Shown: piece by piece, positions 1 through 64,000 of the stretch | Layout of the letters: the number at the start of each line of letters is the position of its first letter | How positions within the stretch are numbered: the first letter of the stretch is position 1 | Assembly (NCBI GenBank): GCA_021773435.1 | Contig: JAJFKC010000026.1 | Coordinates: 40,108-104,107, forward strand | DNA from: Porticoccaceae bacterium | Lineage (GTDB): Bacteria; Pseudomonadota; Gammaproteobacteria; Pseudomonadales; Porticoccaceae | Length of the DNA: 64,000 nucleotides | Reading direction: 5' to 3' | Notes under the pieces: model-generated | What the model was told of the DNA's origin: nothing | The model's input: the letters and a program-made list of their open reading frames with translations, nothing else | Databases searched by the model: none | Made by a program: the position numbers and the translations under genes

Positions 1-335
1 CACATGACCATGCCTATCGAGGCATAAATGATCTCTGCACAGACTCCGTCCTGCTCCTGAATCTCCGCTCGAAATGCCGGGTTCCATGCGGCGTTGGGTA
101 GATCTTCAAATTTAGCGGTGCGGAATTTAACCAGGTCTTCGGCTGGCACACCGGCGGCGCCCAACAAGGCCAGAGGAATAATGTCATCCAGGCCGGGAAT
201 ATTAAAAATCGAGCAACCACCGGGGCCATCGACCACCTGTGGCGCGCGATCACGAAACTTCGGCTCAATAAAATCAATATAGGTATTTGGCGGCTCTACG
301 ATATGTGAGTCAGCGGAGATTCCGGGTTTACGCAT
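1..335 (-). CDS. Amidohydrolase-2 family metal-dependent hydrolase. The N-terminal part is present and the gene runs off the left edge.
   Basis: Absent from the ORF track because it is open at the window edge. My reverse-strand translation from the ATG at 335-333 reads MRKPGISADSHIVEPPNTYIDFIEPKFRDRAPQVVDGPGG... The (I/V)D/SADSH(I/V)xEP start is typical of the amidohydrolase_2 fold. A purine-rich AGAGGAAAA lies just upstream. Confidence 0.6.
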   Translation of the reverse strand, partial: MRKPGISADSHIVEPPNTYIDFIEPKFRDRAPQVVDGPGGCSIFNIPGLDDIIPLALLGAAGVPAEDLVKFRTAKFEDLPNAAWNPAFRAEIQEQDGVCAEIIYASIGMVM

Positions 336-613
336 TAGTTTTTCCTCTTGCTCGACGTTTACTAGCGTGGGTTATTTAGGCAGGTCAGGCATTTGTCAGG
401 AGGATGACACTTTTGCAATTACCAGGCATTTCGTCAAAGGTGGTTAAGCACCCAATTGATTTGAGTCAAGGCTGAGTTGTTTTTAATAAATACCTAATCG
501 ATACCTGGTCAACACCTAAGACAGGCGAACTGGTTTGCCACCATGGAGGCACTTGTTTACGATTGCGGCTAAATAAATATCAATAATTGGCACGCATACG
601 AAGGGGAATAAGC

Positions 614-1528
614 ATGGGCGACATTCAATTTGGCACAGGGATAAGAACGGTGACAGACATCGCCGCATCCGCCAGGCATATCGAAGGCCTGGGTTTTGAC
701 ATTGTTAGCGCCGGGGAACACGTGATGTTCCACACCCCCATTGGCAACACCTATATCACCCTGAGTGTCGCCGCTGGCGCTACCGAGAGTATCAAACTGA
801 TGAGCACCATAGTGCTCTTACCCCTGTACCCAGCGGCGCTGGCCGCCAAATTGGGCGCAGCGCTGGACAATGCCTCCGGTGGCAGATATATGTTCGGTGT
901 TGGTGTCGGCGGCGAATTCCCCACAGAGTTCGAAGCCTGCGGTGTGCCGGTCAAGGAGCGCGGGGCACGAACCACTGAAGCCCTGCAGGTGATTCGCGAA
1001 CTCTGGACCGATGATGCAGTGACCTTCCACGGCCGGTTTAACACCCTTAACGAAGTCACCCTGAATCCAAAGCCCATACAGCAACCCACCCCGCCCATCT
1101 GGGTAGCGGGTCGCCAGGACGCCGCCAAGCGCAGGGCCGCATTGCACGGTGATGGCTGGCTGCCCTATATGTATTCCCCTGAGATGTTAAAGGACAGCAT
1201 CGATTCTATCTCGTCTATACGCGCCGACCACAATATGAGTATGGATAACTTCAACAATGGCGTATTTATCTTTACCGCCGTGCACAAAGATCGCGATAAA
1301 GCCCGGGAAATGGCCGCCGCACAACTGGGCAAACAATACGCTCAGAACTTTGACAACCTGGTATCAAAGTACACTTTGATCGGCACACCGGAAGATTGCC
1401 GCAAACGACTGCGAGAATATATCGATGCAGGCGGCAAACTGTTTATGCTCACCTCGGCCTGCCCGGAAGCTTATGTCGATGAAAACCTCCGTTTGATCGC
1501 AGAAGAAGTCATTCCGGAATTTAGGTAA
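614..1528 (+). CDS. Luciferase-like (LLM class) flavin/F420-dependent oxidoreductase
   Basis: The ORF is 587-1528. The internal ATG at 614 follows GAAGGGG. The product (MGDIQFGTG...GFDIVSAGEHV...IWVAGR...GDGWLP) has the LLM TIM-barrel pattern. Confidence 0.8.
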   Translation: MGDIQFGTGIRTVTDIAASARHIEGLGFDIVSAGEHVMFHTPIGNTYITLSVAAGATESIKLMSTIVLLPLYPAALAAKLGAALDNASGGRYMFGVGVGGEFPTEFEACGVPVKERGARTTEALQVIRELWTDDAVTFHGRFNTLNEVTLNPKPIQQPTPPIWVAGRQDAAKRRAALHGDGWLPYMYSPEMLKDSIDSISSIRADHNMSMDNFNNGVFIFTAVHKDRDKAREMAAAQLGKQYAQNFDNLVSKYTLIGTPEDCRKRLREYIDAGGKLFMLTSACPEAYVDENLRLIAEEVIPEFR

Positions 1529-1591
1529 TTTAAAACCCGCTGCCTATACTGACTAAAACGCTTCTTAATAAAACAAACACAGGACATCATC

Positions 1592-2497
1592 ATGAAAATA
1601 GGCATCAACTCCGGCGCAGCATCCGGCCCCGAAACCACCTTTCCCGGCCTCATCGAGCGCGCAAAAAAAATGGAAGCCCACGGCTTCGACTGTTTCTGGA
1701 TGGCCAATATGTTCGGCCTCGACGCGCTGACTGCTCTGGCCATCGTCGGGCAAAACACCACCAAGATTCAGCTGGGTACGGCGGTAGTGCCTAGCTACCC
1801 CCGGCATCCGCTGGTCATGGCGCAACAGGCCGCCACCACCAATGCCGCAGCCTCGGGCCGCTTTCATCTCGGCATCGGCCTGTCCCACAAACCCATTATC
1901 GAAGGCATGTTTGGCATGTCCTACGACAAGCCCGCCAAGCACATGCGCGAATACCTCGAAGTACTCGCGCCAGCCGTGCGTAACGAGAAAGTCAACTACA
2001 AGGGTGAGCAGTACAGCGCCCGTGGCCAGATTGCCGTCAGCGAATCCGAGTCCGTGCCGGTGCTGGTCGCCGCTCTTGGCGATGTGATGCTAAAACTGGC
2101 TGGCACTCTGGCAGACGGCACCATCACCTGGATGACCGGCCTGAAAACCCTGGAAGATCATATTATCCCCAAAATTCGCAAAGCCGCCGCCGACGCCGGG
2201 CGGCCCGAACCACGCATTGTCGCCGGTGTTCCCACCGCCATCGTTTCGGACAAAGAAGCCGCCGTCGCCCGTATCGAGAAGGGTATGAAGATGTACGGCC
2301 AGCTGGATTCCTACCGCGCCATGCTAAACAAAGAAGGCGCATCAGGGCCATCCGACATTGCCAATATCGGTGATGAGGGTGAGCTGCGAAAATATATCCA
2401 GCGACTGCGGGATATTGGTGTCACCGACCTTAACTGTGCGGTATTGGGCGTGGGTGATCACGACACCACGGTGGAATTTATGGCTAGCGAGCTTTAA
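1592..2497 (+). CDS. LLM class F420-dependent oxidoreductase
   Basis: 301 aa. MKIGINSG...GFDCFWMANMFGLDALT...LGIGLSHKPIIE...DGTITWM is typical of the small LLM/F420 family. Confidence 0.8.
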   Translation: MKIGINSGAASGPETTFPGLIERAKKMEAHGFDCFWMANMFGLDALTALAIVGQNTTKIQLGTAVVPSYPRHPLVMAQQAATTNAAASGRFHLGIGLSHKPIIEGMFGMSYDKPAKHMREYLEVLAPAVRNEKVNYKGEQYSARGQIAVSESESVPVLVAALGDVMLKLAGTLADGTITWMTGLKTLEDHIIPKIRKAAADAGRPEPRIVAGVPTAIVSDKEAAVARIEKGMKMYGQLDSYRAMLNKEGASGPSDIANIGDEGELRKYIQRLRDIGVTDLNCAVLGVGDHDTTVEFMASEL

Positions 2498-2707
2498 GGC
2501 TGGAATAAAAAGCCTAAGGAAGGGCGCAGGCTGTTGAGGGTTCGTAAGGGGCTACTACAAAGTCAAAAAGGTCTTTTTAATCGGGCTTCGCTGATGCCGT
2601 AGATAGCTAAAACTCTATACCAGCGTTCGAAATCTTTGCGACCCCTTTGATGATCCGTACTGGATGCATGATCGGAGGAAGACAATTATAGCTAGATCGG
2701 CTAGAGT

Positions 2708-2728
2708 TGAGGTTCAGGAAGAACCTCA
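2708..2728. promoter_or_regulatory. Perfect 8-bp inverted repeat (TGAGGTTC-N5-GAACCTCA) just upstream of the antitoxin start. Candidate autoregulatory operator.
   Basis: Read directly at 2708-2715 and 2721-2728. It ends 10 nt before the ATG at 2739. RHH antitoxins usually bind palindromes in their own promoter. Confidence 0.4.
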
Positions 2729-2738
2729 GGGAATCGCT

Positions 2739-2987
2739 ATGCCGTTAAAAGCTACCTCAGTGAGACTGGACTACGAAACCTTAAAGCGTGTCGGCCAGAT
2801 GGCTGAGGCGATGGATAGACCCCGCGCGTGGCTGATGGCAGAAGCTATCAAACAATATGTAGCCCGTGAAGAATGGTTTATCCACGAAGTAGAAAATGGT
2901 GTGAAAGCAGCGGATGAAGGCCACTTGATTGACCATGCGGACATCAAAGCCAAGTGGGAGACGAGGCGTGCAGCTCAAATGGACTGA
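2739..2987 (+). CDS. Ribbon-helix-helix (CopG/ParD-like) type II antitoxin
   Basis: MPLKATSVRLDYETLKRVGQMAEAMDRPRAWLMAEAIKQYV. This has the RHH beta-strand (SVRLD) plus two helices. Its 3' end overlaps the downstream toxin gene. Confidence 0.75.
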   Translation: MPLKATSVRLDYETLKRVGQMAEAMDRPRAWLMAEAIKQYVAREEWFIHEVENGVKAADEGHLIDHADIKAKWETRRAAQMD

Positions 2988-3264
2988 CCTTGCCGACATT
3001 GATTTAAAAAACATCGAAGCCCATATTACCCAGAAAAATAGCCCCTTGGTTGCTATCGACTTGATTATAAACGTCATCGATAGAGTTAATCTGATCTTAC
3101 CCGACCATCCCAGAGCGGGGCGTCAGGGGAGATTGAAAAACACACGGGAGCTGGTCATTGATGATGTACCGTTTGTCGTGATCTATCGAGAGCATATGAA
3201 CGCAAATACGATTGAAATTTTACGCGTTCTTCATGAGACTCAGCAGTGGCCGACAGCGCGTTAA
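2968..3264 (+). CDS. RelE/ParE family type II toxin
   Basis: VQLKWTDLADIDLKNIEAHI...GRQGRLKNTRELVIDDVPFVVIYRE...IEILRVLHETQQWP matches the ParE/RelE pattern. I prefer the GTG start at 2968, which overlaps the antitoxin by 20 nt. The track ORF begins at 2929. Confidence 0.75.
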   Translation: MQLKWTDLADIDLKNIEAHITQKNSPLVAIDLIINVIDRVNLILPDHPRAGRQGRLKNTRELVIDDVPFVVIYREHMNANTIEILRVLHETQQWPTAR

Positions 3265-3295
3265 AGGAACCCGACCCCAGGCTTTGGATAGCTTT

Positions 3296-3314
3296 AATTC
3301 TAGACCCGACCCTC
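3296..3314 (-). repeat. Copy of the GGGTCnGGTCTAGA-core intergenic repeat (reverse orientation)
   Basis: The reverse complement reads GAGGGTCGGGTCTAGAATT. Related copies lie at 7237, 7452, 7525 and 9281. Confidence 0.5.
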
Positions 3315-3497
3315 GTGTCTTCAGAACTCCGTAATGCACAGGCACAAGTTGGGGATCCGGTTTAGAAGCAGGTTTCAGTAAGCCGAAGAATTGTAAGGAG
3401 TTTCTCAAACCAAACTCCGAACCTGGGCCGAACAGCTAATTATCTGATTCTATCGATGAATTACTAATTCGCCACCCACAGGGGTCTAACCATGTTT

Positions 3498-4340
3498 TCA
3501 GCGTAGCCTGAAGAAGTGATTTTGTAACCTGGGCCAAGGGATGCTGAGCTGGGAGAACATTCGTGGTAAAGCCCAGAAACTTATGGGCCTTGTCCCGCTG
3601 AGTGCCCACCACGTCAAGGAACCAAGCGTGGTAGATTCGCTCGGTAAGAATGGTAGCCACTTGCGACGCAGACTAACTAACTCCTCTGCAGTCACCAAAT
3701 TGGTGTAACCATAGTTCCGCCGCACTTCCACACGAAAGGGGCCTGCATCATCGAACAGTTGGCGGTACAGGTTTACGCTTCGGTAGACGGCCTGATACTC
3801 TCCCTGTGCCAGATATACGCTCTGATGTGAAGTCGATTCGCGGAGGATTATCGATCCCCCTTCAGTAAGACGGTTTTTTAAAGAGTGGAGCAGCTCAATA
3901 AGGTCGTCGTCATTCAGATACATACACAGCCCGCCCAGGAAGATCATGTCGAAGGAGCCTTCCGGCAAGTCATGTCGACCGTCGCCTTCGAGTATCTTAA
4001 CGTTGGGCAGACTCGCTACCCTTTCCCTGGCAGCCTTCAACATGAGCTTGCTTTGCTCGATTCCCATGACAGTCTTATAGCGCGGGGAAAAGATCTCTGA
4101 CCAGGTTCCTGCGCCACAGCCAACATCAAGCACTCGCCCCGAGTCATTCACCGCGCCCAGCCAATCGCTGATAGTTTCTATCTCTTTCTGCAGTCGATAT
4201 CTGGCCGCACTGGCTGGGAGATTGAACTCATGGGTCATCATGCTCACAGTGGCAGCGGTGCCACCCGATGCCTTATCAAAGTATTTCTTTACGGCTGCAT
4301 CGTCGATCTGTGCTTCGGTGGCGTTCTTATGATTCATCAC
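3498..4340 (-). CDS. Class I SAM-dependent methyltransferase
   Basis: Motif I is VLDVGCGAGTW, followed by an acidic loop and DMIFLGG..YL. It is the last gene of the AT-richer four-gene operon. The C-terminal ~50 aa are not typical of the fold, so the ORF may over-extend. Confidence 0.8.
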   Translation of the reverse strand: MMNHKNATEAQIDDAAVKKYFDKASGGTAATVSMMTHEFNLPASAARYRLQKEIETISDWLGAVNDSGRVLDVGCGAGTWSEIFSPRYKTVMGIEQSKLMLKAARERVASLPNVKILEGDGRHDLPEGSFDMIFLGGLCMYLNDDDLIELLHSLKNRLTEGGSIILRESTSHQSVYLAQGEYQAVYRSVNLYRQLFDDAGPFRVEVRRNYGYTNLVTAEELVSLRRKWLPFLPSESTTLGSLTWWALSGTRPISFWALPRMFSQLSIPWPRLQNHFFRLR

Positions 4341-4364
4341 TGGGTAATTTCTGTGATTTCATTG

Positions 4365-5006
4365 CTATCTTCTCAACAGCATCCAGCCATAAATAGCTGT
4401 TAATCCAAAGACATAGGCGGTGAGTACATAAACCCACCTTCCCGTAAACTTTGGCGTTCTTATTGGCGCTACATTCAAGGCCGCCATAGCGACAACAGTT
4501 ATGTATGTGACGACTGAAAAAAAAGTGTGGTTTAAAACAGACTCAAAGAGAAAGACAAAAGCGAGAATAATGCCATTATTGTCAACGGCCATTCCTATGT
4601 AAGACGAATCATCATTCAGTCCGAACAGATTGAAATAACTCAGCCGTATTGCGCAGGCCGCGACAATAAGAAATGCACCTGGCAGAAACAATGGGCTGAA
4701 TTCGCCATAGCTCAAGAGAATAAGCGCGGGAAGAACCCCAAAACTTACAATATCTATCAACGAGTCAAGCTGTCCCCCGAAAGCCTGGAATTCGTTTGTT
4801 CGACCCTTCATCCGACGGGCAATGATTCCATCGCCCCAATCAAAAAGTGTCGCCCAGATCATTCCGATTATTGCAGCAGGAAAGTTGCCCAGAACAGCGA
4901 AATATATACCAAGGACCGCACATAACAGACCTGCAAGGGAGCAGATATTGGGAAGATCTCTGACAAAAGAAAGTATTGTGGCTTGTTGAGGTTTGGGGCT
5001 TGTCAT
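4365..5006 (-). CDS. CDP-alcohol phosphatidyltransferase family membrane protein (PssA/Pcs-like)
   Basis: Signature DWGDGIIAR-x12-G-x3-D-x3-D followed by IVSFGVLP. The sequence has multiple hydrophobic helices. The layout resembles small bacterial subclass-II phosphatidylserine synthases, with a longer spacer after the AR. Confidence 0.85.
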   Translation of the reverse strand: MTSPKPQQATILSFVRDLPNICSLAGLLCAVLGIYFAVLGNFPAAIIGMIWATLFDWGDGIIARRMKGRTNEFQAFGGQLDSLIDIVSFGVLPALILLSYGEFSPLFLPGAFLIVAACAIRLSYFNLFGLNDDSSYIGMAVDNNGIILAFVFLFESVLNHTFFSVVTYITVVAMAALNVAPIRTPKFTGRWVYVLTAYVFGLTAIYGWMLLRR

Positions 5007-5011
5007 TGTTT

Positions 5012-6118
5012 CTATGCTTTTAAGTTCACTACATCGATTAAAGCCGCGACTAATTTACAATTCTCTTCTTCTGTACGACTGGCAATCCTGAGGTAACGGT
5101 CAGAATCGGGTTGAGTTTTACCTGAGCAGTCCTTTATGTACATGTTATGTTCAACAAATAATTTTTTCATAATTTCCGGTGCGCTTTGCACAGTATCTGG
5201 CAGGCGACAGAAAATGTAATTTGCATCTGGCTTGAAAACCGTCATACCTTTTACAGCACAAAGTTTTGTATAGAGGCTGTCTCTGTCAGCTCGAACCTGT
5301 TTGCAGCTTTCAATAAACTCATCTTTGTAATCAGGCAAAATCCGCAGAAACTCTTCGGCGAAACCGTTGATATTCCAGATGTGTACGCCATTTCTAACGG
5401 CCTGTGTAAATTCTGAATTCGCTGACAACATGTAACCAATCCTGAGCCCACAGATCCCGTAGGCCTTGCTCATGCTTTTGAAAATAGCCATATTCGGATA
5501 ATTTTCGATTTCTCGTTCCAGGCTTATTTGAGCAGGATTTTCTGCAAAATCCAAAAATGATTCGTCAATAATCAGAATGCAATTATGAGTTTCAAGTTTC
5601 TTTGCAAGGCGAATGAGATCGGCCTTGGAAACGAGCATAGATGTTGGATTATTCGGTGTAACCACGACAGCGACATCAGCTTTTACTCTCATCGCTTCGG
5701 CAGCAAATTTATCCACATCCAACTGGAAGGATGGAAATTCAAGTGGAAACTCAACGACTTTACCTGACGGCGCTGCATTGGCATATTCATTAAAAGAAGG
5801 CACGGGAACGATTAATTTACCCGCTATATGACCGGATACTATTTTTATTAATTCTGCAGCTCCGTTTCCCACAACAATTCTTTCGGCGGGTTGGTCAATT
5901 ACTTTGCCAACAAGGTTGGCAAGGGCATCTTGTGCCACCGGATAATTCAGAACAAGATCATGAATTTGATCTTTAAAGTTTGTGAAGATAGCCTCAGGCG
6001 GGAAATAAAGATTATAAAGATAGGCATGGTCTATAAAATCATGCCTATAGTAACCACCATGTTGCTTAGAGATAAATTCGTATTTTTCAGATTGAGTCTT
6101 GTAATTATTTTGCGACAC
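5012..6118 (-). CDS. PLP-dependent class I/II aminotransferase-fold enzyme (HisC/CobD-like; aminotransferase or phospho-amino-acid decarboxylase)
   Basis: The SMSKAYGICGLRIGY Schiff-base lysine motif and the TPNNPT motif are present. The window also holds a canonical hisC at 34582-35643, so this is a paralog with another role. Confidence 0.8.
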   Translation of the reverse strand: MSQNNYKTQSEKYEFISKQHGGYYRHDFIDHAYLYNLYFPPEAIFTNFKDQIHDLVLNYPVAQDALANLVGKVIDQPAERIVVGNGAAELIKIVSGHIAGKLIVPVPSFNEYANAAPSGKVVEFPLEFPSFQLDVDKFAAEAMRVKADVAVVVTPNNPTSMLVSKADLIRLAKKLETHNCILIIDESFLDFAENPAQISLEREIENYPNMAIFKSMSKAYGICGLRIGYMLSANSEFTQAVRNGVHIWNINGFAEEFLRILPDYKDEFIESCKQVRADRDSLYTKLCAVKGMTVFKPDANYIFCRLPDTVQSAPEIMKKLFVEHNMYIKDCSGKTQPDSDRYLRIASRTEEENCKLVAALIDVVNLKA

Positions 6119-6971
6119 TTAAGGCTTCTGCTGCTTTTTTTGCAGGGATTACGTCATTGCTTAATGGAGTGTCAAGAAAACGCGGCGCTGAAAGAGGAAC
6201 AGTTTTTACATCCATGTACTTATCTGATAAAAATAGTTTCTCTGCTATTGCCAAATCGGCAAGAGTGTCTATTTCATACCAAGGCTTGCCGTCAAAAGAG
6301 ACACTTTCAAAAGAGAGACTGCCATCGACAATCATTTGTGCAAATACGGTTTCGTAATAATCATTTACTTTGCCATCTGAAATAGACTTGTCTAATCTTT
6401 GTACAATCCCATTCCAGGACTTAAGTGAAATGCTGTAAATATTCACAGTTTTGTATTTTATCTCACCAAAAGAATCTGCCTTGTCTGCCAAAAATGCTTT
6501 AACTTTTTTAGACTTATTGATAGTTACGCTCGTCCCATTCATCCAGGGCTGCAACCTTGCGGCAGCTAGTCTGTCGGGATAGAGCATGTCGTCCAGAAGC
6601 GATTCATCAAAAACAAGATCACTTTCGAGTAAGAGAAACGGCTCACTGATAACTTTACGTGCCATCCAGAGAGAATAGATATTATTGGTAGACTTATATA
6701 AGGGGCTGAAAATATATTCGACTTTTATGCCACCCATCTGATCACCCAAAAAATCTTTTATGTAATTTTCAAGATATCCTGTAACCACAACCAGCCGTTT
6801 GAAACCATGCTGATTCAGAATGTTGATCATCCGTTCAAGTATTGATATGCCATTGACTATTGTCAGACATTTTGGAGCGTTCTGAGTTAAGGGGTATAGG
6901 CGGGAGCCTGTTCCGGCGGCGAGAAGTAGTGCGGTGCTTATCCGTTTTTTATCCTGGTGCCCATGCTTCAA
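6105..6971 (-). CDS. LicC-like nucleotidyltransferase (CTP:phospho-alcohol cytidylyltransferase family)
   Basis: An N-terminal LLLAAGTGSRLYPLT loop, then KSTNNIYSLW and WYEIDTLADL, as in LicC/PntC-type cytidylyltransferases. Overlaps the downstream PLP-enzyme gene by 14 nt. Confidence 0.8.
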   Translation of the reverse strand: MKHGHQDKKRISTALLLAAGTGSRLYPLTQNAPKCLTIVNGISILERMINILNQHGFKRLVVVTGYLENYIKDFLGDQMGGIKVEYIFSPLYKSTNNIYSLWMARKVISEPFLLLESDLVFDESLLDDMLYPDRLAAARLQPWMNGTSVTINKSKKVKAFLADKADSFGEIKYKTVNIYSISLKSWNGIVQRLDKSISDGKVNDYYETVFAQMIVDGSLSFESVSFDGKPWYEIDTLADLAIAEKLFLSDKYMDVKTVPLSAPRFLDTPLSNDVIPAKKAAEALSVAK

Positions 6972-7236
6972 TTTTTATCCTTCCTTTAAGTGTGAAAAAT
7001 CTAAACGTATCGATTGTTGGTAGAAAACGAAGCCACGGCTTCGTGAATTACCAAGCAAAAAGCTACATTAAGAAAAAACAAAGGTAGGGATTTGAGCAGT
7101 GGGTAGTTGCCGGGTAAAGCCAGCTGCTAAATGGTAGAACAACTGGCAGCATGCCAGAAAGGTCGCGCAAAGTACAGGTTCTTGTGGAGACGAAGGGTCG
7201 CTGAAGATACTTATGGGACTAAAAAGAGGCCGGGAT

Positions 7237-7256
7237 AGAGGTCTAGATTCGATGCC
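7237..7256 (+). repeat. Copy of the GGTCTAGA-core intergenic repeat
   Basis: AGAGGTCTAGATTCGATGCC. Nearly identical to the copy at 7452-7471 (CGGGGTCTAGATTTGATGCC). Confidence 0.5.
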
Positions 7257-7451
7257 TAGAAAACCAGTTTCCAAAATCAATCCGCCTCCCGAATTCGAGC
7301 CTTACGCACAATTTCCCACGAGAAGCTAACTGACTCGGGGCTTGCAATGCCACATTGCTCTACAAGAAAACCCAGGGGCACGTCTTAAAGCCATACAATG
7401 TTGGCCATCGGGTTCGATGCTGTGATTCTGCGATAGCCTGACGTCAAAAAA

Positions 7452-7471
7452 CGGGGTCTAGATTTGATGCC
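7452..7471 (+). repeat. Copy of the GGTCTAGA-core intergenic repeat
   Basis: CGGGGTCTAGATTTGATGCC. Direct repeat of 7237-7256. Confidence 0.5.
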
Positions 7472-7524
7472 CACAGAGCAAAGCTTACCTAAACAACCCA
7501 CATGTCTAGCTGAGACAAGACTTC

Positions 7525-7544
7525 ATTTCTAGACCTGACCCTTC
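7525..7544 (-). repeat. Copy of the GGGTCnGGTCTAGA-core intergenic repeat (reverse orientation)
   Basis: The reverse complement reads GAAGGGTCAGGTCTAGAAAT. Confidence 0.5.
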
Positions 7545-7974
7545 TTCCTGCATAGGGGATATTGTCGGCACCACTCTACACCCGTTGCACAACACCCGGT
7601 TCAACAATCCAAAAAATGTTTTCGACCACGCATGCCAGGAAGGAGATTTCCGCGTGATTGTCCTCGCTACAAGCGACTAGCATTTCTCATCCGGTCACTA
7701 TCTCCCTGAAAAGAACTCGCGTGTAATTTATTTGCCCTACGACCGAATCAGTGGACACTTTACTTACGCGTACGAGCTTATCAGGCAAATATTTCTCAGT
7801 CTCTATCACGCAATCTTCATTATATTGATTTATATCAATGTTTAATGCCTAGAATAAAGTATTATTTTATCGGTTAATTTTTACCGACCATTAAGATATC
7901 ACTTAGCACTTAAATTAGGTTCCGCGTGCCCCGGAGGGCGTGGCGGCGCTTTTGTTATTAAGATAAGGAAAAAC

Positions 7975-8874
7975 ATGACAGAGTTGGAATTAATTGACAA
8001 AGCAGTAAGCGCAAGTTCACCTGGAGGAGCGAAATCACCCATCATCTTCGATCTCAATGCCAAGAATGGAAAAATAAACTGGAACGCGGATGGCTCGTAT
8101 CCCTACAGCTCCAAAATGGATGTGCTTGAATATGAGCAACACAAACATGAACTACAGATTGAACTGTTAAAAATGCAAAATTGGGTGAAGGAAACCAGTC
8201 AACGCATAGTTATTCTTTTTGAGGGCCGTGATGCAGCGGGTAAAGGGGGCACCATTAAGCGCTTCACGGAACATCTTAACCCTCGAGGAGCCAGGGTTGT
8301 CGCGCTTGAGAAGCCTAATGCCCGTGAGCGCAACCAGTGGTATTTTCAACGTTATATCCAACACCTACCTAGCAAAGGTGAAATAGTGCTATTTGACCGC
8401 TCCTGGTACAACCGGGCCGGGGTAGATAAGGTGATGAATTTCTGTACCGATCATGAGCATCTCGAATTCCTGCGGCAAGCTCCACAACTGGAAAGAATGC
8501 TAGTTAATAGCGGGATTATCCTCTTTAAATACTGGTTTTCGGTGAGTCGAGAGGAGCAATTTCGACGTTTCAAGTCACGACAGAACGATCCGCTCAAACA
8601 GTGGAAATTAAGTCCGGTAGATTTGGCTTCACTGGAACGCTGGGATGACTACACCGGTGCCAAACAAAGCATGTTTTTCCACACTGATACCCGGGACGCG
8701 CCGTGGACGGTTATTCGCTCGGATGATAAGAAAAGGGGGCGCATCAACTGTATCCGTCATTTCTTATCATCATTGGATTATCCTAATAAGGACGAAGCTA
8801 TTGTTGGCCAGGCAGACCCTTTAATCGCTGGCCCGATAGATCGTATTCATGAACGCGATGAAGTCGTGATGTAA
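7975..8874 (+). CDS. ppk2: Polyphosphate kinase 2 (PPK2 family)
   Basis: Walker A-like FEGRDAAGKGGTIKR, then SWYNRAG and a lid region, all characteristic of PPK2. Confidence 0.9.
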   Translation: MTELELIDKAVSASSPGGAKSPIIFDLNAKNGKINWNADGSYPYSSKMDVLEYEQHKHELQIELLKMQNWVKETSQRIVILFEGRDAAGKGGTIKRFTEHLNPRGARVVALEKPNARERNQWYFQRYIQHLPSKGEIVLFDRSWYNRAGVDKVMNFCTDHEHLEFLRQAPQLERMLVNSGIILFKYWFSVSREEQFRRFKSRQNDPLKQWKLSPVDLASLERWDDYTGAKQSMFFHTDTRDAPWTVIRSDDKKRGRINCIRHFLSSLDYPNKDEAIVGQADPLIAGPIDRIHERDEVVM

Positions 8875-8901
8875 CACCTGGCTCAATATAGGAAACAAGC
8901 A

Positions 8902-9231
8902 ATGCAATCCAAAAAAAATATGAAGCGCCTTGAAAAATTACTGGAAAAATCCAAAGAACGCCTGGAACATGCTATTGATCAGGCTGGGAAAGCAGCAAAA
9001 CGTGCTGAAAAAGCCCAGGAGGCAGCCAACACTGCGCGCGAGCAACTCAAACAAGTTGAGAAATTAATCAAGAAACAGCAGGCAAACAAGGCCGTCAGGA
9101 AACAGGCCGCTAAAAAAGCTGCGATTAAGAAGGCTAAAAAAGCCTCCGCAAAAAAGAACGGAAATAACAAATCCAATAAAAATGGGAGGAATAAAAAAGC
9201 GCGTGCCAAGATACCTAATAGAGCTGCCTGA
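8902..9231 (+). CDS. Lys/Ala-rich, predicted coiled-coil basic protein (histone H1/AlgP-like composition)
   Basis: 109 aa, strongly basic and low-complexity (…KKAAIKKAKKASAKKNGNNKSNKNGRNKKARAK…). Starts 27 nt after the ppk2 stop, preceded by AGGAAA. No family motif, so the call rests on composition only. Confidence 0.6.
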   Translation: MQSKKNMKRLEKLLEKSKERLEHAIDQAGKAAKRAEKAQEAANTAREQLKQVEKLIKKQQANKAVRKQAAKKAAIKKAKKASAKKNGNNKSNKNGRNKKARAKIPNRAA

Positions 9232-9280
9232 ATATTATCAGAGGGATCACGGACTGCGGGGTAAGCAAACTCTAAACCAT

Positions 9281-9300
9281 GAGGGTCCGGTCTAGATTCC
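9281..9300 (+). repeat. Copy of the GGGTCnGGTCTAGA-core intergenic repeat
   Basis: GAGGGTCCGGTCTAGATTCC, lying between the basic-protein gene and the GST gene. Confidence 0.5.
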
Positions 9301-9327
9301 GCTGGCTCTTGACCCCACTAATCTCTA

Positions 9328-9981
9328 TCACCTGGTCACGCCACCACCAAATAATGTTTTCAAGTATGGCTCCATATCTGCTAAAACCGGCGCAACATAC
9401 GGGTCGCTTCTCGTCTTATCAAAATATCCCGCAATTGTGCTGTGGCTGGCAATGGGATCATCAAGCCCAAGCATGGGACAAATAATGGTCGCCTGGAGGA
9501 AGGGTGGCATTAGCGCGCAATCGGCAAGACTCAGGGTTTCACCAACGGCATATTGTTTATCATCCAGGTAAACAGCGATAAGATTCAAAGCGCCTTTTAC
9601 GTCATCCATGGCGCTTATAATTTCATCCATATCAAACTCTTCCTGGGCCAGGATGGCGTGATATATTTTCAGTATATGTGGGTCGTAGTACAACTCAAAG
9701 AGACGGATTAACAAGCGCATTCTGGCGCAATCCTCTGGCTCTTCAGGTCTTAGTGACGGCCTCTTGCCCAAGTCTTCAAGATATTCGCAGATAACCTGGG
9801 ACTCAATGAGATGCTTGCCATCCACCTCGAGAACAGGTACTAAATTAAGCGGGCTGATCGCAGCAAAACTATCGGGCAAAGGGAAGGGGAGAAATTCAAC
9901 GGGGATGTCGAGACCTTTGGCAGAAAGCTGTATTAAGCATCGCGAACCGTAACGTGAACCACACATCGTATATAGCTTCAT
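9328..9981 (-). CDS. Glutathione S-transferase family protein
   Basis: A thioredoxin-like N-domain (VPVLEVDGKHLIESQVICEYL) plus a helical C-domain. Confidence 0.8.
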   Translation of the reverse strand: MKLYTMCGSRYGSRCLIQLSAKGLDIPVEFLPFPLPDSFAAISPLNLVPVLEVDGKHLIESQVICEYLEDLGKRPSLRPEEPEDCARMRLLIRLFELYYDPHILKIYHAILAQEEFDMDEIISAMDDVKGALNLIAVYLDDKQYAVGETLSLADCALMPPFLQATIICPMLGLDDPIASHSTIAGYFDKTRSDPYVAPVLADMEPYLKTLFGGGVTR

Positions 9982-10265
9982 CGCGCTCGTTCCAAATTAA
10001 TCAAGTTTTTATTTTCAGTAAATATATTTTAGTAACTTATTATATGGACTCAATCACGCAGGCCACATTACTCCACAGCCTCGCATTTTGCATGAAAAGC
10101 AAGAACCCACATTTCCCTCAACTTTTATTTAGGAATGCCACCTGATGAGCAGTCAGCGCAATTGCTAGCAAACGATATTATCTATTTAGCACTGACTGGT
10201 ACGCACAAGATTCCATTTCTCTATTTCTACCGGTCAGTGTAAAGGTTCACCAGCCCGACACGATC

Positions 10266-11504
10266 CTAACTCGCTGCCGCTTCCCCGTCTGGTACCTCTT
10301 CATCTAGCAAGATGCCTTCCGCCGTTAAAGCCGCCACCTGGGCTTCGTTATAACCTAAATACTCGCTGAGCACTTTCAAGTTGTGCTCACCCCGGTAGGG
10401 CGCTTCCAGGTCGTTTTCTGCGGGAAAGCTGCCAAAGCGCAGGGGCATACCGGGCATTTTGAAGGTGCCAGCACCGCGCTGGGTGACAGTCCGCACGGTG
10501 CCCCGCTCGACCAGGTGTGGATGATCCATAGCTTCGGGCAGGGACAAGACTGGCGCTATCGGGATGCGGGCTTTTTCGAGTTTGGCTATGGTGCCTTTAT
10601 CGCTGGGCTGGCTTTGTAACCAGGCTTCGATAATGGGTATTAGTTCGTGACGATGCCGAATACGGTTGTTCGGGTCTTCAAAACGGGGATCAGTGCGTAA
10701 CTCGGGCATTTCCATCACATCACACAAACGCTGCCACTGGGGATGGGTGGCGATAATCATGATGTGGCTGTCTTTGCCCTGGAACACGCCCATGGGACAA
10801 CCCAACCGTTGATGGGAACCATTACGCCGAGGCGCCAGCTTGCCGTCACTGGCACTGTACATACCCACGTACATTTCATGGCAGTGAAAATAACTGTCCA
10901 GCAAGGTGACATCAATATATTCGCCCTCGCCACCCATGGCACGGTGAAACAAAGCGCCATTAATCGCCGCCAGCGCGTGAGCGCCAGTCATGGTATCGCC
11001 GATGGCCGCTGCCGGTATGCTTGGCGGCTTATCCGCTTCGCCAATCAAACTGGTGATACCGGAATAGGCCTGGCCGATGTAGTCAAAGCCTGGCAAATCC
11101 GCCAGCGGGCCGGTCTGGCCGAAGGTCGAAATGGAACACATGACGCACTGGGGGTTAAGTTCGTGCACGACTTCCCAGCTACAACCCAGCCGACCAATAA
11201 CACCGGGGGCAAAGTTTTCGATAAGCACGTCGACCTTTTTAATCAATTCGTAGAGGATTTCCTTGCCCTTCTCGGTTTTTACATCGATACAGAGACTGTC
11301 CTTACCGCGATTCTGCTGGAGAAAATACAGCCCGCGACCACCTTTCTGGTAACCGACGTAACGTATTTGATCACCAAAGGGCGCTAACTCTACCTTAATA
11401 ATTTCTGCGCCCATTTCTGCCATCATGCGGGTGCAGGATGGCCCCGCCACATGCTGAGTAAAATCCAGCACTTTGACACCTGCTAATATGTGTTTTCTGG
11501 TCAT
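10266..11504 (-). CDS. Family III CoA-transferase (CaiB/BaiF type)
   Basis: GVKVLDFTQHVAGPSCTRMMAEMGAEIIKVE...ENFAPG is the canonical N-terminus. 412 aa. Confidence 0.9.
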   Translation of the reverse strand: MTRKHILAGVKVLDFTQHVAGPSCTRMMAEMGAEIIKVELAPFGDQIRYVGYQKGGRGLYFLQQNRGKDSLCIDVKTEKGKEILYELIKKVDVLIENFAPGVIGRLGCSWEVVHELNPQCVMCSISTFGQTGPLADLPGFDYIGQAYSGITSLIGEADKPPSIPAAAIGDTMTGAHALAAINGALFHRAMGGEGEYIDVTLLDSYFHCHEMYVGMYSASDGKLAPRRNGSHQRLGCPMGVFQGKDSHIMIIATHPQWQRLCDVMEMPELRTDPRFEDPNNRIRHRHELIPIIEAWLQSQPSDKGTIAKLEKARIPIAPVLSLPEAMDHPHLVERGTVRTVTQRGAGTFKMPGMPLRFGSFPAENDLEAPYRGEHNLKVLSEYLGYNEAQVAALTAEGILLDEEVPDGEAAAS

Positions 11505-11587
11505 GGTGTTCTCCGTATGTGTAAAAGTTGAATATTTAGAACTAGAGCATTAAAAGTAGATTAGTTGTAAATGAAGAACTATCAACT

Positions 11588-12850
11588 TCACTGAAGCCAA
11601 TTATCAAAGGGCAAAATCTCGACTGCCTCGCCTACCTGCAAGGGGCTTTCTCCGGCAGTGAGAAGGATAAAACAGTTGCAACGGCTCATCGGGCCGAGGG
11701 CACCGGAGCTTTGCTGGCTATCAGGGCTTACCTCAAAACCACCCTGGCCGTCGGCTTTGTATACGCCTCTTTGAAAATCCAGTCGTTGACGATTACGCCT
11801 AATTTCCTGGGTACTGCGCGCCGTTAGTTTTAAGGGCTGTTCGGGCTGGGCCCCCTGCATTGCCTGTAAGGTCGGCAAAACAAGTTGATGAAAAGTCACC
11901 AGAGCTGAAACAGGATTGCCCGGCAAACCAAAAAACATGCTGTTGCGGAGCTGACCAAACATAAAAGGCTTGCCGGGTTTGATCGCCACCTTCCAGAAAT
12001 CCACCTGACCTAGCTCACCCAGCAACTGCTGAGCGTAGTCGGCTTCGCCCACCGATGCACCACCACAGGTCAGTACCGCGTCCGCCTGTTCGTCCGCCAA
12101 TTGATAGGCTTCACGTAGTTGTTCGAGGTCATCGGGAATAACACCCAGGTCGATGACCTGGCAGCCCAGTCGAGTCAGCATGGCCTTGAGAAAATAGCGG
12201 TTGCTGTCATAAATATCACCTGGGCCGAGTGCTTGCCCAGGTGCTCGTAATTCATCGCCGCTGGCAAACAGCGCGACTTTAATGGGAGCGACCACGGCAA
12301 CCTCGGCCAGACCCAGGGTCGCCAGCAGGCCGATATCAACCGGGCCAAGCCGGTGTCCCGCAGTCAGTAGTATTTCTCCGAGGCAGATATCCTCACCGGC
12401 CTGGCGAACGTTTTCACCGGTTTTCGGGATACGGCTCAGGACAATCTGATCGCCCTCCCGGGAAACATTTTCCTGCATGACGACCGTATCCGCCCCCTCA
12501 GAGAGTGAGGCCCCGGTCATAATGCGAATCGCCTGCCCTGCCTCGACCGATCCGTCGAAGGGCTCACCTGCCATGGCCTTACCGACCACCTGCAAACGGG
12601 TGTATTCAATGGCATCCCGCCCACGCAATGCGTAACCGTCCATGGCTGAGTTATCAGCCGGTGGCGAGTTCAAAGGGGAGACTATATCTTCGGCAAGAAT
12701 CCGGCCCGGCAAATCGTCCAGCGGAACTGTTTCCTTTGTCGGCTCGCTTGCAGGCTCGTTTGCCGACAATGGTCTCACCGCCCCGAGCATACGCTGCCGG
12801 GCATCAGCCAGGGACAATAAGGTCTTTTGCCTGGTATCGTTACTGCTCAC
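11588..12850 (-). CDS. moeA: Molybdopterin molybdotransferase
   Basis: MoeA-type sequence throughout: SPLNSPPADNSAMDGYA, GDIYDSNR, LPGNPVSA. Confidence 0.9.
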   Translation of the reverse strand: MSSNDTRQKTLLSLADARQRMLGAVRPLSANEPASEPTKETVPLDDLPGRILAEDIVSPLNSPPADNSAMDGYALRGRDAIEYTRLQVVGKAMAGEPFDGSVEAGQAIRIMTGASLSEGADTVVMQENVSREGDQIVLSRIPKTGENVRQAGEDICLGEILLTAGHRLGPVDIGLLATLGLAEVAVVAPIKVALFASGDELRAPGQALGPGDIYDSNRYFLKAMLTRLGCQVIDLGVIPDDLEQLREAYQLADEQADAVLTCGGASVGEADYAQQLLGELGQVDFWKVAIKPGKPFMFGQLRNSMFFGLPGNPVSALVTFHQLVLPTLQAMQGAQPEQPLKLTARSTQEIRRNRQRLDFQRGVYKADGQGGFEVSPDSQQSSGALGPMSRCNCFILLTAGESPLQVGEAVEILPFDNWLQ

Positions 12851-13150
12851 TTAAACTCCTGCTTAGTTGAATGTCTATATCACCTTTATTCTAAGTGCCT
12901 ATGATAGTCGAAAGGGGTAGTCGAAATGACTGTGGTCGAAAGAAGGGTAGTTTAAATTGAGGTATGAATTTATCCTGCCCTGGTCTAATTCAATAATTCC
13001 CTGTGCTATGATTTTTTATCGCTGGGGCCTACAGTCAATTGATAGCTAGTTAAAAAATAGCAGCCGTTAACAGTGCCTTCAACGGTATGAGCCCTTAATA
13101 CCGACTAGACAAATCTCAACTCGCCAAATAAAAATCGCCGGAGCAAGCCC

Positions 13151-13789
13151 ATGAAACTTTACGATTTCCCCAGCGCACCCAATCCCCGTCGCGTAAATAT
13201 CTTTCTCGCCGAAAAAGGCATTGAAGTAGAACGCGTTACTGTCGACCTGATGAAACAGGAACAGCTACAACCCGAATACCTGGCTAAAAATCCGGCCTGC
13301 GATGTGCCCATGCTAGAGCTGGATGACGGCACCTGCATCAGCCAGATTCGTGGCATTACCCACTACTTTGAAGCCGCCTACCCAGAAACTCCGCCGCTCT
13401 TAGGTCGCAGCCCTGCGGAAAAAGGTCTGGTGGAAATGTGGGAGCATCTGGCGTTTATGGATGGTCTGCTGGCAGTGGCAGAAGTGTTTCGCAACACCGC
13501 TAGAGGCTTTGTCGACCGCGCGGTGGTCGGGCAACATAACTACCCTCAATCCTCTGAACTGGCCGAGCGCGGTGCATTGCGCCTGGCCAATTTCTTTAAA
13601 GATTTTGACCGTCGGCTAGCCGATAATCAATACGTTGCGGGTGATGCGTTCTCCCTGGCTGACATTACCACCCTGGTGAGTTGCGACTTTGCCAAATGGA
13701 TCAAAACCGGAATCCCCGAAGATTGTAGTCACCTGCGCGCCTGGTACGCGAAGATATCGGAACGGCCTGCGATTGTCGCCAATCCGTGA
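13151..13789 (+). CDS. Glutathione S-transferase family protein
   Basis: MKLYDFPSAPNPRRVNIFLAEKGI...VPMLELDDGTCISQIRGI..., then a C-terminal helical domain. Confidence 0.85.
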   Translation: MKLYDFPSAPNPRRVNIFLAEKGIEVERVTVDLMKQEQLQPEYLAKNPACDVPMLELDDGTCISQIRGITHYFEAAYPETPPLLGRSPAEKGLVEMWEHLAFMDGLLAVAEVFRNTARGFVDRAVVGQHNYPQSSELAERGALRLANFFKDFDRRLADNQYVAGDAFSLADITTLVSCDFAKWIKTGIPEDCSHLRAWYAKISERPAIVANP

Positions 13790-14033
13790 TCCTCTAATCC
13801 GTGATCTCAGCGCTAATATTCCACCACACAATACCCTGTGGTACATTACGCGCCTTGAGTTCAAACGGCCCACTGAAGTAGAAATTGAGCCTGCTGAAAA
13901 TTAGCCATCGAGCTTAGTAAAGACTGATCGGCACATATACGAAGAAACCTGTTAGTGGCTTTTCCTAACGGGTTTTCTGTTGGCGCTAACTTCCATTATT
14001 TTTATAAACGAATTTGACTTTAGGGAAACAACT

Positions 14034-14513
14034 ATGACCTTAGACGCTAGAGAGTTTCGCGATGCCATGGGCTGCTTTGCCACCGGTATTACAGTTGTCA
14101 CGGCAAAAAGTAACGACGGTGAGAAAGTCGGCTGTACAGCCAATAGCTTTTCATCGGTATCCCTTGACCCGCCGCTGGTGCTCTGGGCCGTCGCCAAAAA
14201 CGCCAACAGCTACGACGCCTTTATGGAAGCTAAGCATTTTGCCATCCACGTACTCCATGCCGGCCAGGAAAATGTCTCACGTCTGTTTGCCACTAAAGAT
14301 GTCGATAAGTTTAACGAAATCGGCTGGACTGAAAGCCAGGACGGCACTCCACTCCTGGACGATTACAGTGTTCGTTTAGAGTGCACCACAGAACATATCT
14401 ATGAGGGTGGCGATCACGTCATTATTGTTGGCCGCGTTTTTGAAATGGATAACCCCGATGTTGAACCGCTGGGTTTTTATCAGGGCAAATACGCCAAAAT
14501 AGTCACCGAATAA
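14034..14513 (+). CDS. Flavin reductase (HpaC/NtaB-like, FMN-binding split barrel)
   Basis: FRDAMGCFATGITVVTA...GCTANSFSSVSLDPPLVLW. The ATG at 14034 is preferred over the track start at 13980. Confidence 0.85.
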   Translation: MTLDAREFRDAMGCFATGITVVTAKSNDGEKVGCTANSFSSVSLDPPLVLWAVAKNANSYDAFMEAKHFAIHVLHAGQENVSRLFATKDVDKFNEIGWTESQDGTPLLDDYSVRLECTTEHIYEGGDHVIIVGRVFEMDNPDVEPLGFYQGKYAKIVTE

Positions 14514-14606
14514 ACTTCAAATAATTAGCGAATAAAGAGAGCGTCAGCGAAACCAGCAACGACCTAGACAAATTAACGTACAGGCAATCTGTTCGGGGAA
14601 ACCAGC

Positions 14607-15602
14607 ATGAGCGAGTCATTTTCAGCATTGGTCATCAACAAAGATGATAACGGCGTCAGCGCTTCTGTCGAACAGCTCCAGCTAAGCGACTTGCCCGACG
14701 AAGAAGTCCTGGTTGATGTCGCCTACTCCACGGTTAACTACAAAGACGGTTTGGCTATTACCGGATCAATGCCCATTATCCGCAATTATCCCATGGTTGG
14801 CGGTATCGACCTGGCGGGAACAGTTATCGAATCACGCAACCCGGAATTTAAAGCCGGTGATCGGGTACTCGTCAATGGTTACGGGCTAAGCGAACAGTAC
14901 TGGGGTGGCTACAGCCAGAAACAGCGCCTCAAAGCCGAATGGCTGGTACGTATTCCCGATGCGTTTTCCCTCGAAGAAGTCACCGCCATAGGTACTGCCG
15001 GTTACACCTCTATGCTCTGCGTGATGGCCATTCAGGATTGGGGCATTAAGCCCCAAGACGGGCCTGTGCTGGTCACTGGCGCTGCCGGTGGCGTCGGTTC
15101 AGTCGCTGTCATGCTGCTGGCCAAACTGGGTTATCAGGTGACCGCTTCGACAGGACGTGTCGATGAAGCTCGGGGATTTCTGGAAAAACTCGGCGCTTCT
15201 GAAATTATCGCCCGAGCAGAGCTGGCCCGTGATCCCAAACCCATGGAAGGCGAAACCTGGGCGGCGGTGGTTGACACCGTTGGCGCCAACACGCTGGCTA
15301 CAGCCATTGCTCAAACCAAATACGAAGGCATTGTTACTGCCTGCGGTCTGGCCGGTGGTGTTGATCTACCCAGCAACGTCATGCCCTTTATTTTGCGCGG
15401 CGTCACCTTACGCGGTATAGATTCTGTAATGGCGCCCCTGCCACGCCGACAACGGGCCTGGGATGCTCTCGCCGAGCTGGTCGATCACAAATTGCTCGCT
15501 GAAATTTACACTGTCGAACCTCTGGCCAACGTCCCTCAATTAGCGACCGATATTCTAGCCGGGAAAATAAAAGGCCGAGTGGTGATTGATAACAATGCCT
15601 AG
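14607..15602 (+). CDS. YhdH/AcuI-type NADPH-dependent oxidoreductase (MDR superfamily, acrylyl-CoA reductase-like)
   Basis: VAYSTVNYKDGLAITG...VLVTGAAGGVGSVAV...GKIKGRVVI. Confidence 0.85.
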   Translation: MSESFSALVINKDDNGVSASVEQLQLSDLPDEEVLVDVAYSTVNYKDGLAITGSMPIIRNYPMVGGIDLAGTVIESRNPEFKAGDRVLVNGYGLSEQYWGGYSQKQRLKAEWLVRIPDAFSLEEVTAIGTAGYTSMLCVMAIQDWGIKPQDGPVLVTGAAGGVGSVAVMLLAKLGYQVTASTGRVDEARGFLEKLGASEIIARAELARDPKPMEGETWAAVVDTVGANTLATAIAQTKYEGIVTACGLAGGVDLPSNVMPFILRGVTLRGIDSVMAPLPRRQRAWDALAELVDHKLLAEIYTVEPLANVPQLATDILAGKIKGRVVIDNNA

Positions 15603-15714
15603 CAGGCTGGAGACAAGCCAATTGAGTGGCCGCTGTCGCATTCATCCATCGACGCAACTCTTCTAAAAAAAGTTAACGCTCGTATTCTTAGAAGGCTCTA
15701 TTAGGAATACCACC

Positions 15715-16836
15715 ATGAAGTTTAATCTCTTTGTTTATTGTACCGTCGGCCGTCGGGAAGAACTCGAAGCTGGCATGGCTGGCAAAGATGCCGACCGCTA
15801 TCGCCGGATGCTAGGCGAGCTAGGTGAAACAGCCCAACTGGCCGATGAGGTCGGCTATTTTGGTTTCGGCCATCCCGAACACCATCTTCAAATTGAAGGT
15901 ATGGAGGCCTCCAACGACCCCTGCCTGATGTCCATGTGGCTGGGCCAAAACAGTAAAAACCTGCGCATTATTCCTTGCGGCTTTGTCTCCACGACTAATA
16001 ATCCGCTGGTGACTGCCGAGAAAATCGCCACCCTTGATTGCATGTTGGATGGCCGTCTCGGCGTCGGTATGGTGCGCGGCTATCAAGCCCGATGGCTCGA
16101 TAACTTTCGCATCCAACCGCAATTGAAAGCGGTCGGCCCGTGGAATGCCAAGAGCCAGGTCGATGAAGATAACCGCGAATATTTCGCTGAGTTCGTCGAT
16201 ATTGTGACCCGCGCACTGCGAGAAGACACCTTCTCCCATCACGGCAAATACTGGGATTTCCCGTCGGTGGGTTTTCACAATCCACACGACCATCCGGTTT
16301 ATACCGACTATGGTCAGGGTGTATCGGCAGATATGAAAGTCGATGAGATCGGTATTGCGCCACGGCCCTTCCAGAAAGAAATCCCCCTCTACGGCGGCTT
16401 TTCCCACAGCTTGCGCTCGGCAAAATTCTGGGCCCAGCATAAAGGTCGACCTATCGTGCTCGCTGACAATATCGACTTTCTCAAGCTGCTATGGGCCGAA
16501 TGGGGTGATGAAGCAGATCGTTTAGGCATCGCCTACCAACCCGGCGAACAGGCCTGCTGGGGTGGCATTATGGTCTGTGCTAAAACCGATGCGCTGGCCC
16601 AGGAATGGTATGGCAAGATGGCCTGGCTCTGGGACACCTGGATGAAACCCTTTGGTCAGGGCGTACCCGAATTACTAGTCGGCTCGCCCGATACGCTCAA
16701 ACGTCGCATTGAAGCAGTCGGCAAAGAGATTCCCCTGGACGAGGTTTTCCTGCTCCAGCCCCAGGGCGTGCTGGAGCCGTCCAAGCTCAATGCTTCTATC
16801 GAGTTGTTTGCCAAAGAAGTTATGCCCGCGTTTTAA
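15715..16836 (+). CDS. LLM class flavin-dependent oxidoreductase
   Basis: 373 aa with a luciferase-like pattern (GYFGFGHPEHH..., LGVGMVRGY). Confidence 0.75.
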   Translation: MKFNLFVYCTVGRREELEAGMAGKDADRYRRMLGELGETAQLADEVGYFGFGHPEHHLQIEGMEASNDPCLMSMWLGQNSKNLRIIPCGFVSTTNNPLVTAEKIATLDCMLDGRLGVGMVRGYQARWLDNFRIQPQLKAVGPWNAKSQVDEDNREYFAEFVDIVTRALREDTFSHHGKYWDFPSVGFHNPHDHPVYTDYGQGVSADMKVDEIGIAPRPFQKEIPLYGGFSHSLRSAKFWAQHKGRPIVLADNIDFLKLLWAEWGDEADRLGIAYQPGEQACWGGIMVCAKTDALAQEWYGKMAWLWDTWMKPFGQGVPELLVGSPDTLKRRIEAVGKEIPLDEVFLLQPQGVLEPSKLNASIELFAKEVMPAF

Positions 16837-16881
16837 ACCGATGTGATTTATACGGGCATAGTTTTCCTCTTCACGGAAGAC

Positions 16882-19800
16882 TTAGGAATCCAGAGCAACT
16901 GAATCTCCCGCTGATTCATCTTCCGGCCTGTGTCGTGCAATCGCTTTACCCGGAAACCGTTTTAGAACCACCACAAAAAATACCGGCACCAGGAAAATCG
17001 CCAACAAAGTGGAGGTGAACATTCCACCAAGCACGCCGGTACCAATGGCATTTTGCCCTGCCGAACCAGCACCCGTACTCAGCGCAAGGGGCAGGACACC
17101 GAGCATAAAAGCAAAAGAGGTCATCAAAATTGGCCGCAGACGCAAGCGTACAGCTTTCAGCGTGGCGTCAACCAGCGGCTCGCCTTCGGCATACAATTCC
17201 CGCGCAAATTCGACGATAAGGATGGCATTTTTTGTCGCCACACCAATGGTCGTCAATACTGCCACCTGGAAGAAAATATCGTTGGCAAGGCCTCGACTAT
17301 AAGCCGCCAGTAAAGCACCAACTACACCCAGAGGCACCACCAGCATCACCACAAAAGGTATCGACCAGCTTTCGTATAAAGCCGCCAGGCAGAGAAATAC
17401 AAATAACATAGATAGGGCATAGAGTATCGAGCCCTGGGCGCTCGAGGAAGTTTCCTGTAAAGAGGCACCGGTCCACTCATAACCAAAACCGGGCGGTAAT
17501 TGAGCAACTATTTCTTCCAGTGCCGCAATGGCATCACCGGTGCTGTAGCCTTGATCGGCCTCGGCAATAATCTCCATAGACGGCATGCCGTTATAGCGCT
17601 CAAGACGAGGCGAGTCCTTGATCCAGTGACCCGAAGCAAAGGCCGAAAACGGCACCATCTCGCCATCGCGATTGCGCACATACCAGTGATCAATGTCCTG
17701 TGGAAGCATGCGGAATTTAGCCTCGCCCTGCACATAGACTTTTTTAACGCGCTTGTTGTGGATGAAATCATTGACATAAGTTGAGGCCCAGGCGGTGCTG
17801 AGTGTCGTATTAATTTCATCCAGAGATAAACCCAGCGCACGAGCTTTGTGCCGGTCGATATCGATTTTAAACTGGGGTCTATCTTCCTGACCGACCGGTC
17901 TAACCCGAGTCAGGCGGGGGTCTTTAGACGCAGCCAACAGCACCTGATTGCGCGCTGCCAATAATTTGGCATGGCCCTGACCGCTGACATCCTTAAGCTG
18001 CAAGTCCACCCCGGTAACTCGACCAAGACTACGAATGGCCGGTGGGTAGGTGACAAATATCCGAGCATCTTTAATGCCCGCCAGAGCGATGGTCGCACGC
18101 CTGGATACGGCCTTAACGTGCTGGGATTCCAGCGGCCTTTGATCCCAGTCATGCATCTTGATGTAACACTCAGCGTTGTTCTGACCGCGTCCGGCAAAGC
18201 TGCGGCCGACCACACAATAAACGGTGGCTACGCTGTCGCCTTCCTCTTCTATCAGATAGCGCTCGACATGCTCCATAACGCCCCGGGTCCGCTCAAAGGT
18301 CGCCCCCACCGGGGTTTGCACAGAGGCCACCAATAGCGCCGGATCGTCAGCCGGAATAAACGCGGTGGGCATGCGGCTAAACATCCACACGACCGCCAGA
18401 ATGATCACACCGTAGAGGACGAAATAGCGAATCACTCGCTGGAGCATCCTGCCCACCTGTGCCTGATACCAGTCAGCTGCTGTGTCGAAGCCCCGGTTAA
18501 ACCAGCCAAAGAAACCACCTTTGCCATGGTGGTGTCCCTCAGCAATGGGCTTTAACATGGCCGCACACAAGGCCGGGGTAAGAATTAATGCTACCAGCAC
18601 AGAGAGCACCATCGCCGTGGCAATGGTCACCGAGAACTGGCGGTAAATAGCCCCGGCAGAACCAGGGAAAAAGGCCATGGGTACAAATACCGCCGACAAC
18701 ACCAGGCCAATTCCAACTAATGCGCTGGTGATTTGACTCATAGATTCTCGCGTCGCGTCGCGAGCTGACAGACCTTTTTTAACCATCAGGCGTTCGGTGT
18801 TTTCTACCACCACGATGGCATCATCAACCAGCAGACCAATAGCCAACACCATGCCAAACATAGATAAGGTATTAATCGAAAAGCCAAGCAGCTGCAAAAC
18901 GCCGAAGGTACCCAGCAAGACAACGGGGATGGCAATAGTCGGGATCAGGGTGGCTCTGAAGTTTTGCATGAACAGGTACATCACCAGGAACACCAGCACG
19001 ACGGCTTCAAATAGTGTCCGGGCCACCTCTAGAATCGACACTTCAACAAAAGGCGTCGTGTCGTAGGCGTTTTCCAGGAGCATGCCCTCTGGCAAATACC
19101 CAACCAATTCGGTCAATTTTTTATTTATCGCTGCCGCTGTTTCAAGGGCATTGGCACCGGTGGCCTGGCGAACCGAAATGCCCATGGTCGGCTTGCCACG
19201 GAAATGACTCAGCAGCTGATAATCATTACCGCCGATTTCAATTCTTGCGACATCGCGTAAATGCACAGACGAGCCATCGGGCTTAACCCGTAGCAAGATA
19301 TCACCGAATTGTTCCGGCGTTTCGAGTAGTGTTTGCGCCACGATGGTGGCATTTAACTGCTGACCGGGCAGGGCCGGCCCACCGCCTAATTCACCTGCGG
19401 AAATTTGCGCATTCTCAGAACGGATCGCCTTATTCACGTCGCCCGGAGTAATCTGGAAACTGTTTAATTTATCCGCGTCCAGCCAGATACGCATGGCATA
19501 TTCTGCGCCCAGCAGCTGCACCTCACCGACGCCGTTAATACGGCTGATCGGCTCGATAATATGAGACGCCATGTAATCACCCAGGTCATAGCGATCATAG
19601 TGCGAGTCCGGCGAACTCAGGGCGATCACCATCATCACCCCAGTCGCCGCTTTGTTGACCTTGATACCCTGGTCTCGCACAGCCTGGGGTAACTGGGGCA
19701 AAGCCCGTTGCAGTTTGTTCTGTACCTGCATCTGGGCGATATCGGGATTGGTACCAGGCAAAAACGTCAACCGCACCTCGCCGCGACCGGAGGAATCACT

Positions 19801-20043
19801 GTTCGAGGACATATACAGCATGTTATCGATGCCGATCATGTTCTGCTCGATAACCTGAATCACCGTGTTCTGTACGGTTTCCGCCGAGGCACCGGGGTTA
19901 ACGGCATTGATGGTCACCGCCGGCGGCGCGACTTCTGGATATTGCTCGACCGGCAACTGAGTGATGGAAACCGCGCCGATTATCATCACAATCAATGCGA
20001 TAACAATGGCGAAAATAGGCCTGTCGATAAAATAGTCAGACAT
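16882..20043 (-). CDS. RND multidrug efflux permease (AcrB/MexB family, HAE1)
   Basis: 1053 aa. [13 protein letters not shown] start, 12-TM layout and conserved [13 protein letters not shown] motif. Confidence 0.95.
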
Positions 20044-20054
20044 GGGTCACAATC

Positions 20055-21203
20055 CTATTCGTCTTCCGCTTTACTAGTTTTAACGGGGCTAACTTCCATG
20101 CCGACTCTTATTTTCTGCAGGCCTTCGACAATCACGCGATCACCTTCATTTAGACCAGACAGAATTAACCACTGATCACCGATGGCTTGAGCGGTTTCGA
20201 CCTCGCGACGTTCGACCACGCTGCCCTCACCGACCACCATGGCCGTAGGCGTTCCCGAATAATCAAAAGTGATGCCACGCTGAGGTGCCAGAATACTGGC
20301 CTTTCTGATGCCCTGATCCAAGTGGGCGCGGACAAACATACCCGGCAATAAAAGGTGATCCGGGTTTGGAATCACACCACGTAAATTCACCGACGAGGTA
20401 CTTTCATCGACATTCACTTCGGCAAATTTCAGCGTGCCAGTGTGTTCATACTCGGAGCCGTCATTCAGGGATAAACGCAGCGTCATCTCCTCGGTGGAGC
20501 GCACTAGCCGCCCTGAGGCCTGCTCGCGTTTTAGCCTTAACATTTCGGTACTGGATTGGGTGATATCAACTACTACCGGATCTATTTGCCTGATCACCGC
20601 CACTTCGTTTTCCTGCTCGGCTTCCATCAGGGCACCTTCGGTAATTAGTGACCTACCGATACGGCCCGCAATCGGCGCAACAATGCGTGTATAACCGAGA
20701 TCGACATTGGCTGATATAAGACCCGCCTGGGCAGCGGCGACACCGGCCTCAGCCTCCATAAGCTCAGCATTGGCGAAATCATAATCCTCCTGACTGACCA
20801 CTTTGGTGTTGATCAATCGCGCAAGTCGCTGTTCCCGCAACTGAGCTTTGGTACGCACCGCCTCGCTGCGGGACAGTTCGGCTTTGGCGCTCTCGACGCT
20901 TGCACGGTACAACGCGTCTGCAATTTGATAGAGCTGCTGCCCTGCCTCCACATGGCTGCCTTCAACAAACAGCAATTTTTCGACAATACCACCCACCTGG
21001 GGGCGCACCTCAGCCACTCGTCGCGGCGCTATCCGACCGGGTAACTCAATATCCATAGCGATATCGGTGAGTCCGATCTCAACGACCACCACCTGGGGAA
21101 TACGGGCACCAGCAGGGGCAACAGATTTTTCACCACACCCGACTAGCGACACCGCCAGACCAAGCGCGACAAGCGGCCCAAATAAAACGCGGGGACCGTT
21201 CAT
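20055..21203 (-). CDS. RND efflux periplasmic adaptor (membrane fusion protein, AcrA/MexA family)
   Basis: A lipoprotein-like signal (LAVSLVGCG), then coiled-coil hairpin and beta-barrel segments. Lies 11 nt upstream of the RND permease gene. The ATG at 21203 is preferred over the track start at 21218. Confidence 0.9.
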   Translation of the reverse strand: MNGPRVLFGPLVALGLAVSLVGCGEKSVAPAGARIPQVVVVEIGLTDIAMDIELPGRIAPRRVAEVRPQVGGIVEKLLFVEGSHVEAGQQLYQIADALYRASVESAKAELSRSEAVRTKAQLREQRLARLINTKVVSQEDYDFANAELMEAEAGVAAAQAGLISANVDLGYTRIVAPIAGRIGRSLITEGALMEAEQENEVAVIRQIDPVVVDITQSSTEMLRLKREQASGRLVRSTEEMTLRLSLNDGSEYEHTGTLKFAEVNVDESTSSVNLRGVIPNPDHLLLPGMFVRAHLDQGIRKASILAPQRGITFDYSGTPTAMVVGEGSVVERREVETAQAIGDQWLILSGLNEGDRVIVEGLQKIRVGMEVSPVKTSKAEDE

Positions 21204-21552
21204 AAAAACACTCCTCAAGATATTGCCTAAGCAACCGTAGCTGGTCGCTTAAAGAAAAAGATTATTAATAGCAAAATACAACGCGGGGAACAGCCAGATT
21301 TAAAACCCATTGACCGATTCGATAAAGCGCCAAAATATAGCCTAAATAGCGATGACAAACTACAGATACTTTTTTAAAGGACTCAGTTTCACCACTGCCA
21401 TGAACCGGAATACCGATACCGAACACGCTGATCGTGTAAACTGAGCCGATGCATAATACCATCACGCCAGGCCTGTTTTTCATTGCCCAAAGGCCCCAAC
21501 TTGTTACCAGTCCTCTTGCCAAACCCGCTGCCACGAATCCCGCTCGCTACCG

Positions 21553-22143
21553 ATGAGCACGCCTCTGATTATCGCCATAACCGGCGCAACTGGAATCATC
21601 TACGGCATCCGTTTACTGGAAGTACTAGCCTCGCTCAAACATATTGAAACCCACCTGCTGATATCACCCGCCGGGGCGCTCACCATTCAGCACGAAAGTG
21701 ATCATAGTAAAGCGCAGATTGAGGCCCTGGCCGATGTCGTTCATCACCACCGCGATATATCCGCGTCTATCTCAAGCGGATCTTTTGTAACCGCTGGGAT
21801 GATCATCGCGCCCTGTTCTATGAATACCCTGGCTGCGATTGCCGCTGGGCTGGACAACAATCTGATCTCCCGAGCCGCCAGCGTTACGCTCAAAGAGCGC
21901 CGCAAATTGGTGCTGCTGACCCGCGAAACACCGCTGCACCTGATGCATCTGCGCAATATGGCCACAGTCACTGAAATGGGCGGGATTATTGCACCGCCAG
22001 TGCCGTCGTTTTACAACGCGCCGACCAGTATTACCGATATCATCGATCAGACCGTGGGGCGAAGCCTTGACTACCTTAATATTGAATCAACGCTGGTTAA
22101 GCGTTGGCAGGGGCTACCGGGGTCAGACGGTAACCAAGCGTAG
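21553..22143 (+). CDS. ubiX: Flavin prenyltransferase UbiX
   Basis: [20 protein letters not shown]...[14 protein letters not shown]...[15 protein letters not shown]. Confidence 0.9.
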
Positions 22144-22205
22144 TCACTACCGGTTGGTCATGTAGCTAATGCCCTGCTTTGGAATCGGTGCCGTTAAAGC
22201 GATTT

Positions 22206-22273
22206 CCGTAAACTTATGTCCATAAACCTATGCCCGTAAACCTATGTCCGTAAAACCTATGTCCGTAAAACTC
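22206..22273. repeat. About 4.5 imperfect tandem copies of a 14-15-nt unit (CCGTAAACCTATGT) just upstream of the MFS gene
   Basis: Read directly: ccgtaaacttatgt ccataaacctatgc ccgtaaacctatgt ccgtaaaacctatgt ccgtaaaactc. It ends 27 nt before the ATG at 22301. Confidence 0.85.
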
Positions 22274-22300
22274 AGATCCTTAAATTTCCACACCTAAAAC

Positions 22301-23914
22301 ATGCCTTCTAGCAATAGCGTTTGGTCACCCCTGAAAATTCCGCTCTACCAAGCCATGTGGATCGCCATTACGGCTTCCAATATCGGTACCTGGATGAACG
22401 AAGTGGGCGTTACCTGGATGATGGCCAGCCTCGCATCGTCAAATATCATGTTAGCGTTGATTCAAACGGCGACCACTTTACCTTTTCTGCTGCTCTCCTA
22501 CCCTGCTGGTGCCTTCGCGGATATTTTTAATCGGCGCAGGATGCTACTTGTGCTGCATATCTGGATGCTGGCTTCGGCCGCAGTCCTCACTGTGCTGACC
22601 TTTAAAGGTCTCACCACAGAATGGTGGTTGCTGATATTGACTTTCACTCTGGCTGCTGGAAACGCCATGATGCGGCCAGCATTTTCAGCCTGTATTCCAT
22701 CTTTTGTGCCGAAAGATGAATTACATAACGCAGTGACTTTAAACTCTTTAAGCACCAATGCCAGTAAAGCGGTTGGCCCGGCCATCGGTGGATTGATTAT
22801 TGCTTTTTCCGGCGCCTATATGGTGTTCGCTCTCAACGCTATCTCGTTTGTGGTGATCACCACGATTCTTTATTTGCGCTTTCCAAAAACCATCGGTGTG
22901 CAAAGCCTGTTACCCCCGGAACGGTTCAACAAAGCGCTCAAAAATGGGCTGACCTATACCCTGCATGATGCCGATCTGCGGGTGGTGATGATTCGATCGA
23001 TCGTATTCTTTCTGTTTGCCAGTGCTTTCTGGTCCTTGATGCCCGCATTATTAATTCGCAACTATAATGCCAGCGCACAAACTTATGGCATCTTCATGGC
23101 GCTCACAGGTGTTGGCTCCGTCGCCGGGGCAATGGTGATGCCTCGGCTATACAAGCAGTGGTCGCGAAACCGTTTATTCACCCAGACCTCAGGCCTGTTC
23201 GGCTGCGGCCTACTGTTATTGGCCTGGGCAGACCAACTGTGGACGGTAAGCCTGATCGCCATTTTCCTGGGCTTTGCCTGGATCACCAGCTTCTCGGTGC
23301 TGATTGTCACCTGCCAACTCACGGTGCCAGACTGGGTGCGCGCTCGCGCCATCGCCATCCTGATGCTGACCTTTGGTATCAGTGCCGCACCCGCCAGTGC
23401 GGCCTGGGGCTATTTCGCGGATGAATGGGGAATTACCACGAGCATCGCGCTGGCCGGGCTAGGCACTTTAGCTGCCATGATATTTGGCCGTTGGCTGCCC
23501 CTGAGTAGCAAAACCCGAGACAATACACTGGCAACTCACACCGAGAGTCTGCCAGAAAACAATCTTGAGCCCTCTGAAGGGCCGGTGACCGTTACCCGAG
23601 CCTACCAAGTAGACGCATCAAACTGGGGCACGTTTCGTCGTTTAATGAAGGATATAAAATCCGTTCGCAAACGTAACGGGGCTTTAGCCTGGCGGCTTCA
23701 CGAAGAACCCGAGGGGCACTTCTTAGAAACCGTAATCATAGAAAACTGGCTGGACTATTTACGCCAAAGAGAGCGTATGACGGTTGATGACCGAGACCTC
23801 GAAGAAAAAATCGCCCTGTTAAACAGGGATCAACTACCACCGCTAATGGAACACACACTTACCTCAACGCTAGCAGAATCAGATCGCAACCCAAAGCCAG
23901 CGGGGACTAGTTAA
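22301..23914 (+). CDS. MFS transporter (EntS/MFS_3-like) with a soluble C-terminal extension of about 130 aa
   Basis: Twelve hydrophobic segments, then a hydrophilic tail (…VTVTRAYQVDASNWGTFRRLMKDIKSVRKRNGALAWRLHEEPEG…ENWLDYLRQRERMT…). Confidence 0.85.
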   Translation: MPSSNSVWSPLKIPLYQAMWIAITASNIGTWMNEVGVTWMMASLASSNIMLALIQTATTLPFLLLSYPAGAFADIFNRRRMLLVLHIWMLASAAVLTVLTFKGLTTEWWLLILTFTLAAGNAMMRPAFSACIPSFVPKDELHNAVTLNSLSTNASKAVGPAIGGLIIAFSGAYMVFALNAISFVVITTILYLRFPKTIGVQSLLPPERFNKALKNGLTYTLHDADLRVVMIRSIVFFLFASAFWSLMPALLIRNYNASAQTYGIFMALTGVGSVAGAMVMPRLYKQWSRNRLFTQTSGLFGCGLLLLAWADQLWTVSLIAIFLGFAWITSFSVLIVTCQLTVPDWVRARAIAILMLTFGISAAPASAAWGYFADEWGITTSIALAGLGTLAAMIFGRWLPLSSKTRDNTLATHTESLPENNLEPSEGPVTVTRAYQVDASNWGTFRRLMKDIKSVRKRNGALAWRLHEEPEGHFLETVIIENWLDYLRQRERMTVDDRDLEEKIALLNRDQLPPLMEHTLTSTLAESDRNPKPAGTS

Positions 23915-23983
23915 GGTCATCGAAATAATGGTAGGGCGAAAAAGAAAGAATAAGCGCGGTTAAAATTATCGAAAAACAAAAAA

Positions 23984-24008
23984 CCCCCTGTTATTCAGGG
24001 CTTTTATT
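23984..24008. terminator. Weak hairpin plus T-tract between the convergent MFS and thiolase genes
   Basis: CCCTG-TTATT-CAGGG followed by CTTTTATT and preceded by an A-run. The stem is only 5 bp. Confidence 0.3.
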
Positions 24009-24089
24009 AAACGCCACAAACACGCTAAAACAGCGCCGAGCGTTAATACAAAGTACTACAACAATTCAAACGCAACAACAATTCAACCG

Positions 24090-25268
24090 CTACAATAATT
24101 CAACCGCTACAGCAGTCGCTTCACCACCGCCAATACAAAGGCTCGCTACACCTTTTTTCTTACCATAGGTTTGCAAGGCAGAGAGCAAGGTGACAATAAT
24201 TCTTGCGCCGCTGGTGCCGAGTGGGTGACCTAAAGCACAGGCACCGCCGTGTACATTAACCTTTTCGTGGGGCAAGTCTAATTCGCGCATTGCTGCCAGC
24301 GCGACTACGGCAAAGGCTTCGTTGATTTCAAATAAATCGACATCATCAACCGACCAGCCGGTTTTCTCGAAAAGCTTTTTCATCGCGCCGACTGGCGCTG
24401 TGGTAAACCATTCGGGCTCCTGAGCGAACTGAGTATAACCTCGAATGGCAGCTATCGGCGTCAGGCCTTTGGCATCAGCAACGCTTTGACGAGTCAACAC
24501 CAGCGCGGCCGCGCCATCGGAAATAGAACTTGAATTAGCCGCCGTCACCGTGCCATTTTCGCGAAATGCGGGGCCAAGATTGGGTATTTTTTCAGGTTTG
24601 GCATTACCGGGCTGCTCATCAGTATCGACGACGGTTTCAGATTTTCGACCCTTTATCGTGACCGGTTCGATCTCTTCTTTGAAACTTCCATCGGCAATCG
24701 CCTGATTGGCTCGCCGCAAAGATTCCAGAGCATAGGCGTCTTGTTCTTCTCTGGTAAACTCGTATTTATCGGCACATTGTTCTGCAAATGCGCCCATCAA
24801 TTCGCCAGTGTAGGCATCCTGTAGCCCATCGATGTACATGTGATCAAGCATTTCTCCGTGACCAATTCGATAACCACTGCGGGCTTTATTCAAAATATAA
24901 GGCGCGTTACTCATGCTTTCCATGCCACCAGCTATAACCACATCAGACTGACCGGAACCAATCGCGTCGCATGCCATCATCACCGTTTTCATGCCCGAAC
25001 CACACATTTTATTCACCGTAGTCGTACCGACGCCGACGGGCAAATCCGCACCCAGTGCAGCTTGTCTGGCCGGGGACTGACCGATACCCGCTGGTAATAC
25101 GCAACCCATCAACACTTCATCAACGGCTTCATTATCAACGCCAGCTCTCCGTAAGGCTGCGGAAATTGCCGCAGAACCCATTTGTGGTGCGGGCATTTCA
25201 GACAGAGCACCCATCATTCCACCCATGGGCGTGCGCGCATATCCGCAAATTACCAGTTGATCACTCAT
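24090..25268 (-). CDS. Acetyl-CoA C-acetyltransferase (thiolase II)
   Basis: The catalytic Cys context VNKMCGSGMK, NEAFA, GGACALGHPLGTSG and CIGGGEA are all present. Confidence 0.95.
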   Translation of the reverse strand: MSDQLVICGYARTPMGGMMGALSEMPAPQMGSAAISAALRRAGVDNEAVDEVLMGCVLPAGIGQSPARQAALGADLPVGVGTTTVNKMCGSGMKTVMMACDAIGSGQSDVVIAGGMESMSNAPYILNKARSGYRIGHGEMLDHMYIDGLQDAYTGELMGAFAEQCADKYEFTREEQDAYALESLRRANQAIADGSFKEEIEPVTIKGRKSETVVDTDEQPGNAKPEKIPNLGPAFRENGTVTAANSSSISDGAAALVLTRQSVADAKGLTPIAAIRGYTQFAQEPEWFTTAPVGAMKKLFEKTGWSVDDVDLFEINEAFAVVALAAMRELDLPHEKVNVHGGACALGHPLGTSGARIIVTLLSALQTYGKKKGVASLCIGGGEATAVAVELL

Positions 25269-25355
25269 GTTTATCTCCAGTATTTATTAACAACCACTAC
25301 TGCCTGTTTAATTTAATCTCTATACCGCCTTTGATCTTAAACCTGATTTTTTAAT

Positions 25356-25754
25356 CTACTTGACCACTCGCAACCCTGGTTTACCATCGGTAGGTCGTGC
25401 TCCGGGTTTTCGTTGTCCATCACCTGGTGGAACAGGTTCAGGAGGATCCTCCGGCTGAAAAACCATACCCTGGCCATTTTCCTGAGCGTAGATACCCATG
25501 ACCGCGTGGACAGGGACATAAATATCGGTAGGCACGCCGCCAAAGCGGGCATTAAATTCTATGCGCTCGTTATCCATTTCAAAGTTGAGCACAGCGCGCG
25601 GCGCGATATTCAGGACAATCTGGCCATCGTTGACATAATTCTGAGGAACCTCCACGCCGACGGCCATCGCATTTACCGATATGTAAGGCGTTAGCTGGTT
25701 GTCCACAATCCAGTCAAAGAAAGCCCGGATCAAATAGGGTCGATTCGAGGTCAT
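25356..25754 (-). CDS. sspB: ClpXP specificity-enhancing factor SspB
   Basis: MTSNRPYLIRAFFDWIVDNQLTPYI... with an acidic/Pro-rich tail ending in LRVVK. Lies downstream of sspA. Confidence 0.9.
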   Translation of the reverse strand: MTSNRPYLIRAFFDWIVDNQLTPYISVNAMAVGVEVPQNYVNDGQIVLNIAPRAVLNFEMDNERIEFNARFGGVPTDIYVPVHAVMGIYAQENGQGMVFQPEDPPEPVPPGDGQRKPGARPTDGKPGLRVVK

Positions 25755-25921
25755 TGCCATCCTGTCTACCCATGCATTTTTTAAATTGCTCAAAACCTGT
25801 TACGACAAAGGATTTGTTTCAATCTGTTAGTCTAGCAGCCCTGAGCATATTGACAGCCTTGAGCGTATTAACAGCCTGAGCCAAAACAATCACAACGTGA
25901 TCTAAACCCGTTTCAAACCTG

Positions 25922-26548
25922 TCAAACATGCATTTCACGTTCTGCCTCGGTGAGACTTTCTCTGAAGCCAGGTCGCTCAAACAGGCGCTGCATATAGGCT
26001 AATAGAGGCTTGGCCTGTTTAGTATTTGGTAATTTTACACCCAGCGGATCGAGACGCCATAACAGGGGCGCAAGGCAACAATCAACCAGGGTAAACTCGT
26101 CGTGCATAAAGTATGGCTGCTCTGCAAACACGGGAGCGATACCCAACAAACTATCGCGGAGTTCCTTACGTGCAGCGTCGGCTCCCTTGCCACCGTCCTG
26201 AATGATCTCTATCTTATCGCACCAGTCGCGCTCAATCCGATGCATAAACTGGCGGTGCTGAGCTCGCGAGACAGGATAAACCGGCAACAATGGCGGATGC
26301 GGAAAACGCTCATCAAGGTATTCCATCATCACCTTAGATTCATAGAGGGATAAGTCACGATCCACCAGCGTCGGCACCGAACCATAGGGATTAAGGTCTG
26401 ATAATTCCTCAGGAATCACCGACGGATCGATGTTTTCAATCTCGACGGTGACACCTTTTTCTGCGAGGACAATACGAACCCGGTGGCAATAATGGCACGC
26501 CGGATCCGAAAACAATGTCATTGATGATCGTTTTGAAACTATCCCCAT
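25922..26548 (-). CDS. sspA: Stringent starvation protein A
   Basis: MTLFSDPACHYCHRVRIVLAEKGV... has a GST-like fold. Conserved position after the bc1 genes. The start at 26548 (MGIVSKRSSMTLF) is preferred. Confidence 0.9.
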   Translation of the reverse strand: MGIVSKRSSMTLFSDPACHYCHRVRIVLAEKGVTVEIENIDPSVIPEELSDLNPYGSVPTLVDRDLSLYESKVMMEYLDERFPHPPLLPVYPVSRAQHRQFMHRIERDWCDKIEIIQDGGKGADAARKELRDSLLGIAPVFAEQPYFMHDEFTLVDCCLAPLLWRLDPLGVKLPNTKQAKPLLAYMQRLFERPGFRESLTEAEREMHV

Positions 26549-26629
26549 GGGAGGCACCTGTTGATTACGAACGGTTTTTTGTGGACAACTAATAAATTTG
26601 CGGTTTGTTTGCACGGAAAAGCGGAACCG

Positions 26630-28861
26630 CTAGTGAATATCTTTCCAGTATTCTCGATTCAGCAGCACAACCCAGATAAGCAAAAATGCCAGGAATAGTA
26701 GTACATAGACGCCCGTCTGACGGCTTTCTTCAACCACAGGGTTTGCCAGATAAGACAGGAAGTTGACGAGATCATAGACAGCTTCATCATATTCGACCGG
26801 ACTTAACTCGCCTTTAGTCAACAATTCATAGTTGCCGCAGGGATCGTCATTGAGAGGTTCGCTGGTCAGCGGGTCGACCTTAATGCCGCCATTCGTAGCC
26901 AGGGTTGGGCCATCCGTGCAGCCAGGTAAACCCTGCAAATCAAGCAGCGCGTGGGGCATGCCCACATCTTTAAATACTTTGTTATTGACGCCAATAGGTC
27001 GGCTTTCGTCGGCGTAGAAATTTCGCAAATAAGTATAAACCCACTTCCCGGATCGGGCTCGCGTCACCAACGTTAAGTCTGGTGGTGGCGCACCAAACCA
27101 GTCCTTGCCGGAACGTTCAGACATTGATATCTCCATCAGCCCACCGATTTTTTGGCCGCTAAAGACGAGGTTGTCCATCATCATGCCGTGGGGAATATCT
27201 AAATCGTCGGCTACGCGTTCCCACCGTGAGTAGGCAGCGGCGTGGCACCCCATGCAGTAATTGACAAATATTTTCGCGCCGTTTTGTAGAGATTCCTGGT
27301 CGGTAGCATCGGCCTCAAAGGCATCACAGCTAATGGCGCCACAGTCATGGTTAGCTTCCGACCCAGCCGCTTTGAGAGGCAAAATAATCAGCGCGAGGAC
27401 AATGAACAGGACACTCAACGAGCGCCAGAAACCCATGCCGCCGTCCATGGTAATGCGATCCGGTTCCGGTTTTGATATGTTTCGTTCAACTAACCAGGGC
27501 AGTACCAGAAAAAACAGGCCCAGCACAATAGAGCAGATTCTTACCACTATGGATAGTTCGACGCCCTCTTTGGGCATACCTAAGCCAAAGAAGCCAATGG
27601 CAAAAATCCCGGTGAGTAGATAGCGCAGTATGGATACCCCACCTTTCTTCACCGACCAAACCGGCATGGTTATAAAGAATGCGAAATACATGACCATGGT
27701 TATTTGGGCGAGCAGGGTTCGATCATCAGTCGGCGCCTTAACACCGAGAACTCCGAGGATCACAAAGGATGCAGCAAACAGCAGCAGCATTATTCCAGTA
27801 ATGCGACCTTTATATCGGAACGATTTTTCCTTACTTTTATCCAGCCAGGGCAGGACGAATAAAATAGCTATCGCAGCCGCCATGGCCAGAAAGCCCATGA
27901 ATTTAGCCGTTAATGGGCCAATCTCAAAAGTGACCGCCCGCAACATGGAGTAAAACGGCGTGAAATACCAAACCGGTGCAATATGCTCAGGTGTTTTTAA
28001 TCGATTTGCCTCTTCGAAATTGGCGTACTCAATGAAGTAGCCACCCATCTCTGGCATAAAGAAAATAATGAAGCAGAACACAAACAGGAAAACCGCCACC
28101 GGCACCAGATCGTGCACGGTGTAATACGGATGGAACGGAATGCCATCCAGAGGAATGCCATTTTCATCCTTATCCTTTTTAATTTCGACGCCGTCTGGAT
28201 TATTGGAACCAACTTCGTGCAGGGCCAACAAATGCAACACCACCAAACCCAATAAAACGATGGGTACGGCGACGACATGTAAAGCAAAAAATCGATTCAG
28301 GGTGATGCCAGAGATCAAATAATCACCTCGCACCCATTCGACGATACCTTCGCCGATAACCGGAATTGCGCCGAATAGAGAGATGATCACCTGAGCACCC
28401 CAGTAGGACATTTGTCCCCAGGGCAGCACATAACCGAAGAAACCTTCGGCCATCAGGGCCAGGAAAATAGCCATGCCAAATAGCCAGACCAGCTCACGGG
28501 GTGCTTTGTAAGAGCCATAGAGCAAGCCACGGAACATGTGTAGATATACCACGAGAAAAAAAGCTGACGCCCCGGTGGAGTGCATATAGCGCAGTATCCA
28601 ACCGAAATCTACATCACGCATAATGTATTCGACCGATGCAAATGCACGCTCGGCGGAGGGTTCATAATTCATGGTCAGCCAGATACCGGTGACAAACTGG
28701 TTAACCAACACCAGCAACGACAGAACCCCAAAGAAATACCAGAAGTTAAAGTTCTTCGGCGCGTAATACTTCGCCATGTGAGTATCCCACGCCCGCTGCA
28801 CCGGTAAACGTGCATCAATCCAGCCCCATAGGGCGCCTAACCAGGCCACGATCAACTTCAT
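26630..28861 (-). CDS. petBC: Cytochrome b / cytochrome c1 fusion protein of the bc1 complex (single 743-aa reading frame)
   Basis: The N-terminal ~420 aa are cytochrome b (…FNFWYFFG…, PEWYF-equivalent APVWYFTPFY). Two extra hydrophobic helices follow. Then comes a signal-peptide-like helix (FWRSLSVLFIVLALIILPLKAAG). The rest is a c1 domain with the CMGCH haem motif and a C-terminal anchor (VYVLLFLAFLLIWVVLL). No stop codon separates the parts. Confidence 0.85.
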   Translation of the reverse strand: MKLIVAWLGALWGWIDARLPVQRAWDTHMAKYYAPKNFNFWYFFGVLSLLVLVNQFVTGIWLTMNYEPSAERAFASVEYIMRDVDFGWILRYMHSTGASAFFLVVYLHMFRGLLYGSYKAPRELVWLFGMAIFLALMAEGFFGYVLPWGQMSYWGAQVIISLFGAIPVIGEGIVEWVRGDYLISGITLNRFFALHVVAVPIVLLGLVVLHLLALHEVGSNNPDGVEIKKDKDENGIPLDGIPFHPYYTVHDLVPVAVFLFVFCFIIFFMPEMGGYFIEYANFEEANRLKTPEHIAPVWYFTPFYSMLRAVTFEIGPLTAKFMGFLAMAAAIAILFVLPWLDKSKEKSFRYKGRITGIMLLLFAASFVILGVLGVKAPTDDRTLLAQITMVMYFAFFITMPVWSVKKGGVSILRYLLTGIFAIGFFGLGMPKEGVELSIVVRICSIVLGLFFLVLPWLVERNISKPEPDRITMDGGMGFWRSLSVLFIVLALIILPLKAAGSEANHDCGAISCDAFEADATDQESLQNGAKIFVNYCMGCHAAAYSRWERVADDLDIPHGMMMDNLVFSGQKIGGLMEISMSERSGKDWFGAPPPDLTLVTRARSGKWVYTYLRNFYADESRPIGVNNKVFKDVGMPHALLDLQGLPGCTDGPTLATNGGIKVDPLTSEPLNDDPCGNYELLTKGELSPVEYDEAVYDLVNFLSYLANPVVEESRQTGVYVLLFLAFLLIWVVLLNREYWKDIH

Positions 28862-29460
28862 GATGTTGCCTCCGGATCGATACCGATCACGACAACAGTG
28901 TCACTCTCGTAGTTATGGGGTGGAATTTTCAGATTGGTCGGCGCCGGTACGTCTTTATAAACTCGACCCGCCAGGTCAAATTTAGAGCCATGGCATGGGC
29001 AGAAAAAACCGCCCAACCAGGCCTCGCCACCTAAATCAGCGGCACCCACCTCAGGCCGATACTTTGGTGCACAGCCAAGATGTGTACACAAGCCGAGCAT
29101 AATCAGAAACTCCGCCTTAATAGCACGGGTGACCGGATCAACATATTCAGGTTGATCCGAATCTTCTGACTCAGGGTCTTTCACGGTGTCGCGAAGGTTT
29201 TCAAGAGATTCGAGCGCCTGTGCGGGTCGCCGGACAATATAGACCGGCTGGCCACGCCACTCCTCAATCATCATTGCACCGGGCTCTATTTTGCCAATGT
29301 CGATCTTAACCGGAGCACCTGCTGTCTTTGCCCTGGCACTGGGAAACCAGGAGCCAACAAATGGAATAGCGGCTCCACCAACCCCCACTGCACCGACCGC
29401 ACAGGTCATCCCCGTCAAGAAGCGCCGACGCTTCTGGTTAACCACACCGTCATTGCTCAT
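28858..29460 (-). CDS. petA: Ubiquinol-cytochrome c reductase Rieske iron-sulfur subunit
   Basis: Tat-like RRRFL signal plus CTHLGC and CPCHGS cluster motifs. Overlaps the cytochrome b start by 4 nt. Confidence 0.95.
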   Translation of the reverse strand: MSNDGVVNQKRRRFLTGMTCAVGAVGVGGAAIPFVGSWFPSARAKTAGAPVKIDIGKIEPGAMMIEEWRGQPVYIVRRPAQALESLENLRDTVKDPESEDSDQPEYVDPVTRAIKAEFLIMLGLCTHLGCAPKYRPEVGAADLGGEAWLGGFFCPCHGSKFDLAGRVYKDVPAPTNLKIPPHNYESDTVVVIGIDPEATS

Positions 29461-29685
29461 ATGAGCTCCCTTAATAATAGGCTACAAAAAAGACCGGCTG
29501 AATTAGCCTTGATAAGTACTAACTCGCTGAAATTAATATTGCAATTTGTTAAGCACGCGTAACCACTAACTTACCGGTCAAATAGGCCGGAATACGTGTA
29601 AAAAAGGCGCGTCATCATAGTAAAAAATCACTTAATTAGCAAGCAACATCCCTTGATAATCTCCCTAACCAATTGTTTTTAGAGC

Positions 29686-29714
29686 AAAAAAAAGCCTGAC
29701 TTTTTTAGTCAGGC
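29686..29714 (-). terminator. Rho-independent terminator after rpsI
   Basis: On the minus strand: GCCTGAC-loop-GTCAGGC followed by a run of 8 T. Located 23 nt downstream of the rpsI stop. Confidence 0.65.
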
Positions 29715-29736
29715 CCTTTTGCGATACCGCCAACAA

Positions 29737-30126
29737 TTAACGTTTCGAGAACTGAGGACGTTTGCGTGCTTTGTGTAATCCGACTTTCTTACGCTCTACT
29801 TCACGGGCATCGCGGGTTAAGAACCCAGCCTGCCGCAGCGGCGAACGCAAGGTTTCGTCGTACTGCAAGAGTGCTCGCGCCAAACCGTGTCGGATCGCGC
29901 CGGCCTGGCCAAAGCTACCACCACCTTTCACCGTCACTTTCAAATCGAAGGTGCCCAAGGCATCGACGGTTTCGAGGGGCTGACGGATGATCATCCGAGC
30001 GACTTCGCGGCCAAAGTACTGCTCAATGGTGCGATTATTGATGGTGATATCACCGGTGCCGCGAGTCATAAAAACCCGTGCTGAGGAAGTTTTACGTCGG
30101 CCTGTGCCGTAATAGGTGTCTGCCAT
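29737..30126 (-). CDS. rpsI: 30S ribosomal protein S9
   Basis: [15 protein letters not shown]...ending PQFSKR. Confidence 0.97.
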
Positions 30127-30150
30127 GCTTAGCTCTCAATTCTCAATAGA

Positions 30151-30579
30151 CTAAATATTCAATTCTTGTGGCTGTTGCGCCGCGTGTGGGTGCTCAGTGC
30201 CAGCATATACTTTCAGCTTTTTAAACATCTCGCGACCTAATGGCCCTTTAGGCAGCATGCCTTTTACGGCTTTTTGCAGGACTCGCTCAGGCGCTTTATC
30301 GATGAGCTTCTCAAAGCTGATATCTTTAATACCGCCGGGATAACCGGTGTGGTGATAATAAATTTTACCGCTGGCTTTATTACCAGTGACACGCACTTTT
30401 TCACAATTGACCACGACAATATAGTCGCCAGTATCAACATGAGGGGTATATTCAGGCTTGTGTTTGCCCCGAAGCCGCGTGGCGATATCACTGGCCAGCC
30501 GTCCGAGAACTTTGTCAGCTGCGTCAACGACGTACCAGTCGCGCTGTACGGTTTCAGCTTTGGCACTATATGTCTTCAT
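30151..30579 (-). CDS. rplM: 50S ribosomal protein L13
   Basis: [34 protein letters not shown]. Confidence 0.97.
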
Positions 30580-30815
30580 GTAGAATTTGCCTTCACGTCA
30601 GTTGCGCCCAAGTTATTGGCTTGTTAAAGCGAGCGCGAATTCTACCGATGCCCCCCATGCTTTTCAAGTGGTCGAGGCATAGTTTCTCGACACAGGTTTC
30701 TCAATATTAGGTATGTCGATATGGGCTTAGCGATATGGACTTTTCAATATTTAAGCCCAGCCGCCAAAAACTCTCCCGGCCAGCCAAACAATCCGATTAG
30801 TGATGACCTAAGTAG

Positions 30816-31916
30816 TTAAGGTCTGTGCGGCTGGGCCAGATATTCATGACTTTGCATTTCCAGCAAGCGGCTGCGGGTTCGCTCGAATTCGAAGTCAAGG
30901 TTGCCGCCTTCATAAAGCTCCGCCAGGCTTACCTCTGCTGAAAGGGCAACTTTGACGCCGCGATCATAAAACTCATCGATCATATTAATGAATCGCCTGG
31001 CTTCATCATCCCGCTGAGCATTGAGCTTTGGTACACCACTGATCAACACTGCATGGAACTCACGAGCCAGCTCAATATAGTCGTTCTGGCTACGCGGCCC
31101 GGCACAAAGCGCATCGAAATCAAACCAGATGATATCTTCGCCGATGTAGCGACACAGTATATCTCGGCCTTCAACTTCAATAAAAACTTCTTTACGCACC
31201 TCTTCTCTGGTCGGCACCAAACTGTTGAACGCGTCAGACATGGCAACTTCGGCCTGGTCATCTAGCGGCGAGTGGTACAACTCGGCACGGGTTAACGCGC
31301 GTAAGCGGTAATCCACGCCGTTATCCAGATTAACCACTTCACAGTGTTTTTTTATCAGCTTAATAGCAGGCATAAATCGCTGTCTCTGCAGACCATTTTC
31401 ATAGAGGTTATCGGGAATAATATTCGAGGTAGCAACAAGGGTGACGCCACGAGCAAATAAATGCTCCATTAACGTACCCAATATCATAGCGTCGGTAATA
31501 TCAGAGACAAAAAACTCATCGAAACATATCACTCTGGTTTCATCGGCAATACCTGCGGCGACTTTAACCAGAGGATTCTTCTGGCCTTCGAGGGCGGTCA
31601 GATCGCGATGTACTCGCTTCATAAAACGGTGGAAGTGCACACGCATTTTTTGCTGAAAAGGCAGGCTTTCGTAAAAAGTGTCCATCAGATAGGTCTTACC
31701 GCGCCCAACCCCACCCCAAAAATAAATGCCGTCAACCCGGGCGCTCTGTTTATTACGTAATAGACGTTCGAAAAACCCAATTTTTTCCTGGCGGGCCGCG
31801 ACGAGCTGTTCATACAGGGCCTGCAGTTTTTCCACAGCCTCGGCCTGCGACGCATCTTCGACAAAGCCATCTTGTCGCAAGTCCTGTTGATAGCGCTGTG
31901 TTGGGGTAAAAGCCAT
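30816..31916 (-). CDS. zapE: Cell division protein ZapE (AFG1-like ATPase)
   Basis: Walker A GGVGRGKTYLMD, and the conserved position beside rplM. Confidence 0.9.
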   Translation of the reverse strand: MAFTPTQRYQQDLRQDGFVEDASQAEAVEKLQALYEQLVAARQEKIGFFERLLRNKQSARVDGIYFWGGVGRGKTYLMDTFYESLPFQQKMRVHFHRFMKRVHRDLTALEGQKNPLVKVAAGIADETRVICFDEFFVSDITDAMILGTLMEHLFARGVTLVATSNIIPDNLYENGLQRQRFMPAIKLIKKHCEVVNLDNGVDYRLRALTRAELYHSPLDDQAEVAMSDAFNSLVPTREEVRKEVFIEVEGRDILCRYIGEDIIWFDFDALCAGPRSQNDYIELAREFHAVLISGVPKLNAQRDDEARRFINMIDEFYDRGVKVALSAEVSLAELYEGGNLDFEFERTRSRLLEMQSHEYLAQPHRP

Positions 31917-32015
31917 GGTCAGAGGAATCTTTTAGCCGGAAAAAAAGACCGGCAACTCTACCTTTCGCTCTAGTTTCGCGCAACCAAAACGTGCGGCTCC
32001 GGCCGAACCAGGATG

Positions 32016-32660
32016 CTAACCCAATGCGGTTAATAACATCGGTGTTAGCTGATCTCGCAGCGACACCAACTCACCATGAAAGAAATGACTGGCCTCGGCA
32101 ATAGCTATTATTTTTACGGGGGAAGCCAAACTCTCAGCCCACTGCTTGGCATGCTGAAAGCCCACCAGTTCATCCTCCTCACCAAGAACAATAATAGCCG
32201 GACAGGTGAAACGCTGATCGGGCGCAAAACTATATCGTTCAACCGGCGGTGCGATCAGGACAAGATGATCGGTAGTCAACATTGAGCTACCCGCTTCCGC
32301 AACAACCGAACCAAATGAGTACCCGGCGATTAGCAAGCGTGTCCCGGAGCATTGTTTTTGTAGCCAGGACGCCACGGCCTGCAGGTCTTCCACCTCACCT
32401 TCAGCGTTATCATGCACGCCTTCACTGGCCCCAACTCCTCTAAAATTAAACCGTGCGACCGGCACCCCCAGTTCACGATATATTCGGCTTACCGTGGTCA
32501 CCACCTTATTATCCATCGCTCCGCCGTAGAGTGGGTGGGGATGGCAAACCACTGCGTAGTAATCACTCCCCGCCAGAGGGCCATCGTCAACGGGGGCTTC
32601 CCGTATCAGCTCTAATTTACCCTCGGGGCCAGCTATAATTTCTGTCGAATAGACTGCCAT
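32016..32660 (-). CDS. Alpha/beta hydrolase fold protein
   Basis: VVCHPHPLYGGAMDNKVV...FNFRGVGASEG...GYSFGS nucleophile elbow. The ATG at 32660 is preferred. Confidence 0.75.
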   Translation of the reverse strand: MAVYSTEIIAGPEGKLELIREAPVDDGPLAGSDYYAVVCHPHPLYGGAMDNKVVTTVSRIYRELGVPVARFNFRGVGASEGVHDNAEGEVEDLQAVASWLQKQCSGTRLLIAGYSFGSVVAEAGSSMLTTDHLVLIAPPVERYSFAPDQRFTCPAIIVLGEEDELVGFQHAKQWAESLASPVKIIAIAEASHFFHGELVSLRDQLTPMLLTALG

Positions 32661-32845
32661 TGAGGCACGCTCCCATATTCTTATAAATAAAGTGTCTCTG
32701 TGAGTTAAATACAATCATCTTGGAACAAATGTAAAGATGGATTGTGACGAATACAAATGGATTATCTCAATGCGACCTGATCGACCCATTGCCCATTTCA
32801 GGCTAAAATTGCCGTTGCTCAAACCGCCCAACAGGAATATAGCTT

Positions 32846-33265
32846 GTGAATACTGAATTTAGCACCGAATTACTGATCATCGCGCTTATCTGTCTTGGCG
32901 TGGGCATCGCCATTGGTGTCCAGCTGACCCGCATGTTTTCTGGCCCGGCCAAGCAAAAACGCCACCTCTCCGAAGAGTTGCGAGAAAACGTTCAAAGCTC
33001 CGCCACCTATCGCCATGAAGTGACCGAGCATTTTGTCCGGACCACAACCCTGCTTAAAAACCTGACAAATAGCTATGCAGACCTCCATCAACACATGGCT
33101 GATAGTGCTACAAAGTTGGCCAGCCCGGAGACTGGCCGCGAGCTTGCCGAGGCCAGTGCGGTGCAGCTGGAATTAATCTTGCCGGAATCGAGCGAAACTG
33201 ACGGCACTCAGGTGCCAAAAGATTATGCGCCAGGCAATGGGATATTGAGTGAAGACTACCGTTAA
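32846..33265 (+). CDS. YhcB/ZapG-like (DUF1043) inner-membrane protein
   Basis: One N-terminal TM helix, then a helical cytoplasmic part (HFVRTTTLLKNLTNSYADLHQHM). GTG start. Conserved neighbourhood between zapE and degS. Confidence 0.7.
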   Translation: MNTEFSTELLIIALICLGVGIAIGVQLTRMFSGPAKQKRHLSEELRENVQSSATYRHEVTEHFVRTTTLLKNLTNSYADLHQHMADSATKLASPETGRELAEASAVQLELILPESSETDGTQVPKDYAPGNGILSEDYR

Positions 33266-33407
33266 AGCGTTAGATAAACCCATAACTATCTTGGCACGCC
33301 AATCCTCAATTATCTTGAATGCACTGGTGTTAAGACTAGAGAAACGTCCCTATTAACCTATTAATAAGCCCCTACGAAAGAGAGCCCTGAACTAACAGGA
33401 GCCATAT

Positions 33408-34547
33408 TTGAAAATTATTTCCGATTTCGCCTGGCCTGTCGTGACCGGTTTACTCGCCGCAGCAGTGGCAGTCTTGCTGCTACCTTATCTCTCTTCAACA
33501 AACGTTATTAATCAACTACCGCCTGACGAAATAACAATCGTTAATGCGCCGATACCAGAACTAGTCTCATCCTATGCCCCCGCGGTACGTCATGCGGCGC
33601 CTTCAGTCGTCAATATTTATACCCGCAAAAAACTGGTTCAACAGCGACACCCGATTTTGAACGACCCGTTTTTTCGGCGCTTTTTTAATAACCGGAATGT
33701 ACCCCAGCAACAGCGTATGGAATCGTCGCTTGGCTCAGGCGTAATTGTCAGTCACGACGGCTTCATCCTCACCAACCATCACGTCATTGACGGTGCCGAC
33801 GAGATTATCACGCTTCTCTACGATGGCCGTGAGGCAAAAGCCACCATCGTCGGCACCGATCCGGAGACTGATTTGGCCGTACTCAAAATTGATCTCGGCA
33901 AACTTACCCCCACCACAGTAAGAGACACTACACCAGTCCAGGTTGGCGATATTGTGCTGGCCATCGGCAATCCCTTCGGTGTCGGTCAGTCGGTGTCGCA
34001 AGGCATTATCAGCGCCACGGGCAGAAAAGACCTTGGCCTGACTATTTTCGAAAACTTTATACAAACCGATGCCGCCATTAACCCCGGCAATTCCGGTGGT
34101 GCGCTTGTCGATGTTTACGGAAATCTGGTAGGTATTAACTCAGCCATCCTCAACGAAACTGCTTCAGTGGGCATCGGCTTTGCAATCCCGGCCGATACGG
34201 CAATTCATGTCCTGGAAGATATTATTAAAAATGGCCGGGTAATCAGAGGTTGGCTGGGTGTCGAAGCTCAGCAGCTGGCCCCCGAAGTTGCCACTCAGCT
34301 AGAGCTGGAACCACCCACCGCGTTGATCATCACGACGGTGCATCCCGCTAGCCCGGCATTTTCTGGCGGTCTAAAACCCGGCGACGTGGTCACCCATATT
34401 AATAGCGAACGGATTGGTACCGGCAGCAGCGGCATGAACTTAATCGCCCAGCTCAACCCCGGCGACCCCATACAACTCGATATTATTCGCCACGACAGCC
34501 GCCTGACCATTTCGGCTATTGCGGGTACCCGCCCGCAGGTAAATTAA
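33408..34547 (+). CDS. degS: Periplasmic serine endoprotease, DegS/AlgW type (one PDZ domain)
   Basis: TTG start 7 nt after AGGAG. N-terminal anchor; catalytic His (TNHHV), Asp (DLAVLK) and GNSGGAL Ser motifs; one PDZ region. Confidence 0.85.
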   Translation: MKIISDFAWPVVTGLLAAAVAVLLLPYLSSTNVINQLPPDEITIVNAPIPELVSSYAPAVRHAAPSVVNIYTRKKLVQQRHPILNDPFFRRFFNNRNVPQQQRMESSLGSGVIVSHDGFILTNHHVIDGADEIITLLYDGREAKATIVGTDPETDLAVLKIDLGKLTPTTVRDTTPVQVGDIVLAIGNPFGVGQSVSQGIISATGRKDLGLTIFENFIQTDAAINPGNSGGALVDVYGNLVGINSAILNETASVGIGFAIPADTAIHVLEDIIKNGRVIRGWLGVEAQQLAPEVATQLELEPPTALIITTVHPASPAFSGGLKPGDVVTHINSERIGTGSSGMNLIAQLNPGDPIQLDIIRHDSRLTISAIAGTRPQVN

Positions 34548-34581
34548 GCTTTTTAAGACGCGATAACGACTGCCGTTCAAA

Positions 34582-35643
34582 TCACAGAATAATTTCTTTG
34601 AGCGCTTCGACAAGCAAAGCCATTTGCGAATCTGTACCGATGGTAATACGTAAATGTTGCTTTATGCGCGGCTGATCAAAATGGCGAACGATGATATTTT
34701 TGTCCCGCAACCGAGCAGCTAGATCGCTGCCTTCAAAGTTGGGCTGACGGGCAAAAACAAAATTTGCCTTGGAGGGAATAACCTCAAAACCTAAGCCAGC
34801 CAACTCCTCGACTAGAGCTTCGCGCGCGTCTACAACCCGTGCACAAATACTCTGAAAATAGTCTTGATCGGCAATGGCAGCGACACCACCGGCAATAGCC
34901 AGTCGATCTAGCGGGTAGGAGTTAAAACTATTTTTGACCCTCTCTAGAGCTTCGATAAGCGAACTGTCACCCATGGCAAAGCCGAGCCGAAGCCCGGCCA
35001 ATGACCGAGATTTTGACAGGGTTTGTACCACCAGAAGATTCTTATAGCGGTCTACCAAAGCCACTGCACTTTCGCCGCCAAAATCGATGTAGGCCTCATC
35101 AATCACCACAACACTGTCCGGATTGCCGACTAGCACTTGCTCAATTTCTGACAGCGTCAACAGGCGCCCAGTGGGCGCGTTGGGGTTTGCAAGCACGATG
35201 CCGCCATTGGGCCGGATATAGTCATCAACGCGAATCCCTAACTCATCATCCAGCGTAATAGCTTCATGAGTTATAGTATAAAGACCGCAATAAACGGGAT
35301 AAAAACTGTAAGTGATATCCGCGAACAGCACCGGTAGCTGATGGCGCAGTAAACCATTAAAAACATGCGCGAGCACCTCATCCGAGCCATTCCCCACGAA
35401 CACCTGATTTGGTTCCAGGCTGTAGTAATTCGCAACACTCAGCTTGAGCTGATCGGCACCCGGTGGTGGATAGAGACGTAACTCGTCAGATGCAGCGTCC
35501 TTAATAGCAGACAGCACCAATGGCGATGGACCGTAGGGGTTTTCATTGGTATTGAGTTTGACCAGGCCGGAAACCGCGGGCTGTTCACCGGGCACATAAG
35601 GCTCCAAATCCCTGACAAAATCGCTCCATAGAGGGCTAGTCAT
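34582..35643 (-). CDS. hisC: Histidinol-phosphate aminotransferase
   Basis: [34 protein letters not shown]. Lies downstream of hisD. Confidence 0.9.
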
Positions 35644-35654
35644 AGGGCTGTCCG

Positions 35655-36962
35655 CTAGTCCCCCAGGCGGTATTCGGCAGAACGAGCGTGTGCGGTTAAG
35701 GATTCACTACGCGCTAGCACTGAAGCAGTTTTCGCCAATGTCGCGGCACCGACCGGACTACAATCGATAATTGACGTCCGCTTTTGAAAATCATAAACCC
35801 CAAGCGGTGACGAAAACCTCGCAGTCGTAGAGGTCGGCAATACGTGATTAGCGCCTGCACAATAATCGCCCAGGGCTTCCGGTGTGTGTCGGCCAAGAAA
35901 AATGGCACCGGCGTGAACAATCTGCGCTGCTAACTCCTGAGGATTATCGACCGCCAACTGTAAATGTTCGGGGGCAATACGATTAGCCAATGTGACCGCC
36001 TCTTGCTGGTCGACCACCTGAATCAACGCGCCTCGGCTCTCTATCGATTTTCGGATAATGTCGTGTCTTTCCATGGAGGCCAACAAAGTGGTCATGCTGC
36101 TCTGCACCTGATCCAGAAAATCGCCATCAGCGCTAATAAGAATGGCCTGGGCTTCCTCATCATGTTCAGCCTGAGAAAACAGATCCATGGCTATCCAGTC
36201 AGGATTAGTTCCGCTATCACTAATAATCAGTATTTCTGATGGCCCCGCCACCATATCCAGCCCGACCTGACCGAATACCGCTTTTTTGGCAGCAGCCACA
36301 TAACGATTACCTGGGCCGACAATTTTGTCCACTTTGGGTATGGTCTCGGTGCCATAAGTCAAGGCGGCAATGGCCTGGGCACCGCCGACTGTGAACAATC
36401 GCGTGACCCCAGCTATTTGAGCCGCGGCCAATACCAGCGGGTTAATGCTGTCGCCGGGCGCGGGCACGGTCATAATAATTTCTTCGACACCGGCGACGCG
36501 CGCGGGTATGGCATTCATCAAAACCGATGAGGGATAACTGGCCTTGCCGCCCGGCACGTAGATACCAACCCGTTTTAAGGCACTGACGCGCTGACCCAGC
36601 GAGGTGCCATCGGCCTCCTTAAATTGCCAGGACTGCTGCTTTTGGTGCTCGTGATAAGTCTGAATACGAGTGGCGGCGATATTCAGCGCTTCGCGCTGCT
36701 CGGGGGTAATCTGGGTGAGCGCAGCCTGCATTTGTTGTTGGCTAATTTCGAGATCAGCAATGTCCGTCAGCTGTCGGTTATCGAAGCTGCGGGTGTAATC
36801 GAGCACCGCTCTATCACCGTGATCGCGCACCGTGTTTAGAATTTCGAGAACAAGCGTATTGACCTGCTCGTCAGCTGTTTCATCGCGCTGCATTAGGGCA
36901 GTAAATGCGTCCTCAAATGCTGACTCACCTGTATTCAGACGCGCCGGCTTTAGATCAGCCAT
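35655..36962 (-). CDS. hisD: Histidinol dehydrogenase
   Basis: Conserved [18 protein letters not shown] and HVLPT motifs. The ATG at 36962 overlaps the hisG stop by 8 nt (ATGGCTGA). Confidence 0.95.
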
Positions 36963-37659
36963 TATCTGATACAAGGTCTAAGCCAACGTCTGATACAACG
37001 CCCGAGCCAACGCCCGAGCCAACGCCCGAGCCAATGATCGCCCCTACCGCCGCATTTAAGTCAGCAATCAAAGGCTGAATGACGGCATGTTTAATTTTTA
37101 ATGCGCCTTTATTTACTATCAAACGGGCGCTGATATTGGCAATTAATTCGCGAGACTCCAGGCCATTGGCTTTCATGGTATTGCCGGTATCGACGATATC
37201 GACAATTTCATCGCACAGGGAAACCAGCGGCGCTAGCTCCATGGCGCCATAGAGTTTGATCACGTCTGCCTGACGGCCACATTCAGCATAATAACGCCGC
37301 GCCACGTTCAGGTATTTGGTCGCCACGCGTATCCGCCCTTCGGGTCGGCTAGCACCCACCACACCGGCGGTCATCAAGCGGCACCGGGAAATACCCAGAT
37401 CGACGGGTTCGTAATAGCCGTTGCCGCCATGCTCCATCAAGGTATCTTTACCGGCAACGCCCACATCTGCTGCACCAAACTGCACATAGGTCGGCACATC
37501 AACACCGCGCAGCACTAGCAGGCGTACGTCGTCGCGGTTAGTCCCAAACATGAGCTTGCGGCTAGCCGAAATATCTTCGTCAGGTTTTATACCTGCCTCG
37601 GCAAGTAGGGGCAGCGTTTCTTTGAGTATTCGGCCCTTGGTGAGCGCGATGGTAATCAT
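36955..37659 (-). CDS. hisG: ATP phosphoribosyltransferase (short HisG form) with an unusual Gly/Ser/Val repeat tail
   Basis: [12 protein letters not shown]...VATKY...IVDTGNT. Ends …[27 protein letters not shown]. Confidence 0.9.
36997..37032. repeat. Three perfect tandem copies of a 12-nt unit (AACGCCCGAGCC) inside the hisG 3' end
   Basis: Read directly. On the coding strand it encodes (GSGV)x3. Confidence 0.95.
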
Positions 37660-37758
37660 GGCCGTTTTCCGTTGCACCAGTCTAAATGTGCACATTAATA
37701 ATATTAATCGGTACTTGTTAACGTTTAAATTCAGCTATTTAACTTCAACTATTTAACT

Positions 37759-39093
<1,335 letters not shown>

Positions 39094-39219
39094 CTATCTT
39101 TCGATTGCGGGAGGGGCGTGGGAAGATATTTTCAGCGCGATCCAAAAAAGACCTGCTCATCCCATTAAGCAGAATAAAAAGTAGCCGGATAATGAATAGC
39201 CGACGAAAGCCAAGCCGAC

Positions 39220-39456
39220 TCAAGCAGCCTGCCATTCAGACGGGGTATAAAGCTTCATGTTGACGGCGTGGATAGTGCCCTCGGCAATATGCTCTTTCAG
39301 CACGGCATAAACATGCTGCTGTCTTTGCACAGGCCGCTTGCCAGTAAAAACTTCGCCTACCACGGTGACGCTCAAATGATTGCCCTCACCCTCGAGATGG
39401 ATCTGGCAATCATTAAGCGCAGCGGTCAACAACTGTTCAATTTCTTCTATATTCAT
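39220..39456 (-). CDS. ibaG: BolA family protein IbaG
   Basis: 78 aa with a BolA-like fold (…VVGEVFTGKRPVQRQQHVYAVL…HA…KLYTP.EW). Conserved position upstream of murA. Confidence 0.85.
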   Translation of the reverse strand: MNIEEIEQLLTAALNDCQIHLEGEGNHLSVTVVGEVFTGKRPVQRQQHVYAVLKEHIAEGTIHAVNMKLYTPSEWQAA

Positions 39457-39554
39457 TCTTCTATATTCATTCTTCTATTGCCCTCGCCGAACTGTCTAGT
39501 TGAGCAGGCAGATTTAAGCATGACCGTTCGCTGAGCCAATCGGCGCTGAGTTAA

Positions 39555-40262
39555 TTAAAGTGCCTGGGAGTCCCAGCCAGCAATGACAGCATCAATATCG
39601 CCACCGTTCTTTTGCGAAGCCTGTACGAACTGGTTGCGAAACGTTTTGCCCAGATTAATGCCATTGATTATGACATTAATAATTCGCCACTGCGCGTCCT
39701 TACCCAGACCCATAGTGTACTCAAGAGGATAGTTTCCGTCGGCACCGCGAATTTCCTGGCGCACCGTGATTTTGCGTTTCTCTTTGTAATCATCCCCGCC
39801 CGGCAGTACGACAATCTCCTGGTCACCGTAACTCAATAAACCGCGCCCGTAAGTGCTGACCAGGCCAGTTCGAAAGGTCGCCGCAAAAAGCTTACGCTGC
39901 TCAGCAGATGCCGGCTTCCCGTAAGGACCCATGACATTGCGCGCAATCCAGGGGAAGTCAATTACCTTGCCCAGGGTCGTATCAATATCGTCAAAGAAAC
40001 AGCGCAAACCCGCTTCCTGGTCAGTCTTGGAGCCGCCGGCATCTATTTTAGCGCGGTGTCTGGCAATCGTCGCCACAACGTCTGCCGTCACTGCCTCAAT
40101 AAGTGCGTAGGGCGATACAATTTGCTCAGCGTCGGCCTCGTTAGCCTCTTCTCCATCGACCCCGTCTCCACTAAGCACTTCTCCACTGAATAGGGCGGAG
40201 ACTGACAATAAGCTCACTGCTAATAAAGAGGTCAATACCCCCACCTTAGAAAACGACCACAT
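39555..40262 (-). CDS. mlaC: MlaC/Ttg2D-family periplasmic phospholipid-binding protein
   Basis: Signal peptide. VIDFPWIARNVMGPYGKPASAEQRKLFAATFRTGLVSTYG and WRIINVIINGINLGKTFRNQF align by eye with MlaC. Confidence 0.75.
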   Translation of the reverse strand: MWSFSKVGVLTSLLAVSLLSVSALFSGEVLSGDGVDGEEANEADAEQIVSPYALIEAVTADVVATIARHRAKIDAGGSKTDQEAGLRCFFDDIDTTLGKVIDFPWIARNVMGPYGKPASAEQRKLFAATFRTGLVSTYGRGLLSYGDQEIVVLPGGDDYKEKRKITVRQEIRGADGNYPLEYTMGLGKDAQWRIINVIINGINLGKTFRNQFVQASQKNGGDIDAVIAGWDSQAL

Positions 40263-40568
40263 ATTAATAAATTCCCGTAATTTCGAACTATGACAAACTA
40301 TGAGCAGGAAAATTTCGCCTTAGGGAAATTTACTACCCGCTTGCCACATGCCTTACTAAATGGCCACTACCAAATCAAAGGCTATAAAGCCAATCAATTG
40401 ATAGAAAATTAACGCATTGAAGGCTGACTTTTGAAGCGCCGCACTATACCATTCAGGCCCTTTTTTGGGAAACAACCGCGCTAGCGCGAAACCCCAACAT
40501 TGCTGGCCCATAGTAGTCGGCATACCGACCTAATTCTTAAGGTAATCGCAGGAGTTCTCCCCCCGGAG

Positions 40569-41552
40569 ATGAACGAAGTACAAATCGCTTTCGTCGCGCT
40601 GATTCTTGGCTTAGTCACTTTAGTCTGGGGCGCCGATCATTTCGTCAGCGCCGCTGCCCGCGGCGCGAAAACCCTGGGCGTTTCACCCATTGTTATCGGC
40701 CTGACGGTGGTCGCCTTTGGCACGTCGGCACCCGAGATTATCGTCTCGATAAACTCAGCTTTTCAGCAGGCTGGCGAATTGGCGGTGGGTAATGCGCTCG
40801 GCTCAAACCTGGCCAATATCGGCCTGGTACTCGGTATTACCGCCCTGGTTAAGCCTGTGCCCGCCCAACGTCATCTAATCTCTCAGGAAGGCCCTATACT
40901 TTTTTTGATCACCCTGCTGACCGGCCTGTGCTTATACAACGCCTATCTCGGGCGACTCGAAAGCATTTTGATGTTATCGATCACCCCGGTACTGCTGTGG
41001 ATCACGATAAAATACAAGCGGAAACACCCGGATACCGAAGAAAAAGAGTTTGTCGAAGATATTGCCGCTATATCTCGGAAAGCCGCTGCGACCGGTTTTA
41101 TTATTGGTCTGGCCACCATGCTGATAGCCTCATATGGCCTCGTATGGGGCGCCAAAATAATTGCTCTGGAATTGGGTGTCAGCGAGCTGATTATAGGCCT
41201 GACCATTGTTGCAATCGGTACCAGCTTGCCGGAACTTGCGGCATCGATAGCGGGCACACTAAGAGGTCACCACGATATCGCCATCGGCAATGTATTCGGC
41301 TCAAATATGTTTAATTTGCTTGTCGTCATGCCCGCTGCGGGGATCATTGCCCCCCTTAAACTCAGTAACGAAGTATTTGTTCGTGACTTCATGGCGGTAA
41401 GCGTGGTGACCATCATCCTGATCGGCACCATCACCTTCAAGCACTGGCGTAACCAAAACCCCAGTCAAACCATTTTTGTATCCAGACGATTTGGTATCGT
41501 TTTACTGTCTTGCTACATCCTTTACTTTGTTATTCTAGCACCGACCAGCTAA
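40569..41552 (+). CDS. yrbG: Ca2+/Na+ antiporter (CaCA family, YrbG-like)
   Basis: Two alpha-repeats: GTSAPE…GNALGSN and GTSLPEL…GNVFGSN. The ATG at 40569 follows GGAG. Confidence 0.85.
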   Translation: MNEVQIAFVALILGLVTLVWGADHFVSAAARGAKTLGVSPIVIGLTVVAFGTSAPEIIVSINSAFQQAGELAVGNALGSNLANIGLVLGITALVKPVPAQRHLISQEGPILFLITLLTGLCLYNAYLGRLESILMLSITPVLLWITIKYKRKHPDTEEKEFVEDIAAISRKAAATGFIIGLATMLIASYGLVWGAKIIALELGVSELIIGLTIVAIGTSLPELAASIAGTLRGHHDIAIGNVFGSNMFNLLVVMPAAGIIAPLKLSNEVFVRDFMAVSVVTIILIGTITFKHWRNQNPSQTIFVSRRFGIVLLSCYILYFVILAPTS

Positions 41553-41678
41553 CTGACCTGTCGCCTGCGTACCGTTATACTAGGGCATGTTAAATGTCCA
41601 ACTAAATGCCCGACTGAATCAAACACCAACTAATAAACCACCAATTTGCAGTAAAACCTGAAGCCCGCCCTTAAGCCA

Positions 41679-42662
41679 ATGCCCGAGCCAAAACCTGCCA
41701 ACGATTTCATCACCCCCGCACTGCGCACCATTGCTATGGAATCCCAGGCGGTTGCGCTCCTCAAAGAGCGGGTCGATCACACCTTTGTCGAATCCTGTGA
41801 GCTCATTTTGCGCTGCAAAGGCCGCGTGATCGTTACCGGTATGGGCAAGTCCGGGCATATCGGTAATAAAATTGCGTCGACCCTTGCGAGCACTGGGACA
41901 CCGGCTTTTTTTGTCCACCCTGGCGAAGCCAGCCATGGGGATCTGGGCATGATTACCCGTGCAGACCTCGTAATTGCTATTTCGAACTCAGGGGAAACAA
42001 GAGAAGTGCTGACCTTACTGCCGCTGATTAAACGACTCAATATCCCCTTGATTAGCATGGCTGGGGACAGCCAATCCACCCTCGCAAAAGCCGCCAATGT
42101 CAACCTTGATATCAGCGTTAGCGAAGAAGCCTGCCCTCTTGATCTCGCACCTACCACCAGCACTACCGTCACTTTGGTAGCCGGCGACGCCCTGGCTATC
42201 GCCCTGCTTGAAGCCCGCGGGTTTACCGAGCGGGATTTCGCTTTTTCTCATCCCGGCGGCGCGCTGGGACGCAAATTGCTCCTGCGCGTCAGTGACATCA
42301 TGCACTCGGGTGACGCCATACCCCGTGTGCTAGAGACAACGCCTCTGAGTGCGGCATTGCTCGAAATGACCTCAAAAGGTTTTGGCATGACCACAGTCGT
42401 CAACGAAGACAACAAGCTAGTTGGTGTATTTACTGACGGCGATCTACGCCGCGCTGTGGACAAAAAAATTAACATCAACCTGGCGCTTACCGGCGATATA
42501 ATGACCCGCAACTGCCAAACCGTCAGTGGACAGATGCTTGCCGCCGAAGCCTTGAAAATTATGGAAGATCTCAAAATCACTGCAGTGATCGTAGAGGATG
42601 ACGAAAAAGCCCCATCAGGCGTTTTACATATGCACGACATCCTGCGTGCTGGCGTGGTCTGA
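41679..42662 (+). CDS. kdsD: Arabinose-5-phosphate isomerase
   Basis: SIS domain (VTGMGKSGHIG.KIA) plus tandem CBS domains. Confidence 0.9.
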   Translation: MPEPKPANDFITPALRTIAMESQAVALLKERVDHTFVESCELILRCKGRVIVTGMGKSGHIGNKIASTLASTGTPAFFVHPGEASHGDLGMITRADLVIAISNSGETREVLTLLPLIKRLNIPLISMAGDSQSTLAKAANVNLDISVSEEACPLDLAPTTSTTVTLVAGDALAIALLEARGFTERDFAFSHPGGALGRKLLLRVSDIMHSGDAIPRVLETTPLSAALLEMTSKGFGMTTVVNEDNKLVGVFTDGDLRRAVDKKININLALTGDIMTRNCQTVSGQMLAAEALKIMEDLKITAVIVEDDEKAPSGVLHMHDILRAGVV

Positions 42663-43234
42663 TGACGCAGACCACAAAACTGCGGGCGGCCGATGAAGCG
42701 GCCCAACAAATTCGTCTGCTGCTACTCGACGTTGATGGCGTACTCACCGATGGTCGGCTCTACTACGGCGATGACGGGCACGAGTTCAAAGCCTTTAATG
42801 TCAAAGATGGCCTGGGCATAAAATTATTGCAGCGGGGCGACATTGACGTTGGCATTGTCACCGCTCGACAATCTTCACTATTGAGCAGACGTTGCGCCGA
42901 ACTCGGTATCGAAATAGTGATACAGGGCCGTGAAGACAAACTCATTGCTGTGCGCGAACTCCTCGAAGAAACCTCACTGACTGAAAGCCAGGTCGCCTTT
43001 ATGGGCGACGATTTGCCAGATCTCGCCGCCATACAAACAGTTGGCCTGGGTATGACGGTAGCTGACGCCAATCATGTCTTGGTCGACCAGTCACTCTGGC
43101 AATCCCAATATCCGGGTGGTGGTGGCGCGGTAAGGGAAGCCGCAGAATTTATCCTCGGTGCTCAGGGCAAACTTGACCAGCAAGTTTCCACGTATTCGTC
43201 GTCAGCAAAATTCGACACACGCCACAATGAGTAG
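42662..43234 (+). CDS. kdsC: KDO 8-phosphate phosphatase
   Basis: HAD motif LLLDVDGVLTDG and GDDLPD. The ATG overlaps the kdsD TGA. Confidence 0.9.
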   Translation: MTQTTKLRAADEAAQQIRLLLLDVDGVLTDGRLYYGDDGHEFKAFNVKDGLGIKLLQRGDIDVGIVTARQSSLLSRRCAELGIEIVIQGREDKLIAVRELLEETSLTESQVAFMGDDLPDLAAIQTVGLGMTVADANHVLVDQSLWQSQYPGGGGAVREAAEFILGAQGKLDQQVSTYSSSAKFDTRHNE

Positions 43235-43241
43235 TCAGTAG

Positions 43242-43811
43242 ATGAAAAATGCCTTGATGATCTTAATGCTTGCAACTGCATTGGTAGTCTTTGTGATTTT
43301 TTGGGATTCACCGCCGGAAGTGTTTCTCAACAGAGACAACCCTCCCGAGGCAACGGTATCGCAAGCTAATAGCTATATGATTAATAGTGAGACCCGCAAA
43401 TATGACCAGCTGGGCCTTACTTCATTCGTGTTGAACACCAGTAGGGGACAGTTTTTTAAACGCCAAAATAAATTTGTTATGGATGATCCGAAAATAAAAG
43501 CCAATGGTGATACCCCAGCTCAGGCGCCCTGGCATTTGACAGCCAGTACCGGCGAGGTCTTCAATCGCGGCAAACGGGTGGTGATGCATGGCGATGTTCA
43601 TGCCTGGCAGGAGGCACCCGACGGAAAGACGGAACTCAACACACCTCATCTGGTCTTTTATCCAGACACCAATATAGCGAAAACCAAATACCGAGTTACG
43701 CTACGCTCCCCGGGATCTAAAATTAACGGTGTCGGTATGAAAGCGAATTTAAAGCAGCAATTCTTCCAGTTATTATCAAAGGTCAAAAGTAAACACCGTG
43801 CAGCTCAATAA
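43242..43811 (+). CDS. lptC: LPS export protein LptC
   Basis: N-terminal anchor, OstA-like beta-jellyroll length, and the position between kdsC and lptA. Confidence 0.8.
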   Translation: MKNALMILMLATALVVFVIFWDSPPEVFLNRDNPPEATVSQANSYMINSETRKYDQLGLTSFVLNTSRGQFFKRQNKFVMDDPKIKANGDTPAQAPWHLTASTGEVFNRGKRVVMHGDVHAWQEAPDGKTELNTPHLVFYPDTNIAKTKYRVTLRSPGSKINGVGMKANLKQQFFQLLSKVKSKHRAAQ

Positions 43812-43827
43812 ACAACTTAAGGCGATT

Positions 43828-44466
43828 ATGCGACCAAACATTAAGGCACTTGTCCGATCCGAGGCGGCATTGCTGTTTGTCGTGACGGCTCTTCTTGCCA
43901 CGGCCACCAACACCTTAGCCCTCCCCACTGATCATCTTCAGGCCATCAGCATTGAGTCCGATCGCGTCCAACGCAACGACAAAACCGGACTCACCATTTA
44001 CGAGGGCGCGGTCAATATGATTCAGGGCACGATCAATATTAAAGCTGACAAAATCACCGTGCACACGGCGCAGGATAAAGTCAGCAAAATTGTTTGCCTG
44101 GGAACCCCCGCCCATTATCAGCAGCAACCCGAATTAGACAGCGGCCTCGTCACTGCGCGGGCCAATACCATCGAATACAGGTTAGATCAGGATGTTATCG
44201 TTCTCACTAAAGATGCCAGCTTAAGCCAGGACGGATCAACCTTGAAAGGCGATGTAATTAATTACGACCTGAAAAACGAGCTGGTCGAAGCCCGTGGCGA
44301 TATAACCGGTAAGCAACGAATACAAATGGTTATTCCGCCCAACCAGCAACAGAACCCCCAAACAACTCCGGCGACCAAAAAGGCAATTACGGTGCAACCC
44401 GTAACACAAACCGCGCCACAAACCACACCACAATCTACACCACAAACCGATCAGGCAACACAATAG
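43828..44466 (+). CDS. lptA: LPS transport periplasmic protein LptA, with a Gln/Thr/Pro-rich C-terminal tail
   Basis: Signal peptide, then I.I.SD….YEG.V…QGT..I.ADK..V. The ATG at 43828 is preferred over the GTG at 43798. Confidence 0.85.
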
Positions 44467-45191
44467 TGGCCGAACTGCAGGCCCAGGAGCTAGCCAAAAG
44501 TTACCGCAAGAAAAGGGTAGTGAATGGCGTGTCATTATCCGTGGCCAGCGGCCAGATCGTCGGCCTGCTAGGCCCCAATGGGGCAGGCAAGACCACCTGC
44601 TTCTATATGATAGTGGGGCTTGTCCACCAGGACTCCGGAAATGTACTTATAGATGACGAAGACATTACCGGGCTGCCCATGCACGGTCGCGCCCGTCGCG
44701 GCATCGGTTATCTACCCCAGGAAGCCTCTGTGTTTCGACGGCTTAGTGTTGAAAACAACATCATGGCTATTCTTGAAACCCGCCGAGAACTCACCGTCGC
44801 GCAGCGCAAGGAAAAACTTGAAGAGCTACTGGAAGAGTTTCATATCAGCCATCTTCACGATAATCTGGGCATGAGCTTGTCGGGTGGCGAGCGGCGACGA
44901 GTCGAAATTGCCCGCGCGCTCGCCACGGAACCCGCATTTATTTTGCTTGATGAGCCTTTTGCTGGTGTCGACCCTATCTCGGTTAATGACATCAAAACCA
45001 TCATCACCCATCTGGGAGACAAAGGTATCGGTGTCTTAATAACCGATCACAATGTCAGAGAAACCCTCGATATTTGTGAACATGCATATATTGTCGATGA
45101 AGGTAAGGTTATAGCGAAAGGCACCGCTAGCGAAATTCTAGATAATGCCGATGTCCGCCGGGTCTATCTTGGTGAACACTTCTCTATCTAA
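44466..45191 (+). CDS. lptB: LPS export ABC transporter ATPase LptB
   Basis: Walker [10 protein letters not shown], signature LSGGERRR, Walker B ILLDEP. Confidence 0.95.
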
Positions 45192-45412
45192 ACAAGCCAC
45201 CAAATAACCGACCATACACCAACCACTACACCAATCTAAGCGCTACTAACAACAACACTCTAGGGGATTAATTAGAGTGTCATTTACTTGGAGTACCATT
45301 CAGCGCCAAAATTTGCCTTTCGGCACATATATTGCCTTGTCGTTTGATCCGATGCTAACCGGACGCTACACTTAAGATACAAAACGCTAGCATCGAGGAT
45401 CATTACCTACTA

Positions 45413-46972
45413 ATGAAACAAAGCCTACAACTTAAAATTGGTCATCAATTATCGATGACACCTCAATTGCAGCAAGCCATTAAATTGTTGCAATTATCAT
45501 CGCTCGATCTCCAGTTAGAAATTCAACAGGCACTATATTCAAACCCTATGCTGGAACTAGTGGATGAGGTCGCGCAGACGGATAACCCCGATGACACTTT
45601 AAATAACAACGACACGCAACCCGAGGCTCCACCAAAAAGGCTAGAGGAGATCGAATGGAGCGAGGAGATACCCGAAGCATTACCCCTCGACGCTCAGTGG
45701 GAGGACATTTACACCAATAGTCCTGACACAAATTCATCTGATTCTTCAGCCTCCCAAATCTCGTCCAGTAGCTCATCGAACTCTTTATCTAACAAGTCGA
45801 CATCAAACAGCGGCGAAAGCCGAAACTTTGAAGAATTTCATAGTGCTGCAGAATCCCTTCAAGACCACCTGTTATGGCAACTCAATCTGACATCCATTTC
45901 CGATGTCGACCGGGTGATTGCAACAACAATTATCGATAATATTTTGGACAATGGGTTCCTGGAGAGCACTATAGAACAGCTATGGCAATCGATTTACGCA
46001 GGTAGTGAATATGATTCACAGCTACCAGCAGAACGTGTTGAGTTGGACGAAATGATTGCTGTCTTACATCGTATACAACAATTTGACCCTCCCGGCGTCG
46101 CTGCCACCGATTTGCGAGAATGTCTACTCATCCAGCTAAACCAACTTAGCCCTGATACTCATTGGCTCAAGGAAGCCCTCTCCCTGGTCGAGCATCATCT
46201 GCCGCTAATCGCAGAACGTAATTTGCCGTTGTTGGCACGCAAGTCCGGGCTCGAAGAGAGTTCAATTGAAGCGGTGATCACGCTGCTCCAGACACTCTCG
46301 CCCCGCCCTGGAGATTGCATCGACAATAAGGGCTCGGGTTACATCGAACCAGATGTGTCAGTAAGAAAAATTGAGGGGCGCTGGCTGGTGACACTTAATT
46401 CTGACCTGACGCCAACCCTGTGTATCAATCAGCAATACGCAAAACTAGTGCAGCGTGCTAACGGTAGCGAAGACAATAATTTTCTAAGAGATAATTTACA
46501 GGAAGCCCGCTGGTTTTTGCGCAGCCTCGAAAGTCGCAACGAAACACTGATGAGAGTCAGCCGGACCATTGTCGAAAAACAGGCGGATTTCCTGGATCGA
46601 GGGGCAGAGGCTATGAAACCAATGGTTCTGGCCGACATTGCTGAACTTCTCGGTCTCCATGAATCAACCATCTCCAGGGTCACAACACAAAAATATATGG
46701 ACACTCCGAGGGGCGTCTACGAGCTGAAATATTTTTTTTCCAGCCACGTCAATACCGCTACTGGTGGAGAGTGTTCATCGACCGCAATTCGCGCTATGCT
46801 GAAAAGAATGATCGCAATTGAACCCAACAAAAAACCTCTAAGCGACAGCAAACTGGCGGTGATGCTGCAAGCTGAAGGGATTCAGGTCGCCCGGCGTACA
46901 GTTGCCAAATATCGTGAAAGTATGCGTATTCCATCTTCGAGCGATCGCAAACGATTTAAACAAAATGCCTGA
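45413..46972 (+). CDS. rpoN: RNA polymerase sigma-54
   Basis: Region I MKQSLQLK..QQL.MTPQLQQAIKLLQL, the RpoN box ARRTVAKYR, and a Ser-rich region II. Confidence 0.95.
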   Translation: MKQSLQLKIGHQLSMTPQLQQAIKLLQLSSLDLQLEIQQALYSNPMLELVDEVAQTDNPDDTLNNNDTQPEAPPKRLEEIEWSEEIPEALPLDAQWEDIYTNSPDTNSSDSSASQISSSSSSNSLSNKSTSNSGESRNFEEFHSAAESLQDHLLWQLNLTSISDVDRVIATTIIDNILDNGFLESTIEQLWQSIYAGSEYDSQLPAERVELDEMIAVLHRIQQFDPPGVAATDLRECLLIQLNQLSPDTHWLKEALSLVEHHLPLIAERNLPLLARKSGLEESSIEAVITLLQTLSPRPGDCIDNKGSGYIEPDVSVRKIEGRWLVTLNSDLTPTLCINQQYAKLVQRANGSEDNNFLRDNLQEARWFLRSLESRNETLMRVSRTIVEKQADFLDRGAEAMKPMVLADIAELLGLHESTISRVTTQKYMDTPRGVYELKYFFSSHVNTATGGECSSTAIRAMLKRMIAIEPNKKPLSDSKLAVMLQAEGIQVARRTVAKYRESMRIPSSSDRKRFKQNA

Positions 46973-47062
46973 CTGATCCACCATCTACCCAATGCCAGTA
47001 AATACTAATCAAGTAACTAGCAAGGTCCCCTGGAATAAGACATCCCTGAAAAGGAGCAACAT

Positions 47063-47350
47063 ATGCAGTTAACCATCAGTGGCCACCATCTCGATATCAC
47101 CGACGCCATTCATGATTATGTCACCAACAAGGTTAACCGGCTTGAACGCCACAACGACCACATCACCAATATCTCGGTCATCTTATCTGTCGATAAATTA
47201 ATACAAAAAGCCGAAGCGACCGTGCATGGTAGCGGCGCCGAATTTTTTGCCCATTGCGAACACGAAGATCTCTACGCGGCAATTGATGCGCTGACCGACA
47301 AACTCGACCGCCAACTCATTAAACGTAAAGAAAAACTACGAGGCCGCTAG
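47063..47350 (+). CDS. hpf: Ribosome hibernation promoting factor (short HPF)
   Basis: MQLTISGHHLDITDAI.DYV..K..RLERH. Confidence 0.9.
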   Translation: MQLTISGHHLDITDAIHDYVTNKVNRLERHNDHITNISVILSVDKLIQKAEATVHGSGAEFFAHCEHEDLYAAIDALTDKLDRQLIKRKEKLRGR

Positions 47351-47358
47351 ATACCGAT

Positions 47359-47811
47359 ATGAATATCGCTGAGGTACTCACCCCGGAGCGAACCTGCTGC
47401 AATATGCCCGGCGTCAGCAAAAAAAGAGTTCTTGAGTTTATCTCAACTTTTCTTGCCGATAAGACTGACTATATCGATGCCGACACGGTCTACCATGGCC
47501 TGCTCGACAGGGAACGTCTGGGTAGTACTGGCATTGGTGAAGGTATTGCGATCCCACACTGCCGCCTTCCAGGCTGCCCCAAAATAACCGGGGTGCTACT
47601 AAAACTTCAAACACCCGTGGACTTCGATGCCAACGATGATGCTGAAGTCGATCTGGTTTTTGCCCTGATCGTGCCGGATGAACAGAACGATGATCATCTT
47701 CAAGCCTTGTCCAGCATTGCCGAACTTATGCAATCCGACGAGATGCGGCAAAAACTCCGCGATTGCCACACCAGCGACACCTTGTATCAGATAGCCATAT
47801 CCGGCCATTAG
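47359..47811 (+). CDS. ptsN: PTS(Ntr) EIIA nitrogen regulatory protein
   Basis: ERLGSTGIGEGIAIPH contains the phosphorylatable His. Confidence 0.9.
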   Translation: MNIAEVLTPERTCCNMPGVSKKRVLEFISTFLADKTDYIDADTVYHGLLDRERLGSTGIGEGIAIPHCRLPGCPKITGVLLKLQTPVDFDANDDAEVDLVFALIVPDEQNDDHLQALSSIAELMQSDEMRQKLRDCHTSDTLYQIAISGH

Positions 47812-47827
47812 CTGTGGTCTCCTAACC

Positions 47828-48706
47828 GTGAACACGGCTTCAAACACTCGACTTGTAGTCGTTAGCGGTCGATCCGGGTCGGGCAAGAGCACCGTCCTAC
47901 ACGTTCTTGAGGATGTCGGCTTTACCTGCATTGATAACCTTCCCATCGGCATGTTGGCTGGCCTCTTCGAGCATTTACAAAGCAGTAAACTAAGTAGCCC
48001 TGGCAAAATCGCCGTGGGCATTGATGCCCGCAATGCGCTCGGCAAACTCGATCAGTTCCCAATCATCCTTGACCAACTCAAAGCCTCTGGTATCAATTGT
48101 GAAGTGCTTTTCCTGGGCGCAAGCAACAACGCCTTGATCCGCCGTTTTAGTGAAACCCGTCGACGTCATCCGCTTAGCTCAGAATCGGTTGGTTTAAAGA
48201 AAGCCATTGCACTAGATATGGAGATGCTCGAACCCATCGCTGCAAACGCTAGTCGGAATATTGATACCAGTAATATGACGTTGCATCAGCTCCGCGACCT
48301 GATCATGAAACAAATTGTGCCCGAAACTTCCGGCGCTATGGCAGTGTTGTTTCAATCTTTTGGTTTCAAGCGCGGTGTTCCAGTTGATGCCGACTTTGTA
48401 TTCGATGTCCGCTGCCTACCAAACCCCTATTGGAAGACAGAATTAAGGCAGTACAACGGCAATGATTTGCCGGTGATAGAATTCCTCGACTCCCAAATAG
48501 ATGTGGCGGCCATGCTCGCTGACCTAAACGGGTTTTTAACCCGCTGGATCCCTCGATACGCGGCTGCCAACAGAAGCTATCTGACTATAGCCGTGGGTTG
48601 TACCGGTGGCCAGCATCGGTCGGTCTATATGTGCAATCAATTGAGCCAGCAATTTACCCGGCAATACTCAAACATCCAGGTGCAACATCGCGAACTGGAA
48701 AGCTAA
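47828..48706 (+). CDS. rapZ: RNase adapter protein RapZ
   Basis: Walker A SGRSGSGKS, FDVRCLPNPYW, CTGGQHRSV. GTG start. Confidence 0.9.
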   Translation: MNTASNTRLVVVSGRSGSGKSTVLHVLEDVGFTCIDNLPIGMLAGLFEHLQSSKLSSPGKIAVGIDARNALGKLDQFPIILDQLKASGINCEVLFLGASNNALIRRFSETRRRHPLSSESVGLKKAIALDMEMLEPIAANASRNIDTSNMTLHQLRDLIMKQIVPETSGAMAVLFQSFGFKRGVPVDADFVFDVRCLPNPYWKTELRQYNGNDLPVIEFLDSQIDVAAMLADLNGFLTRWIPRYAAANRSYLTIAVGCTGGQHRSVYMCNQLSQQFTRQYSNIQVQHRELES

Positions 48707-48848
48707 AAGTCAAAAAAACTGAATTCTCGAAATAGACCAGAAACTTGACAGCTGTTTCAGTCTCAGGCATTTATGTACTTTGCCTGATGCCCACCGACAA
48801 ATTGTCATCCAGGCTTGAGTGATCCAACCAAAATAAAAATATAACGCC

Positions 48849-49118
48849 ATGATCGAAAAAGACATCGATATTATAAACAAACTCGGCCTACACGCCCGCG
48901 CTGCAGCCAAGCTTGCGAGCACCTGCAACCATTTTGCCTGTTCAATCAAAACCTCTGCCGGAGGTAAATCGATTGACGCCAAAAGCGTCATGTCCCTGAT
49001 GTTACTGGCTGCCGGCCAGGGTACGACACTGCACTTTGAATTTGATGGCAAAGATGAGGCGGAGGCTTACCAACAGGTCAACGATGTGATCGCCGACTAT
49101 TTTGGTGAAGGACAGTAA
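48849..49118 (+). CDS. ptsO: HPr-like phosphocarrier protein NPr
   Basis: INKLGLHARAAAKL contains the active-site His. 89 aa. Confidence 0.85.
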   Translation: MIEKDIDIINKLGLHARAAAKLASTCNHFACSIKTSAGGKSIDAKSVMSLMLLAAGQGTTLHFEFDGKDEAEAYQQVNDVIADYFGEGQ

Positions 49119-49134
49119 CAGTTAGCAAGAGAGC

Positions 49135-49752
49135 CTGCGCTGACTGACCAGCCTGACTGTCATAGTCGTCATCAACAGTATCAAAACGGTTCATCCATGC
49201 GTTTTCCATCACTGGCATAGGTGGTTCAGCGACTGTCGCTGTAGCGCGGGAGCACCTTCATTGATTCGGTCATTAGGGTAGAAATTAACGTAAGCATCCT
49301 GATTGTTACCGCCGCCTTTTGACCGAGCACATACTCGCCATTGCACCGCCGCGCTGGTAATGATTGACTGGACACTTGGCCGCATTGACCTGCAATTGAT
49401 TACATTTGGCACCCACCCGGTAACGGTGGGCGTCCTGATAAGTCAGCAAACGAGTCTGCAACATTTTGCCTGGTGATACACCGATGCCGGGAGCCAGATT
49501 ACTGGGCGCAAACGCCGCCTGTTTGGTTTCAGCAAAATAATTGTCAACATTGCGGTTCCGTTCCAGTTGACCTACCTCGACAAGTGGAAAGTCGGCGTGG
49601 AGCCAAACTTTGGTCAGGTCAAAGGCATTAATTACATAATCCTTCGCCTCGGCTTCGCTCATAACTTTAAGCCTCGCAGTCCAGCCTGGCAAAACGTCTT
49701 TTCCACATGAACTCGATGGTGCAAGCCATCGTGAAATCTGCGCGATGTGCAT
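49135..49752 (-). pseudogene. Monofunctional catalase remnant. The 5' part is deleted and at least two frameshifts are present.
   Basis: Frame A (49306-49752): …NAFDLTKVWLHADFPLVEVGQLERNRNVDNYFAETKQAAFAPSNLAPGIGVSPGKMLQTRLLTYQDAHRYRVG…VNAAKCPVNHYQRGGAM. This matches the central catalase core. Frame B (49209-49412): …GGGNNQDAYVNFYPND… Frame C (about 49135-49250): …RFDTVDDDYDSQAG…, corresponding to the DDDYF.QP region. The N-terminal ~270 aa, including the distal His region, are absent. Confidence 0.75.
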
Positions 49753-49820
49753 CTAGACTATTCACTTGCTTTATTCAGTTAAAACGAATATATCTTTATA
49801 TATCAATCGGACTATACGAC

Positions 49821-50723
49821 ATGCCTTACATGCCTTCTTTAAAGAAACTCGAATACCTGGTGAAACTCCACGAGCTTCAGCACTTTGGTCGAACGGCTAA
49901 GGCCTGCTTTGTCAGTCAGTCAACCTTAAGTGCCGCCATTACCGATATGGAGAGCAAACTAAATAGAGTGCTGATTGAAAGAGACCGCCACAGCATGGTC
50001 TTCACATCGACCGGCACCGAGTTAGTTGTTCAAGCCCAGGAAATATTGGCTGCGGCGAATCGCTTTGTGGAGACTGCGAAAAAATCAGGCCAGTTTTTTG
50101 AAAGCACCTTGCGTTTAGGCGTTATTCCCACCATTGCGCCGTTTTTAATGTCGCCACTCCTGGCTCGGCTTAAAGCGGCATTTCCTCAGCTTGGGGTACT
50201 GGTGAGAGAAGACTTAACAGACAACCTGATAGAACTGCTAAACAAGGGCGAGTTAGACTTACTTATTATGGCCCTACCCCATGCCATGGAATCTGTCGAA
50301 ACGAAAGATCTGTACACAGAATCCCTGCATTTAATCCACCACAAAACCAGTCAGTTTATCGGTAAGGGGGAAAGCCCTGTTCTGCCGCGAGGGAGCATCT
50401 TGTTACTCGATGAGGGTAACTGCCTCAGAGACCATACCATCGGCAGTTGCAGTATGTTTGACCAGGAACAAATTCACTCCTTCGCAGCAAACAGCTTAAA
50501 CACCGTGGTTTTAATGGTCGAGTTTGATATGGGTGTGAGTTATCTGCCGGATATGGCGATAAAAAGTGGCGTCATAGAAAACAAAGACATTACCCTACAT
50601 AAGGGCAAACTAAATACGGGAGCTCAGCGCTCAATCGGCCTGGCATGGCGAAAAAATTCGCCGTTTACCCACGAATTTAAACAACTCGGCGAGCAAATCT
50701 TATTGTCAAAACAGAGCCGGTAA
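49821..50723 (+). CDS. oxyR: LysR-family peroxide sensor OxyR
   Basis: N-terminal HTH (LEYLVKLHELQHFGRTAKACFVSQSTLS). The redox Cys pair has the E. coli C199/C208 spacing (GNCLRDHTIGSC). The ATG at 49821 or 49830 is preferred over the track start. Confidence 0.8.
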   Translation: MPYMPSLKKLEYLVKLHELQHFGRTAKACFVSQSTLSAAITDMESKLNRVLIERDRHSMVFTSTGTELVVQAQEILAAANRFVETAKKSGQFFESTLRLGVIPTIAPFLMSPLLARLKAAFPQLGVLVREDLTDNLIELLNKGELDLLIMALPHAMESVETKDLYTESLHLIHHKTSQFIGKGESPVLPRGSILLLDEGNCLRDHTIGSCSMFDQEQIHSFAANSLNTVVLMVEFDMGVSYLPDMAIKSGVIENKDITLHKGKLNTGAQRSIGLAWRKNSPFTHEFKQLGEQILLSKQSR

Positions 50724-50925
50724 TCACTCAGCGTTTCCAGTTAGAAGAACTGTTCTTACCTTTGCATATTAAATATAGCGCCTATAAATTTGAATGTCAG
50801 GCTTGCGGGTATTCGTCATGGCACCCCATTTATGCCCCCTGTAGAATAGCAGTCCCCTAAACGAACTCGCAGATAAACTAATTCCGCAGAGCTTAGCCCC
50901 TTTTAACGCCGGGAGCCGACCCATC

Positions 50926-52287
50926 ATGCAGGCGAACATGCAAAAAAATGATGCCCTGTCGTTGTTGTCACTCGTTGACAACGGCCTTGTCGATCCCCAG
51001 GCATTTAATCAGGTCCGTTATGCGCTCAACAACATGACGGCTACGGACATTGCCCATTACATCGAATCATCGCCGATTAAATTACGACGCTTACTTTGGG
51101 AGCTGGTCGATAGCGAAGTAGAGGGCGAGGTTTTCAGCGATCTAAATGAAGAACTACAAAAAGAATTTCTACAGGGCATGACCAGTGAAGCCATGGCGAC
51201 CCTCGTCGCCGGTCTCGACACCGATGATGTCGCCGACGTACTCCAGCAACTGCCTGACCGAATCATTCCCCGCGTTCTCGACGCCATGGACGAGCAGGAC
51301 AGATTGCGGGTTGAAACTGTTCTATCGTATGACGAGGACAGCGCCGGCGGCCTGATGAACACCGACACCATCACGGTGCGACCAGACCTCACCATCGAGG
51401 TGATTTTGCGCTACCTGCGTCGTCATGAAGACATCCCCGAGGTCACTGACAACCTTTTCGTGGTCAACCGCAACGACACATTCCTGGGCACCCTGCCCTT
51501 AACCAGGATTCTCACATCCAGCCCCAATATAACCGTGCGTGAGGTGATGGATACTTCCGTCGATGCTATCTCTGCTTCCGCGTCCGCATCCAGGGTCGCG
51601 CAGATGTTTGAACGCCACGACTGGGTATCAGCGCCAGTGATTAACGACCAGGGCGAACTGCTGGGACGCATAACCATTGATGATGTGGTCGACGTTATTA
51701 TCGAAGATGCCGAGCATTCACTGTTCGGTTTGGTTGGCCTCAGCGACGAAGAACAAACATTCACTTCCGTAAGACGCACCGCGCCACGCCGAGCGGTCTG
51801 GCTGGGTATAAATTTATGTACCGCCGTGCTCGCGTCAGTCGTCATTAATCTATTCGAGGGCACGCTCGATAAGGTGGTAGCCCTGGCAATTCTGATGCCA
51901 ATTGTAGCCAGCATGGGCGGAGTTGCAGGTAGTCAGACATTGACCGTGGTGATTCGCGGCATGACCCTCGGCCAAGTTAGTCGCAGTAATTTGCGCTGGC
52001 TGTTAAACAAAGAGTTTCTGTCCGGCACCTTTAACGCCCTGCTTTGGGCGACTGTAATTGGCGCGCTGGCATCCTGGTGGTTTGACGACCTGATGATCGG
52101 CTACATCATTGCAGCGGCCATGGTGATCAACCTGGTTACCGCTGCGCTCGCCGGGTCATTACTGCCAGTCATTTTAAAAGCTATTAATATTGATCCCGCG
52201 TTGGCTGGCGGCGTCATGTTGACGACCATTACTGACGTGGTCGGATTTTTCTCCTTTTTGGGACTGGCAACCATTTTTTATATTTGA
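50926..52287 (+). CDS. mgtE: Magnesium transporter MgtE
   Basis: N-domain, tandem CBS domains, and a 5-TM C-terminus with GNAGSQ-like GGVAGSQT and TITDVVGF motifs. Confidence 0.9.
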   Translation: MQANMQKNDALSLLSLVDNGLVDPQAFNQVRYALNNMTATDIAHYIESSPIKLRRLLWELVDSEVEGEVFSDLNEELQKEFLQGMTSEAMATLVAGLDTDDVADVLQQLPDRIIPRVLDAMDEQDRLRVETVLSYDEDSAGGLMNTDTITVRPDLTIEVILRYLRRHEDIPEVTDNLFVVNRNDTFLGTLPLTRILTSSPNITVREVMDTSVDAISASASASRVAQMFERHDWVSAPVINDQGELLGRITIDDVVDVIIEDAEHSLFGLVGLSDEEQTFTSVRRTAPRRAVWLGINLCTAVLASVVINLFEGTLDKVVALAILMPIVASMGGVAGSQTLTVVIRGMTLGQVSRSNLRWLLNKEFLSGTFNALLWATVIGALASWWFDDLMIGYIIAAAMVINLVTAALAGSLLPVILKAINIDPALAGGVMLTTITDVVGFFSFLGLATIFYI

Positions 52288-52314
52288 TGAAGCAAATGTC
52301 CTTCTGGTCAAAGC

Positions 52315-52875
52315 ATGAATGATCATCCTTCCCAATCCGCTAATGAGTCGCCCTCAGACGACAATGCGCCGGTCAGTAAGTCGGCTCGCAAACGGGAAAT
52401 GGCTGCCCTGCAAACGCTCGGCGAGAGCCTACTGGATTTATCCGCTGATCGCTTCGCAAAACTACCTCTGTCAAGCGGTTTGCGCGAAGCGCTCAATCTG
52501 GCAAAGAGCCTCAAACAGAGGGAGGCCAGGCGGCGACAATTACAATATGTTGGCAAGCTTATGCGCGCTGAAAACTATGGGGAGATTTCTGCGGCGCTGA
52601 CTCGTTTCGAGGATGACAACCGTTTATTCCGACAACGTTTCAAACGTCTCGAAAAAATTCGTGATGAACTTATCGAAGATAGTGGCGAGGCACTGGAAGC
52701 ATTACTCAATAGCCATCCTCAGCTCGACCGACAGCATCTGCGTCAATTAATACGCCAGGCCAAAAAAGCATCGCTGGGTGAAGATGACGCGCAAAACACA
52801 GTTGCGACGGACAAAGCCACCGCTAAGCGGCGAAAACTATTTGAGTATTTGCGGGAAACCATCGTGCTCGGCTAG
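52315..52875 (+). CDS. yjgA: Ribosome-associated protein YjgA/DarP (DUF615)
   Basis: SKSARKREMAALQ.LGE.L..L…REARRRQLQYVGKLMR. Confidence 0.8.
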   Translation: MNDHPSQSANESPSDDNAPVSKSARKREMAALQTLGESLLDLSADRFAKLPLSSGLREALNLAKSLKQREARRRQLQYVGKLMRAENYGEISAALTRFEDDNRLFRQRFKRLEKIRDELIEDSGEALEALLNSHPQLDRQHLRQLIRQAKKASLGEDDAQNTVATDKATAKRRKLFEYLRETIVLG

Positions 52876-52887
52876 GCCGCGCCAGAA

Positions 52888-54264
52888 TTATTTGCCCAGC
52901 CGTCGAATAGCCGCCCGAGTCAGATATTTATCGTAAAGATCATCGGTATTCACCTTGGTTTTATGGCCACCGGAAATCTGTTTGACCTGCTCTAATCTGG
53001 TCATACGATTGGTTTGAATATTATGGGCATGAACCCGCGTCCACGATGCGTAGGGGTGTTTGCCATCATAGAAAGTGTTGGTGCCATCGGTATAAAGGGA
53101 ACCCGCGCCATCGAAAGAGCGAAACATTTCCCCACGTCGATCAAAAGAGACCATAGAAATAGGTGCCAATGTCCGGGCATCAAACCACACGCGCTTCTTG
53201 CTGATGGGGGCACGGGGGAATTTGACAGGCTCCGCATCGACGACAATCGCTTCAGGCACTAACTCCACATCCATATCCCAAAAGGTATGGCCGTGGGGGC
53301 CGCCGTGGGTGGTGTGCTCCCAGTTCTCATGGGCCGGTTTCCAGCTGCGGGAAACCGCTGCCAGGGCAGGACCCCGACCAACAATTTTATAATTCCCCCA
53401 GGTCAGGAAGGGATCCCCCGCCGTCCAGGCATCAGATAAATATAACGACGAGCCAGGAATTAAAGGCTCGAAACGCTGATTACTGGGGAATCGCCGCACA
53501 CGCTTAAAAGCCGGTAAATATCCGGTCAAATCTGGGAACTGGCGTTGATCATAGTGCCAAACATTAAGGAAAGAAGTACCGCTAATATCATTCGGTTTAA
53601 CAAAAAATACCGATTGATAGCGCAGCTTGTCTTCATGGTCAGTCCAGTAAGGTTTCGGCTCAAGCACCAATCGACCCATTGCTGTTAGCTCAGCCCAGCA
53701 CAGCTCATAGTTATATTCTATTTTTCCGCTCGGCCCGACATCGGTTTCTTTAATCGCATAAAAAGACGCATCGTGGCGACCCCAACTAAGGGTGATACCA
53801 GCAAATACTTCGAGCGCTGTTTTGGGATCAGGAAAGGGATTGCCGCCTATCCATGGCTTCCCTTCGCGGGTCACCACATTGCCATCGGCATCAAACATTG
53901 CCTGGCCCTGATTGCGCAAAGTCGCCTCGTTATATTCCCAGGGGCTAAGCTGCATGATGTCACTGGTGGTATCAATTATGCCCATTTGCCGCCCCATCTG
54001 TGCCACCTGGGTGTAGCGAATCGGGTCTAGCAGGTCTTTGACGTGCTCAACATTGTCGGCATTAATCATATCGCCGGTTTTGACCTTGCCACCGGTATAA
54101 GCCTCGATAGACATCAGTTCATCCGGGTAGACCCCATCGATACTGCCGGTTTTGGCAATCGCAGGCCACAGCGGAGCGAGCACGCCAGTAGCCAGTACAC
54201 CCCTGCTCATCTGCATCATGAAATGCCGGCGGCTGAAGTCAGGATCGTACTTACGAATTCTCAT
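52888..54264 (-). CDS. DUF1329 family protein (LolA-like fold family) with a twin-arginine signal
   Basis: SRRHFMM followed by a hydrophobic stretch and AIAK. DUF1329-type segments are GGNPFPDPKTALEV and AFKRVRRFPSNQRFEP. Starts 18 nt after the preceding gene. Confidence 0.7.
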   Translation of the reverse strand: MRIRKYDPDFSRRHFMMQMSRGVLATGVLAPLWPAIAKTGSIDGVYPDELMSIEAYTGGKVKTGDMINADNVEHVKDLLDPIRYTQVAQMGRQMGIIDTTSDIMQLSPWEYNEATLRNQGQAMFDADGNVVTREGKPWIGGNPFPDPKTALEVFAGITLSWGRHDASFYAIKETDVGPSGKIEYNYELCWAELTAMGRLVLEPKPYWTDHEDKLRYQSVFFVKPNDISGTSFLNVWHYDQRQFPDLTGYLPAFKRVRRFPSNQRFEPLIPGSSLYLSDAWTAGDPFLTWGNYKIVGRGPALAAVSRSWKPAHENWEHTTHGGPHGHTFWDMDVELVPEAIVVDAEPVKFPRAPISKKRVWFDARTLAPISMVSFDRRGEMFRSFDGAGSLYTDGTNTFYDGKHPYASWTRVHAHNIQTNRMTRLEQVKQISGGHKTKVNTDDLYDKYLTRAAIRRLGK

Positions 54265-54282
54265 GATAATGTCTCAGTTAAA

Positions 54283-56592
54283 TTACCCGCAACCAAACTC
54301 TTCTCGGCGCTGATTAAGGCGCGCCTTCTCATCAGTAGACCCAAGATGCTGATAGCGTCGAGCATACGTAATGGCGGCACACAGGTCTTCCTCTCTGTCT
54401 TCTAGTTGAGTTAATAGTTCAATTCGGTGGCCCATGGCCTCTCGCCACCGCGGTGCACCGTCTGGCTGTGCACCGGTAATTTTTGCCCAGGCACGTTCCG
54501 CGGTAAACAGATCAGCGGTGGCTTCAGCGGTCTCGGCATATGCGGTCCAGGCATCGCCTGAATTGGGAAACTCCTGGACCATAGCTTTAGCCATGTCGAA
54601 CGCTCCACCCCCATTACCCACCTTAATAGCAGCGCGAATTTGTAACAAACGCAGCTGCCGCTGATCGTGGGTTTGGCCGACCAGCGCTGGATAAAATGCT
54701 TCTGTCAGGGGCACTAACTGGGCAAACTCCCCGCGTTTTTCCTTGGCGACTAAAAACCGGTATACCTCCCGCTGCGTCGCGCTATCCATACCTGGCTTAT
54801 CGCCATTTTTTACTGTCAGACCAGCTATATAAGAGCGCAACTGGGCCTGGTCGATCTGATCCAGAACACGCAGTTTTGACCACATCAATACTTGTTTAAC
54901 ATTGGCATCCAACAACAATTTTTGATCAGCCTTTGCCTGGGCGGCTTTCCCCTGGGAGTAAATGGCATCGATACCCTTAAGCACGCCCGGCAGATCCCGC
55001 CCCAGCACCGTCCTCATCTGCAAACTTACCGCACGCACCCAGAGTTTTTTCTGAACATGTCTCGGCAATTCTTTTAAGCTGGTTAATACTTCTTCGGCCT
55101 TGCGCTGTTGTTTTCCTATTGCGCCATTTTCGATGGCACCATTAAATTCATTGATCGCCCTTTTAAGCTGGGAAAAAGCAATGGAGCCTTTGAGCTTCGA
55201 ATCCTTTTTCGCTAGCCGCAGGTGCTTCTTTGCGCGGTCAGGATTAAAACTCAGCTGCCCAAGCAGTAAATGCGCAGAAGCAATATCCGGGTCATCGCCA
55301 TTTTTGGTCAGGAAATACTCCGCCGCGTTCAGCGCCTGTGTTCGATTTCTGTTGCTATTTTTCTGCTCGTAAAGCGACTGCGCGACCAGGAACGAAAATT
55401 TAGGCAAGGCCTTGACCACAGCCTGGGGAAGATCACCTTCGCCACGAAGTTTTTCAGCAACATTATAAGCATCGTGAAACTGGCCTATTTTTAACAGCGC
55501 TACGGCGTAGTGATATTGTAGGGTGCGCAAATTGATCAGCAAATCCAGGCCGCCATTACGCGTAAACTCCCGATACTTGAGCACGGTTGTATCGTATTGT
55601 TGGTAGGCGTAGGCGAACTCCGTATCGACGTAGAAGGAAAATACCCCGATATCCTGGCCGACAATTTCATCGCGATAGGACATGATTCGATTAACTAAAC
55701 TACTATTAAGATAGCCCTCTGCAATCAGGCGTTTTAGACGTTCTCCAGCCGCGATTTTGCCAGTCTGCGTATCGCGATGCTGTTGCAGTAGCGCAAAAGC
55801 CTCTTCTAGATAAACATTGGCCAGGCTCGGTGTCAGCGGTTCTGCCTTAATGGCCTGAGTTGGCCGAATCTCACCGCGGCGAATGGCCAGCACCGTTAAT
55901 TCGGCGTCGGCTATTTTACGCACCGGATTATCGGGATCACTCACCAGGGCCTGAACAAGGCGGCTAAAGCGTTTCTCTGCCAGAGCCTGTTCGCCGCGAG
56001 CCGCCGCCACATAGCCCATACCCAGCCAGCTGCCGTAGACGATACCGGGATAAAGAATACGTACTGAAGATGCCTGAAAACCACTCTCGGCTTTATTCAG
56101 CCAGCTTATTTGGTCGCGCTCCCCCTCCTTGCTGTGCGCAATCCCCAACATGGCCCAGGCCTGCCAATAGCTGAATGCCGACAAGGCGTAATTAATATCG
56201 TGCCAAACATCTGAGCGATACAGTTTTTCAAGACTGGCTTCATTCTCGTTGGTAGTGCTTTCCAGGGCCCGCACCTTATCTCGGCATCGCGCTCTCAAAC
56301 CATCGGCATTATTTATCAGCTGCTCATAATCTTTTTTGCTGCCGCCTATTTCTCGCGTTTTCGATACCAGGTTGCCGTAGCTATCGGCGATCAAAACGAA
56401 ATCACCCGCGCTCAATGAGTTGATGTCCTGGTCTGACAAAATCATTAATCGCGTCGCGAGCTTGTTGACCTCGGCAATTGCCGATACGGCAAGCGTTTGT
56501 TGTTTAAATTCGGTGAGCGAGATCGCGCCATAAACCGATGCACTGGAAAGTGTTGCAAGCAAGCATAAACTCAGTGTCAGAGTACGTAACAT
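54283..56592 (-). CDS. Large secreted helical-repeat (TPR-like) protein of unknown function
   Basis: 769 aa with a Sec signal (MLRTLTLSLCLLATLSSASVYGA). The rest is dominated by Ala/Leu/Tyr-rich helix-turn-helix periodicity. I saw no catalytic motif. Confidence 0.6.
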   Translation of the reverse strand: MLRTLTLSLCLLATLSSASVYGAISLTEFKQQTLAVSAIAEVNKLATRLMILSDQDINSLSAGDFVLIADSYGNLVSKTREIGGSKKDYEQLINNADGLRARCRDKVRALESTTNENEASLEKLYRSDVWHDINYALSAFSYWQAWAMLGIAHSKEGERDQISWLNKAESGFQASSVRILYPGIVYGSWLGMGYVAAARGEQALAEKRFSRLVQALVSDPDNPVRKIADAELTVLAIRRGEIRPTQAIKAEPLTPSLANVYLEEAFALLQQHRDTQTGKIAAGERLKRLIAEGYLNSSLVNRIMSYRDEIVGQDIGVFSFYVDTEFAYAYQQYDTTVLKYREFTRNGGLDLLINLRTLQYHYAVALLKIGQFHDAYNVAEKLRGEGDLPQAVVKALPKFSFLVAQSLYEQKNSNRNRTQALNAAEYFLTKNGDDPDIASAHLLLGQLSFNPDRAKKHLRLAKKDSKLKGSIAFSQLKRAINEFNGAIENGAIGKQQRKAEEVLTSLKELPRHVQKKLWVRAVSLQMRTVLGRDLPGVLKGIDAIYSQGKAAQAKADQKLLLDANVKQVLMWSKLRVLDQIDQAQLRSYIAGLTVKNGDKPGMDSATQREVYRFLVAKEKRGEFAQLVPLTEAFYPALVGQTHDQRQLRLLQIRAAIKVGNGGGAFDMAKAMVQEFPNSGDAWTAYAETAEATADLFTAERAWAKITGAQPDGAPRWREAMGHRIELLTQLEDREEDLCAAITYARRYQHLGSTDEKARLNQRREEFGCG

Positions 56593-56594
56593 GG

Positions 56595-57710
56595 CTACAA
56601 ACCCTCCAGCAACAGCGCCATTTCACGGGCAAACTGACCACCCATAATTAGCGACATTAAATGTCGGGTTATTTTCACATCGCCATCCATAGTCGAGGCG
56701 ATACCGCCGCCTGCTTCGGCGAGCAACTGAAAATCGAGCATGGGTTTATCGGAATAAAACGCCCGATTAACAGGTCGGCCCAGCATCGATTCCAGCAAGG
56801 CCGGATTCGCATCGCGACTCACATCTAAAGCTGAAATTTGCCCGCCGTCCTGAGCGAATGCTTTGCTGATGGATAACAAATTAGAAATTGCATTTTTGTG
56901 GGGAGGTGCATCGCCCAGCACAATAATGATCTTTCTGGCACCCAGTCGCCAGGCACTCTGATCAATACCCACCTGGACACCATCGAAAACCGCCTCCTGG
57001 TGACTACCACCACCCTCAGCCATCAATCCACCGAGAAAACGCACGAGCTTCGTTAAGCTAAAAGTCAGCGTTTGTAATTTGGTGACGTAACCCGGCTCAC
57101 CGTAATCGCGATAAGCCACCACGCCAAAACGAGACACTGGCACCAGCAGACGTATGGCATCGACGATATCGACAATTCGGCTATTGACCTCGGTCAGCAC
57201 CCAGTCCATCGAGCCTGTCGTATCAACGACAAAAACAACGTCAAGGCCGGTTTCGCGCAGGCCCTGAACATAGGCGGCAAATCGATTCGCCGAATCACTG
57301 AGGCCGGTGCCGATACCCGTGCCATAACCAGCCACGCCCTCACCATCGGTAACCGGAGTATTGGACAGCAGCGGCGCGGCGAAACCCCCGGAGCTATGCC
57401 CACCTGCTGCGGCCTCCATCGCCAGATTGACATCCGGTGGGGGTGGAGCTAATGCAGAGGTCGGCACCAACACCGGCGGCGGTTCAAACTCGATACTTTC
57501 TTCAAACACTAGCTCTTCTTTTTCCGGTAGTTCAGTCAGATCAAGCATGACCTCAATGGCCTGAGTCGAGTCGTCGTTTTTGGCAAGAGGGTCGAGCATC
57601 GAACGGGAGGCCTGCCAGGATAGTATTAGATGTATCACTAGAGACAGACACAGCAGGCCAATCCAGAGGCTGGCTGACTTAAGCCATTTGAGCAAGGGAA
57701 GCATGTTCAA
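56595..57710 (-). CDS. Membrane-anchored protein: N-terminal TM helix, acidic/proline-rich spacer, C-terminal von Willebrand factor A domain
   Basis: TM helix SLWIGLLCLSLVIHLIL. Spacer …EFEPPPVLVPTSALAPPPPD…. VWA core VVFVVDTTGSMDW (MIDAS DxTxS variant), …GGGSHQEAV…, IIIVLGDAPPH. Confidence 0.7.
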   Translation of the reverse strand: MNMLPLLKWLKSASLWIGLLCLSLVIHLILSWQASRSMLDPLAKNDDSTQAIEVMLDLTELPEKEELVFEESIEFEPPPVLVPTSALAPPPPDVNLAMEAAAGGHSSGGFAAPLLSNTPVTDGEGVAGYGTGIGTGLSDSANRFAAYVQGLRETGLDVVFVVDTTGSMDWVLTEVNSRIVDIVDAIRLLVPVSRFGVVAYRDYGEPGYVTKLQTLTFSLTKLVRFLGGLMAEGGGSHQEAVFDGVQVGIDQSAWRLGARKIIIVLGDAPPHKNAISNLLSISKAFAQDGGQISALDVSRDANPALLESMLGRPVNRAFYSDKPMLDFQLLAEAGGGIASTMDGDVKITRHLMSLIMGGQFAREMALLLEGL

Positions 57711-57731
57711 AGAGGATAATCCGATACGTAA

Positions 57732-58148
57732 TCAGAGTACGTTGTCATTATTCAAGGTAATCAACGCGACTCTGGACACCTGAAGGAATTTAAAGTCTTC
57801 GAGAATCGGGATAAAATAAAGAGCGGGTGTGCCGCCATCGGCACGCAAGCGCACTTTGCTGGGAATAGCCAAACCATCAGCTCGAAAGCCATCGGCCCAC
57901 TCAGGCACACTGGTTTTATCGCCCTGCCATAACAGCACACCTTCCCGTGTTAATTCCAGCTCAACCATCCCCGCCTCAGTCAGGGTCTCGCTAAGCGATA
58001 AGGGCGGCGATATATTCTGGTTAAAACTTTCAGAAAAGGTACCGACCACGAGAAAAAATAGCAGCAGCAAAAAAGTCATATTTATCACCGGCAGCATATT
58101 GCCCTCTGCGTGCGTGCCAACCTGTCTGTCTTCCTGTAAATTAAACAT
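57732..58148 (-). CDS. ExbD/TolR-like protein, divergent paralog (TM Asp replaced by Asn)
   Basis: The start MFNLQ… at 58148 is preferred over the track start at 58286, which would overlap the upstream gene. TM segment MLPVINMTFLLLLFFLVV aligns with the ExbD (T/L)P(F/L)IDV(M/L) motif, with N in place of D. Confidence 0.65.
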   Translation of the reverse strand: MFNLQEDRQVGTHAEGNMLPVINMTFLLLLFFLVVGTFSESFNQNISPPLSLSETLTEAGMVELELTREGVLLWQGDKTSVPEWADGFRADGLAIPSKVRLRADGGTPALYFIPILEDFKFLQVSRVALITLNNDNVL

Positions 58149-58227
58149 AATTATTAGTCTACTATTATCCTGAATTGTCCGGTTCTGTTTTACTGGTTTA
58201 AGTTTTACTTGTTGAAGAATTACGGAT

Positions 58228-58650
58228 TCAAGACTTATCTGCCCCTGACTTATTCTTGTCCAGCGGCAAGATCTGAATTTTCTCAAGATGATGAGTTTTT
58301 AATTGATCCATGGCGCTCACCAACAACTGTAAGGGTGCAATATCATGCACTTCAATAACCACCGCCGTTTCGGGGACAAACTGCTTACCGTCCAGGTAGA
58401 CACCTAGATCCGACAGAGCAATAGCTTCGCCCTGGATCCACAACTTGCCATTTTCAAACAGCTGCAAACTTAACAATTCGCCAGCACTGGAGCTTTGCTC
58501 TTTCTTTTCGGGCACATTAAAGCCCAGCTCGCGGAATTCGCTAAAACTGGTTTCCAGAATAAAAAACACCAGCAGGATAAAAACCAGATCGGCCAGCGGC
58601 GTAAGGCTGATACGCCGCAGTTTCTTTTTATGATGAGATTGCAGTTGCAC
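58228..58650 (-). CDS. exbD: Biopolymer transport protein ExbD/TolR
   Basis: ISLTPLADLVFILLVFFIL contains the conserved TM Asp. 140 aa. Confidence 0.85.
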   Translation of the reverse strand: MQLQSHHKKKLRRISLTPLADLVFILLVFFILETSFSEFRELGFNVPEKKEQSSSAGELLSLQLFENGKLWIQGEAIALSDLGVYLDGKQFVPETAVVIEVHDIAPLQLLVSAMDQLKTHHLEKIQILPLDKNKSGADKS

Positions 58651-58687
58651 GATGACAGACTATAAACGTCGTTAGCTAAAAACGCCG

Positions 58688-59305
58688 CTAATTAGCGGCT
58701 GATAAGTTTGCCGTAAACAGGCGTGTTAGCTGGTCTTCCATATTGCGGCGAATATTGGTGGCGCGGCTTTCGAGCATCGCGTGAATCATGGCAAAGGGGA
58801 TAGCAACGGTTAAGCCAACAGCTGTGGTTAACAGGGCTTCCCAGATACCGCCCGCAAGCACCCCCGTGTCAGCACCACCGCCCTCATTGGCAAGACTGAA
58901 AAACACATCGATCATGCCCAATACGGTACCCAGCAAACCCAACATTGGCGACAGGTAGGCGATAAGTTCAATGAAGGAGTTGAGGCCGTTTACCCGGGTC
59001 ACAATTTGCTGGCCCTGGCGGGTCAACTCTTCGCGGATTTTGTCTTCACCATAAGATTTGTCGCTGAGCCAGGAAACACCGTTGCGAAGCAAATCACTAA
59101 ACGGCGATTTATCACCCTCCAACGCCGCTAAGGCGGACTCTGCTTGACCATTGACCCAGTGGCTAAGAGCCTTTTCGGCCTGCTGTTGCTTACCTTTGGA
59201 ATACGCTCGGTACTGCAGCACTTTGTACAAAACAATCGCTAAGCCAACCACAGACAATGCAATGAGAACGAGCACCACTGGCCCGCCCAACTCTAATAAT
59301 TCCAT
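58688..59305 (-). CDS. exbB: MotA/TolQ/ExbB proton-channel protein
   Basis: 3-TM layout with [14 protein letters not shown] and [15 protein letters not shown]. Confidence 0.9.
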
Positions 59306-59496
59306 AGTGTTCCCTGTATCTTATTAATTGTTAATTTTAATTATTGTGCTAACTGCCCGAAGGCTTTTTGTGAAAAAATTTTTAGTGGGCAGCTTGGCGA
59401 CTAAACTACGCGTGTCGCGTAAACTAATAATACACGTTTTTAAAGTCAGTTCCCTCACATGCGTGATGCTAACCATAGCTCCTTCAGCGATTGCGA

Positions 59497-59946
59497 TCAG
59501 CGCCGATGTGCAGGCGGTGGCAAGCCCGCCGCTTCAGCGGGTAGATCGCGTTTATATTTGGGTAGAGCCGGATCGAGACACACCCAGGGCTGGGCAAAAT
59601 CCAGCCAGGCATCTAGCTCGGGGCTGAATTGTTCAGGATGATCCAGCGTGACTGCGTAGACCGGACGCATGCCTTTTACGCGAGTCGTGTGAGCAAAAAT
59701 CGTTGTGCCACACTGCCCGCAAAAAGCCCTGCTGACCTCGTGACCACTATCACCTTTACTGACATATTCGCTGTACGACCCACTAATGTTAAAAGCCCTG
59801 GTCGGCACTAGCATAACCGGCGCATAGGCTCCGCCCGTGGCGTGCTGACAAGAGCGGCAGTGGCAGTTTGCCTGGCCAAAAGGTTGCTGATCTACTTCAT
59901 AGCGAACGCTGCCGCAAAAACAGCCGCCAGTGATGGGTAGTTGCAT
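59497..59946 (-). CDS. GFA family protein (glutathione-dependent formaldehyde-activating / CENP-V-like Zn protein)
   Basis: GGCFCGSVRYEV…CHCRSCQ…FCGQCG cysteine pattern. Confidence 0.85.
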   Translation of the reverse strand: MQLPITGGCFCGSVRYEVDQQPFGQANCHCRSCQHATGGAYAPVMLVPTRAFNISGSYSEYVSKGDSGHEVSRAFCGQCGTTIFAHTTRVKGMRPVYAVTLDHPEQFSPELDAWLDFAQPWVCLDPALPKYKRDLPAEAAGLPPPAHRR

Positions 59947-60003
59947 TGCATTCCCCTCTATAAGGTCTGTCGGACACTATACCTTTTCGCAAAAAAAGGA
60001 CGG

Positions 60004-60882
60004 TTACAAATAGGTTGAAAGCCTGCCTTCAATTAAATCTTTTTGAGCCGACAAGGTCTCTATCAAAAAATCTCTACACACACGCACTCTGGCTGTGGTG
60101 CGCAGGTCTGCATGAATTAGTACCCACAGGCCCCATTCACTGGGATCGATATCCAGGTTAACCCTGAGCAAATCTGACTGAGTGTCGGCGGTCCAACAGG
60201 GCATTCGGGCCATTCCTAAACCTTCAGACACAGCCTGGCGCATGGATATTGCATCATCAACCCGCAGCGCAACTCGTGCATCAGGAAAGTGCTTTAGAAC
60301 CCAGTCAGGTAACTGACTGTCATCGCGCCAGAGTATTAATTCATGGCGCTGCAGACCCCTCGCCTGATATTTTTCTGAGGTGTAGATTCCTCGACCAAAA
60401 TCTGCCACTTTTTTGCCAACCAGGTGCTCTGGTGGTTTCGGTGTGCCTCTGATGGCGATATCCGCCTCTCTGGCACCCAGATCTCTCACCTCGGTGGTAA
60501 TAAACAACTCCAGATCAATGTCAGGATATTGATCGCAGAAGGTCTGCAATTGAGGCATCAACAGGGTATTGACCATGCCATGATAAGCCGTGATACACAA
60601 TTTACCCTGTAGTCGAGCATCACGACCGAATAACTCGCGCTCCAGAACACGGGTGCGTTCCTCAATTTCCAGCGCATATTGATAAATATTCTCAGCCGCC
60701 TGGGTCATCACATAACCGCTGGGCAGTCGCTCAAATAAACGCACAGCATGGATCTTTTCATATGCGTTTATGCGGCGCGCCACCGTGGAGTGATTAACGC
60801 CTAATTCAGCAGCAGCGCCAGAGATTGTCCCATTTTTGGCCACAGACAAAAAATATCGCAAATCATCCCAGTCATTCATCAA
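60004..60882 (-). CDS. LysR family transcriptional regulator
   Basis: WDDLRYFLSVAKNGTISGAAAELGVNHSTVARRI HTH, then a substrate-binding domain. Confidence 0.9.
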   Translation of the reverse strand: MMNDWDDLRYFLSVAKNGTISGAAAELGVNHSTVARRINAYEKIHAVRLFERLPSGYVMTQAAENIYQYALEIEERTRVLERELFGRDARLQGKLCITAYHGMVNTLLMPQLQTFCDQYPDIDLELFITTEVRDLGAREADIAIRGTPKPPEHLVGKKVADFGRGIYTSEKYQARGLQRHELILWRDDSQLPDWVLKHFPDARVALRVDDAISMRQAVSEGLGMARMPCWTADTQSDLLRVNLDIDPSEWGLWVLIHADLRTTARVRVCRDFLIETLSAQKDLIEGRLSTYL

Positions 60883-61026
60883 TGCATTATTGCACAGTTA
60901 ATTTGCAATAACTGATAATTTACACACAGCAGCTTCACGAGTAACCTTGTCGACAATTCCAAAGCAGTTAACCAAAATTTTACCCACCCGCTGCTTCAGG
61001 AAGCTAAGTCAACTAGAAGTGAGGAA

Positions 61027-61164
61027 ATGGATATGAATTCAATTGCTAAAGATAATAACGCTATCGCCAGTTACGGCCTGAGCACCGTTTTGGGCGGCGC
61101 TGCCTTAGTCTTCGCACTATATGCGCTTACGACGATCACTATCAGCCAGCCGGTTTTGTTTTAG
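61027..61164 (+). CDS. Candidate small (45-aa) single-TM membrane protein
   Basis: Below the track cutoff. My translation is MDMNSIAKDNNAIASYGLSTVLGGAALVFALYALTTITISQPVLF. The ATG directly follows GAGGAA. Divergent from the LysR gene. No homology evidence is available. Confidence 0.35.
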   Translation: MDMNSIAKDNNAIASYGLSTVLGGAALVFALYALTTITISQPVLF

Positions 61165-61225
61165 TACGCGACAACTGCCAGATTATTATTTGTTCATTCT
61201 GGTAGTTTTCTGCTTAACCTGACCG

Positions 61226-61308
61226 CAACCTTCAACCTTCAACCTTCAACCTTCAACCTTCAACCTTCAACCTTCAACCTTCAACCTTCAACCTTCAACC
61301 TTCAACCT
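61226..61308. repeat. Perfect heptanucleotide microsatellite, (CAACCTT) about 12 copies
   Basis: Read directly across 61226-61308 with no interruption. Intergenic. Confidence 0.95.
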
Positions 61309-61457
61309 AAATGGCTATCTATTCAGGACAATCTACTTGGGGCTAGCTAATAAAATAGGCCGCCTAAACTACAATCCTTACGGTCTGGCCTTATCTGGCT
61401 GTTTCTGGTTCTTACAAACGCGCCTACTATCAACCAACTAGCGATTTATGCTGGGTG

Positions 61458-62624
61458 CTAGCTGGGCAATCTCAACACTGCCTTAGCGAGAATATTACGC
61501 TGAATTTCATTACTACCACCATAGATAGTGGTGGGTCGTGACGCGATAAATTCGCCAGCAGCGCGCACTACTCCGTCAACGGTATCGATACCATCCTGAA
61601 TACCACCATGCTCACTGGCAGCTTCCATCATTAGCTCGGTAACCCGTTGCTGGGTTTCGGTGTTCCAGACTTTCAACATGGACACTTCCGGGCCAATATT
61701 GCCGCCGCGTTTAAGCACTTCAACAAAACGCTTATAGGCCGCAAACAGATCTTCAATATCCAATTGCAGGCGCGTATAACGCTCGACAAATAGTGGGTCT
61801 TTAAACAGACCCACAGATTTCGCCATCGACTTTAGCCTCGACATAGCGAGAATGGCGAACTTGGGGCTGCCGATAAATATGCGCTCGTGGCCTAACAGTG
61901 CCTTGGCAATTGTCCAGCCGTTGTTTTCGCCACCCACCACACTAGCGACCGGTACTTTGACGTCATCAAAAAACACTTCGGCGAACTCGTCGTGCATACC
62001 CAGGTTGACGATTGGTCGCACGGTGATGCCCGGCGTATCGAGAGGCACCAGCAAAAACGTTATGCCCTCCTGTTTTTTGCCGTCTTTATTGGTGCGAACC
62101 AACATGAAAATCATGTTGGCATCCATGGCTAGAGTGGTCCAGGTTTTATGGCCATTGACGATGTAGTGATCGCCATCACGCACTGCCGAGGTCTGCAGGG
62201 ACGCCAGATCGGAGCCCGAACCCGGTTCAGAATAGCCCTGGCACCATATATTCTCACCCGCTAATATCTTCGGCAGGTAGTGTTCCTTTTGCTCCTGAGA
62301 ACCATGCTGAATTAATAAGGGTCCAACCATGGTAATGCCCATATCCGGCGTTCTGCCCACACCATAGGTCTCGCCGACGTCCATGAAAATTAGCAATTTG
62401 TTGGCATCAAGGCCCATGCCGCCATATTCCGCAGGCCAGGCCGGGGTTAACCAGCCTTTTTTCGCCAGGGTTAAATACCAGTCACCAACCTGGTCCCAAT
62501 GCATGCGGTTGGGCGGAAAGCGCAGCTCGTCGGGGTAGTTTTCGACGTACCAGTCATGAACCATGGCACGAAATTCGTCATCTTCCATCGCGTTGTATTC
62601 ATTGCTTGCTTGCAAATTCGTCAT
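61458..62624 (-). CDS. Acyl-CoA dehydrogenase
   Basis: 388 aa with an ACAD pattern (…CQGYSEPGSGSDLAS…, …GGSNEIQRNILAK…). Confidence 0.9.
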   Translation of the reverse strand: MTNLQASNEYNAMEDDEFRAMVHDWYVENYPDELRFPPNRMHWDQVGDWYLTLAKKGWLTPAWPAEYGGMGLDANKLLIFMDVGETYGVGRTPDMGITMVGPLLIQHGSQEQKEHYLPKILAGENIWCQGYSEPGSGSDLASLQTSAVRDGDHYIVNGHKTWTTLAMDANMIFMLVRTNKDGKKQEGITFLLVPLDTPGITVRPIVNLGMHDEFAEVFFDDVKVPVASVVGGENNGWTIAKALLGHERIFIGSPKFAILAMSRLKSMAKSVGLFKDPLFVERYTRLQLDIEDLFAAYKRFVEVLKRGGNIGPEVSMLKVWNTETQQRVTELMMEAASEHGGIQDGIDTVDGVVRAAGEFIASRPTTIYGGSNEIQRNILAKAVLRLPS

Positions 62625-62636
62625 TGGTTGTCGCCC

Positions 62637-63764
62637 TTACAAAGTCAGTTCGGCATAGCGGGCACGGTGCGCCGCAGCATTGCCCAACCAGGAAGCCAGA
62701 TACATCGCCTTTTTGAAATACAGACCAATATTGGCCTCATCTGTATAACCGATACCCCCATGTAGCTGGATGGCGCTTTTGGTGATTTGCAGCGCAGCAT
62801 CGGAACACCGGGCCTTGACCTGACTGGCCGCTACGGCTCGCCCTTCGGCTGAGACCTCGCCGTCGAACAGGCCAATGGTTTGCAGCACCACAGAACGGGA
62901 AATTTCTGACAGAATAAACAGATCAACCATCTTATGTTGAAGGGCCTGAAAGCTGCCGATGGGCTTATCAAACTGAACACGCTGAGTCGTGTAGTCAACT
63001 GTGATTTCAAGAGCACGGGTCATGACACCCAGCAATTCAGCACTGGCGGCAACACGGCCTGTATCAAGGGCCGCTGCAAGAATCTGTTCGGCCAGCGCGA
63101 CGCTAGCGACCTTATCCCCGACCGCCACTTGATCAAAACTCAGCTGACCATAAAAGCCACCATCGACCCGCTGCTCGTAATCAATACTTAAACCAGTCGC
63201 ATCTTTATTGACCAGATACAATTCAGTACCCTCGGCGCTAGCCGCCGAGACGATAAAATCATCAGCGCCACCGGCATCGGGCACAAATATTTTCTTACCG
63301 CTTAGCTTGCCATCGACCACACTGACCTGTTCCGCCTTAACGCTCATGCTGCCACGGGCCTCCTGCCAGGCCAGTGCTGGTTTCCATTCGCCAGCCACCA
63401 GGGCGGGCAAACGATCTTTTTTGACAGCCTCGTTATCACCGTTCACCAACACGGTCGCGGCAATCACAGCAGTAGCCACAAAGGGCGCAGGCACCAGACC
63501 TTTGCCCAGCTGGATCAGAACCGTATGAAGATCATCGAAACCCAGGCCGATACCACCAAACTGCTCGGGGATCAAAAACCCCAGCCAACCCAGCTCAGCC
63601 ATTTCCTGCCAGGTGTTCTGGTCAAAACCCGGCTGCACGAAACGACTGGCTCGGGCTTTTTTTAATTCTTCATCCTCGCCGATGAAGGCAACAGCGCTAT
63701 CCTGAATCAGCACCTGCTGCTCACTCAGGACATCAATACGTGACTGCAAACTAATATCTTCCAC
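62637..63764 (-). CDS. Acyl-CoA dehydrogenase family protein (partner subunit type)
   Basis: 375 aa with an ACAD fold (…QFDKPIGSFQALQHK…, …QLHGGIGYTDE…). Lies 12 nt upstream of the second ACAD gene. Confidence 0.85.
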   Translation of the reverse strand: MEDISLQSRIDVLSEQQVLIQDSAVAFIGEDEELKKARASRFVQPGFDQNTWQEMAELGWLGFLIPEQFGGIGLGFDDLHTVLIQLGKGLVPAPFVATAVIAATVLVNGDNEAVKKDRLPALVAGEWKPALAWQEARGSMSVKAEQVSVVDGKLSGKKIFVPDAGGADDFIVSAASAEGTELYLVNKDATGLSIDYEQRVDGGFYGQLSFDQVAVGDKVASVALAEQILAAALDTGRVAASAELLGVMTRALEITVDYTTQRVQFDKPIGSFQALQHKMVDLFILSEISRSVVLQTIGLFDGEVSAEGRAVAASQVKARCSDAALQITKSAIQLHGGIGYTDEANIGLYFKKAMYLASWLGNAAAHRARYAELTL

Positions 63765-63792
63765 TCTTGTTCCTCATATGTCTGGGTCCTGA

Positions 63793-63848
63793 CCACTTAA
63801 ATAACTATTGGCCACTTCAAAAATAGCTATTGCCCACTTCAAAAAATT
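63793..63848. repeat. Three direct copies of a ~20-nt unit (CCACTTCAAAAAT-AGCTATTG) upstream of the ACAD operon
   Basis: ccacttaaataactattgg / ccacttcaaaaatagctattgc / ccacttcaaaaaatt. Starts 29 nt upstream of the start codon at 63764. Confidence 0.7.
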
Positions 63849-64000
63849 AACCCGTCAATCCATCTGTTAACCGGTATCTAGCCATCCATTGACCTCTATC
63901 TAGGCCGCTTGCCCATACCTGGAAAGATTACCGAAGTTAGCCCTTCAATCCACCGCTCTCAAGCGATCGGTAATCTGTTAATGAATATTATTACTTGTTA

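Follow-up and report, generated by a model that had tools for sequence, protein, structure and literature searches.

Four adjacent genes on the minus strand of the 64,000-nt stretch of DNA analysed here (the window) raise the question of whether a cytidylyltransferase (NT), a PLP enzyme, a CDP-alcohol phosphatidyltransferase (CDP-OH) and a SAM-dependent methyltransferase (MT) act together and, if so, on what product. The open reading frames lie at 6971-6105, 6118-5012, 5006-4365 and 4340-3498, respectively; NT and PLP overlap by 14 nt, and gaps of 5 nt and 24 nt follow, which bears out the tight linkage described in a first-pass annotation of the sequence. The family calls made there (LicC/PntC-like, CobD-like, PssA-like and SAM methyltransferase) hold as well, the Pfam domains being NTP_transferase, Aminotran_1_2, CDP-OH_P_transf and Methyltransf_25/11 in the same order. 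All four proteins failed the curated cut-offs of the specific NCBIfam models, and public annotations offer phosphatidylserine synthase, threonine-phosphate decarboxylase or histidinol-phosphate transaminase, and SAM-dependent methyltransferase.

A mobile triad with an interchangeable fourth gene

The linkage of NT, PLP and CDP-OH exceeds chance by far. In a set of 80 metagenome loci chosen by the CDP-OH gene alone, 54 had enough sequence for PLP to be assessed, and in 49 of these it lay directly upstream of CDP-OH; NT was found upstream in 31 of 37. MT, however, followed CDP-OH in only 8 of the 55 loci with enough downstream sequence. Across 86 related loci, the conserved unit was the NT-PLP-CDP-OH triad, and the fourth gene was MT (15-16 loci), an ATP-grasp ligase, or none. 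MT does not belong to the conserved core, and the fixed four-gene pathway first envisaged gives way to a mobile triad with an optional, interchangeable fourth gene. The recurring genes were limited to these five types; no kinase, PEP mutase, transporter or cob gene recurred in the 86 loci, which argues that the input must be a common metabolite. Given that PEP mutase was absent from all 86, the activated compound is taken to be a phosphate ester and not a phosphonate.

Base composition gave the same division. The cluster had been described as AT-richer throughout, and this is correct for NT (GC 0.403), PLP (0.405) and CDP-OH (0.449), but not for MT (0.525; GC3 0.60), which is host-like; the window outside the island described below has a GC content of 0.509. 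The AT-richness is confined to the triad, and the GC step from triad to MT recurred in 11 of 11 MT-linked loci.

The cassette was horizontally acquired and is mobile. It lies in a strain-specific island of ~6.8 kb (2496-9304; GC 0.45 versus 0.509 outside) in a marine gammaproteobacterium: a related contig, L011, matches the window at 82-86% identity up to 2495 and again from 9305, and has genes for an aldehyde dehydrogenase, a glyoxalase and a Na/H exchanger at this site. Inside the island, a plus-strand RHH antitoxin/ParE toxin pair (2664-3264; Pfam RHH_1 and ParE_toxin) adjoins the cassette, while L009/L010 have a YefM/YoeB pair next to it, and transposases and toxin-antitoxin genes lie beside it in other genomes. 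Cassette members that are at least 90% identical come from MAGs labelled Mariprofundaceae and Halioglobus.

A candidate kinase-free route to a lipid head group

Homology leads us to propose, tentatively, that the cassette is a mobile, self-contained module for the de novo synthesis of a polar head group and its attachment via a CDP-activated intermediate, as a kinase-free Kennedy-like branch. The PLP enzyme would decarboxylate O-phospho-L-serine, the universal intermediate of serine synthesis, to phosphoethanolamine; the earlier argument that phosphoserine makes a kinase unnecessary agrees with the 86 kinase-free loci, which fit a universal substrate. NT would then join CTP and phosphoethanolamine to give CDP-ethanolamine, from which CDP-OH would free CMP and move phosphoethanolamine onto a membrane acceptor, most probably diacylglycerol, to yield PE or a PE-like lipid. 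In the window's variant only, MT would N-methylate the ethanolamine, most probably once the head group has been transferred, producing monomethyl-PE and possibly dimethyl-PE or PC. This enzyme logic, already sketched in the first-pass annotation, is the best-supported reading given the 6oux match of the PLP enzyme, the PntC-like pocket of NT, the PEAMT-like MT and the rhizobial gene pairs described below, except that MT falls outside the conserved core. We found no published description of such a cassette in the literature; if the proposal is right, it would constitute a bacterial route to PE/PC-like lipids hitherto undescribed.

The proposed order, phospho-base to CMP-activated base to transfer by a CDP-alcohol phosphatidyltransferase family member, is also that of the eukaryotic Kennedy pathway and the CDP-choline pathway of Treponema denticola (LicCA and CPT), the latter using a LicC-type cytidylyltransferase and CPT (PMC8590670). 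Unlike those pathways, the cassette has no kinase and would need no external ethanolamine or choline, the phospho-base being predicted to arise by phosphoserine decarboxylation.

The cytidylyltransferase pocket and the timing of methylation

NT (288 aa; 6105-6971, minus strand) is a predicted LicC/PntC-like CTP:phospho(no)-amino-alcohol cytidylyltransferase, and its TTG start with an AGGAAGG Shine-Dalgarno sequence is kept in relatives. Its best full-length PDB match was Streptococcus pneumoniae LicC (1jyk, 1.4e-17); Tde-PntC (6pd1, 3.5e-12) aligned with the N-terminal part, where the LLLESDL motif is identical. Residues E116, D118 and E207 were invariant in 40 homologues, and the pocket containing E116 and E207 was the same in MT-linked loci, ATP-grasp-linked loci and those without a fourth gene. 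The equivalent positions are Glu/Glu in AEP-specific PntC, where they bind the primary amine, and Asp/Asp in choline-specific LicC, where they leave room for choline (PMC6697681). The Glu/Glu pocket of NT is PntC-like, which suggests that it suits a small primary amine.

Sister modules in rhizobia placed NT beside the transferase again. On S. meliloti pSymA, counterparts of NT (33% identity) and of CDP-OH (39% identity, with the same RLSYFNVFG motif) share a 4-nt overlap and adjoin a PEP mutase and an aminotransferase; on R. leguminosarum pRLN3, the pair flanks a GHMP kinase. From these sequences, we conclude that NT and CDP-OH are a predicted functional pair for which a varying third gene supplies the phospho(no) compound. 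The cassette resembles the Pnt clusters in that a LicC-like Glu/Glu NT would activate a 2-aminoethyl-phosphorus compound delivered by an adjacent PLP enzyme, and the pSymA NT overlaps a transferase of the cassette's own subfamily. It differs from them in having no PEP mutase in any of the 86 loci, the compound being a phosphate ester, and in that its PLP enzyme is CobD-like and not a class V or AspAT-like transaminase.

MT (279 aa; 3498-4337, minus strand) is a predicted class I SAM-dependent N-methyltransferase and an optional tailoring gene; its open reading frame extends to 4340, but the database protein begins at the ATG at 4337. The best PDB matches of the MT family profile were the first domain of plant PMT1/PMT2 (5wp4, 2.6e-20; 5wp5) and nematode PMT1 (4krg, 6wlf), and the next family followed at ~1e-11. 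Di-domain PEAMT-like proteins were among the first matches beyond MT's own family, and the stretch RES..HQ...Y..YR...Y is common to MT and PEAMT first domains; a fold search for MT did not discriminate among class I methyltransferases. MT thus shares the SAM-binding core and the RES...Y..YR..Y element with the first domain of the PEAMTs (plant PMT1/2, nematode PMT-1 and Plasmodium PMT), and its predicted chemistry, N-methylation of an ethanolamine phosphate group, with both PEAMT and bacterial PmtA. Unlike PEAMT, it is a single-domain protein, its identity with PEAMT is restricted to ~130 residues, and its C-terminal region, rich in Trp and Arg, is unique and ends in NHFF. Among the final 75 aa are 5 W, 5 F and 10 R/K versus 3 D/E, and no TM segment was detected in MT; the tail looks cationic, aromatic and membrane-interface-like, and the soluble PEAMTs are without it. 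Distant MT relatives (40-44% identity) adjoin distant members of the CDP-OH subfamily (42-47%), which supports the proposed route; in L094 and L097 the two form a pair with no adjacent NT, which counts against it.

One could envisage instead that MT methylates free phosphoethanolamine, that NT then forms CDP-choline or CDP-N-methylethanolamine, and that the transferase makes PC or MMPE directly, which would amount to a complete de novo CDP-choline route. The closest characterised relatives of MT (plant, nematode and Plasmodium PEAMTs) all have the soluble phospho-base as their substrate, LicC is a phosphocholine enzyme, and a CDP-choline route with CPT is known in Treponema (PMC8590670). We nevertheless consider this order unlikely. 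The NT pocket is Glu/Glu as in PntC, not Asp/Asp as in LicC, whether MT, ATP-grasp or neither is present, and no CDP-OH column separated MT-linked from ATP-grasp-linked loci; together these favour tailoring after transfer. In addition, the PEAMT domain that MT resembles carries out the first methylation only, and the membrane-interface-like tail sets MT apart from the soluble enzymes.

The PLP enzyme and the nature of the head group

The PLP enzyme (368 aa; 5012-6118, minus strand) has the CobD/SMUL_1544/HisC fold and is a predicted phospho-amino-acid decarboxylase. It scored higher with the CobD model (TIGR01140, 178 bits) than with the HisC model (TIGR01141, 140 bits), both below cut-off (290 for CobD). 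Its best PDB match was 6oux, a 'threonine phosphate decarboxylase-like enzyme' (1.2e-39), ahead of 3ftb and CobD 1lc5 (5e-26), and the context of its Schiff-base lysine, FKSMSKAYG, lines up with the decarboxylases. The true HisC of the window (285 bits, above cut-off) adjoins hisD and hisG in a his operon and is only 23% identical to the cassette enzyme. By sequence the enzyme is closest to the SMUL_1544/CobD decarboxylases, but with CobD and HisC so similar in fold, this is no proof of decarboxylation over transamination. SMUL_1544 reportedly decarboxylates serine phosphate to ethanolamine phosphate. These cobamide-biosynthesis enzymes are the closest solved relatives, with the same lysine context; in contrast to them, the cassette enzyme is about one third identical and below the CobD cut-off, has no cobamide genes or B12 riboswitch nearby, and is partnered with lipid-type enzymes.

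A head group other than ethanolamine is doubtful. It could arise from phosphothreonine (aminopropanol phosphate, the CobD reaction), from O-phosphohomoserine (propanolamine phosphate) or by HisC-type transamination, for example of phosphohydroxypyruvate to phosphoserine or of DHAP to serinol phosphate, and would result in an unusual amino-phospholipid. In its favour, the PLP enzyme is below both cut-offs, HisC-type enzymes naturally handle a phospho-amino-alcohol, and the rhizobial modules appear to keep an amino-acid-type group (an aminotransferase, or a ThrB-like kinase with an AsnB-like amidotransferase). Moreover, Gammaproteobacteria normally already make PE, so that a PE-only module would be redundant in such hosts, which hints at a different product or acceptor. 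On the other hand, 6oux is the best solved relative and the CobD model outscores HisC, phosphothreonine requires a dedicated kinase that co-occurs in none of the 86 loci, and the kinship of MT with phosphoethanolamine methyltransferases speaks for a group of the ethanolamine type.

The transferase and its acceptor

CDP-OH (213 aa; 4365-5006, minus strand) is a PssA-like, polytopic membrane protein with several hydrophobic stretches. It scored 87 bits with arch_ser_synth (cut-off 240), 75 bits with pssA (cut-off 107) and ~24 bits with Pcs models, and its sole clear PDB relatives were MjPSS 7b1k/7pow (sequence 7e-11, fold TM ~0.55). The two AlphaFold models made in the analysis were both mediocre, at pLDDT 68 and 64. 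Human CHPT1 (9uet) gave a Foldseek E of 1.5 and a TMq of 0.39; the small CDP-OH has no detectable relationship to eukaryotic CPT/EPT. The motif D56xxD59GxxAR64-x12-G77xxxD81xxxD85 was invariant, and RLSYFN(L/V)FG and Y136-G138-D142-N143-N144 are family-specific. CDP-OH has the fold and length of archaeal/Bacillus-type PssA and retains every catalytic Asp of MjPSS as well as its LDS and R...FG elements; it differs in that the signature has a 4-residue insertion (the x12 spacing), that a 3-residue insertion accompanies replacement of R104 beside the acceptor site, and that a polar D-N-N motif takes the place of the MjPSS LPIPAG. For PssA the donor is CDP-DAG and the acceptor serine; the constant partnership of CDP-OH with a cytidylyltransferase implies that its CDP-donor is soluble.

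In MjPSS, D62, S63, D66, F105 and R101 hold the reacting serine; CDP-OH keeps the corresponding residues (D81, S82, D85, F128 and R121), which makes a serine-like acceptor or a CDP-DAG donor possible. The product might then not be a glycerolipid but a soluble phosphodiester made, as with DIPP synthase, from two soluble substrates, for example CDP-ethanolamine and L-serine or glycerol (a serine-phosphoethanolamine- or glycerophosphoethanolamine-like solute), or the acceptor might be another membrane component such as a lipid-linked glycan or ceramide; methylation or amino-acid ligation would tailor the product in either case. The marine, osmotically stressed habitats of the cassette, a full-length, sub-threshold match of NT (66.5 bits) to the inositol-phosphate cytidylyltransferase/DIPP synthase model and the redundancy of plain PE agree with such a product. 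We judge it quite improbable, however, since the alignment of CDP-OH with PssA spans the whole protein and takes in the C-terminal helices that accommodate the acyl chains in MjPSS, the tail of MT resembles a membrane-interface segment, and no solute transporter or regulator co-occurred across the 86 loci.

That the genes form no single pathway, being an ordinary PssA/Pcs using CDP-DAG, a cobamide CobD or spare HisC and a sugar-phosphate NT, would accord with the housekeeping names in public annotations and with the sugar-1-phosphate enzymes that were the top NCBIfam matches of NT, all far below cut-off, but is highly improbable, because these overlapping or near-abutting genes stay syntenic in dozens of unrelated contexts at identities from ~55% to 96%, cob genes and a cobalamin riboswitch are absent near the cassette, the window's true hisC belongs to the his operon, every specific family cut-off was failed and NT matches LicC over its full length.

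A conserved leader upstream of the cassette

The operon is preceded by a conserved 5' leader (6972-7200, minus strand), with ~81% identity over 205-225 nt in L001, L002 and L014 and partial conservation in L026, L029 and L038. The leader had no Rfam match even at E<=1, and its fold z-score was -2.2. A hairpin (7043-7028) followed by a T-run (7027-7024) lies ~53 nt before the TTG start of NT, and the hairpin is deleted in L014.

The Four-Gene Cassette and Its Genomic Setting

The four genes lie on the minus strand and encode NT, a LicC/PntC-like cytidylyltransferase (6971-6105, 288 aa, TTG start), PLP, a CobD-like PLP enzyme (6118-5012, 368 aa), CDP-OH, a PssA-like CDP-alcohol phosphatidyltransferase (5006-4365, 213 aa), and MT, a SAM methyltransferase (4340-3498, ORF of 280 aa). 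The first pair overlaps by 14 nt and the following gaps are 5 and 24 nt, exactly as the first-pass annotation had described them, and its family calls were borne out by the Pfam assignments NTP_transferase, Aminotran_1_2, CDP-OH_P_transf and Methyltransf_25/11, respectively. Three of the four translations were matched residue for residue in public protein collections, and MT was matched from its second codon, the ATG at 4337 (279 aa); the public annotation consists of generic names. The TTG start of NT has AAGGAAGGA on its 5' side, and both are kept in relatives. The operon had also been called AT-richer, which is true of NT (GC 0.403, GC3 0.388), PLP (0.405 and 0.374) and CDP-OH (0.449 and 0.439), but not of MT (0.525 and 0.596), the GC of the window outside the island described below being 0.509. 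The MT gene lies 4-10 GC points above the PLP and CDP-OH genes in 11 of 11 MT-linked loci, a step that fits a later addition of MT to the cassette; the ATP-grasp gene found elsewhere in its place has no such excess over the PLP and CDP-OH genes.

The related contig L011 carries DNA that is 82-86% identical to the window up to 2495 and again from 9305. Between those borders L011 encodes an aldehyde dehydrogenase, a glyoxalase and a Na/H exchanger. In their place the window has an RHH/ParE pair and the four-gene cassette, followed by roughly 1 kb free of ORFs, a class I PPK2 gene and a 109-aa ORF. Because the identity breaks at these borders and other genes lie between them, we conclude that the cassette resides inside a strain-specific island of ~6.8 kb. 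The flanking housekeeping proteins (MoeA, CoA-transferase, LLM oxidoreductases and GSTs) fall into clusters of at least 90% identity with Porticoccaceae and other marine gammaproteobacterial MAGs. Elsewhere in the window, one minus-strand ORF of 743 aa (26630-28861) joins N- and C-terminal cytochrome b domains to a cytochrome c1 domain and thus encodes a fused bc1 subunit. At the island edge lie the overlapping plus-strand ORFs of the toxin-antitoxin pair (2664-3264), the antitoxin being RHH (CopG-type) and the toxin ParE; in L011, which is without the island, a weak remnant of this stretch persists at the DNA level (68% over 180 nt). The PPK2 gene (7975-8874, plus strand, TIGR03707 389 bits) is in the island and divergent from the cassette, and its 90% cluster consists of this protein alone; a role as a CTP-regenerating partner was rejected, since PPK2 is conserved beside the cassette in none of the other loci.

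Cassette versions 83-96% identical were present on contigs labelled Halioglobus and an uncultured bacterium, a PLP gene version in the same range in a Mariprofundaceae MAG, and a cassette version 60-84% identical in a Deltaproteobacteria MAG, a taxonomic spread that rests on MAG labels and is possibly inflated by binning. A GTDB species scan with a single protein returned only five close loci, all MAGs, cluster look-ups added little taxonomy, and no DNA match to the cassette region was detected in E. coli genomes. Mobile elements accompany several copies. On the 2.15 Mb contig L008, a Y1 transposase of 323 aa (5161-6132, IS200/IS605-type or REP-associated) occupies the NT position before PLP-CDP-OH-MT, and this copy may be inactive or served by an NT encoded elsewhere. 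DDE and IS1595 transposases split the cassette in loci L009/L010, where YefM/YoeB is also present, and a phage-type integrase lies beside the cassette in locus L004.

A Conserved Triad with an Interchangeable Fourth Enzyme

Metagenome contigs were scanned with a CDP-OH protein profile, which yielded at least 578 confirmed relatives, and 80 loci were kept. Among those with enough sequence, the PLP gene was directly upstream of CDP-OH in 49 of 54 and the NT gene upstream in 31 of 37; MT was directly downstream in only 8 of 55. Co-inheritance of the proposed four-gene set thus held for the NT-PLP-CDP-OH triad, but MT proved to be optional. Clustering of the ORFs from the 86 loci used for gene-neighbour counts gave five recurrent families only, namely CDP-OH (86 loci), PLP (69), NT (49), an ATP-grasp protein of ~423 aa (23) and MT (15-16), and no recurrent kinase, transporter, PEP mutase, cob gene or regulator. 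The MT and ATP-grasp genes are mutually exclusive, occurring together in none of the 86 loci. These recurrent families indicate that the functional unit is a three-gene module with an optional, interchangeable enzyme.

The ATP-grasp gene lies 3' of CDP-OH in the place of MT at 5662-6933 in locus L024 and in 22 more loci (e.g. L037, L040 and L047); its product is weakly similar to ATP-grasp_3 and, among amino-acid ligases, to LdmS and BesA, and it may couple an amino acid to the amine of the head group. Locus L015 has another methyltransferase gene between NT and PLP (3807-4619, 31% identical, Methyltransf_PK/NTM1-like). The NTM1-like family methylates alpha-amino groups, and an amine methyltransferase seems to have been recruited here independently.

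A plasmid protein search uncovered the same CDP-OH subfamily in cultured rhizobia (30-39% identity, RLSYF(N/E)xFG motif). On pSymA of S. meliloti AK57 (locus L098, CP130046.1 545538-549238, Q1M63_03070-03085), the order is aepX (PEP mutase), an AspAT-like aminotransferase gene, a LicC/PntC-like NT gene 33% identical at the protein level to that of the window, a PssA-like CDP-OH gene overlapping NT by 4 nt, and an AsnB-like gene that is apparently split. No phosphonopyruvate-decarboxylase-sized ORF was found within ~7 kb, so the activated compound may be phosphonoalanine rather than 2-aminoethylphosphonate, and the locus would be a candidate phosphonolipid module. A PEP mutase gene (ppm) occurred in none of the 86 loci and was seen only in this distant sister module. 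On R. leguminosarum pRLN3 (locus L099, NZ_CP025015.1 156097-160585, CUJ84_RS33000-33015), NT is followed by a GHMP kinase gene (weakly ThrB/homoserine-kinase-like), a PssA-like CDP-OH gene and an AsnB-like amidotransferase gene, the cluster adjoining an ABC transporter and a DeoR regulator; judged by its gene content, it is a kinase-fed form of the NT and CDP-OH module. That NT and the PssA-like transferase are constant while the gene supplying the phospho(no)-compound varies strongly implies that the donor used by the transferase is the CMP-conjugate made by NT. The predicted supplier in the marine triad is the CobD-like enzyme.

A Candidate Route from Phosphoserine to a Methylated Head Group

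We tentatively propose, giving it slightly less than an even chance, that the cassette leads from phosphoserine through phosphoethanolamine and CDP-ethanolamine to a PE-like lipid that is then N-methylated. PLP would convert phosphoserine to phosphoethanolamine, NT would convert the latter to CDP-ethanolamine, CDP-OH would transfer phosphoethanolamine from CDP-ethanolamine to diacylglycerol, and MT would N-methylate the transferred head group. As a second PE route would be of little gain to hosts that already contain PE, the true product may be something undescribed. On a broader reading, which we regard as doubtful, NT and the PssA-like enzyme form the core of a family of unrecognised modular, horizontally traded head-group cassettes that make a set of amino-phospho(no)lipids or phosphodiester solutes so far unknown. 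The marine product would in that case be a new lipid or solute class and not ordinary PE, and could for instance account for methylated PE-type lipids found in marine samples. The suppliers would then be a phosphoserine decarboxylase, a PEP mutase with an aminotransferase, or a hydroxy-amino-acid kinase, and an N-methyltransferase, an ATP-grasp ligase and an AsnB-like amidotransferase would carry out the tailoring.

The first step of the route from phosphoserine depends on the identity of PLP. The CobD model TIGR01140 was the best-scoring one (178 bits, below its cut-off of 290.55), and the HisC model TIGR01141 gave 140 bits (cut-off 276.55). The enzyme has the fold type I architecture, and its PLP-binding lysine aligns with those of solved decarboxylases over ~300-325 residues, the Schiff-base context FKSMSKAYG corresponding to VKSLSKDFG in 6oux and LRSLTKFYA in 1lc5. 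The best solved relative is 6oux (1.2e-39), a "threonine phosphate decarboxylase-like enzyme"; 3ftb and the CobD of Salmonella (1lc5) rank next. We take 6oux to be SMUL_1544, which reportedly converts serine phosphate to ethanolamine phosphate for norcobamides. No cob or cbi genes were found near the cassette in the window or in the 86 loci, and no B12 riboswitch was matched by Rfam. The window also has a hisG-hisD-hisC operon (34582-37695, minus strand), which served as an internal control: its true hisC (34582-35643), adjoining hisD and hisG, scored 284.6 bits on TIGR01141, above the cut-off, and its product is 23% identical to the cassette enzyme. A histidine-pathway HisC was therefore rejected as the identity of PLP, which has no his-operon context. 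Because nothing else co-occurs with the marine triad, a universal metabolite is expected as the substrate of PLP, with phosphoserine as the simplest candidate. A different phospho-amino acid, or transamination in place of decarboxylation, would lead to another head group; although PLP scores below the cut-offs of both the CobD and HisC models, it is nearest to the solved decarboxylases, and we consider this alternative unlikely.

The predicted second step, activation of phosphoethanolamine, is consistent with the NT pocket. NT residues 5-247 aligned with residues 20-250 of S. pneumoniae LicC (1jyk, 1.4e-17), and its N-terminal half aligned with the PntC domain of Treponema Tde1415 (6pd1), the LLLESDL motif being identical. 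The G-x-G-(T/S)-R-L signature (AAGTGSRL) and the metal-binding acidic residues D118, E233 and D235 are present and invariant. In PntC, Glu104 and Glu196 form hydrogen bonds to the 2-aminoethylphosphonate primary amine (Rice et al., PMC6697681); LicC has the smaller residues Asp105 and Asp192 at these positions, so that the choline trimethylammonium can be accommodated (PMC6697681). NT has the PntC state, Glu116 and Glu207, invariant in 40 homologues whatever the fourth gene, and the LicC-type Asp pair (positions 105 and 192) is absent; E116 was placed by the identical LLLESDL motif, as the automatic LicC alignment is off by one residue there. The invariant pair suggests that all variants act on the same small substrate bearing a primary amine, phosphoethanolamine being an example.

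The MT family profile had as its top PDB matches the first domain of Arabidopsis PMT1 and PMT2, phosphoethanolamine N-methyltransferases (2.6e-20 and 1.5e-18), and then nematode PMT1, the next unrelated family appearing at ~1e-11. The alignment, limited to ~130 residues, includes ILRESTvHQ...Y..vYR...Y versus FFRESCFHQSGD..NPTHYREPRFY. A Foldseek search with the MT AlphaFold model, whose core is confident, did not set PMTs apart from many other class I methyltransferases. An exhaustive search found the family of MT itself to be small, and just outside it di-domain PEAMT-like proteins of ~470-570 aa are mixed with ~270-aa bacterial methyltransferases that share an NHFF C-terminal ending. The first PEAMT domain carries out the first methylation only (PMC8353235). 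These relatives bring up a de novo CDP-choline route in which the phospho-base is methylated first; we hold it to be improbable, since the NT pocket is invariant across variants and no CDP-OH column distinguishes MT-linked from ATP-grasp-linked loci. Distant MT relatives (40-44%) again adjoin distant members (42-47%) of the same CDP-OH subfamily in two loci. One, L097, carries PLP (29% identity), two small ORFs, CDP-OH (47%) and MT (44%) at 665-3532, with no NT in the 660 nt upstream, and the other, L094, has a divergently oriented pair of CDP-OH (42%) and MT (40%) at 2590-4213, and its 6 kb contain neither an NT nor a PLP gene. MT ends in a 75-residue stretch that is free of TM segments and includes 10 Arg/Lys but 3 acidic residues, together with 5 Trp and 5 Phe; this stretch looks like a membrane-interface tail. 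Taken with the invariant NT pocket, these features of the MT and CDP-OH sequences favour methylation of the transferred head group over that of free phosphoethanolamine.

For the putative transfer step, the CDP-OH signature is complete, with x12 spacing (D56xxD59GxxAR64-x12-G77xxxD81xxxD85), and D56, D59, G60, A63, R64, G77, D81 and D85 are invariant in this polytopic membrane protein. We take the x12 spacing to resemble that of phosphatidylcholine synthase (Pcs). The PF01066 score is 48.8 bits against a cut-off of 22, and more specific models scored below their cut-offs: PssA TIGR00473 (75 bits, cut-off 107), archaetidylserine synthase NF038087 (86.8 bits, cut-off 240), and NF045884 and related Pcs models (16-24 bits, cut-offs 300-440). 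Among solved structures, only the M. jannaschii PS synthase (MjPSS) is clearly related in sequence (7e-11, end to end), and it is also the nearest in fold (TM ~0.55 by Foldseek with a low-confidence AlphaFold model). The MjPSS residues around the reacting serine, D62, S63, D66, F105 and R101 (PMC8633023), are kept as D81, S82, D85, F128 and R121. In contrast, R104 is replaced, beside a three-residue insertion, and the FIGLPIPAG segment has become an invariant Y-x-G-x-A-x-D-N-N motif. We read these changes as an adaptation of the site to a soluble CDP-amino-alcohol, and the obligate pairing with a cytidylyltransferase argues for a donor other than CDP-DAG. On the acceptor side, a soluble phosphodiester product or an acceptor other than diacylglycerol appears quite unlikely. 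It is highly improbable that the four are unrelated housekeeping genes, given the counts for the triad.

Relation to Known Routes

Bacterial PE is made via Pss/Psd. Four bacterial PC routes are recognised, namely Pmt, Pcs, the CDP-choline pathway in Treponema and GPC acylation (PMC8590670), none of which starts from phosphoserine decarboxylation, and our full-text literature searches returned no description of this gene set or of a bacterial phosphoserine decarboxylase in lipid synthesis. The proposed route from phosphoserine would be Kennedy-like, cytidylyltransferase and CDP-alcohol transferase genes being both present and co-inherited, and differs in that no entry kinase for ethanolamine or choline is found in the window cassette or the 86 loci. 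Each enzyme family and the Kennedy logic are already known; what is new is the gene combination, the predicted entry step, the apparent use of a CDP-amino-alcohol by a PssA-like transferase, and an architecture that is both modular and mobile.

If the proposal is true, a kinase-independent CDP-ethanolamine route from phosphoserine would be a new entry to bacterial phospholipid head-group synthesis, and Kennedy-type logic would be widespread among free-living marine bacteria. It would also give a function to hundreds of genes (at least 578 relatives) now named phosphatidylserine synthase, threonine-phosphate decarboxylase or generic methyltransferase. As the cassette is compact (three to four genes), uses universal metabolites only and moves between lineages, it is testable in E. 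coli and could permit engineering of membrane composition; the rhizobial sister modules offer cultured strains for genetics.

Leader and Spacer Sequences

Rfam gave no match at the gathering threshold over the whole window, nor at E<=1 over 6900-8000, and a tRNA scan found no tRNA; a riboswitch or a link to B12 is therefore unsupported. A scan for promoters and terminators was uninformative. The ~775-nt spacer (7200-7975) that separates the operon leader from the divergent PPK2 gene lacks ORFs of at least 80 aa, matched no RNA family and has relatives in none of the compared loci, and a Y1 transposase remnant, sought in the 1 kb upstream spacer, was not found. The leader itself (6972-7200, minus strand, ~200 nt 5' of NT) is ~81% identical in loci L001, L002 and L014. 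It was dropped as a general regulator because only close relatives conserve it and L014 has lost its hairpin by deletion. The leader has a fold z-score of -2.2, and the terminator-like hairpin (7043-7028), with a variable loop (CGTG, TTCG or TGCG) and followed by a T-run (7027-7024) ~53 nt before the start codon, may act as an attenuator.

Follow-up and report, generated by a model that had tools for sequence, protein, structure and literature searches.

Organization of the cluster

Six genes of a Porticoccaceae bacterium are packed on the minus strand of the window, the 64-kb stretch of DNA analysed here (Table 1). All the ORFs named in the initial annotation are present at the positions assigned to them, and recomputation of the intergenic gaps gave the same values of 37, 79, 21, 2 and 18 nt. 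The mechanically called ORF of ExbD2 opens at a TTG at 58286; the ATG at 58148 agrees with the start of its homologues. Spacing and conserved order suggest that the six genes are co-transcribed; promoter and terminator scans of the cluster gave no signal over shuffled controls.

Table 1. Coordinates of the cluster genes, of the parts of the VWA protein and of the neighbouring regulator
Feature	Position	Strand	Evidence
ExbB/TolQ-like proton-channel subunit, 205 aa, 3 TM	58688..59305	-	Pfam MotA_ExbB 1.4e-28
ExbD1, ExbD/TolR-like subunit, TM aspartate D21 kept	58228..58650	-	Pfam ExbD 2.2e-18
ExbD2, ExbD/TolR-like paralogue, Asn23 replaces TM aspartate	57732..58148	-	Pfam ExbD 1.8e-13
VWA gene, whole	56595..57710	-	Pfam VWA 8e-10, VWA_4 7e-10
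VWA protein residues 4-39, TonB/TolA-type N-terminal membrane helix, S23-x-x-x-H27	57594..57701	-	AF2, conservation
VWA protein residues 40-135, disordered Pro-rich periplasmic linker	57306..57593	-	AF2 pLDDT, conservation
VWA protein residues 136-371 (plus stop), VWA/MIDAS domain	56595..57305	-	Pfam, AF2, Foldseek
769-aa secreted all-alpha TPR-like solenoid	54283..56592	-	AF2; weak TPR_14/TPR_19
DUF1329 (LolA-like) protein, twin-arginine signal SRRHFM	52888..54264	-	Pfam DUF1329 1.6e-57
LysR-type regulator, candidate local regulator (context only)	60004..60882	-	Pfam HTH_1 + LysR_substrate

In agreement with the absences listed in the initial annotation, no TonB_C domain, TonB-dependent receptor, TolB, Pal, MoxR or DUF58 was found in a scan that covered the six cluster proteins, six flanking ORFs and 20 other large ORFs of the window.

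An ExbB with two unequal ExbD subunits

The best NCBIfam matches of ExbB are TolQ (79.9 bits) and ExbB (56.5 bits), far under the respective equivalog cut-offs of 221 and 206, and among solved structures it is nearest to E. coli ExbB (5sv0, 9.6e-12) and TolQ (8odt). The pore motifs GLLGTV.GM and GGIWEAL.TT..GL..AIP are near-invariant among 67 homologues. ExbD1 conserves its transmembrane aspartate (Asp21 in the window) in 62/62 homologues, and at the same position ExbD2 has an asparagine (Asn23) in 61/62. The description of these genes as a standard PMF stator is correct as to the 3-TM ExbB and the presence of two ExbD paralogues, but not as to Asn23 of ExbD2, set against Asp21 of ExbD1. This asparagine could denote an altered or regulatory stator instead of a normal motor. 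An ExbB pentamer would enclose an ExbD1/ExbD2 heterodimer in which the protonatable aspartate is provided by ExbD1 alone, ExbD2 contributing the asparagine.

The VWA protein

The N-terminal helix of the VWA protein is predicted by AF2 with block-mean pLDDT values of 84-98. Ser23 and His27 are invariant across 88 homologues, and the SxxxH motif is present in 79 of 81 locus copies, both exceptions being truncated at contig ends; the TonB-like anchor proposed earlier is thereby corroborated. The linker of about 95 residues that follows has pLDDT values mostly of 35-64, as expected of a disordered segment, and keeps the motifs L-x-F-E-E and PPPPDV, with L67, F69, P77, P78, L81 and P90-92 near-invariant. 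The C-terminal domain (136-370), with pLDDT mostly >90, has an intact MIDAS (D163-x-T165-x-S167, S236 and D267) of which D163, T165, S167 and D267 are invariant in the 88 homologues. Foldseek matched it to the VWA domain of BatB (3ibs, 7e-9), integrin beta-I, ANTXR2 and Rpn10; neither the TonB nor the TolA C-terminal domain was among the matches. The Pfam assignment, the confident fold and the intact MIDAS bear out the claim that a VWA domain occupies the slot of TonB or TolA. A cryptic TonB C-terminal fold was considered and rejected, as the matches are of VWA type only and no room is left in the chain. In an exhaustive profile search, a hydrophobic SxxxH helix preceded the VWA domain in 87 of the top 150 representatives.

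As about 95 residues link the domain to the inner membrane, the modelled architecture places it in the periplasm and not at the cell surface. This bears on the suggestion, tentatively made for this class of proteins by Williams-Jones et al. (PMC12204202), that the module drives surface adhesion or gliding in analogy with the Agl-Glt machinery and its VWA adhesin CglB. VWA adhesins do act in Myxococcus gliding (PMC9946355), but besides the tether to the inner membrane no Glt- or Cgl-type genes lie nearby, and the recurrent neighbours are transport and lipid-catabolism genes, so that we regard this explanation as highly improbable.

The proposed periplasmic partners

AF2 models the 769-aa protein as 39 helices and no strands (pLDDT 93.1), as anticipated for a helical-repeat protein. 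Pfam detects TPR_14/TPR_19 weakly and at residues 647-720 only, leaving most of its length without a Pfam family; Foldseek retrieves just generic TPR scaffolds (Ctr9, Ski3, IFT-A and TTC7; TM ~0.2). The 111 homologues found are all unnamed or 'hypothetical', and C738 and C768 are invariant. The DUF1329 protein has a LolA_like sub-match (8.5e-8, Pfam), and its twin-arginine signal, also proposed initially, is found as SRRHFM, the RR pair being present in 85 of 86 related proteins. DUF1329 copies located after the TPR gene form a clade apart from those located between MMPL and BNR genes. The fixed partners of the VWA protein would be the TPR solenoid and DUF1329, which is Tat-exported and LolA-like.

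Gene neighbourhood in relatives

Linkage was counted in 80 species-representative loci, whose synteny is largely inherited within one gammaproteobacterial family, the counts not being independent events. The VWA gene has the TPR gene behind it in 71/73 loci, DUF1329 downstream in 61/66 and the motor genes upstream in 58/69; the order motor–VWA–TPR–DUF1329 is kept across dozens of species. DUF1302 is found just upstream of the VWA cluster in 38/55 loci, usually with BNR and RND/MMPL genes (upstream of the VWA gene in 27/44 and 26/44 loci, respectively). In class-C loci (e.g. L051, L054, L056, L060, L082, L083) the order is MMPL-BNR-DUF1302-[ExbB-ExbD-ExbD-VWA-TPR]-DUF1329, with one DUF1329 only. 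The deepest branch has the motor–VWA–TPR block precisely between DUF1302 on one side and the sole DUF1329 on the other. At the P0262 locus an MMPL gene is close by. Independent support for the linkage comes from the split DUF1302/DUF1329 pair, from repeated motor loss, the resulting DUF1302-VWA-TPR-DUF1329 loci retaining SxxxH, and from the rearranged locus L087 of a distant subfamily, which has the same partners in another order (BNR-MMPL-DUF1302-HEAT-x-VWA-ExbB-ExbD-ExbD-TPR-like).

DUF1302, BNR and MMPL-type genes are absent from the 64-kb window itself and from the 7 kb beyond it; the link to these genes comes from relatives. In an outgroup-rooted tree the clade of the window branches as a derived lineage within DUF1302-linked clades; it has lost the DUF1302 adjacency. 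In this clade a LysR gene (14/16 loci) and two or three acyl-CoA dehydrogenase genes (15/16 loci) lie upstream of ExbB. That the cluster of relatives directly adjoins DUF1302, BNR and RND/MMPL is the strongest functional clue, and it was absent from the initial annotation.

The linkage also bears on whether ExbB and ExbD energise a conventional TonB encoded elsewhere, the VWA, TPR and DUF1329 proteins being chance neighbours that form a Bat-like periplasmic scaffold. The VWA domain does match BatB of B. thetaiotaomicron (3ibs) best in structure, and motor-less loci occur. However, SxxxH, the motor-binding signature of TonB and TolA, is invariant even in those loci, most loci, and the rearranged distant one, have the motor genes directly beside the VWA gene, ExbB and ExbD score far below equivalog cut-offs, and neither MoxR nor DUF58 was seen in the scanned window ORFs or in the loci of four fully annotated relatives. 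We consider this arrangement improbable.

Proposed function

The invariant SxxxH, the disordered linker joined to a VWA fold and the conserved gene order support the core of the initial annotation, namely a PMF stator with a TonB-like anchored VWA protein and periplasmic partners, devoid of TonB. What we observe is the domain architecture, the conserved motifs and the linkage of the genes; docking, force transmission, its target, the cargo and its direction are inferred. The VWA protein would stand in for TonB/TolA, docking its SxxxH helix on the stator and spanning the periplasm with the Pro-rich linker, while the MIDAS-bearing domain would hold a partner as an integrin I-domain holds its ligand under load. 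Candidate ligands are the TPR protein, DUF1329, DUF1302 or another protein.

DUF1302 (an outer-membrane barrel), DUF1329, BNR (a propeller) and RND genes cofit in several bacteria, and Price et al. proposed that the set, whose phenotypes are pleiotropic, exports a cell-wall component (bioRxiv 10.1101/072470). Growth of P. putida on Tween 20 and butyl stearate requires these genes (bioRxiv 10.1101/2020.07.04.188060). A DUF1302-DUF1329 complex has been predicted (AF-Multimer ipTM 0.84; PMC13499233), as have DUF1329-BNR-RND contacts (PMC10866462). Since the module of relatives is embedded in this gene set, the force would most likely be exerted on the DUF1302-DUF1329 outer-membrane complex, driving the passage or hand-over of hydrophobic or lipidic cargo. 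We therefore propose, with a probability of about 0.6, that the six genes constitute a Ton/Tol-like, PMF-driven force-transduction module acting on DUF1302/DUF1329 so as to transport hydrophobic cargo.

RND/MMPL pumps (COG1033/MMPL type) are normally exporters. For this reason, and because export was proposed for the four-gene set, uptake for beta-oxidation is preferred only slightly over export. [quoted passage not shown] The top NCBIfam score of ExbB, for TolQ, is in line with such a role, as are the pleiotropic phenotypes. Nevertheless, an RND pump has PMF coupling of its own, the fitness defects appear on fatty esters as carbon source, acyl-CoA dehydrogenase genes adjoin the cluster in the clade of the window and neither TolB nor Pal was found among the window ORFs scanned; we hold this alternative to be rather unlikely, though deserving of attention.

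Comparison with known systems

Like the Ton system, the cluster combines a MotA/ExbB-family channel and ExbD-family subunits with an anchored transducer that has an SxxxH helix and a Pro-rich spacer, presumably transferring PMF energy to the outer membrane. It differs in having neither a TonB C-terminal domain nor a 22-strand plug-containing receptor, in its two ExbD paralogues, one without the aspartate, and in its candidate outer-membrane partner, an 18-strand DUF1302 barrel with the LolA-like DUF1329. With Tol-Pal (TolQ-TolR-TolA-TolB-Pal-CpoB) it shares a TolQ-nearest ExbB, the SxxxH transducer helix and an operon-encoded TPR protein (compare CpoB), but this is a 769-aa solenoid, not CpoB-like, and TolB, Pal and TolA domain III are missing. 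The Bat aerotolerance operon (MoxR-DUF58-BatA-BatB-BatC-BatD-BatE) likewise joins a membrane-anchored VWA protein, BatB being the best structural match, with a TPR protein; unlike it, the present cluster lacks the MoxR ATPase and DUF58, is linked to ExbB/ExbD and has one SxxxH helix in place of anchors of the Bat type. The four-gene set (Price et al. 2016/2018; Thompson et al. 2020; Foldy 2024; ECLIPSE 2026) shares the DUF1329 family of the last gene and, in relatives, is contiguous with the cluster, but no dedicated motor, VWA or TPR genes are described for the examples studied in Shewanella, Pseudomonas and Kangiella, and the window has no DUF1302, BNR or MMPL-type RND genes.

The closest counterpart is the class of 'vWA force transducers' that Williams-Jones et al. 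predicted in silico (Mol Biol Evol 2025; PMC12204202) and for which they report neither a known function nor a phenotype. These consist of a transmembrane helix (SHLS), a linker and a vWA domain, are encoded beside tolQ-like, two different tolR-like and TPR genes, and have AF3 models in which the helix docks on the motor. Our cluster fits this class by architecture and neighbours: the SHLS/His-motif helix, the disordered Pro-rich linker, the C-terminal vWA domain, the adjacent tolQ-like and two different tolR-like genes and the co-occurring TPR gene are all shared. Here, in contrast, the TPR gene comes after the vWA gene, DUF1329 belongs to the conserved block, and relatives tie this block to DUF1302/BNR/RND, a tie absent from PMC12204202. 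The earlier statement that the arrangement matches no characterised system thus stands, but its novelty was overstated. A literature search found no paper joining DUF1329 with ExbD. The motor type itself had already been predicted; what is new is the VWA–TPR–DUF1329 linkage, the tie to DUF1302/BNR/RND and the asparagine of ExbD2.

Organization of the cluster

The six minus-strand genes reported in the initial annotation were recovered as ORFs at exactly the same positions (Table), and recomputing the intergenic gaps gave the same values of 37, 79, 21, 2 and 18 nt. The same genes lie on an identical 9.3-kb metagenome contig, the proteins are also present on a 116-kb NCBI MAG contig, and the nearest relatives of the cluster are Porticoccaceae MAGs. 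Scanning positions 52200-60100 for promoters and terminators gave counts no higher than those in shuffled controls, and the Rfam scan of the whole window revealed no RNA element; hence the idea that the six genes would form one operon, read as a single transcript, is based on their spacing and conserved order. Elsewhere in the window, a 743-aa ORF (26630-28861, minus strand) with cytochrome b N- and C-terminal domains and a cytochrome c1 domain has the look of a fused b-c1 subunit, and is adjoined by a Rieske gene (28858-29460).

Table. Coordinates and Pfam matches of the cluster genes in the window
Gene product	Positions	Strand	Pfam match
ExbB	58688-59305	minus	MotA_ExbB, 1.4e-28
ExbD1	58228-58650	minus	ExbD, 2.2e-18
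ExbD2	57732-58148	minus	ExbD, 1.8e-13
VWA protein, 371 aa	56595-57710	minus	VWA / VWA_4, about 1e-9
769-aa protein	54283-56592	minus	TPR_14, TPR_19, weak, C-terminus only
DUF1329 protein, 458 aa	52888-54264	minus	DUF1329 (PF07044), 1.6e-57, full length; LolA_like sub-hit

The stator

Among the NCBIfam models ExbB is nearest to TolQ, scoring 79.9 bits where the cut-off is 221; exbB gives 56.5 bits (cut-off 206.2) and the ExbD models at most 17.6 bits (cut-offs of at least 123). Since these scores fall below the equivalog cut-offs, the proteins are superfamily members and not orthologues of ExbBD or TolQR; judged from their sequences, they would be ExbB and ExbD at the level of the Pfam superfamily only. 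The ExbB motifs GLLGTV.GM and GGIWEAL.TT..GL..AIP, in TM2 and TM3, are near-invariant among 67 homologues, and we take them to be the pore-lining Thr and Glu positions of E. coli ExbB/TolQ. The two ExbD proteins form a pair that the initial annotation had missed: the transmembrane Asp of ExbD1 (D21) is present in 62 of 62 homologues, and the aligned position of ExbD2 is Asn (N23) in 61 of 62. A distant relative (L087) keeps Asp in both. Of the two ExbD subunits in the predicted 5:2 motor, accordingly, one would be protonatable and the other not, a natural experiment on the number of protonatable sites that such a motor needs.

The VWA protein as a putative transducer

The AF2 model of the VWA protein, built from 88 homologues (mean pLDDT 79.9), comprises a confident N-terminal helix (residues 4-39), a low-pLDDT segment (residues 40-135) and a confident α/β domain (residues 136-370). 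In the alignment of those homologues the helix (LSLVIHLIL, S-x-x-x-H) has an invariant S23 and H27, and this SxxxH motif is found in 79/81 locus copies of the protein. The linker conserves the motifs L-x-F-E-E, PPP and PPPPDV, and its approximately 95 extended residues would be enough to span the periplasm. The MIDAS residues D163, T165, S167 and D267 are likewise invariant, the fifth position of the metal site, 236, being S, D or T.

Searching the PDB with the model by Foldseek gave VWA domains only, with BatB (3ibs, 7e-9) as the best match and integrin β-I domains, ANTXR2 and Rpn10 as further ones. The C-terminal domains of TonB and TolA are absent from the Foldseek results, TonB_C has no Pfam match in the protein, and no residues are left for a TonB C-terminal domain because the whole of 136-370 is a VWA fold. 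Pfam, AF2 and Foldseek agree, therefore, that a VWA/MIDAS domain occupies the place of TonB, as the initial annotation had claimed, and rule out a cryptic TonB domain. The protein could alternatively be a Bat-like scaffold encoded beside an unrelated motor. This is unlikely, given the invariance of the SxxxH motif, and since neither a MoxR AAA+ ATPase nor a DUF58 gene was found among the scanned window ORFs or the annotated neighbours in the relatives' loci L001-L005.

An exhaustive profile search with the VWA protein collected 356 representatives at E<=1e-30, and in 87 of the best 150 of them a hydrophobic SxxxH helix lies upstream of the VWA domain, which supports the existence of a large transducer class. 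Three of the distant representatives gave no gene context, two lying on short contigs (P0256, P0281) and one at a contig end (P0338). In some relatives a cytoplasmic FHA domain precedes the membrane helix ('LRRAPWF..S...H') and the VWA domain; examples are L091:1-1728 (P0338) and many of the 500-700-aa representatives of the search. The FHA-bearing form would be a transducer variant with a possible phospho-signalling input.

The TPR solenoid and the DUF1329 protein

The 769-aa protein carries a Sec-type signal, and its AF2 model (pLDDT 93.1) is an unbroken solenoid of 39 helices. Foldseek returned generic TPR scaffolds only (Ctr9, Ski3, IFT-A, TTC7) with TM of about 0.2, giving no functional clue, and all 111 homologues are unnamed or 'hypothetical'. 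Its invariant C738 and C768 fit a periplasmic disulfide. Residues 103-130 contain the invariant acidic E111, E118 and E122 followed by L-Y-R-S..W, a candidate ligand of the MIDAS.

The DUF1329 protein has the twin-arginine motif SRRHFM, and 85/86 relatives carry an RR motif too. The copies located 3′ of the TPR gene form a clade apart from the extra copies found between MMPL and BNR genes in some relatives. Clustering at 90% identity places the DUF1329 protein in a group of 21, against 2 for the VWA protein and 1 for the TPR solenoid; DUF1329 is evolving much more slowly than its VWA and TPR partners.

Gene neighbourhood in relatives

The gene neighbourhood was surveyed in 80 species-representative loci retrieved with the VWA alignment and annotated by phmmer and by HMMs built from the hits. 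The order proved to be conserved: the VWA gene is followed by the TPR solenoid in 71/73 assessable loci, with DUF1329 downstream in 61/66, and motor genes lie upstream in 58/69. Directly upstream of the motor, 38 of 55 assessable loci encode a DUF1302 outer-membrane barrel; an MMPL-type RND gene (26/44) and a BNR/Ycf48-like propeller gene (27/44) also occur upstream. Pfam annotation of independent contigs gave the same neighbour pattern. Four arrangements were distinguished.

Table. Gene arrangements among the species-representative loci
Class	Gene order	Remark
A	six genes only	window's clade
B	MMPL-DUF1329-BNR-DUF1302-ExbB-ExbD-ExbD-VWA-TPR-DUF1329	
C	MMPL-BNR-DUF1302-ExbB-ExbD-ExbD-VWA-TPR-(CobW)-DUF1329	
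D	DUF1302-VWA-TPR-DUF1329	no motor genes, SxxxH helix kept

The DUF1302 and DUF1329 genes are direct neighbours in the classical four-gene set. In class C, where the DUF1329 gene after the TPR gene is the sole copy, the motor-VWA-TPR block therefore lies exactly between the two. In a neighbour-joining tree rooted with two distant VWA transducers, class C makes up one basal branch out of two, the whole of class A falls in one derived clade within class B, and class D, with no ExbB/ExbD between DUF1302 and the VWA gene (L025, L030-L032, L036, L042, L043, L065, L074, L076 and L078), arose at least 3 times. The retention of SxxxH in these motor-less loci suggests the use of a motor encoded elsewhere. 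The association is repeated in other gene orders at two distant loci, BNR-MMPL-DUF1302-HEAT-x-VWA-ExbB-ExbD-ExbD-TPR-like in L087 and VWA-TPR-x-x-ExbB-ExbD-ExbD-sigma54 activator-x-MMPL at the P0262 locus.

Upstream of class A, acyl-CoA dehydrogenase, LysR and GFA genes stand in place of the DUF1302 gene of the relatives. Within the window's clade (window 59497-63764; L006-L024) acyl-CoA dehydrogenase genes precede the cluster in 15/16 loci and a LysR regulator in 14/16, often with a GFA-family gene too. Downstream, a DarP gene is common to class A and to its class B and D relatives wherever the contig extends far enough. The shared DarP gene and the replaced DUF1302 spot indicate that the window's lineage lost the barrel gene at this position, and the tree likewise points to a loss of adjacency in the window's clade. 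No DUF1302, BNR or MMPL-type RND gene was found in the window or in the 7 kb past its end; those 7 kb hold housekeeping genes only (FUR, BamE, RnfH, SNF, SmpB), and the sole RND gene among the window ORFs scanned is AcrB-type.

Two further features were observed in the relatives. In 15/66 loci the TPR gene and DUF1329 are separated by a CobW/COG0523-type GTPase gene (for example L056:13414-14397, Pfam cobW 6e-47 plus CobW_C; similar genes in L061, L062, L064, L065, L066, L074, L078 and L079), a metallochaperone-like gene beside a MIDAS protein, whose placement may reflect simple inheritance within one clade. The class C DUF1302 proteins (L060:5555-8017, L057:980-3466, L074:6943-9615 and others) are 730-890 aa long, against about 610-650 aa, the extra 170-200 residues being a Gly/Ala/Asn-rich insertion right after the first β-strand. 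A plug or TonB-box-like domain was considered and rejected; the insertion is presumably a loop on the surface and not an N-terminal plug.

Proposed mechanism

The genes adjoining the cluster in relatives have a biology of their own. Cofitness in Shewanella, Kangiella and Pseudomonas ties together DUF1302, DUF1329, the BNR propeller and a COG1033 RND protein, and Price et al. proposed export of a cell-wall component for the four-gene set (bioRxiv 10.1101/072470); growth of P. putida on Tween 20 and butyl stearate needs these genes (bioRxiv 10.1101/2020.07.04.188060). AlphaFold predicts a DUF1302-DUF1329 complex with ipTM 0.84 (PMC13499233) as well as DUF1329-BNR-RND contacts (PMC10866462). Our literature search did not find DUF1329 together with ExbD, and its only co-mention of DUF1302 and ExbB was an unrelated MetJ-regulon study. 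Equating AupA/AupB of Marinobacter with DUF1302/DUF1329 was dropped: the paper describes AupA as FadL-family and AupB as of unknown function, and mentions no DUF or Pfam family.

We propose a model in which a 5:2 stator (ExbB5-ExbD1/ExbD2) driven by the proton-motive force would pull on the SxxxH-anchored VWA protein, whose MIDAS domain would hold a periplasmic or outer-membrane partner. The TPR solenoid would serve as adaptor, the DUF1329/DUF1302 complex would be the load on the motor, and the pull would gate or drive the transfer of hydrophobic cargo. The earlier proposal of a motor coupled through the VWA protein to periplasmic partners is supported by the features of the transducer class and by the conserved gene linkage. 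Domains, motifs and linkage are demonstrated by the data; docking, force, ligand, cargo and direction are our inference. A functional link of the cluster to DUF1302, DUF1329, BNR and RND is probable; for the cargo being hydrophobic the chances are even and, given such cargo, import would be slightly favoured over export. The main rival reading is the same machine acting as an exporter or as a lipid-homeostasis device.

To our knowledge, no routes other than Ton and Tol are understood by which inner-membrane energy reaches the Gram-negative outer membrane, and a third would be provided by the vWA transducers of the 2025 prediction. A full third system, with an Asp/Asn 5:2 stator, a MIDAS-bearing vWA 'hand' pulling on a porin-like DUF1302 barrel with a LolA-like DUF1329 cap, and a giant TPR solenoid as adaptor, gating or driving the passage of hydrophobic molecules that also use BNR and RND/MMPL, is a tentative reading to which we give somewhat less than an even chance. 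If true, the 'vWA force transducers' and the long-standing dark families DUF1302 and DUF1329 would all gain a function. The comparative data supply a concrete, testable target in the DUF1302 barrel/DUF1329/BNR/RND set, for which fitness phenotypes on fatty esters are already on record in Pseudomonas, so that two 'dark' gene sets are brought into one testable hypothesis. Should the link hold, it would explain how some Gammaproteobacteria of sea and soil, among them the hydrocarbon-associated Porticoccaceae and Halieaceae, energise the passage of hydrophobic substrates through the outer membrane, and would make a MIDAS adhesion domain a force-bearing coupling in bacteria.

Comparison with known systems

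The Ton system has a TonB C-terminal domain and ExbB/ExbD equivalogs, which the cluster lacks, and none of the 32 window ORFs scanned encodes a TonB-dependent receptor; in the relatives, DUF1302 holds the adjacent position. Tol-Pal encodes TolB and Pal with TolQRA, and neither domain is present in the cluster or in the other window ORFs scanned. Bat and MoxR-VWA operons contain MoxR and DUF58, both absent among the scanned window ORFs. Zorya anti-phage systems (ZorA with a long C-terminal tail, ZorB, and ZorC/D or ZorE) were rejected, PADLOC giving only 20-bit ZorA-family matches to ExbB and no match to the other five proteins. With the DUF1302/DUF1329/BNR/RND set the cluster shares a DUF1329 family member; the other three genes adjoin it in part of the relatives and were not found in the window.

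The closest likeness is to the vWA force transducers, predicted in Proteobacteria, PVC bacteria, Bacteroidetes and Rhodothermaeota as proteins in which a transmembrane helix bearing an SHLS motif is joined by a disordered, Pro-rich linker to a vWA domain at the C-terminus, the helix being docked on the motor in AF3 models (Williams-Jones et al. 2025, PMC12204202). Their function was stated to be unknown, with no deletion phenotype reported, and gliding was speculated (PMC12204202); for the present cluster gliding fits poorly, given the periplasmic tethering of the VWA domain and a neighbourhood of transport and catabolism genes. At the sequence level the cluster appears to carry all the features described for the class: an SHLS-type helix with the conserved His, a disordered Pro-rich linker of about 100 residues (here 40-135) and a C-terminal vWA in place of the TolA/TonB domain. 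Immediately upstream come ExbB and the ExbD pair (Asp in ExbD1, Asn in ExbD2), and a TPR gene co-occurs, in an order unlike that of the paper's PVC examples. The mechanism of the initial annotation is therefore essentially the published prediction (PMC12204202). Its statement that no characterised system matches stands insofar as the class is uncharacterised, and fails insofar as the arrangement has this precedent. We put the probability of the architecture and class membership at about 0.85. To the class predicted in 2025 the cluster adds a gammaproteobacterial variant, and what it newly brings is the conserved DUF1329 partner, the embedding among DUF1302, BNR and RND genes, the recurrent motor-less forms and the Asp/Asn pair of ExbD proteins.

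Follow-up and report, generated by a model that had tools for sequence, protein, structure and literature searches.

To our knowledge, TonB and TolA were for a long time the only known proteins carrying proton-motive energy of the inner membrane over to the outer membrane. A computational study in 2025 described a further family, the vWA force transducers, in which a transmembrane helix (TMH) with an SHLS motif is followed by a linker and a vWA domain, encoded beside a tolQ-like gene, a TPR gene and a pair of tolR-like genes (Mol Biol Evol 2025, msaf138; PMC12204202). The idea of a TonB-like VWA transducer is thus not new, having been published there as a computational prediction; the article assigns the family no function and says that no phenotype of a deletion is known.

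Here, we analyzed a gene, vwa (56595..57710, minus strand), in a 64-kb window, the whole stretch of DNA considered in this work. Its predicted product, as judged from its sequence against the published description of architecture and synteny, belongs to the vWA force transducers. We observed the fold and architecture, the conserved residues and the synteny described below, and on balance we think it probable that the protein is a TonB/TolA-type periplasmic force transducer, a puller driven by the proton-motive force (PMF), with a VWA/MIDAS domain replacing the usual C-terminal domain. An earlier, sequence-only reading of this DNA had proposed a TonB-like anchor, a periplasm-spanning linker and a VWA/MIDAS effector coupled to ExbB/ExbD. 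That reading is supported: it had named three tests of itself, on the presence of a VWA fold, on the side of the membrane on which the domain lies and on the linkage of homologs to ExbBD genes, and none of the three refuted it.

The VWA domain and its MIDAS site

The vwa open reading frame encodes 371 a.a., starting at TTG 57710 or ATG 57704, and contains every string that had been quoted from it (SLWIGLLCLSLVIHLIL, EELVFEESIEFEPPPVLVPTSALAPPPPDVN, DTTGS, GGGSHQE and LGDAPP). Since 976 homologs were found and the MIDAS residues are kept in 79/79 aligned relatives, vwa is a real gene; the family members found were solely from metagenome-derived gammaproteobacteria. Residue conservation was scored in an alignment of 79 relatives (78 for S23/H27).

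The VWA domain occupies a.a. 140−371 (56598..57293, minus strand), as delimited by Pfam, AF2, Foldseek and residue invariance. Pfam placed VWA_4, VWA and VWA_2 at a.a. 157−322, above the curated cut-offs (E ~1e-9), and the AF2 model has an alpha/beta domain at 140−370 (pLDDT ~85−92). When this model was compared with the PDB by Foldseek, the top matches were all VWA domains (CMG2/ANTXR, BatB 3ibs, integrin I and Rpn10; prob 1.0), with BatB the second-best structural match. A PDB sequence search using the family profile gave no match, and only the fold search was informative. The VWA fold with MIDAS-type residues that had been read from the letters, with structure prediction proposed as the check, was thus obtained by AF2 and Foldseek in agreement with Pfam. 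The MIDAS residues comprise D163-x-T165-x-S167, S236/E239 and D267, of which D163, T165, S167 and D267 are kept in 79/79 relatives; position 236 is S, D, T or N among the relatives, and E239 is present in 79/79. By residue pattern the MIDAS is complete, and metal binding is predicted. The domain also has an extra conserved N-terminal helix at a.a. 136−154.

In integrins, the MIDAS bears force by gripping an acidic residue of the ligand through a metal ion. The vwa protein has the fold and MIDAS geometry of integrin alpha-I, CMG2-type VWA domains and BatB in common, but with only 12−18% identity to them. It differs in MIDAS loop 1 (D-x-T-x-S rather than D-x-S-x-S), in the invariant E239 after the GGG loop and in the tethering of the VWA domain, via its N-terminus, to what would be an inner-membrane motor.

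A VWA fold would also suit a static role, in which the protein is a tether or scaffold whose MIDAS holds the TPR and DUF1329 proteins encoded downstream near the inner membrane, like Bat-type VWA or Tol-Pal accessory proteins, while ExbBD drives another target or only localizes the complex. VWA domains are generic protein-protein adaptors, and the high rank of BatB points the same way; we nevertheless regard this explanation as unlikely. The partners of Bat-type (BatA/BatB) systems, the MoxR ATPase and DUF58, are absent from the operon and window genes scanned, and the likeness to BatB is in fold only, so that a Bat-type system was rejected. Further evidence on both sides of the tether explanation comes from the anchor and from the gene neighborhood.

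The membrane anchor and the linker

The TM anchor lies at approximately a.a. 13−35 (57606..57674, minus strand; W16, L19, S23, H27) and was defined by an AF2 helix at 4−37 (pLDDT >90), by conservation and by alignment on the His with TonB and TolA, for which the E. coli K-12 record supplied the anchor sequences. The single TM helix of the sequence-only reading is therefore borne out. That reading had found no SHLS motif and had proposed the alignment, which gave a divided answer. The S-x3-H half of the motif is present: S23 and H27 correspond to S16/H20 in TonB and S18/H22 in TolA of E. coli, and both are kept in 78/78 relatives, including those at loci with no motor gene next to vwa. The L and S residues are not kept, and the complete S-x3-H-x6-L-x3-S is absent, with A34 at His+7 and M38 at His+11. 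W16 is kept in 76/79 relatives, and H27 lies ~15−16 residues from the cytoplasmic Lys/Arg, versus 9−12 in TolA and TonB.

Coupling to the motor had been proposed from gene position only. Because S23/H27 are invariant and align with the TonB and TolA pairs, it now rests on more than position. The same pair argues against a static tether, since TonB and TolA use it for motor contact and it would serve no evident purpose in a passive anchor. As an independent prediction, in the AF3 models reported in PMC12204202 the transducer TMH is bound to the motor via the conserved His. A profile search of a representative library recovered 337 representatives at E ≤ 1e-30, placing the vwa protein within a broad sequence family of TMH-linker-vWA design. 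Among the 150 representatives that scored best, S-x3-H occurs in an uncharged segment in 70 of the 99 proteins with a VWA domain starting >100 a.a. in, compared with 21/1980 shuffled N-terminal regions.

The mean net charge flanking the TM helix is +2.3 on the N side and −0.14 on the C side. This bias fits an N-in/C-out orientation with the VWA domain predicted in the periplasm, rather than in the cytoplasm. The helix is unlikely to be a cleaved signal peptide: it is not followed by any Ala-x-Ala-type site, and W16 and the polar S/H pair within it are conserved.

Between the helix and the VWA domain lies a linker of ~100 a.a. (99−107 a.a. in most of 78 relatives), disordered in the AF2 model at 39−138 (pLDDT <50). 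A TonB-like, proline-rich spacer had been read here. The composition is not that of a TonB spacer, with a mean of 14% Pro confined to PP(P) and PPPP blocks, and with four conserved, near-invariant motif blocks in place of EP/KP repeats. The first is a motor-box-like segment, IEVML at a.a. 52−56 (57543..57557, minus strand), of alternating hydrophobics with the column pattern (V/I)-E-(I/V)-x-(L/I). Its offset, His+25, equals that of ISVTMV in TonB (His+25) and is near that of IDAVMV in TolA (His+28); the AF2 monomer has no strand in the linker. The second is a conserved acidic/Pro block, L-x-F-E-E-x-I-E-F-E-P-P-x-V-L-V, at a.a. 67−82 (57465..57512, minus strand), with L67 in 78/79, F69 in 79/79, P77 in 77/79, P78 in 78/79 and L81 in 78/79 relatives. 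It is followed by the conserved block PPPPDVxLAMxAAAGG at a.a. 89−104 (57399..57446, minus strand), with a short helix predicted by AF2 at 92−101, and by a conserved Gly-rich block at a.a. 123−137 (57300..57344, minus strand), whose G123, G125, G128, G132 and G134 are kept in 77−79 of 79 relatives.

The operon and its conservation in relatives

The genes of the operon, all on the minus strand and tightly spaced, run in the order exbB, exbD1, exbD2, vwa, TPR gene and DUF1329 gene; the statement that vwa directly follows two exbD genes was accurate, and an ExbB gene precedes them. A scan for promoters and terminators did not, for promoters, rise above shuffled controls, so the limits of the operon rest on gene spacing alone. 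The first gene (58688..59305) encodes an ExbB/TolQ-like proton-channel subunit of 205 a.a. (Pfam MotA_ExbB, E 1.4e-28), which has weak NCBIfam matches to tolQ and exbB, tolQ being the best though far below the cut-off, and keeps T127, E156, T160 and T161 in 57−61 of 61 orthologs. exbD1 (58228..58650; 140 a.a.; Pfam ExbD, E 2e-18) has the canonical TM aspartate, D21, in 63/63 orthologs, whereas exbD2 (57732..58148; 138 a.a. from ATG 58148; Pfam ExbD, E 3e-13) has Asn at the corresponding site, N24, in 55/57. The Asp/Asn split also occurs at a distant locus (L088); this conserved asymmetry of the ExbD pair appears to be unreported.

Downstream of vwa, the TPR gene (54283..56592) starts 2 nt past the vwa stop and encodes a 769-a.a. 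periplasmic TPR solenoid with a Sec signal, recognized by AF2, Foldseek and weak Pfam TPR matches. Its AF2 model is all-alpha (pLDDT 89.9), C738 and C768 are invariant, and Foldseek with this model returned generic TPR scaffolds alone and gave no functional lead. The last gene (52888..54264) encodes a 458-a.a. DUF1329/LolA-like protein (Pfam DUF1329, E 1.6e-57, and LolA_like) that has the twin-arginine signal SRRHFM and is 60−89% identical across loci. Neither TonB_C nor any other transducer gene was found in the operon by Pfam or among the window genes scanned; if vwa were a static tether, the motor operon would have no output. An origin in anti-phage defense (Zorya and others) was rejected, as PADLOC gave no match for the VWA, TPR, ExbD and DUF1329 proteins and only weak generic MotA-type matches for ExbB.

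We compared gene order at 80 genome loci, using as denominators the loci with enough flanking sequence (67 for the upstream motor). Motor genes lie immediately upstream of vwa at 57/67 loci, so the homologs are linked to ExbBD. The TPR gene adjoins vwa downstream at 76/76 loci, and a DUF1329 gene follows at 60/65. DUF1302 is directly upstream of vwa with no intervening motor genes at 8/67 loci, and two more have neither DUF1302 nor motor. Distant relatives (profile E ~1e-52 to 1e-64) keep VWA, long TPR, ExbB and ExbD genes in differing orders, and some have VWA-VWA pairs beside DUF4159 genes with no motor in view. These pairs, the eight loci at which the VWA-TPR pair has no motor genes beside it, and a VWA-TPR adjacency tighter than that of VWA and motor all favor the tether explanation, to be set against the invariant S23/H27.

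Within 7 kb upstream of vwa, DUF1302 was found at 35/52, BNR at 27/52 and RND at 26/52 loci, the typical order being RND-BNR-DUF1302-exbB-exbD-exbD-vwa-TPR-DUF1329. The AmeABCD-type cassette consists of a DUF1302 outer-membrane barrel, a DUF1329 LolA-like protein, a COG4447 BNR protein and an HAE3 RND pump. In many gammaproteobacterial relatives, the module sits between the DUF1302 and DUF1329 genes of such a cassette, with all four cassette genes around it, an arrangement that appears to be unreported. The window operon likewise ends in DUF1329, the sole cassette member there; homologs of DUF1302, BNR and RND are absent from the 64 kb. The cassettes of Shewanella, Pseudomonas and Castellaniella are described without ExbBD, VWA or TPR genes, so the motor is not generally required by AmeABCD-type cassettes. 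The four genes are cofit in transposon fitness screens, and Price et al. proposed export of a cell-wall component by the cassette (bioRxiv 072470); the cassette is needed for monoterpene tolerance in Castellaniella (PMC6394551), and in P. putida it has phenotypes on fatty esters and Tween 20. A candidate equation of AupA/AupB of Marinobacter with DUF1302/DUF1329 was dropped, AupA being FadL-like according to its paper.

The proposal of Price et al. would also suit a Tol-Pal-like envelope-integrity system, in which exbB/exbD1/exbD2 act as TolQR, vwa as TolA, the TPR protein as CpoB and DUF1329 as a TolB/Pal-like component for outer-membrane stabilization or lipid homeostasis. The gene order parallels tolQ-tolR-tolA-tolB-pal-cpoB of E. 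coli, tolQ gives ExbB its best, though sub-threshold, NCBIfam score, and the LolA-like fold of DUF1329 binds lipids or lipoproteins. However, Pfam detected neither a TolB beta-propeller nor a peptidoglycan-binding domain of the OmpA-like type in the operon, the restriction of the family to metagenome-derived gammaproteobacteria does not resemble a universal housekeeping locus, and the phenotypes of the neighboring cassette concern hydrophobic substrates; we consider this explanation decidedly improbable. More improbable still, to the point that we give it very little weight, is a motility or adhesion transducer, whose VWA head would couple the motor to surface adhesion as in the gliding adhesin CglB of Myxococcus, a VWA protein coupled to a TolQR-like motor. 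Such a role is tentatively suggested in PMC12204202, but one N-terminal TM helix and a ~100-a.a. linker offer no route to the cell surface, the operon and window contain no gliding or secretion genes, and the gammaproteobacterial context is one of DUF1302, DUF1329 and RND.

Proposed mechanism and comparison with known systems

In the force-transducer reading that we prefer, ExbB, probably a pentamer, would enclose an ExbD1/ExbD2 heterodimer, and the proton-carrying Asp of ExbD1 together with the Asn of ExbD2 would make a proton-driven 5:2 motor. The vwa protein would dock its single TM helix outside ExbB through S23/H27, the strand-like segment ~25 residues on would touch the periplasmic ExbD domains, and the ~100-residue linker would span the periplasm. 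At its end, the MIDAS metal site may grip an acidic residue of an outer-membrane-proximal partner, for which the co-encoded 769-a.a. TPR scaffold, the DUF1329 LolA-like protein and the DUF1302 barrel are candidates, and rotation of the motor would pull on the gripped partner. We infer the motor-transducer complex and its pulling action and, most of all, which partner is the target. The gene context of the relatives suggests that the work done is the gating or assembly of an AmeABCD-like system (HAE3 RND, BNR, DUF1302 and DUF1329) for hydrophobic compounds. We tentatively carry this one step further, to a version that we hold with considerable doubt: a third kind of PMF transducer after TonB and TolA, in which an integrin-like MIDAS grip energizes a DUF1302-DUF1329 (AmeAB-type) outer-membrane channel for hydrophobic compounds, with an asymmetric ExbB5-ExbD(Asp)/ExbD(Asn) motor as the drive.

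The VWA-headed transducer was proposed in 2025 by computation, without a function or target; this locus and its 80 relatives provide a set of targets that is concrete and testable. It comprises the TPR solenoid and the Tat-exported DUF1329 protein encoded with vwa and, in many genomes, three further proteins of a cassette whose mutant phenotypes tie it to hydrophobic substrates, namely the DUF1302 barrel, the BNR protein and the HAE3 RND pump. If the proposal is true, it would explain how some marine hydrocarbon-associated gammaproteobacteria power the passage of oily compounds through the outer membrane, as TonB-independent energized transport, and would supply a function for the DUF1302/DUF1329/BNR/RND cassette, which has long been unexplained. 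It would also place a force-bearing, integrin-like metal-ion bond inside a bacterial motor system. For the use of two proton sites by 5:2 motors, the conserved Asp/Asn pair of ExbD proteins offers a natural experiment.

Among known systems, the vWA force transducers are the closest. They have a single TMH with the SHLS-type His, of which the vwa protein keeps S and H and replaces L and S by A34 and M38. Both have a disordered, Pro-containing linker of ~100 residues and end in a C-terminal vWA fold; for the putative motor box of the family, the segment at His+25 is the candidate in the vwa protein. In both the tolQ-like, two different tolR-like and TPR genes are adjacent, the window operon having the same composition. 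The examples given there are mainly from the PVC group, in which the TPR gene lies upstream of the motor genes, whereas the order here is exbB-exbD-exbD-vwa-TPR-DUF1329; DUF1302, DUF1329 and RND are not mentioned in the article, nor do the passages used here speak of an Asp/Asn split of the ExbD pair. The second family of that study, TPH-vWA, which from its description there has TolQ only, with no exbD/tolR genes nearby, and an ExbD-type Asp in a trans-pore helix that lacks SHLS, was rejected as a match, as the vwa TM helix has no acidic residue and has S-x3-H, and two exbD genes are present.

With Tol-Pal, the locus shares S-x3-H and a parallel operon logic of motor, transducer, periplasmic partner and TPR protein, but the AF2 model of the vwa protein lacks the long helical domain II and domain III of TolA, and the operon lacks TolB and Pal homologs. 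With TonB-ExbB-ExbD, it shares an N-in single-pass anchor with S-x3-H, a segment at His+25, a periplasm-spanning linker and exbB/exbD genes alongside. It differs in that SHLS lacks its L and S, the linker (14% Pro) has no EP/KP repeat, no TonB-dependent transporter is nearby among the window genes scanned, two different ExbD genes are present, one with Asn, and a VWA/MIDAS domain stands where Pfam and NCBIfam find no TonB_C.

The VWA protein and its operon

The translation of vwa, a 371-aa ORF at window positions 56595-57710 (-), contained all of the strings quoted in an earlier sequence-only reading. The gene belongs to a six-gene operon on the minus strand, in which exbB (59305-58688, 205 aa, Pfam MotA_ExbB), exbD1 (58650-58228, 140 aa, Pfam ExbD) and exbD2 (58148-57732, 138 aa, Pfam ExbD) precede vwa (57710-56595, 371 aa), as that reading had placed it, directly after two exbD genes. 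They are followed by a TPR gene (56592-54283, 769 aa), which starts 2 nt past the vwa stop, and a DUF1329/LolA-like gene (54264-52888, 458 aa) with the twin-arginine signal SRRHFM. A homologue search returned 976 homologues, indicating that vwa is a real gene; none bore a name beyond "VWA domain-containing protein" or "hypothetical protein", and their sources, where named, are marine and other gammaproteobacteria recovered from metagenomes (Porticoccaceae, Halieaceae, Candidatus Reddybacter).

Pfam models VWA_4, VWA and VWA_2 matched aa 157-322 above their curated cut-offs. In an AlphaFold2 monomer model, built with 22 homologues in the alignment, a TM helix (aa 4-37, pLDDT >90) is followed by a disordered segment (aa 39-138) and an alpha/beta domain (aa 140-370, pLDDT about 85-92). 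The top Foldseek matches in the PDB were all VWA domains, namely CMG2/ANTXR, BatB (3ibs), integrin I domains and Rpn10 (probability 1.0, E 1e-9 to 1e-7); a PDB sequence-profile search with the family gave 0 matches. In an alignment of 79 relatives, taken from 80 genome loci plus the window, the MIDAS residues D163-x-T165-x-S167 and D267 were kept in 79/79, and position 236, after the GGG loop, was S, D, T or N, followed by an invariant E239. The predicted MIDAS of the VWA head is complete and invariant. The model and the alignment also revealed an extra conserved helix (136-154) before VWA strand 1, with conserved F144, Y147 and L151. The VWA fold with a MIDAS proposed earlier, for which a structure prediction of the C-terminal domain had been suggested as a check, is thus borne out by Pfam, the model, Foldseek and the residues alike, and the architecture, fold and residue conservation of the protein are directly supported.

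The downstream TPR protein carries a Sec-type signal and was modeled by AlphaFold2 as an all-helical solenoid (pLDDT 89.9) that matched only generic TPR scaffolds in Foldseek. Its homologues carry no functional names, and Pfam domains are recorded for only a minority of them. Two invariant cysteines near its C-terminus, C738 and C768, point to a periplasmic disulfide.

Membrane anchor, linker and motor genes

We aligned the TM helix on its His with the TonB and TolA sequences of E. coli K-12. The S-x3-H pattern is common to the VWA protein (S23/H27), TonB (S16/H20) and TolA (S18/H22), whereas the L (His+7) and S (His+11) of the SHLS motif are absent from the VWA protein, being replaced by Ala and Met. 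The earlier remark that an SHLS-type motif was not evident is therefore half wrong. S23 and H27 were each present in 78/78 relatives that have an N-terminus, and W16 in 76/79. The Ser/His pair is, by this alignment, the best conserved feature of the helix, and at its key positions the putative anchor resembles those of TonB and TolA. In the TonB helix, the side chain critical for function is that of H20. Cryo-EM work, as cited in PMC12204202 (Mol Biol Evol 2025), showed that TonB and TolA both bind their motors via the SHLS motif. The helix flanks, with mean charges of +2.3 (N side) and -0.14 (C side), fit a probable N-in/C-out topology, in agreement with the cytoplasmic N-terminus and non-cytoplasmic VWA domain of the sequence-only reading.

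The linker spans 99-107 aa in most relatives. Previously described as a proline-rich spacer plus a Gly-rich linker, it contains only about 14% Pro and is motif-rich rather than Pro-rich, but the Gly-rich part was found again as the last of four conserved blocks (aa 123-137). The other three are an alternating-hydrophobic block, (V/I)-E-(I/V)-x-(L/I), at aa 52-56; L-x-F-E-E-x-I-E-F-E-P-P-x-V-L-V at aa 67-82 (L67 in 78/79 and F69 in 79/79 relatives); and PPPPDVxLAMxAAAGG at aa 89-104. The alternating-hydrophobic block lies at His+25, the same offset as ISVTMV in TonB and near that of IDAVMV in TolA (His+28). PMC12204202 places a "motor box" strand, which binds ExbD/TolR, in the matching region; the AlphaFold2 monomer model has no strand at aa 52-56.

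In orthologue alignments, ExbB keeps T127, E156, T160 and T161. The canonical, proton-carrying TM Asp of ExbD1 (D21) was present in 63/63 orthologues, and the equivalent site of ExbD2 was Asn (N24) in 55/57. Since this Asp/Asn split recurs in a distant locus (L088), and the only ExbD at locus L085 carries Asp, the residues suggest that ExbD1/ExbD2 form an obligate asymmetric heterodimer. No mention of this asymmetry was found in the literature consulted. Separately, a perfect 6-bp GC-rich hairpin (GCCGCTAATTAGCGGC) spans the exbB stop codon (58684-58699, -); it might reduce expression of the downstream genes compared with exbB, matching a 5:2 subunit ratio, or could equally be due to chance.

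The best-supported reading of the VWA protein system is a TonB/TolA analogue. The proton-driven ExbB-ExbD1/ExbD2 motor would hold the TM helix via S23/H27, the linker would cross the periplasm, the MIDAS site would grip an acidic residue of a partner, and rotation of the motor would pull on this bound partner; we infer the physical motor-VWA complex, the pulling and the target. That the VWA protein is a static scaffold seems rather unlikely beside its invariant Ser/His pair. As other readings, a Tol-Pal-like integrity system is quite improbable and a motility adhesin a very remote prospect. The TonB-like transducer proposed from sequence is upheld with two corrections, the presence of S-x3-H and the motif-rich linker.

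Gene neighborhoods

A one-genome-per-species scan found 159 relatives, of which the best 80 (42-85% identity) were kept; the following counts refer to these best 80 of 159, with loci having enough sequence as denominators. ExbB/ExbD genes lay directly upstream of vwa in 57/67 loci, DUF1302 without intervening motor genes in 8/67, and neither in 2/67. Downstream were the TPR gene (76/76) and DUF1329 (60/65). The gene linkage, including that of homologues to ExbBD genes, is thereby directly supported. Within 7 kb upstream we found DUF1302 in 35/52 loci, a BNR/Ycf48-like gene in 27/52 and an MMPL/RND gene in 26/52; Pfam confirmed the DUF1302, MMPL and BNR identities. The typical order in fuller loci was RND-(DUF1329)-BNR-DUF1302-exbB-exbD-exbD-vwa-TPR-DUF1329, with the exbB-exbD-exbD-vwa-TPR module sitting between DUF1302 and DUF1329 of a cassette of the AmeABCD type, which consists of HAE3/MMPL RND, BNR/Ycf48-like, DUF1302 and DUF1329 genes (loci L024, L031, L038, L045-L049, L052, L056, L061-L067, L073, L075, L076 and L080). 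Only the six-gene operon is present in the window and in the relatives closest to it (L001-L014), and no DUF1302, BNR or RND homologue was found anywhere in the 64-kb window.

DUF1329 was the most conserved cluster gene, at 60-89% identity across loci versus 42-85% for the VWA protein. Tandem DUF1329-DUF1302 pairs, in two to three copies and some fragmented, lie just upstream of vwa in L030 and L034 (upstream 7 kb) and also in L018, L021 and L022; this outer-membrane pair has apparently been expanded locally in some lineages. More distant relatives lack DUF1302/DUF1329 and combine VWA with ExbB, ExbD(s) and a long TPR protein in different gene orders. In L086 and L087, distant TMH(S-x3-H)-VWA relatives form tandem VWA-VWA pairs; in L087 three DUF4159 genes come next, and no motor gene is visible around the pairs. 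The genomic context of the predicted TMH(S-x3-H)-VWA design is not always the same.

The operon and the other window genes scanned contained no TonB_C protein, TonB-dependent receptor, MoxR or DUF58. Defense-system models matched nothing in the operon except for weak generic MotA-type matches to ExbB. The other scanned genes are ordinary chromosomal ones (petABC, hisGDC, murA, mlaC, lptCAB, rpoN, luciferase-like monooxygenase and acyl-CoA dehydrogenase genes, and an AcrB/HlyD pair). A fused petB-petC, a single 743-aa ORF (26630-28861, -), carries both the N- and C-terminal domains of cytochrome b together with a cytochrome c1 domain, and adjoins the Rieske subunit gene (28858-29460). Two acyl-CoA dehydrogenase genes (61458-63764, -) lie upstream of exbB, their 3' ends about 2.2 and 3.3 kb from it with GFA and LysR genes intervening; two such genes (3818-6216) also lie upstream of exbB, and adjacent, in L088. 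They are a possible further tie to lipid/hydrophobic-substrate metabolism. Three luciferase-like flavin monooxygenase genes occupy 587-2497 (+) and 13980-16836 (+); in the second block, genes for a flavin reductase and a zinc alcohol dehydrogenase neighbor one of the three. This set could serve the oxidation of alkanes or other hydrophobic compounds.

Comparison with known systems

Searching 1.84 billion representatives with the profile yielded 14252 matches at E<=1e-3, a set made up of VWA domains at large, and 337 when the cut-off was E<=1e-30. Among the 150 best-scoring representatives listed, 99 had the VWA strand-1/MIDAS motif more than 100 aa in, and 70/99 of these had S-x3-H within an uncharged upstream segment, versus only 21/1980 shuffled N-terminal regions, indicating that TMH(S-x3-H)-linker-VWA is a broad, coherent design. 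Such "vWA force transducers" were described computationally in PMC12204202; in that paper, the SHLS motif lies in the TMH, the disordered linker holds the motor box, domain II has about 100 residues and the C-terminal domain is a vWA domain. AF3 models there dock the TMH to the motor through its conserved His, and the paper neither assigns a function nor reports phenotypes.

In several bacteria the four genes of the cassette show cofitness (bioRxiv 072470), and P. putida needs the cassette on Tween 20 and fatty esters (bioRxiv 2020.07.04.188060). AmeABCD is needed for monoterpene tolerance in Castellaniella (PMC6394551), and DUF1302 is predicted to form an 18-strand barrel and to complex with DUF1329 (PMC13499233). 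The MIDAS target most likely lies within the co-encoded set of TPR protein, DUF1329 and DUF1302, and the VWA protein would then act in an AmeABCD-like system that handles hydrophobic compounds. The AmeABCD-type cassettes studied in other bacteria are described without motor genes; many vwa loci hold the module inside the cassette. A general motor requirement for the cassette is disfavored by those descriptions, by the 8 loci without motor genes between DUF1302 and vwa and the 2 with neither upstream, and by the window, where DUF1329 is the sole cassette member.

The text of PMC12204202 does not mention DUF1302, DUF1329, LolA or RND, and our literature search found no paper naming both "DUF1329" and "ExbD"; the embedding of the module in the DUF1302/DUF1329/BNR/RND cassette is apparently unreported. 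Taken together, the locus is not categorically new, since vWA force transducers were described by computation in 2025, and it adds to them the cassette embedding, the Asp/Asn ExbD pair and conserved, testable linker motifs.
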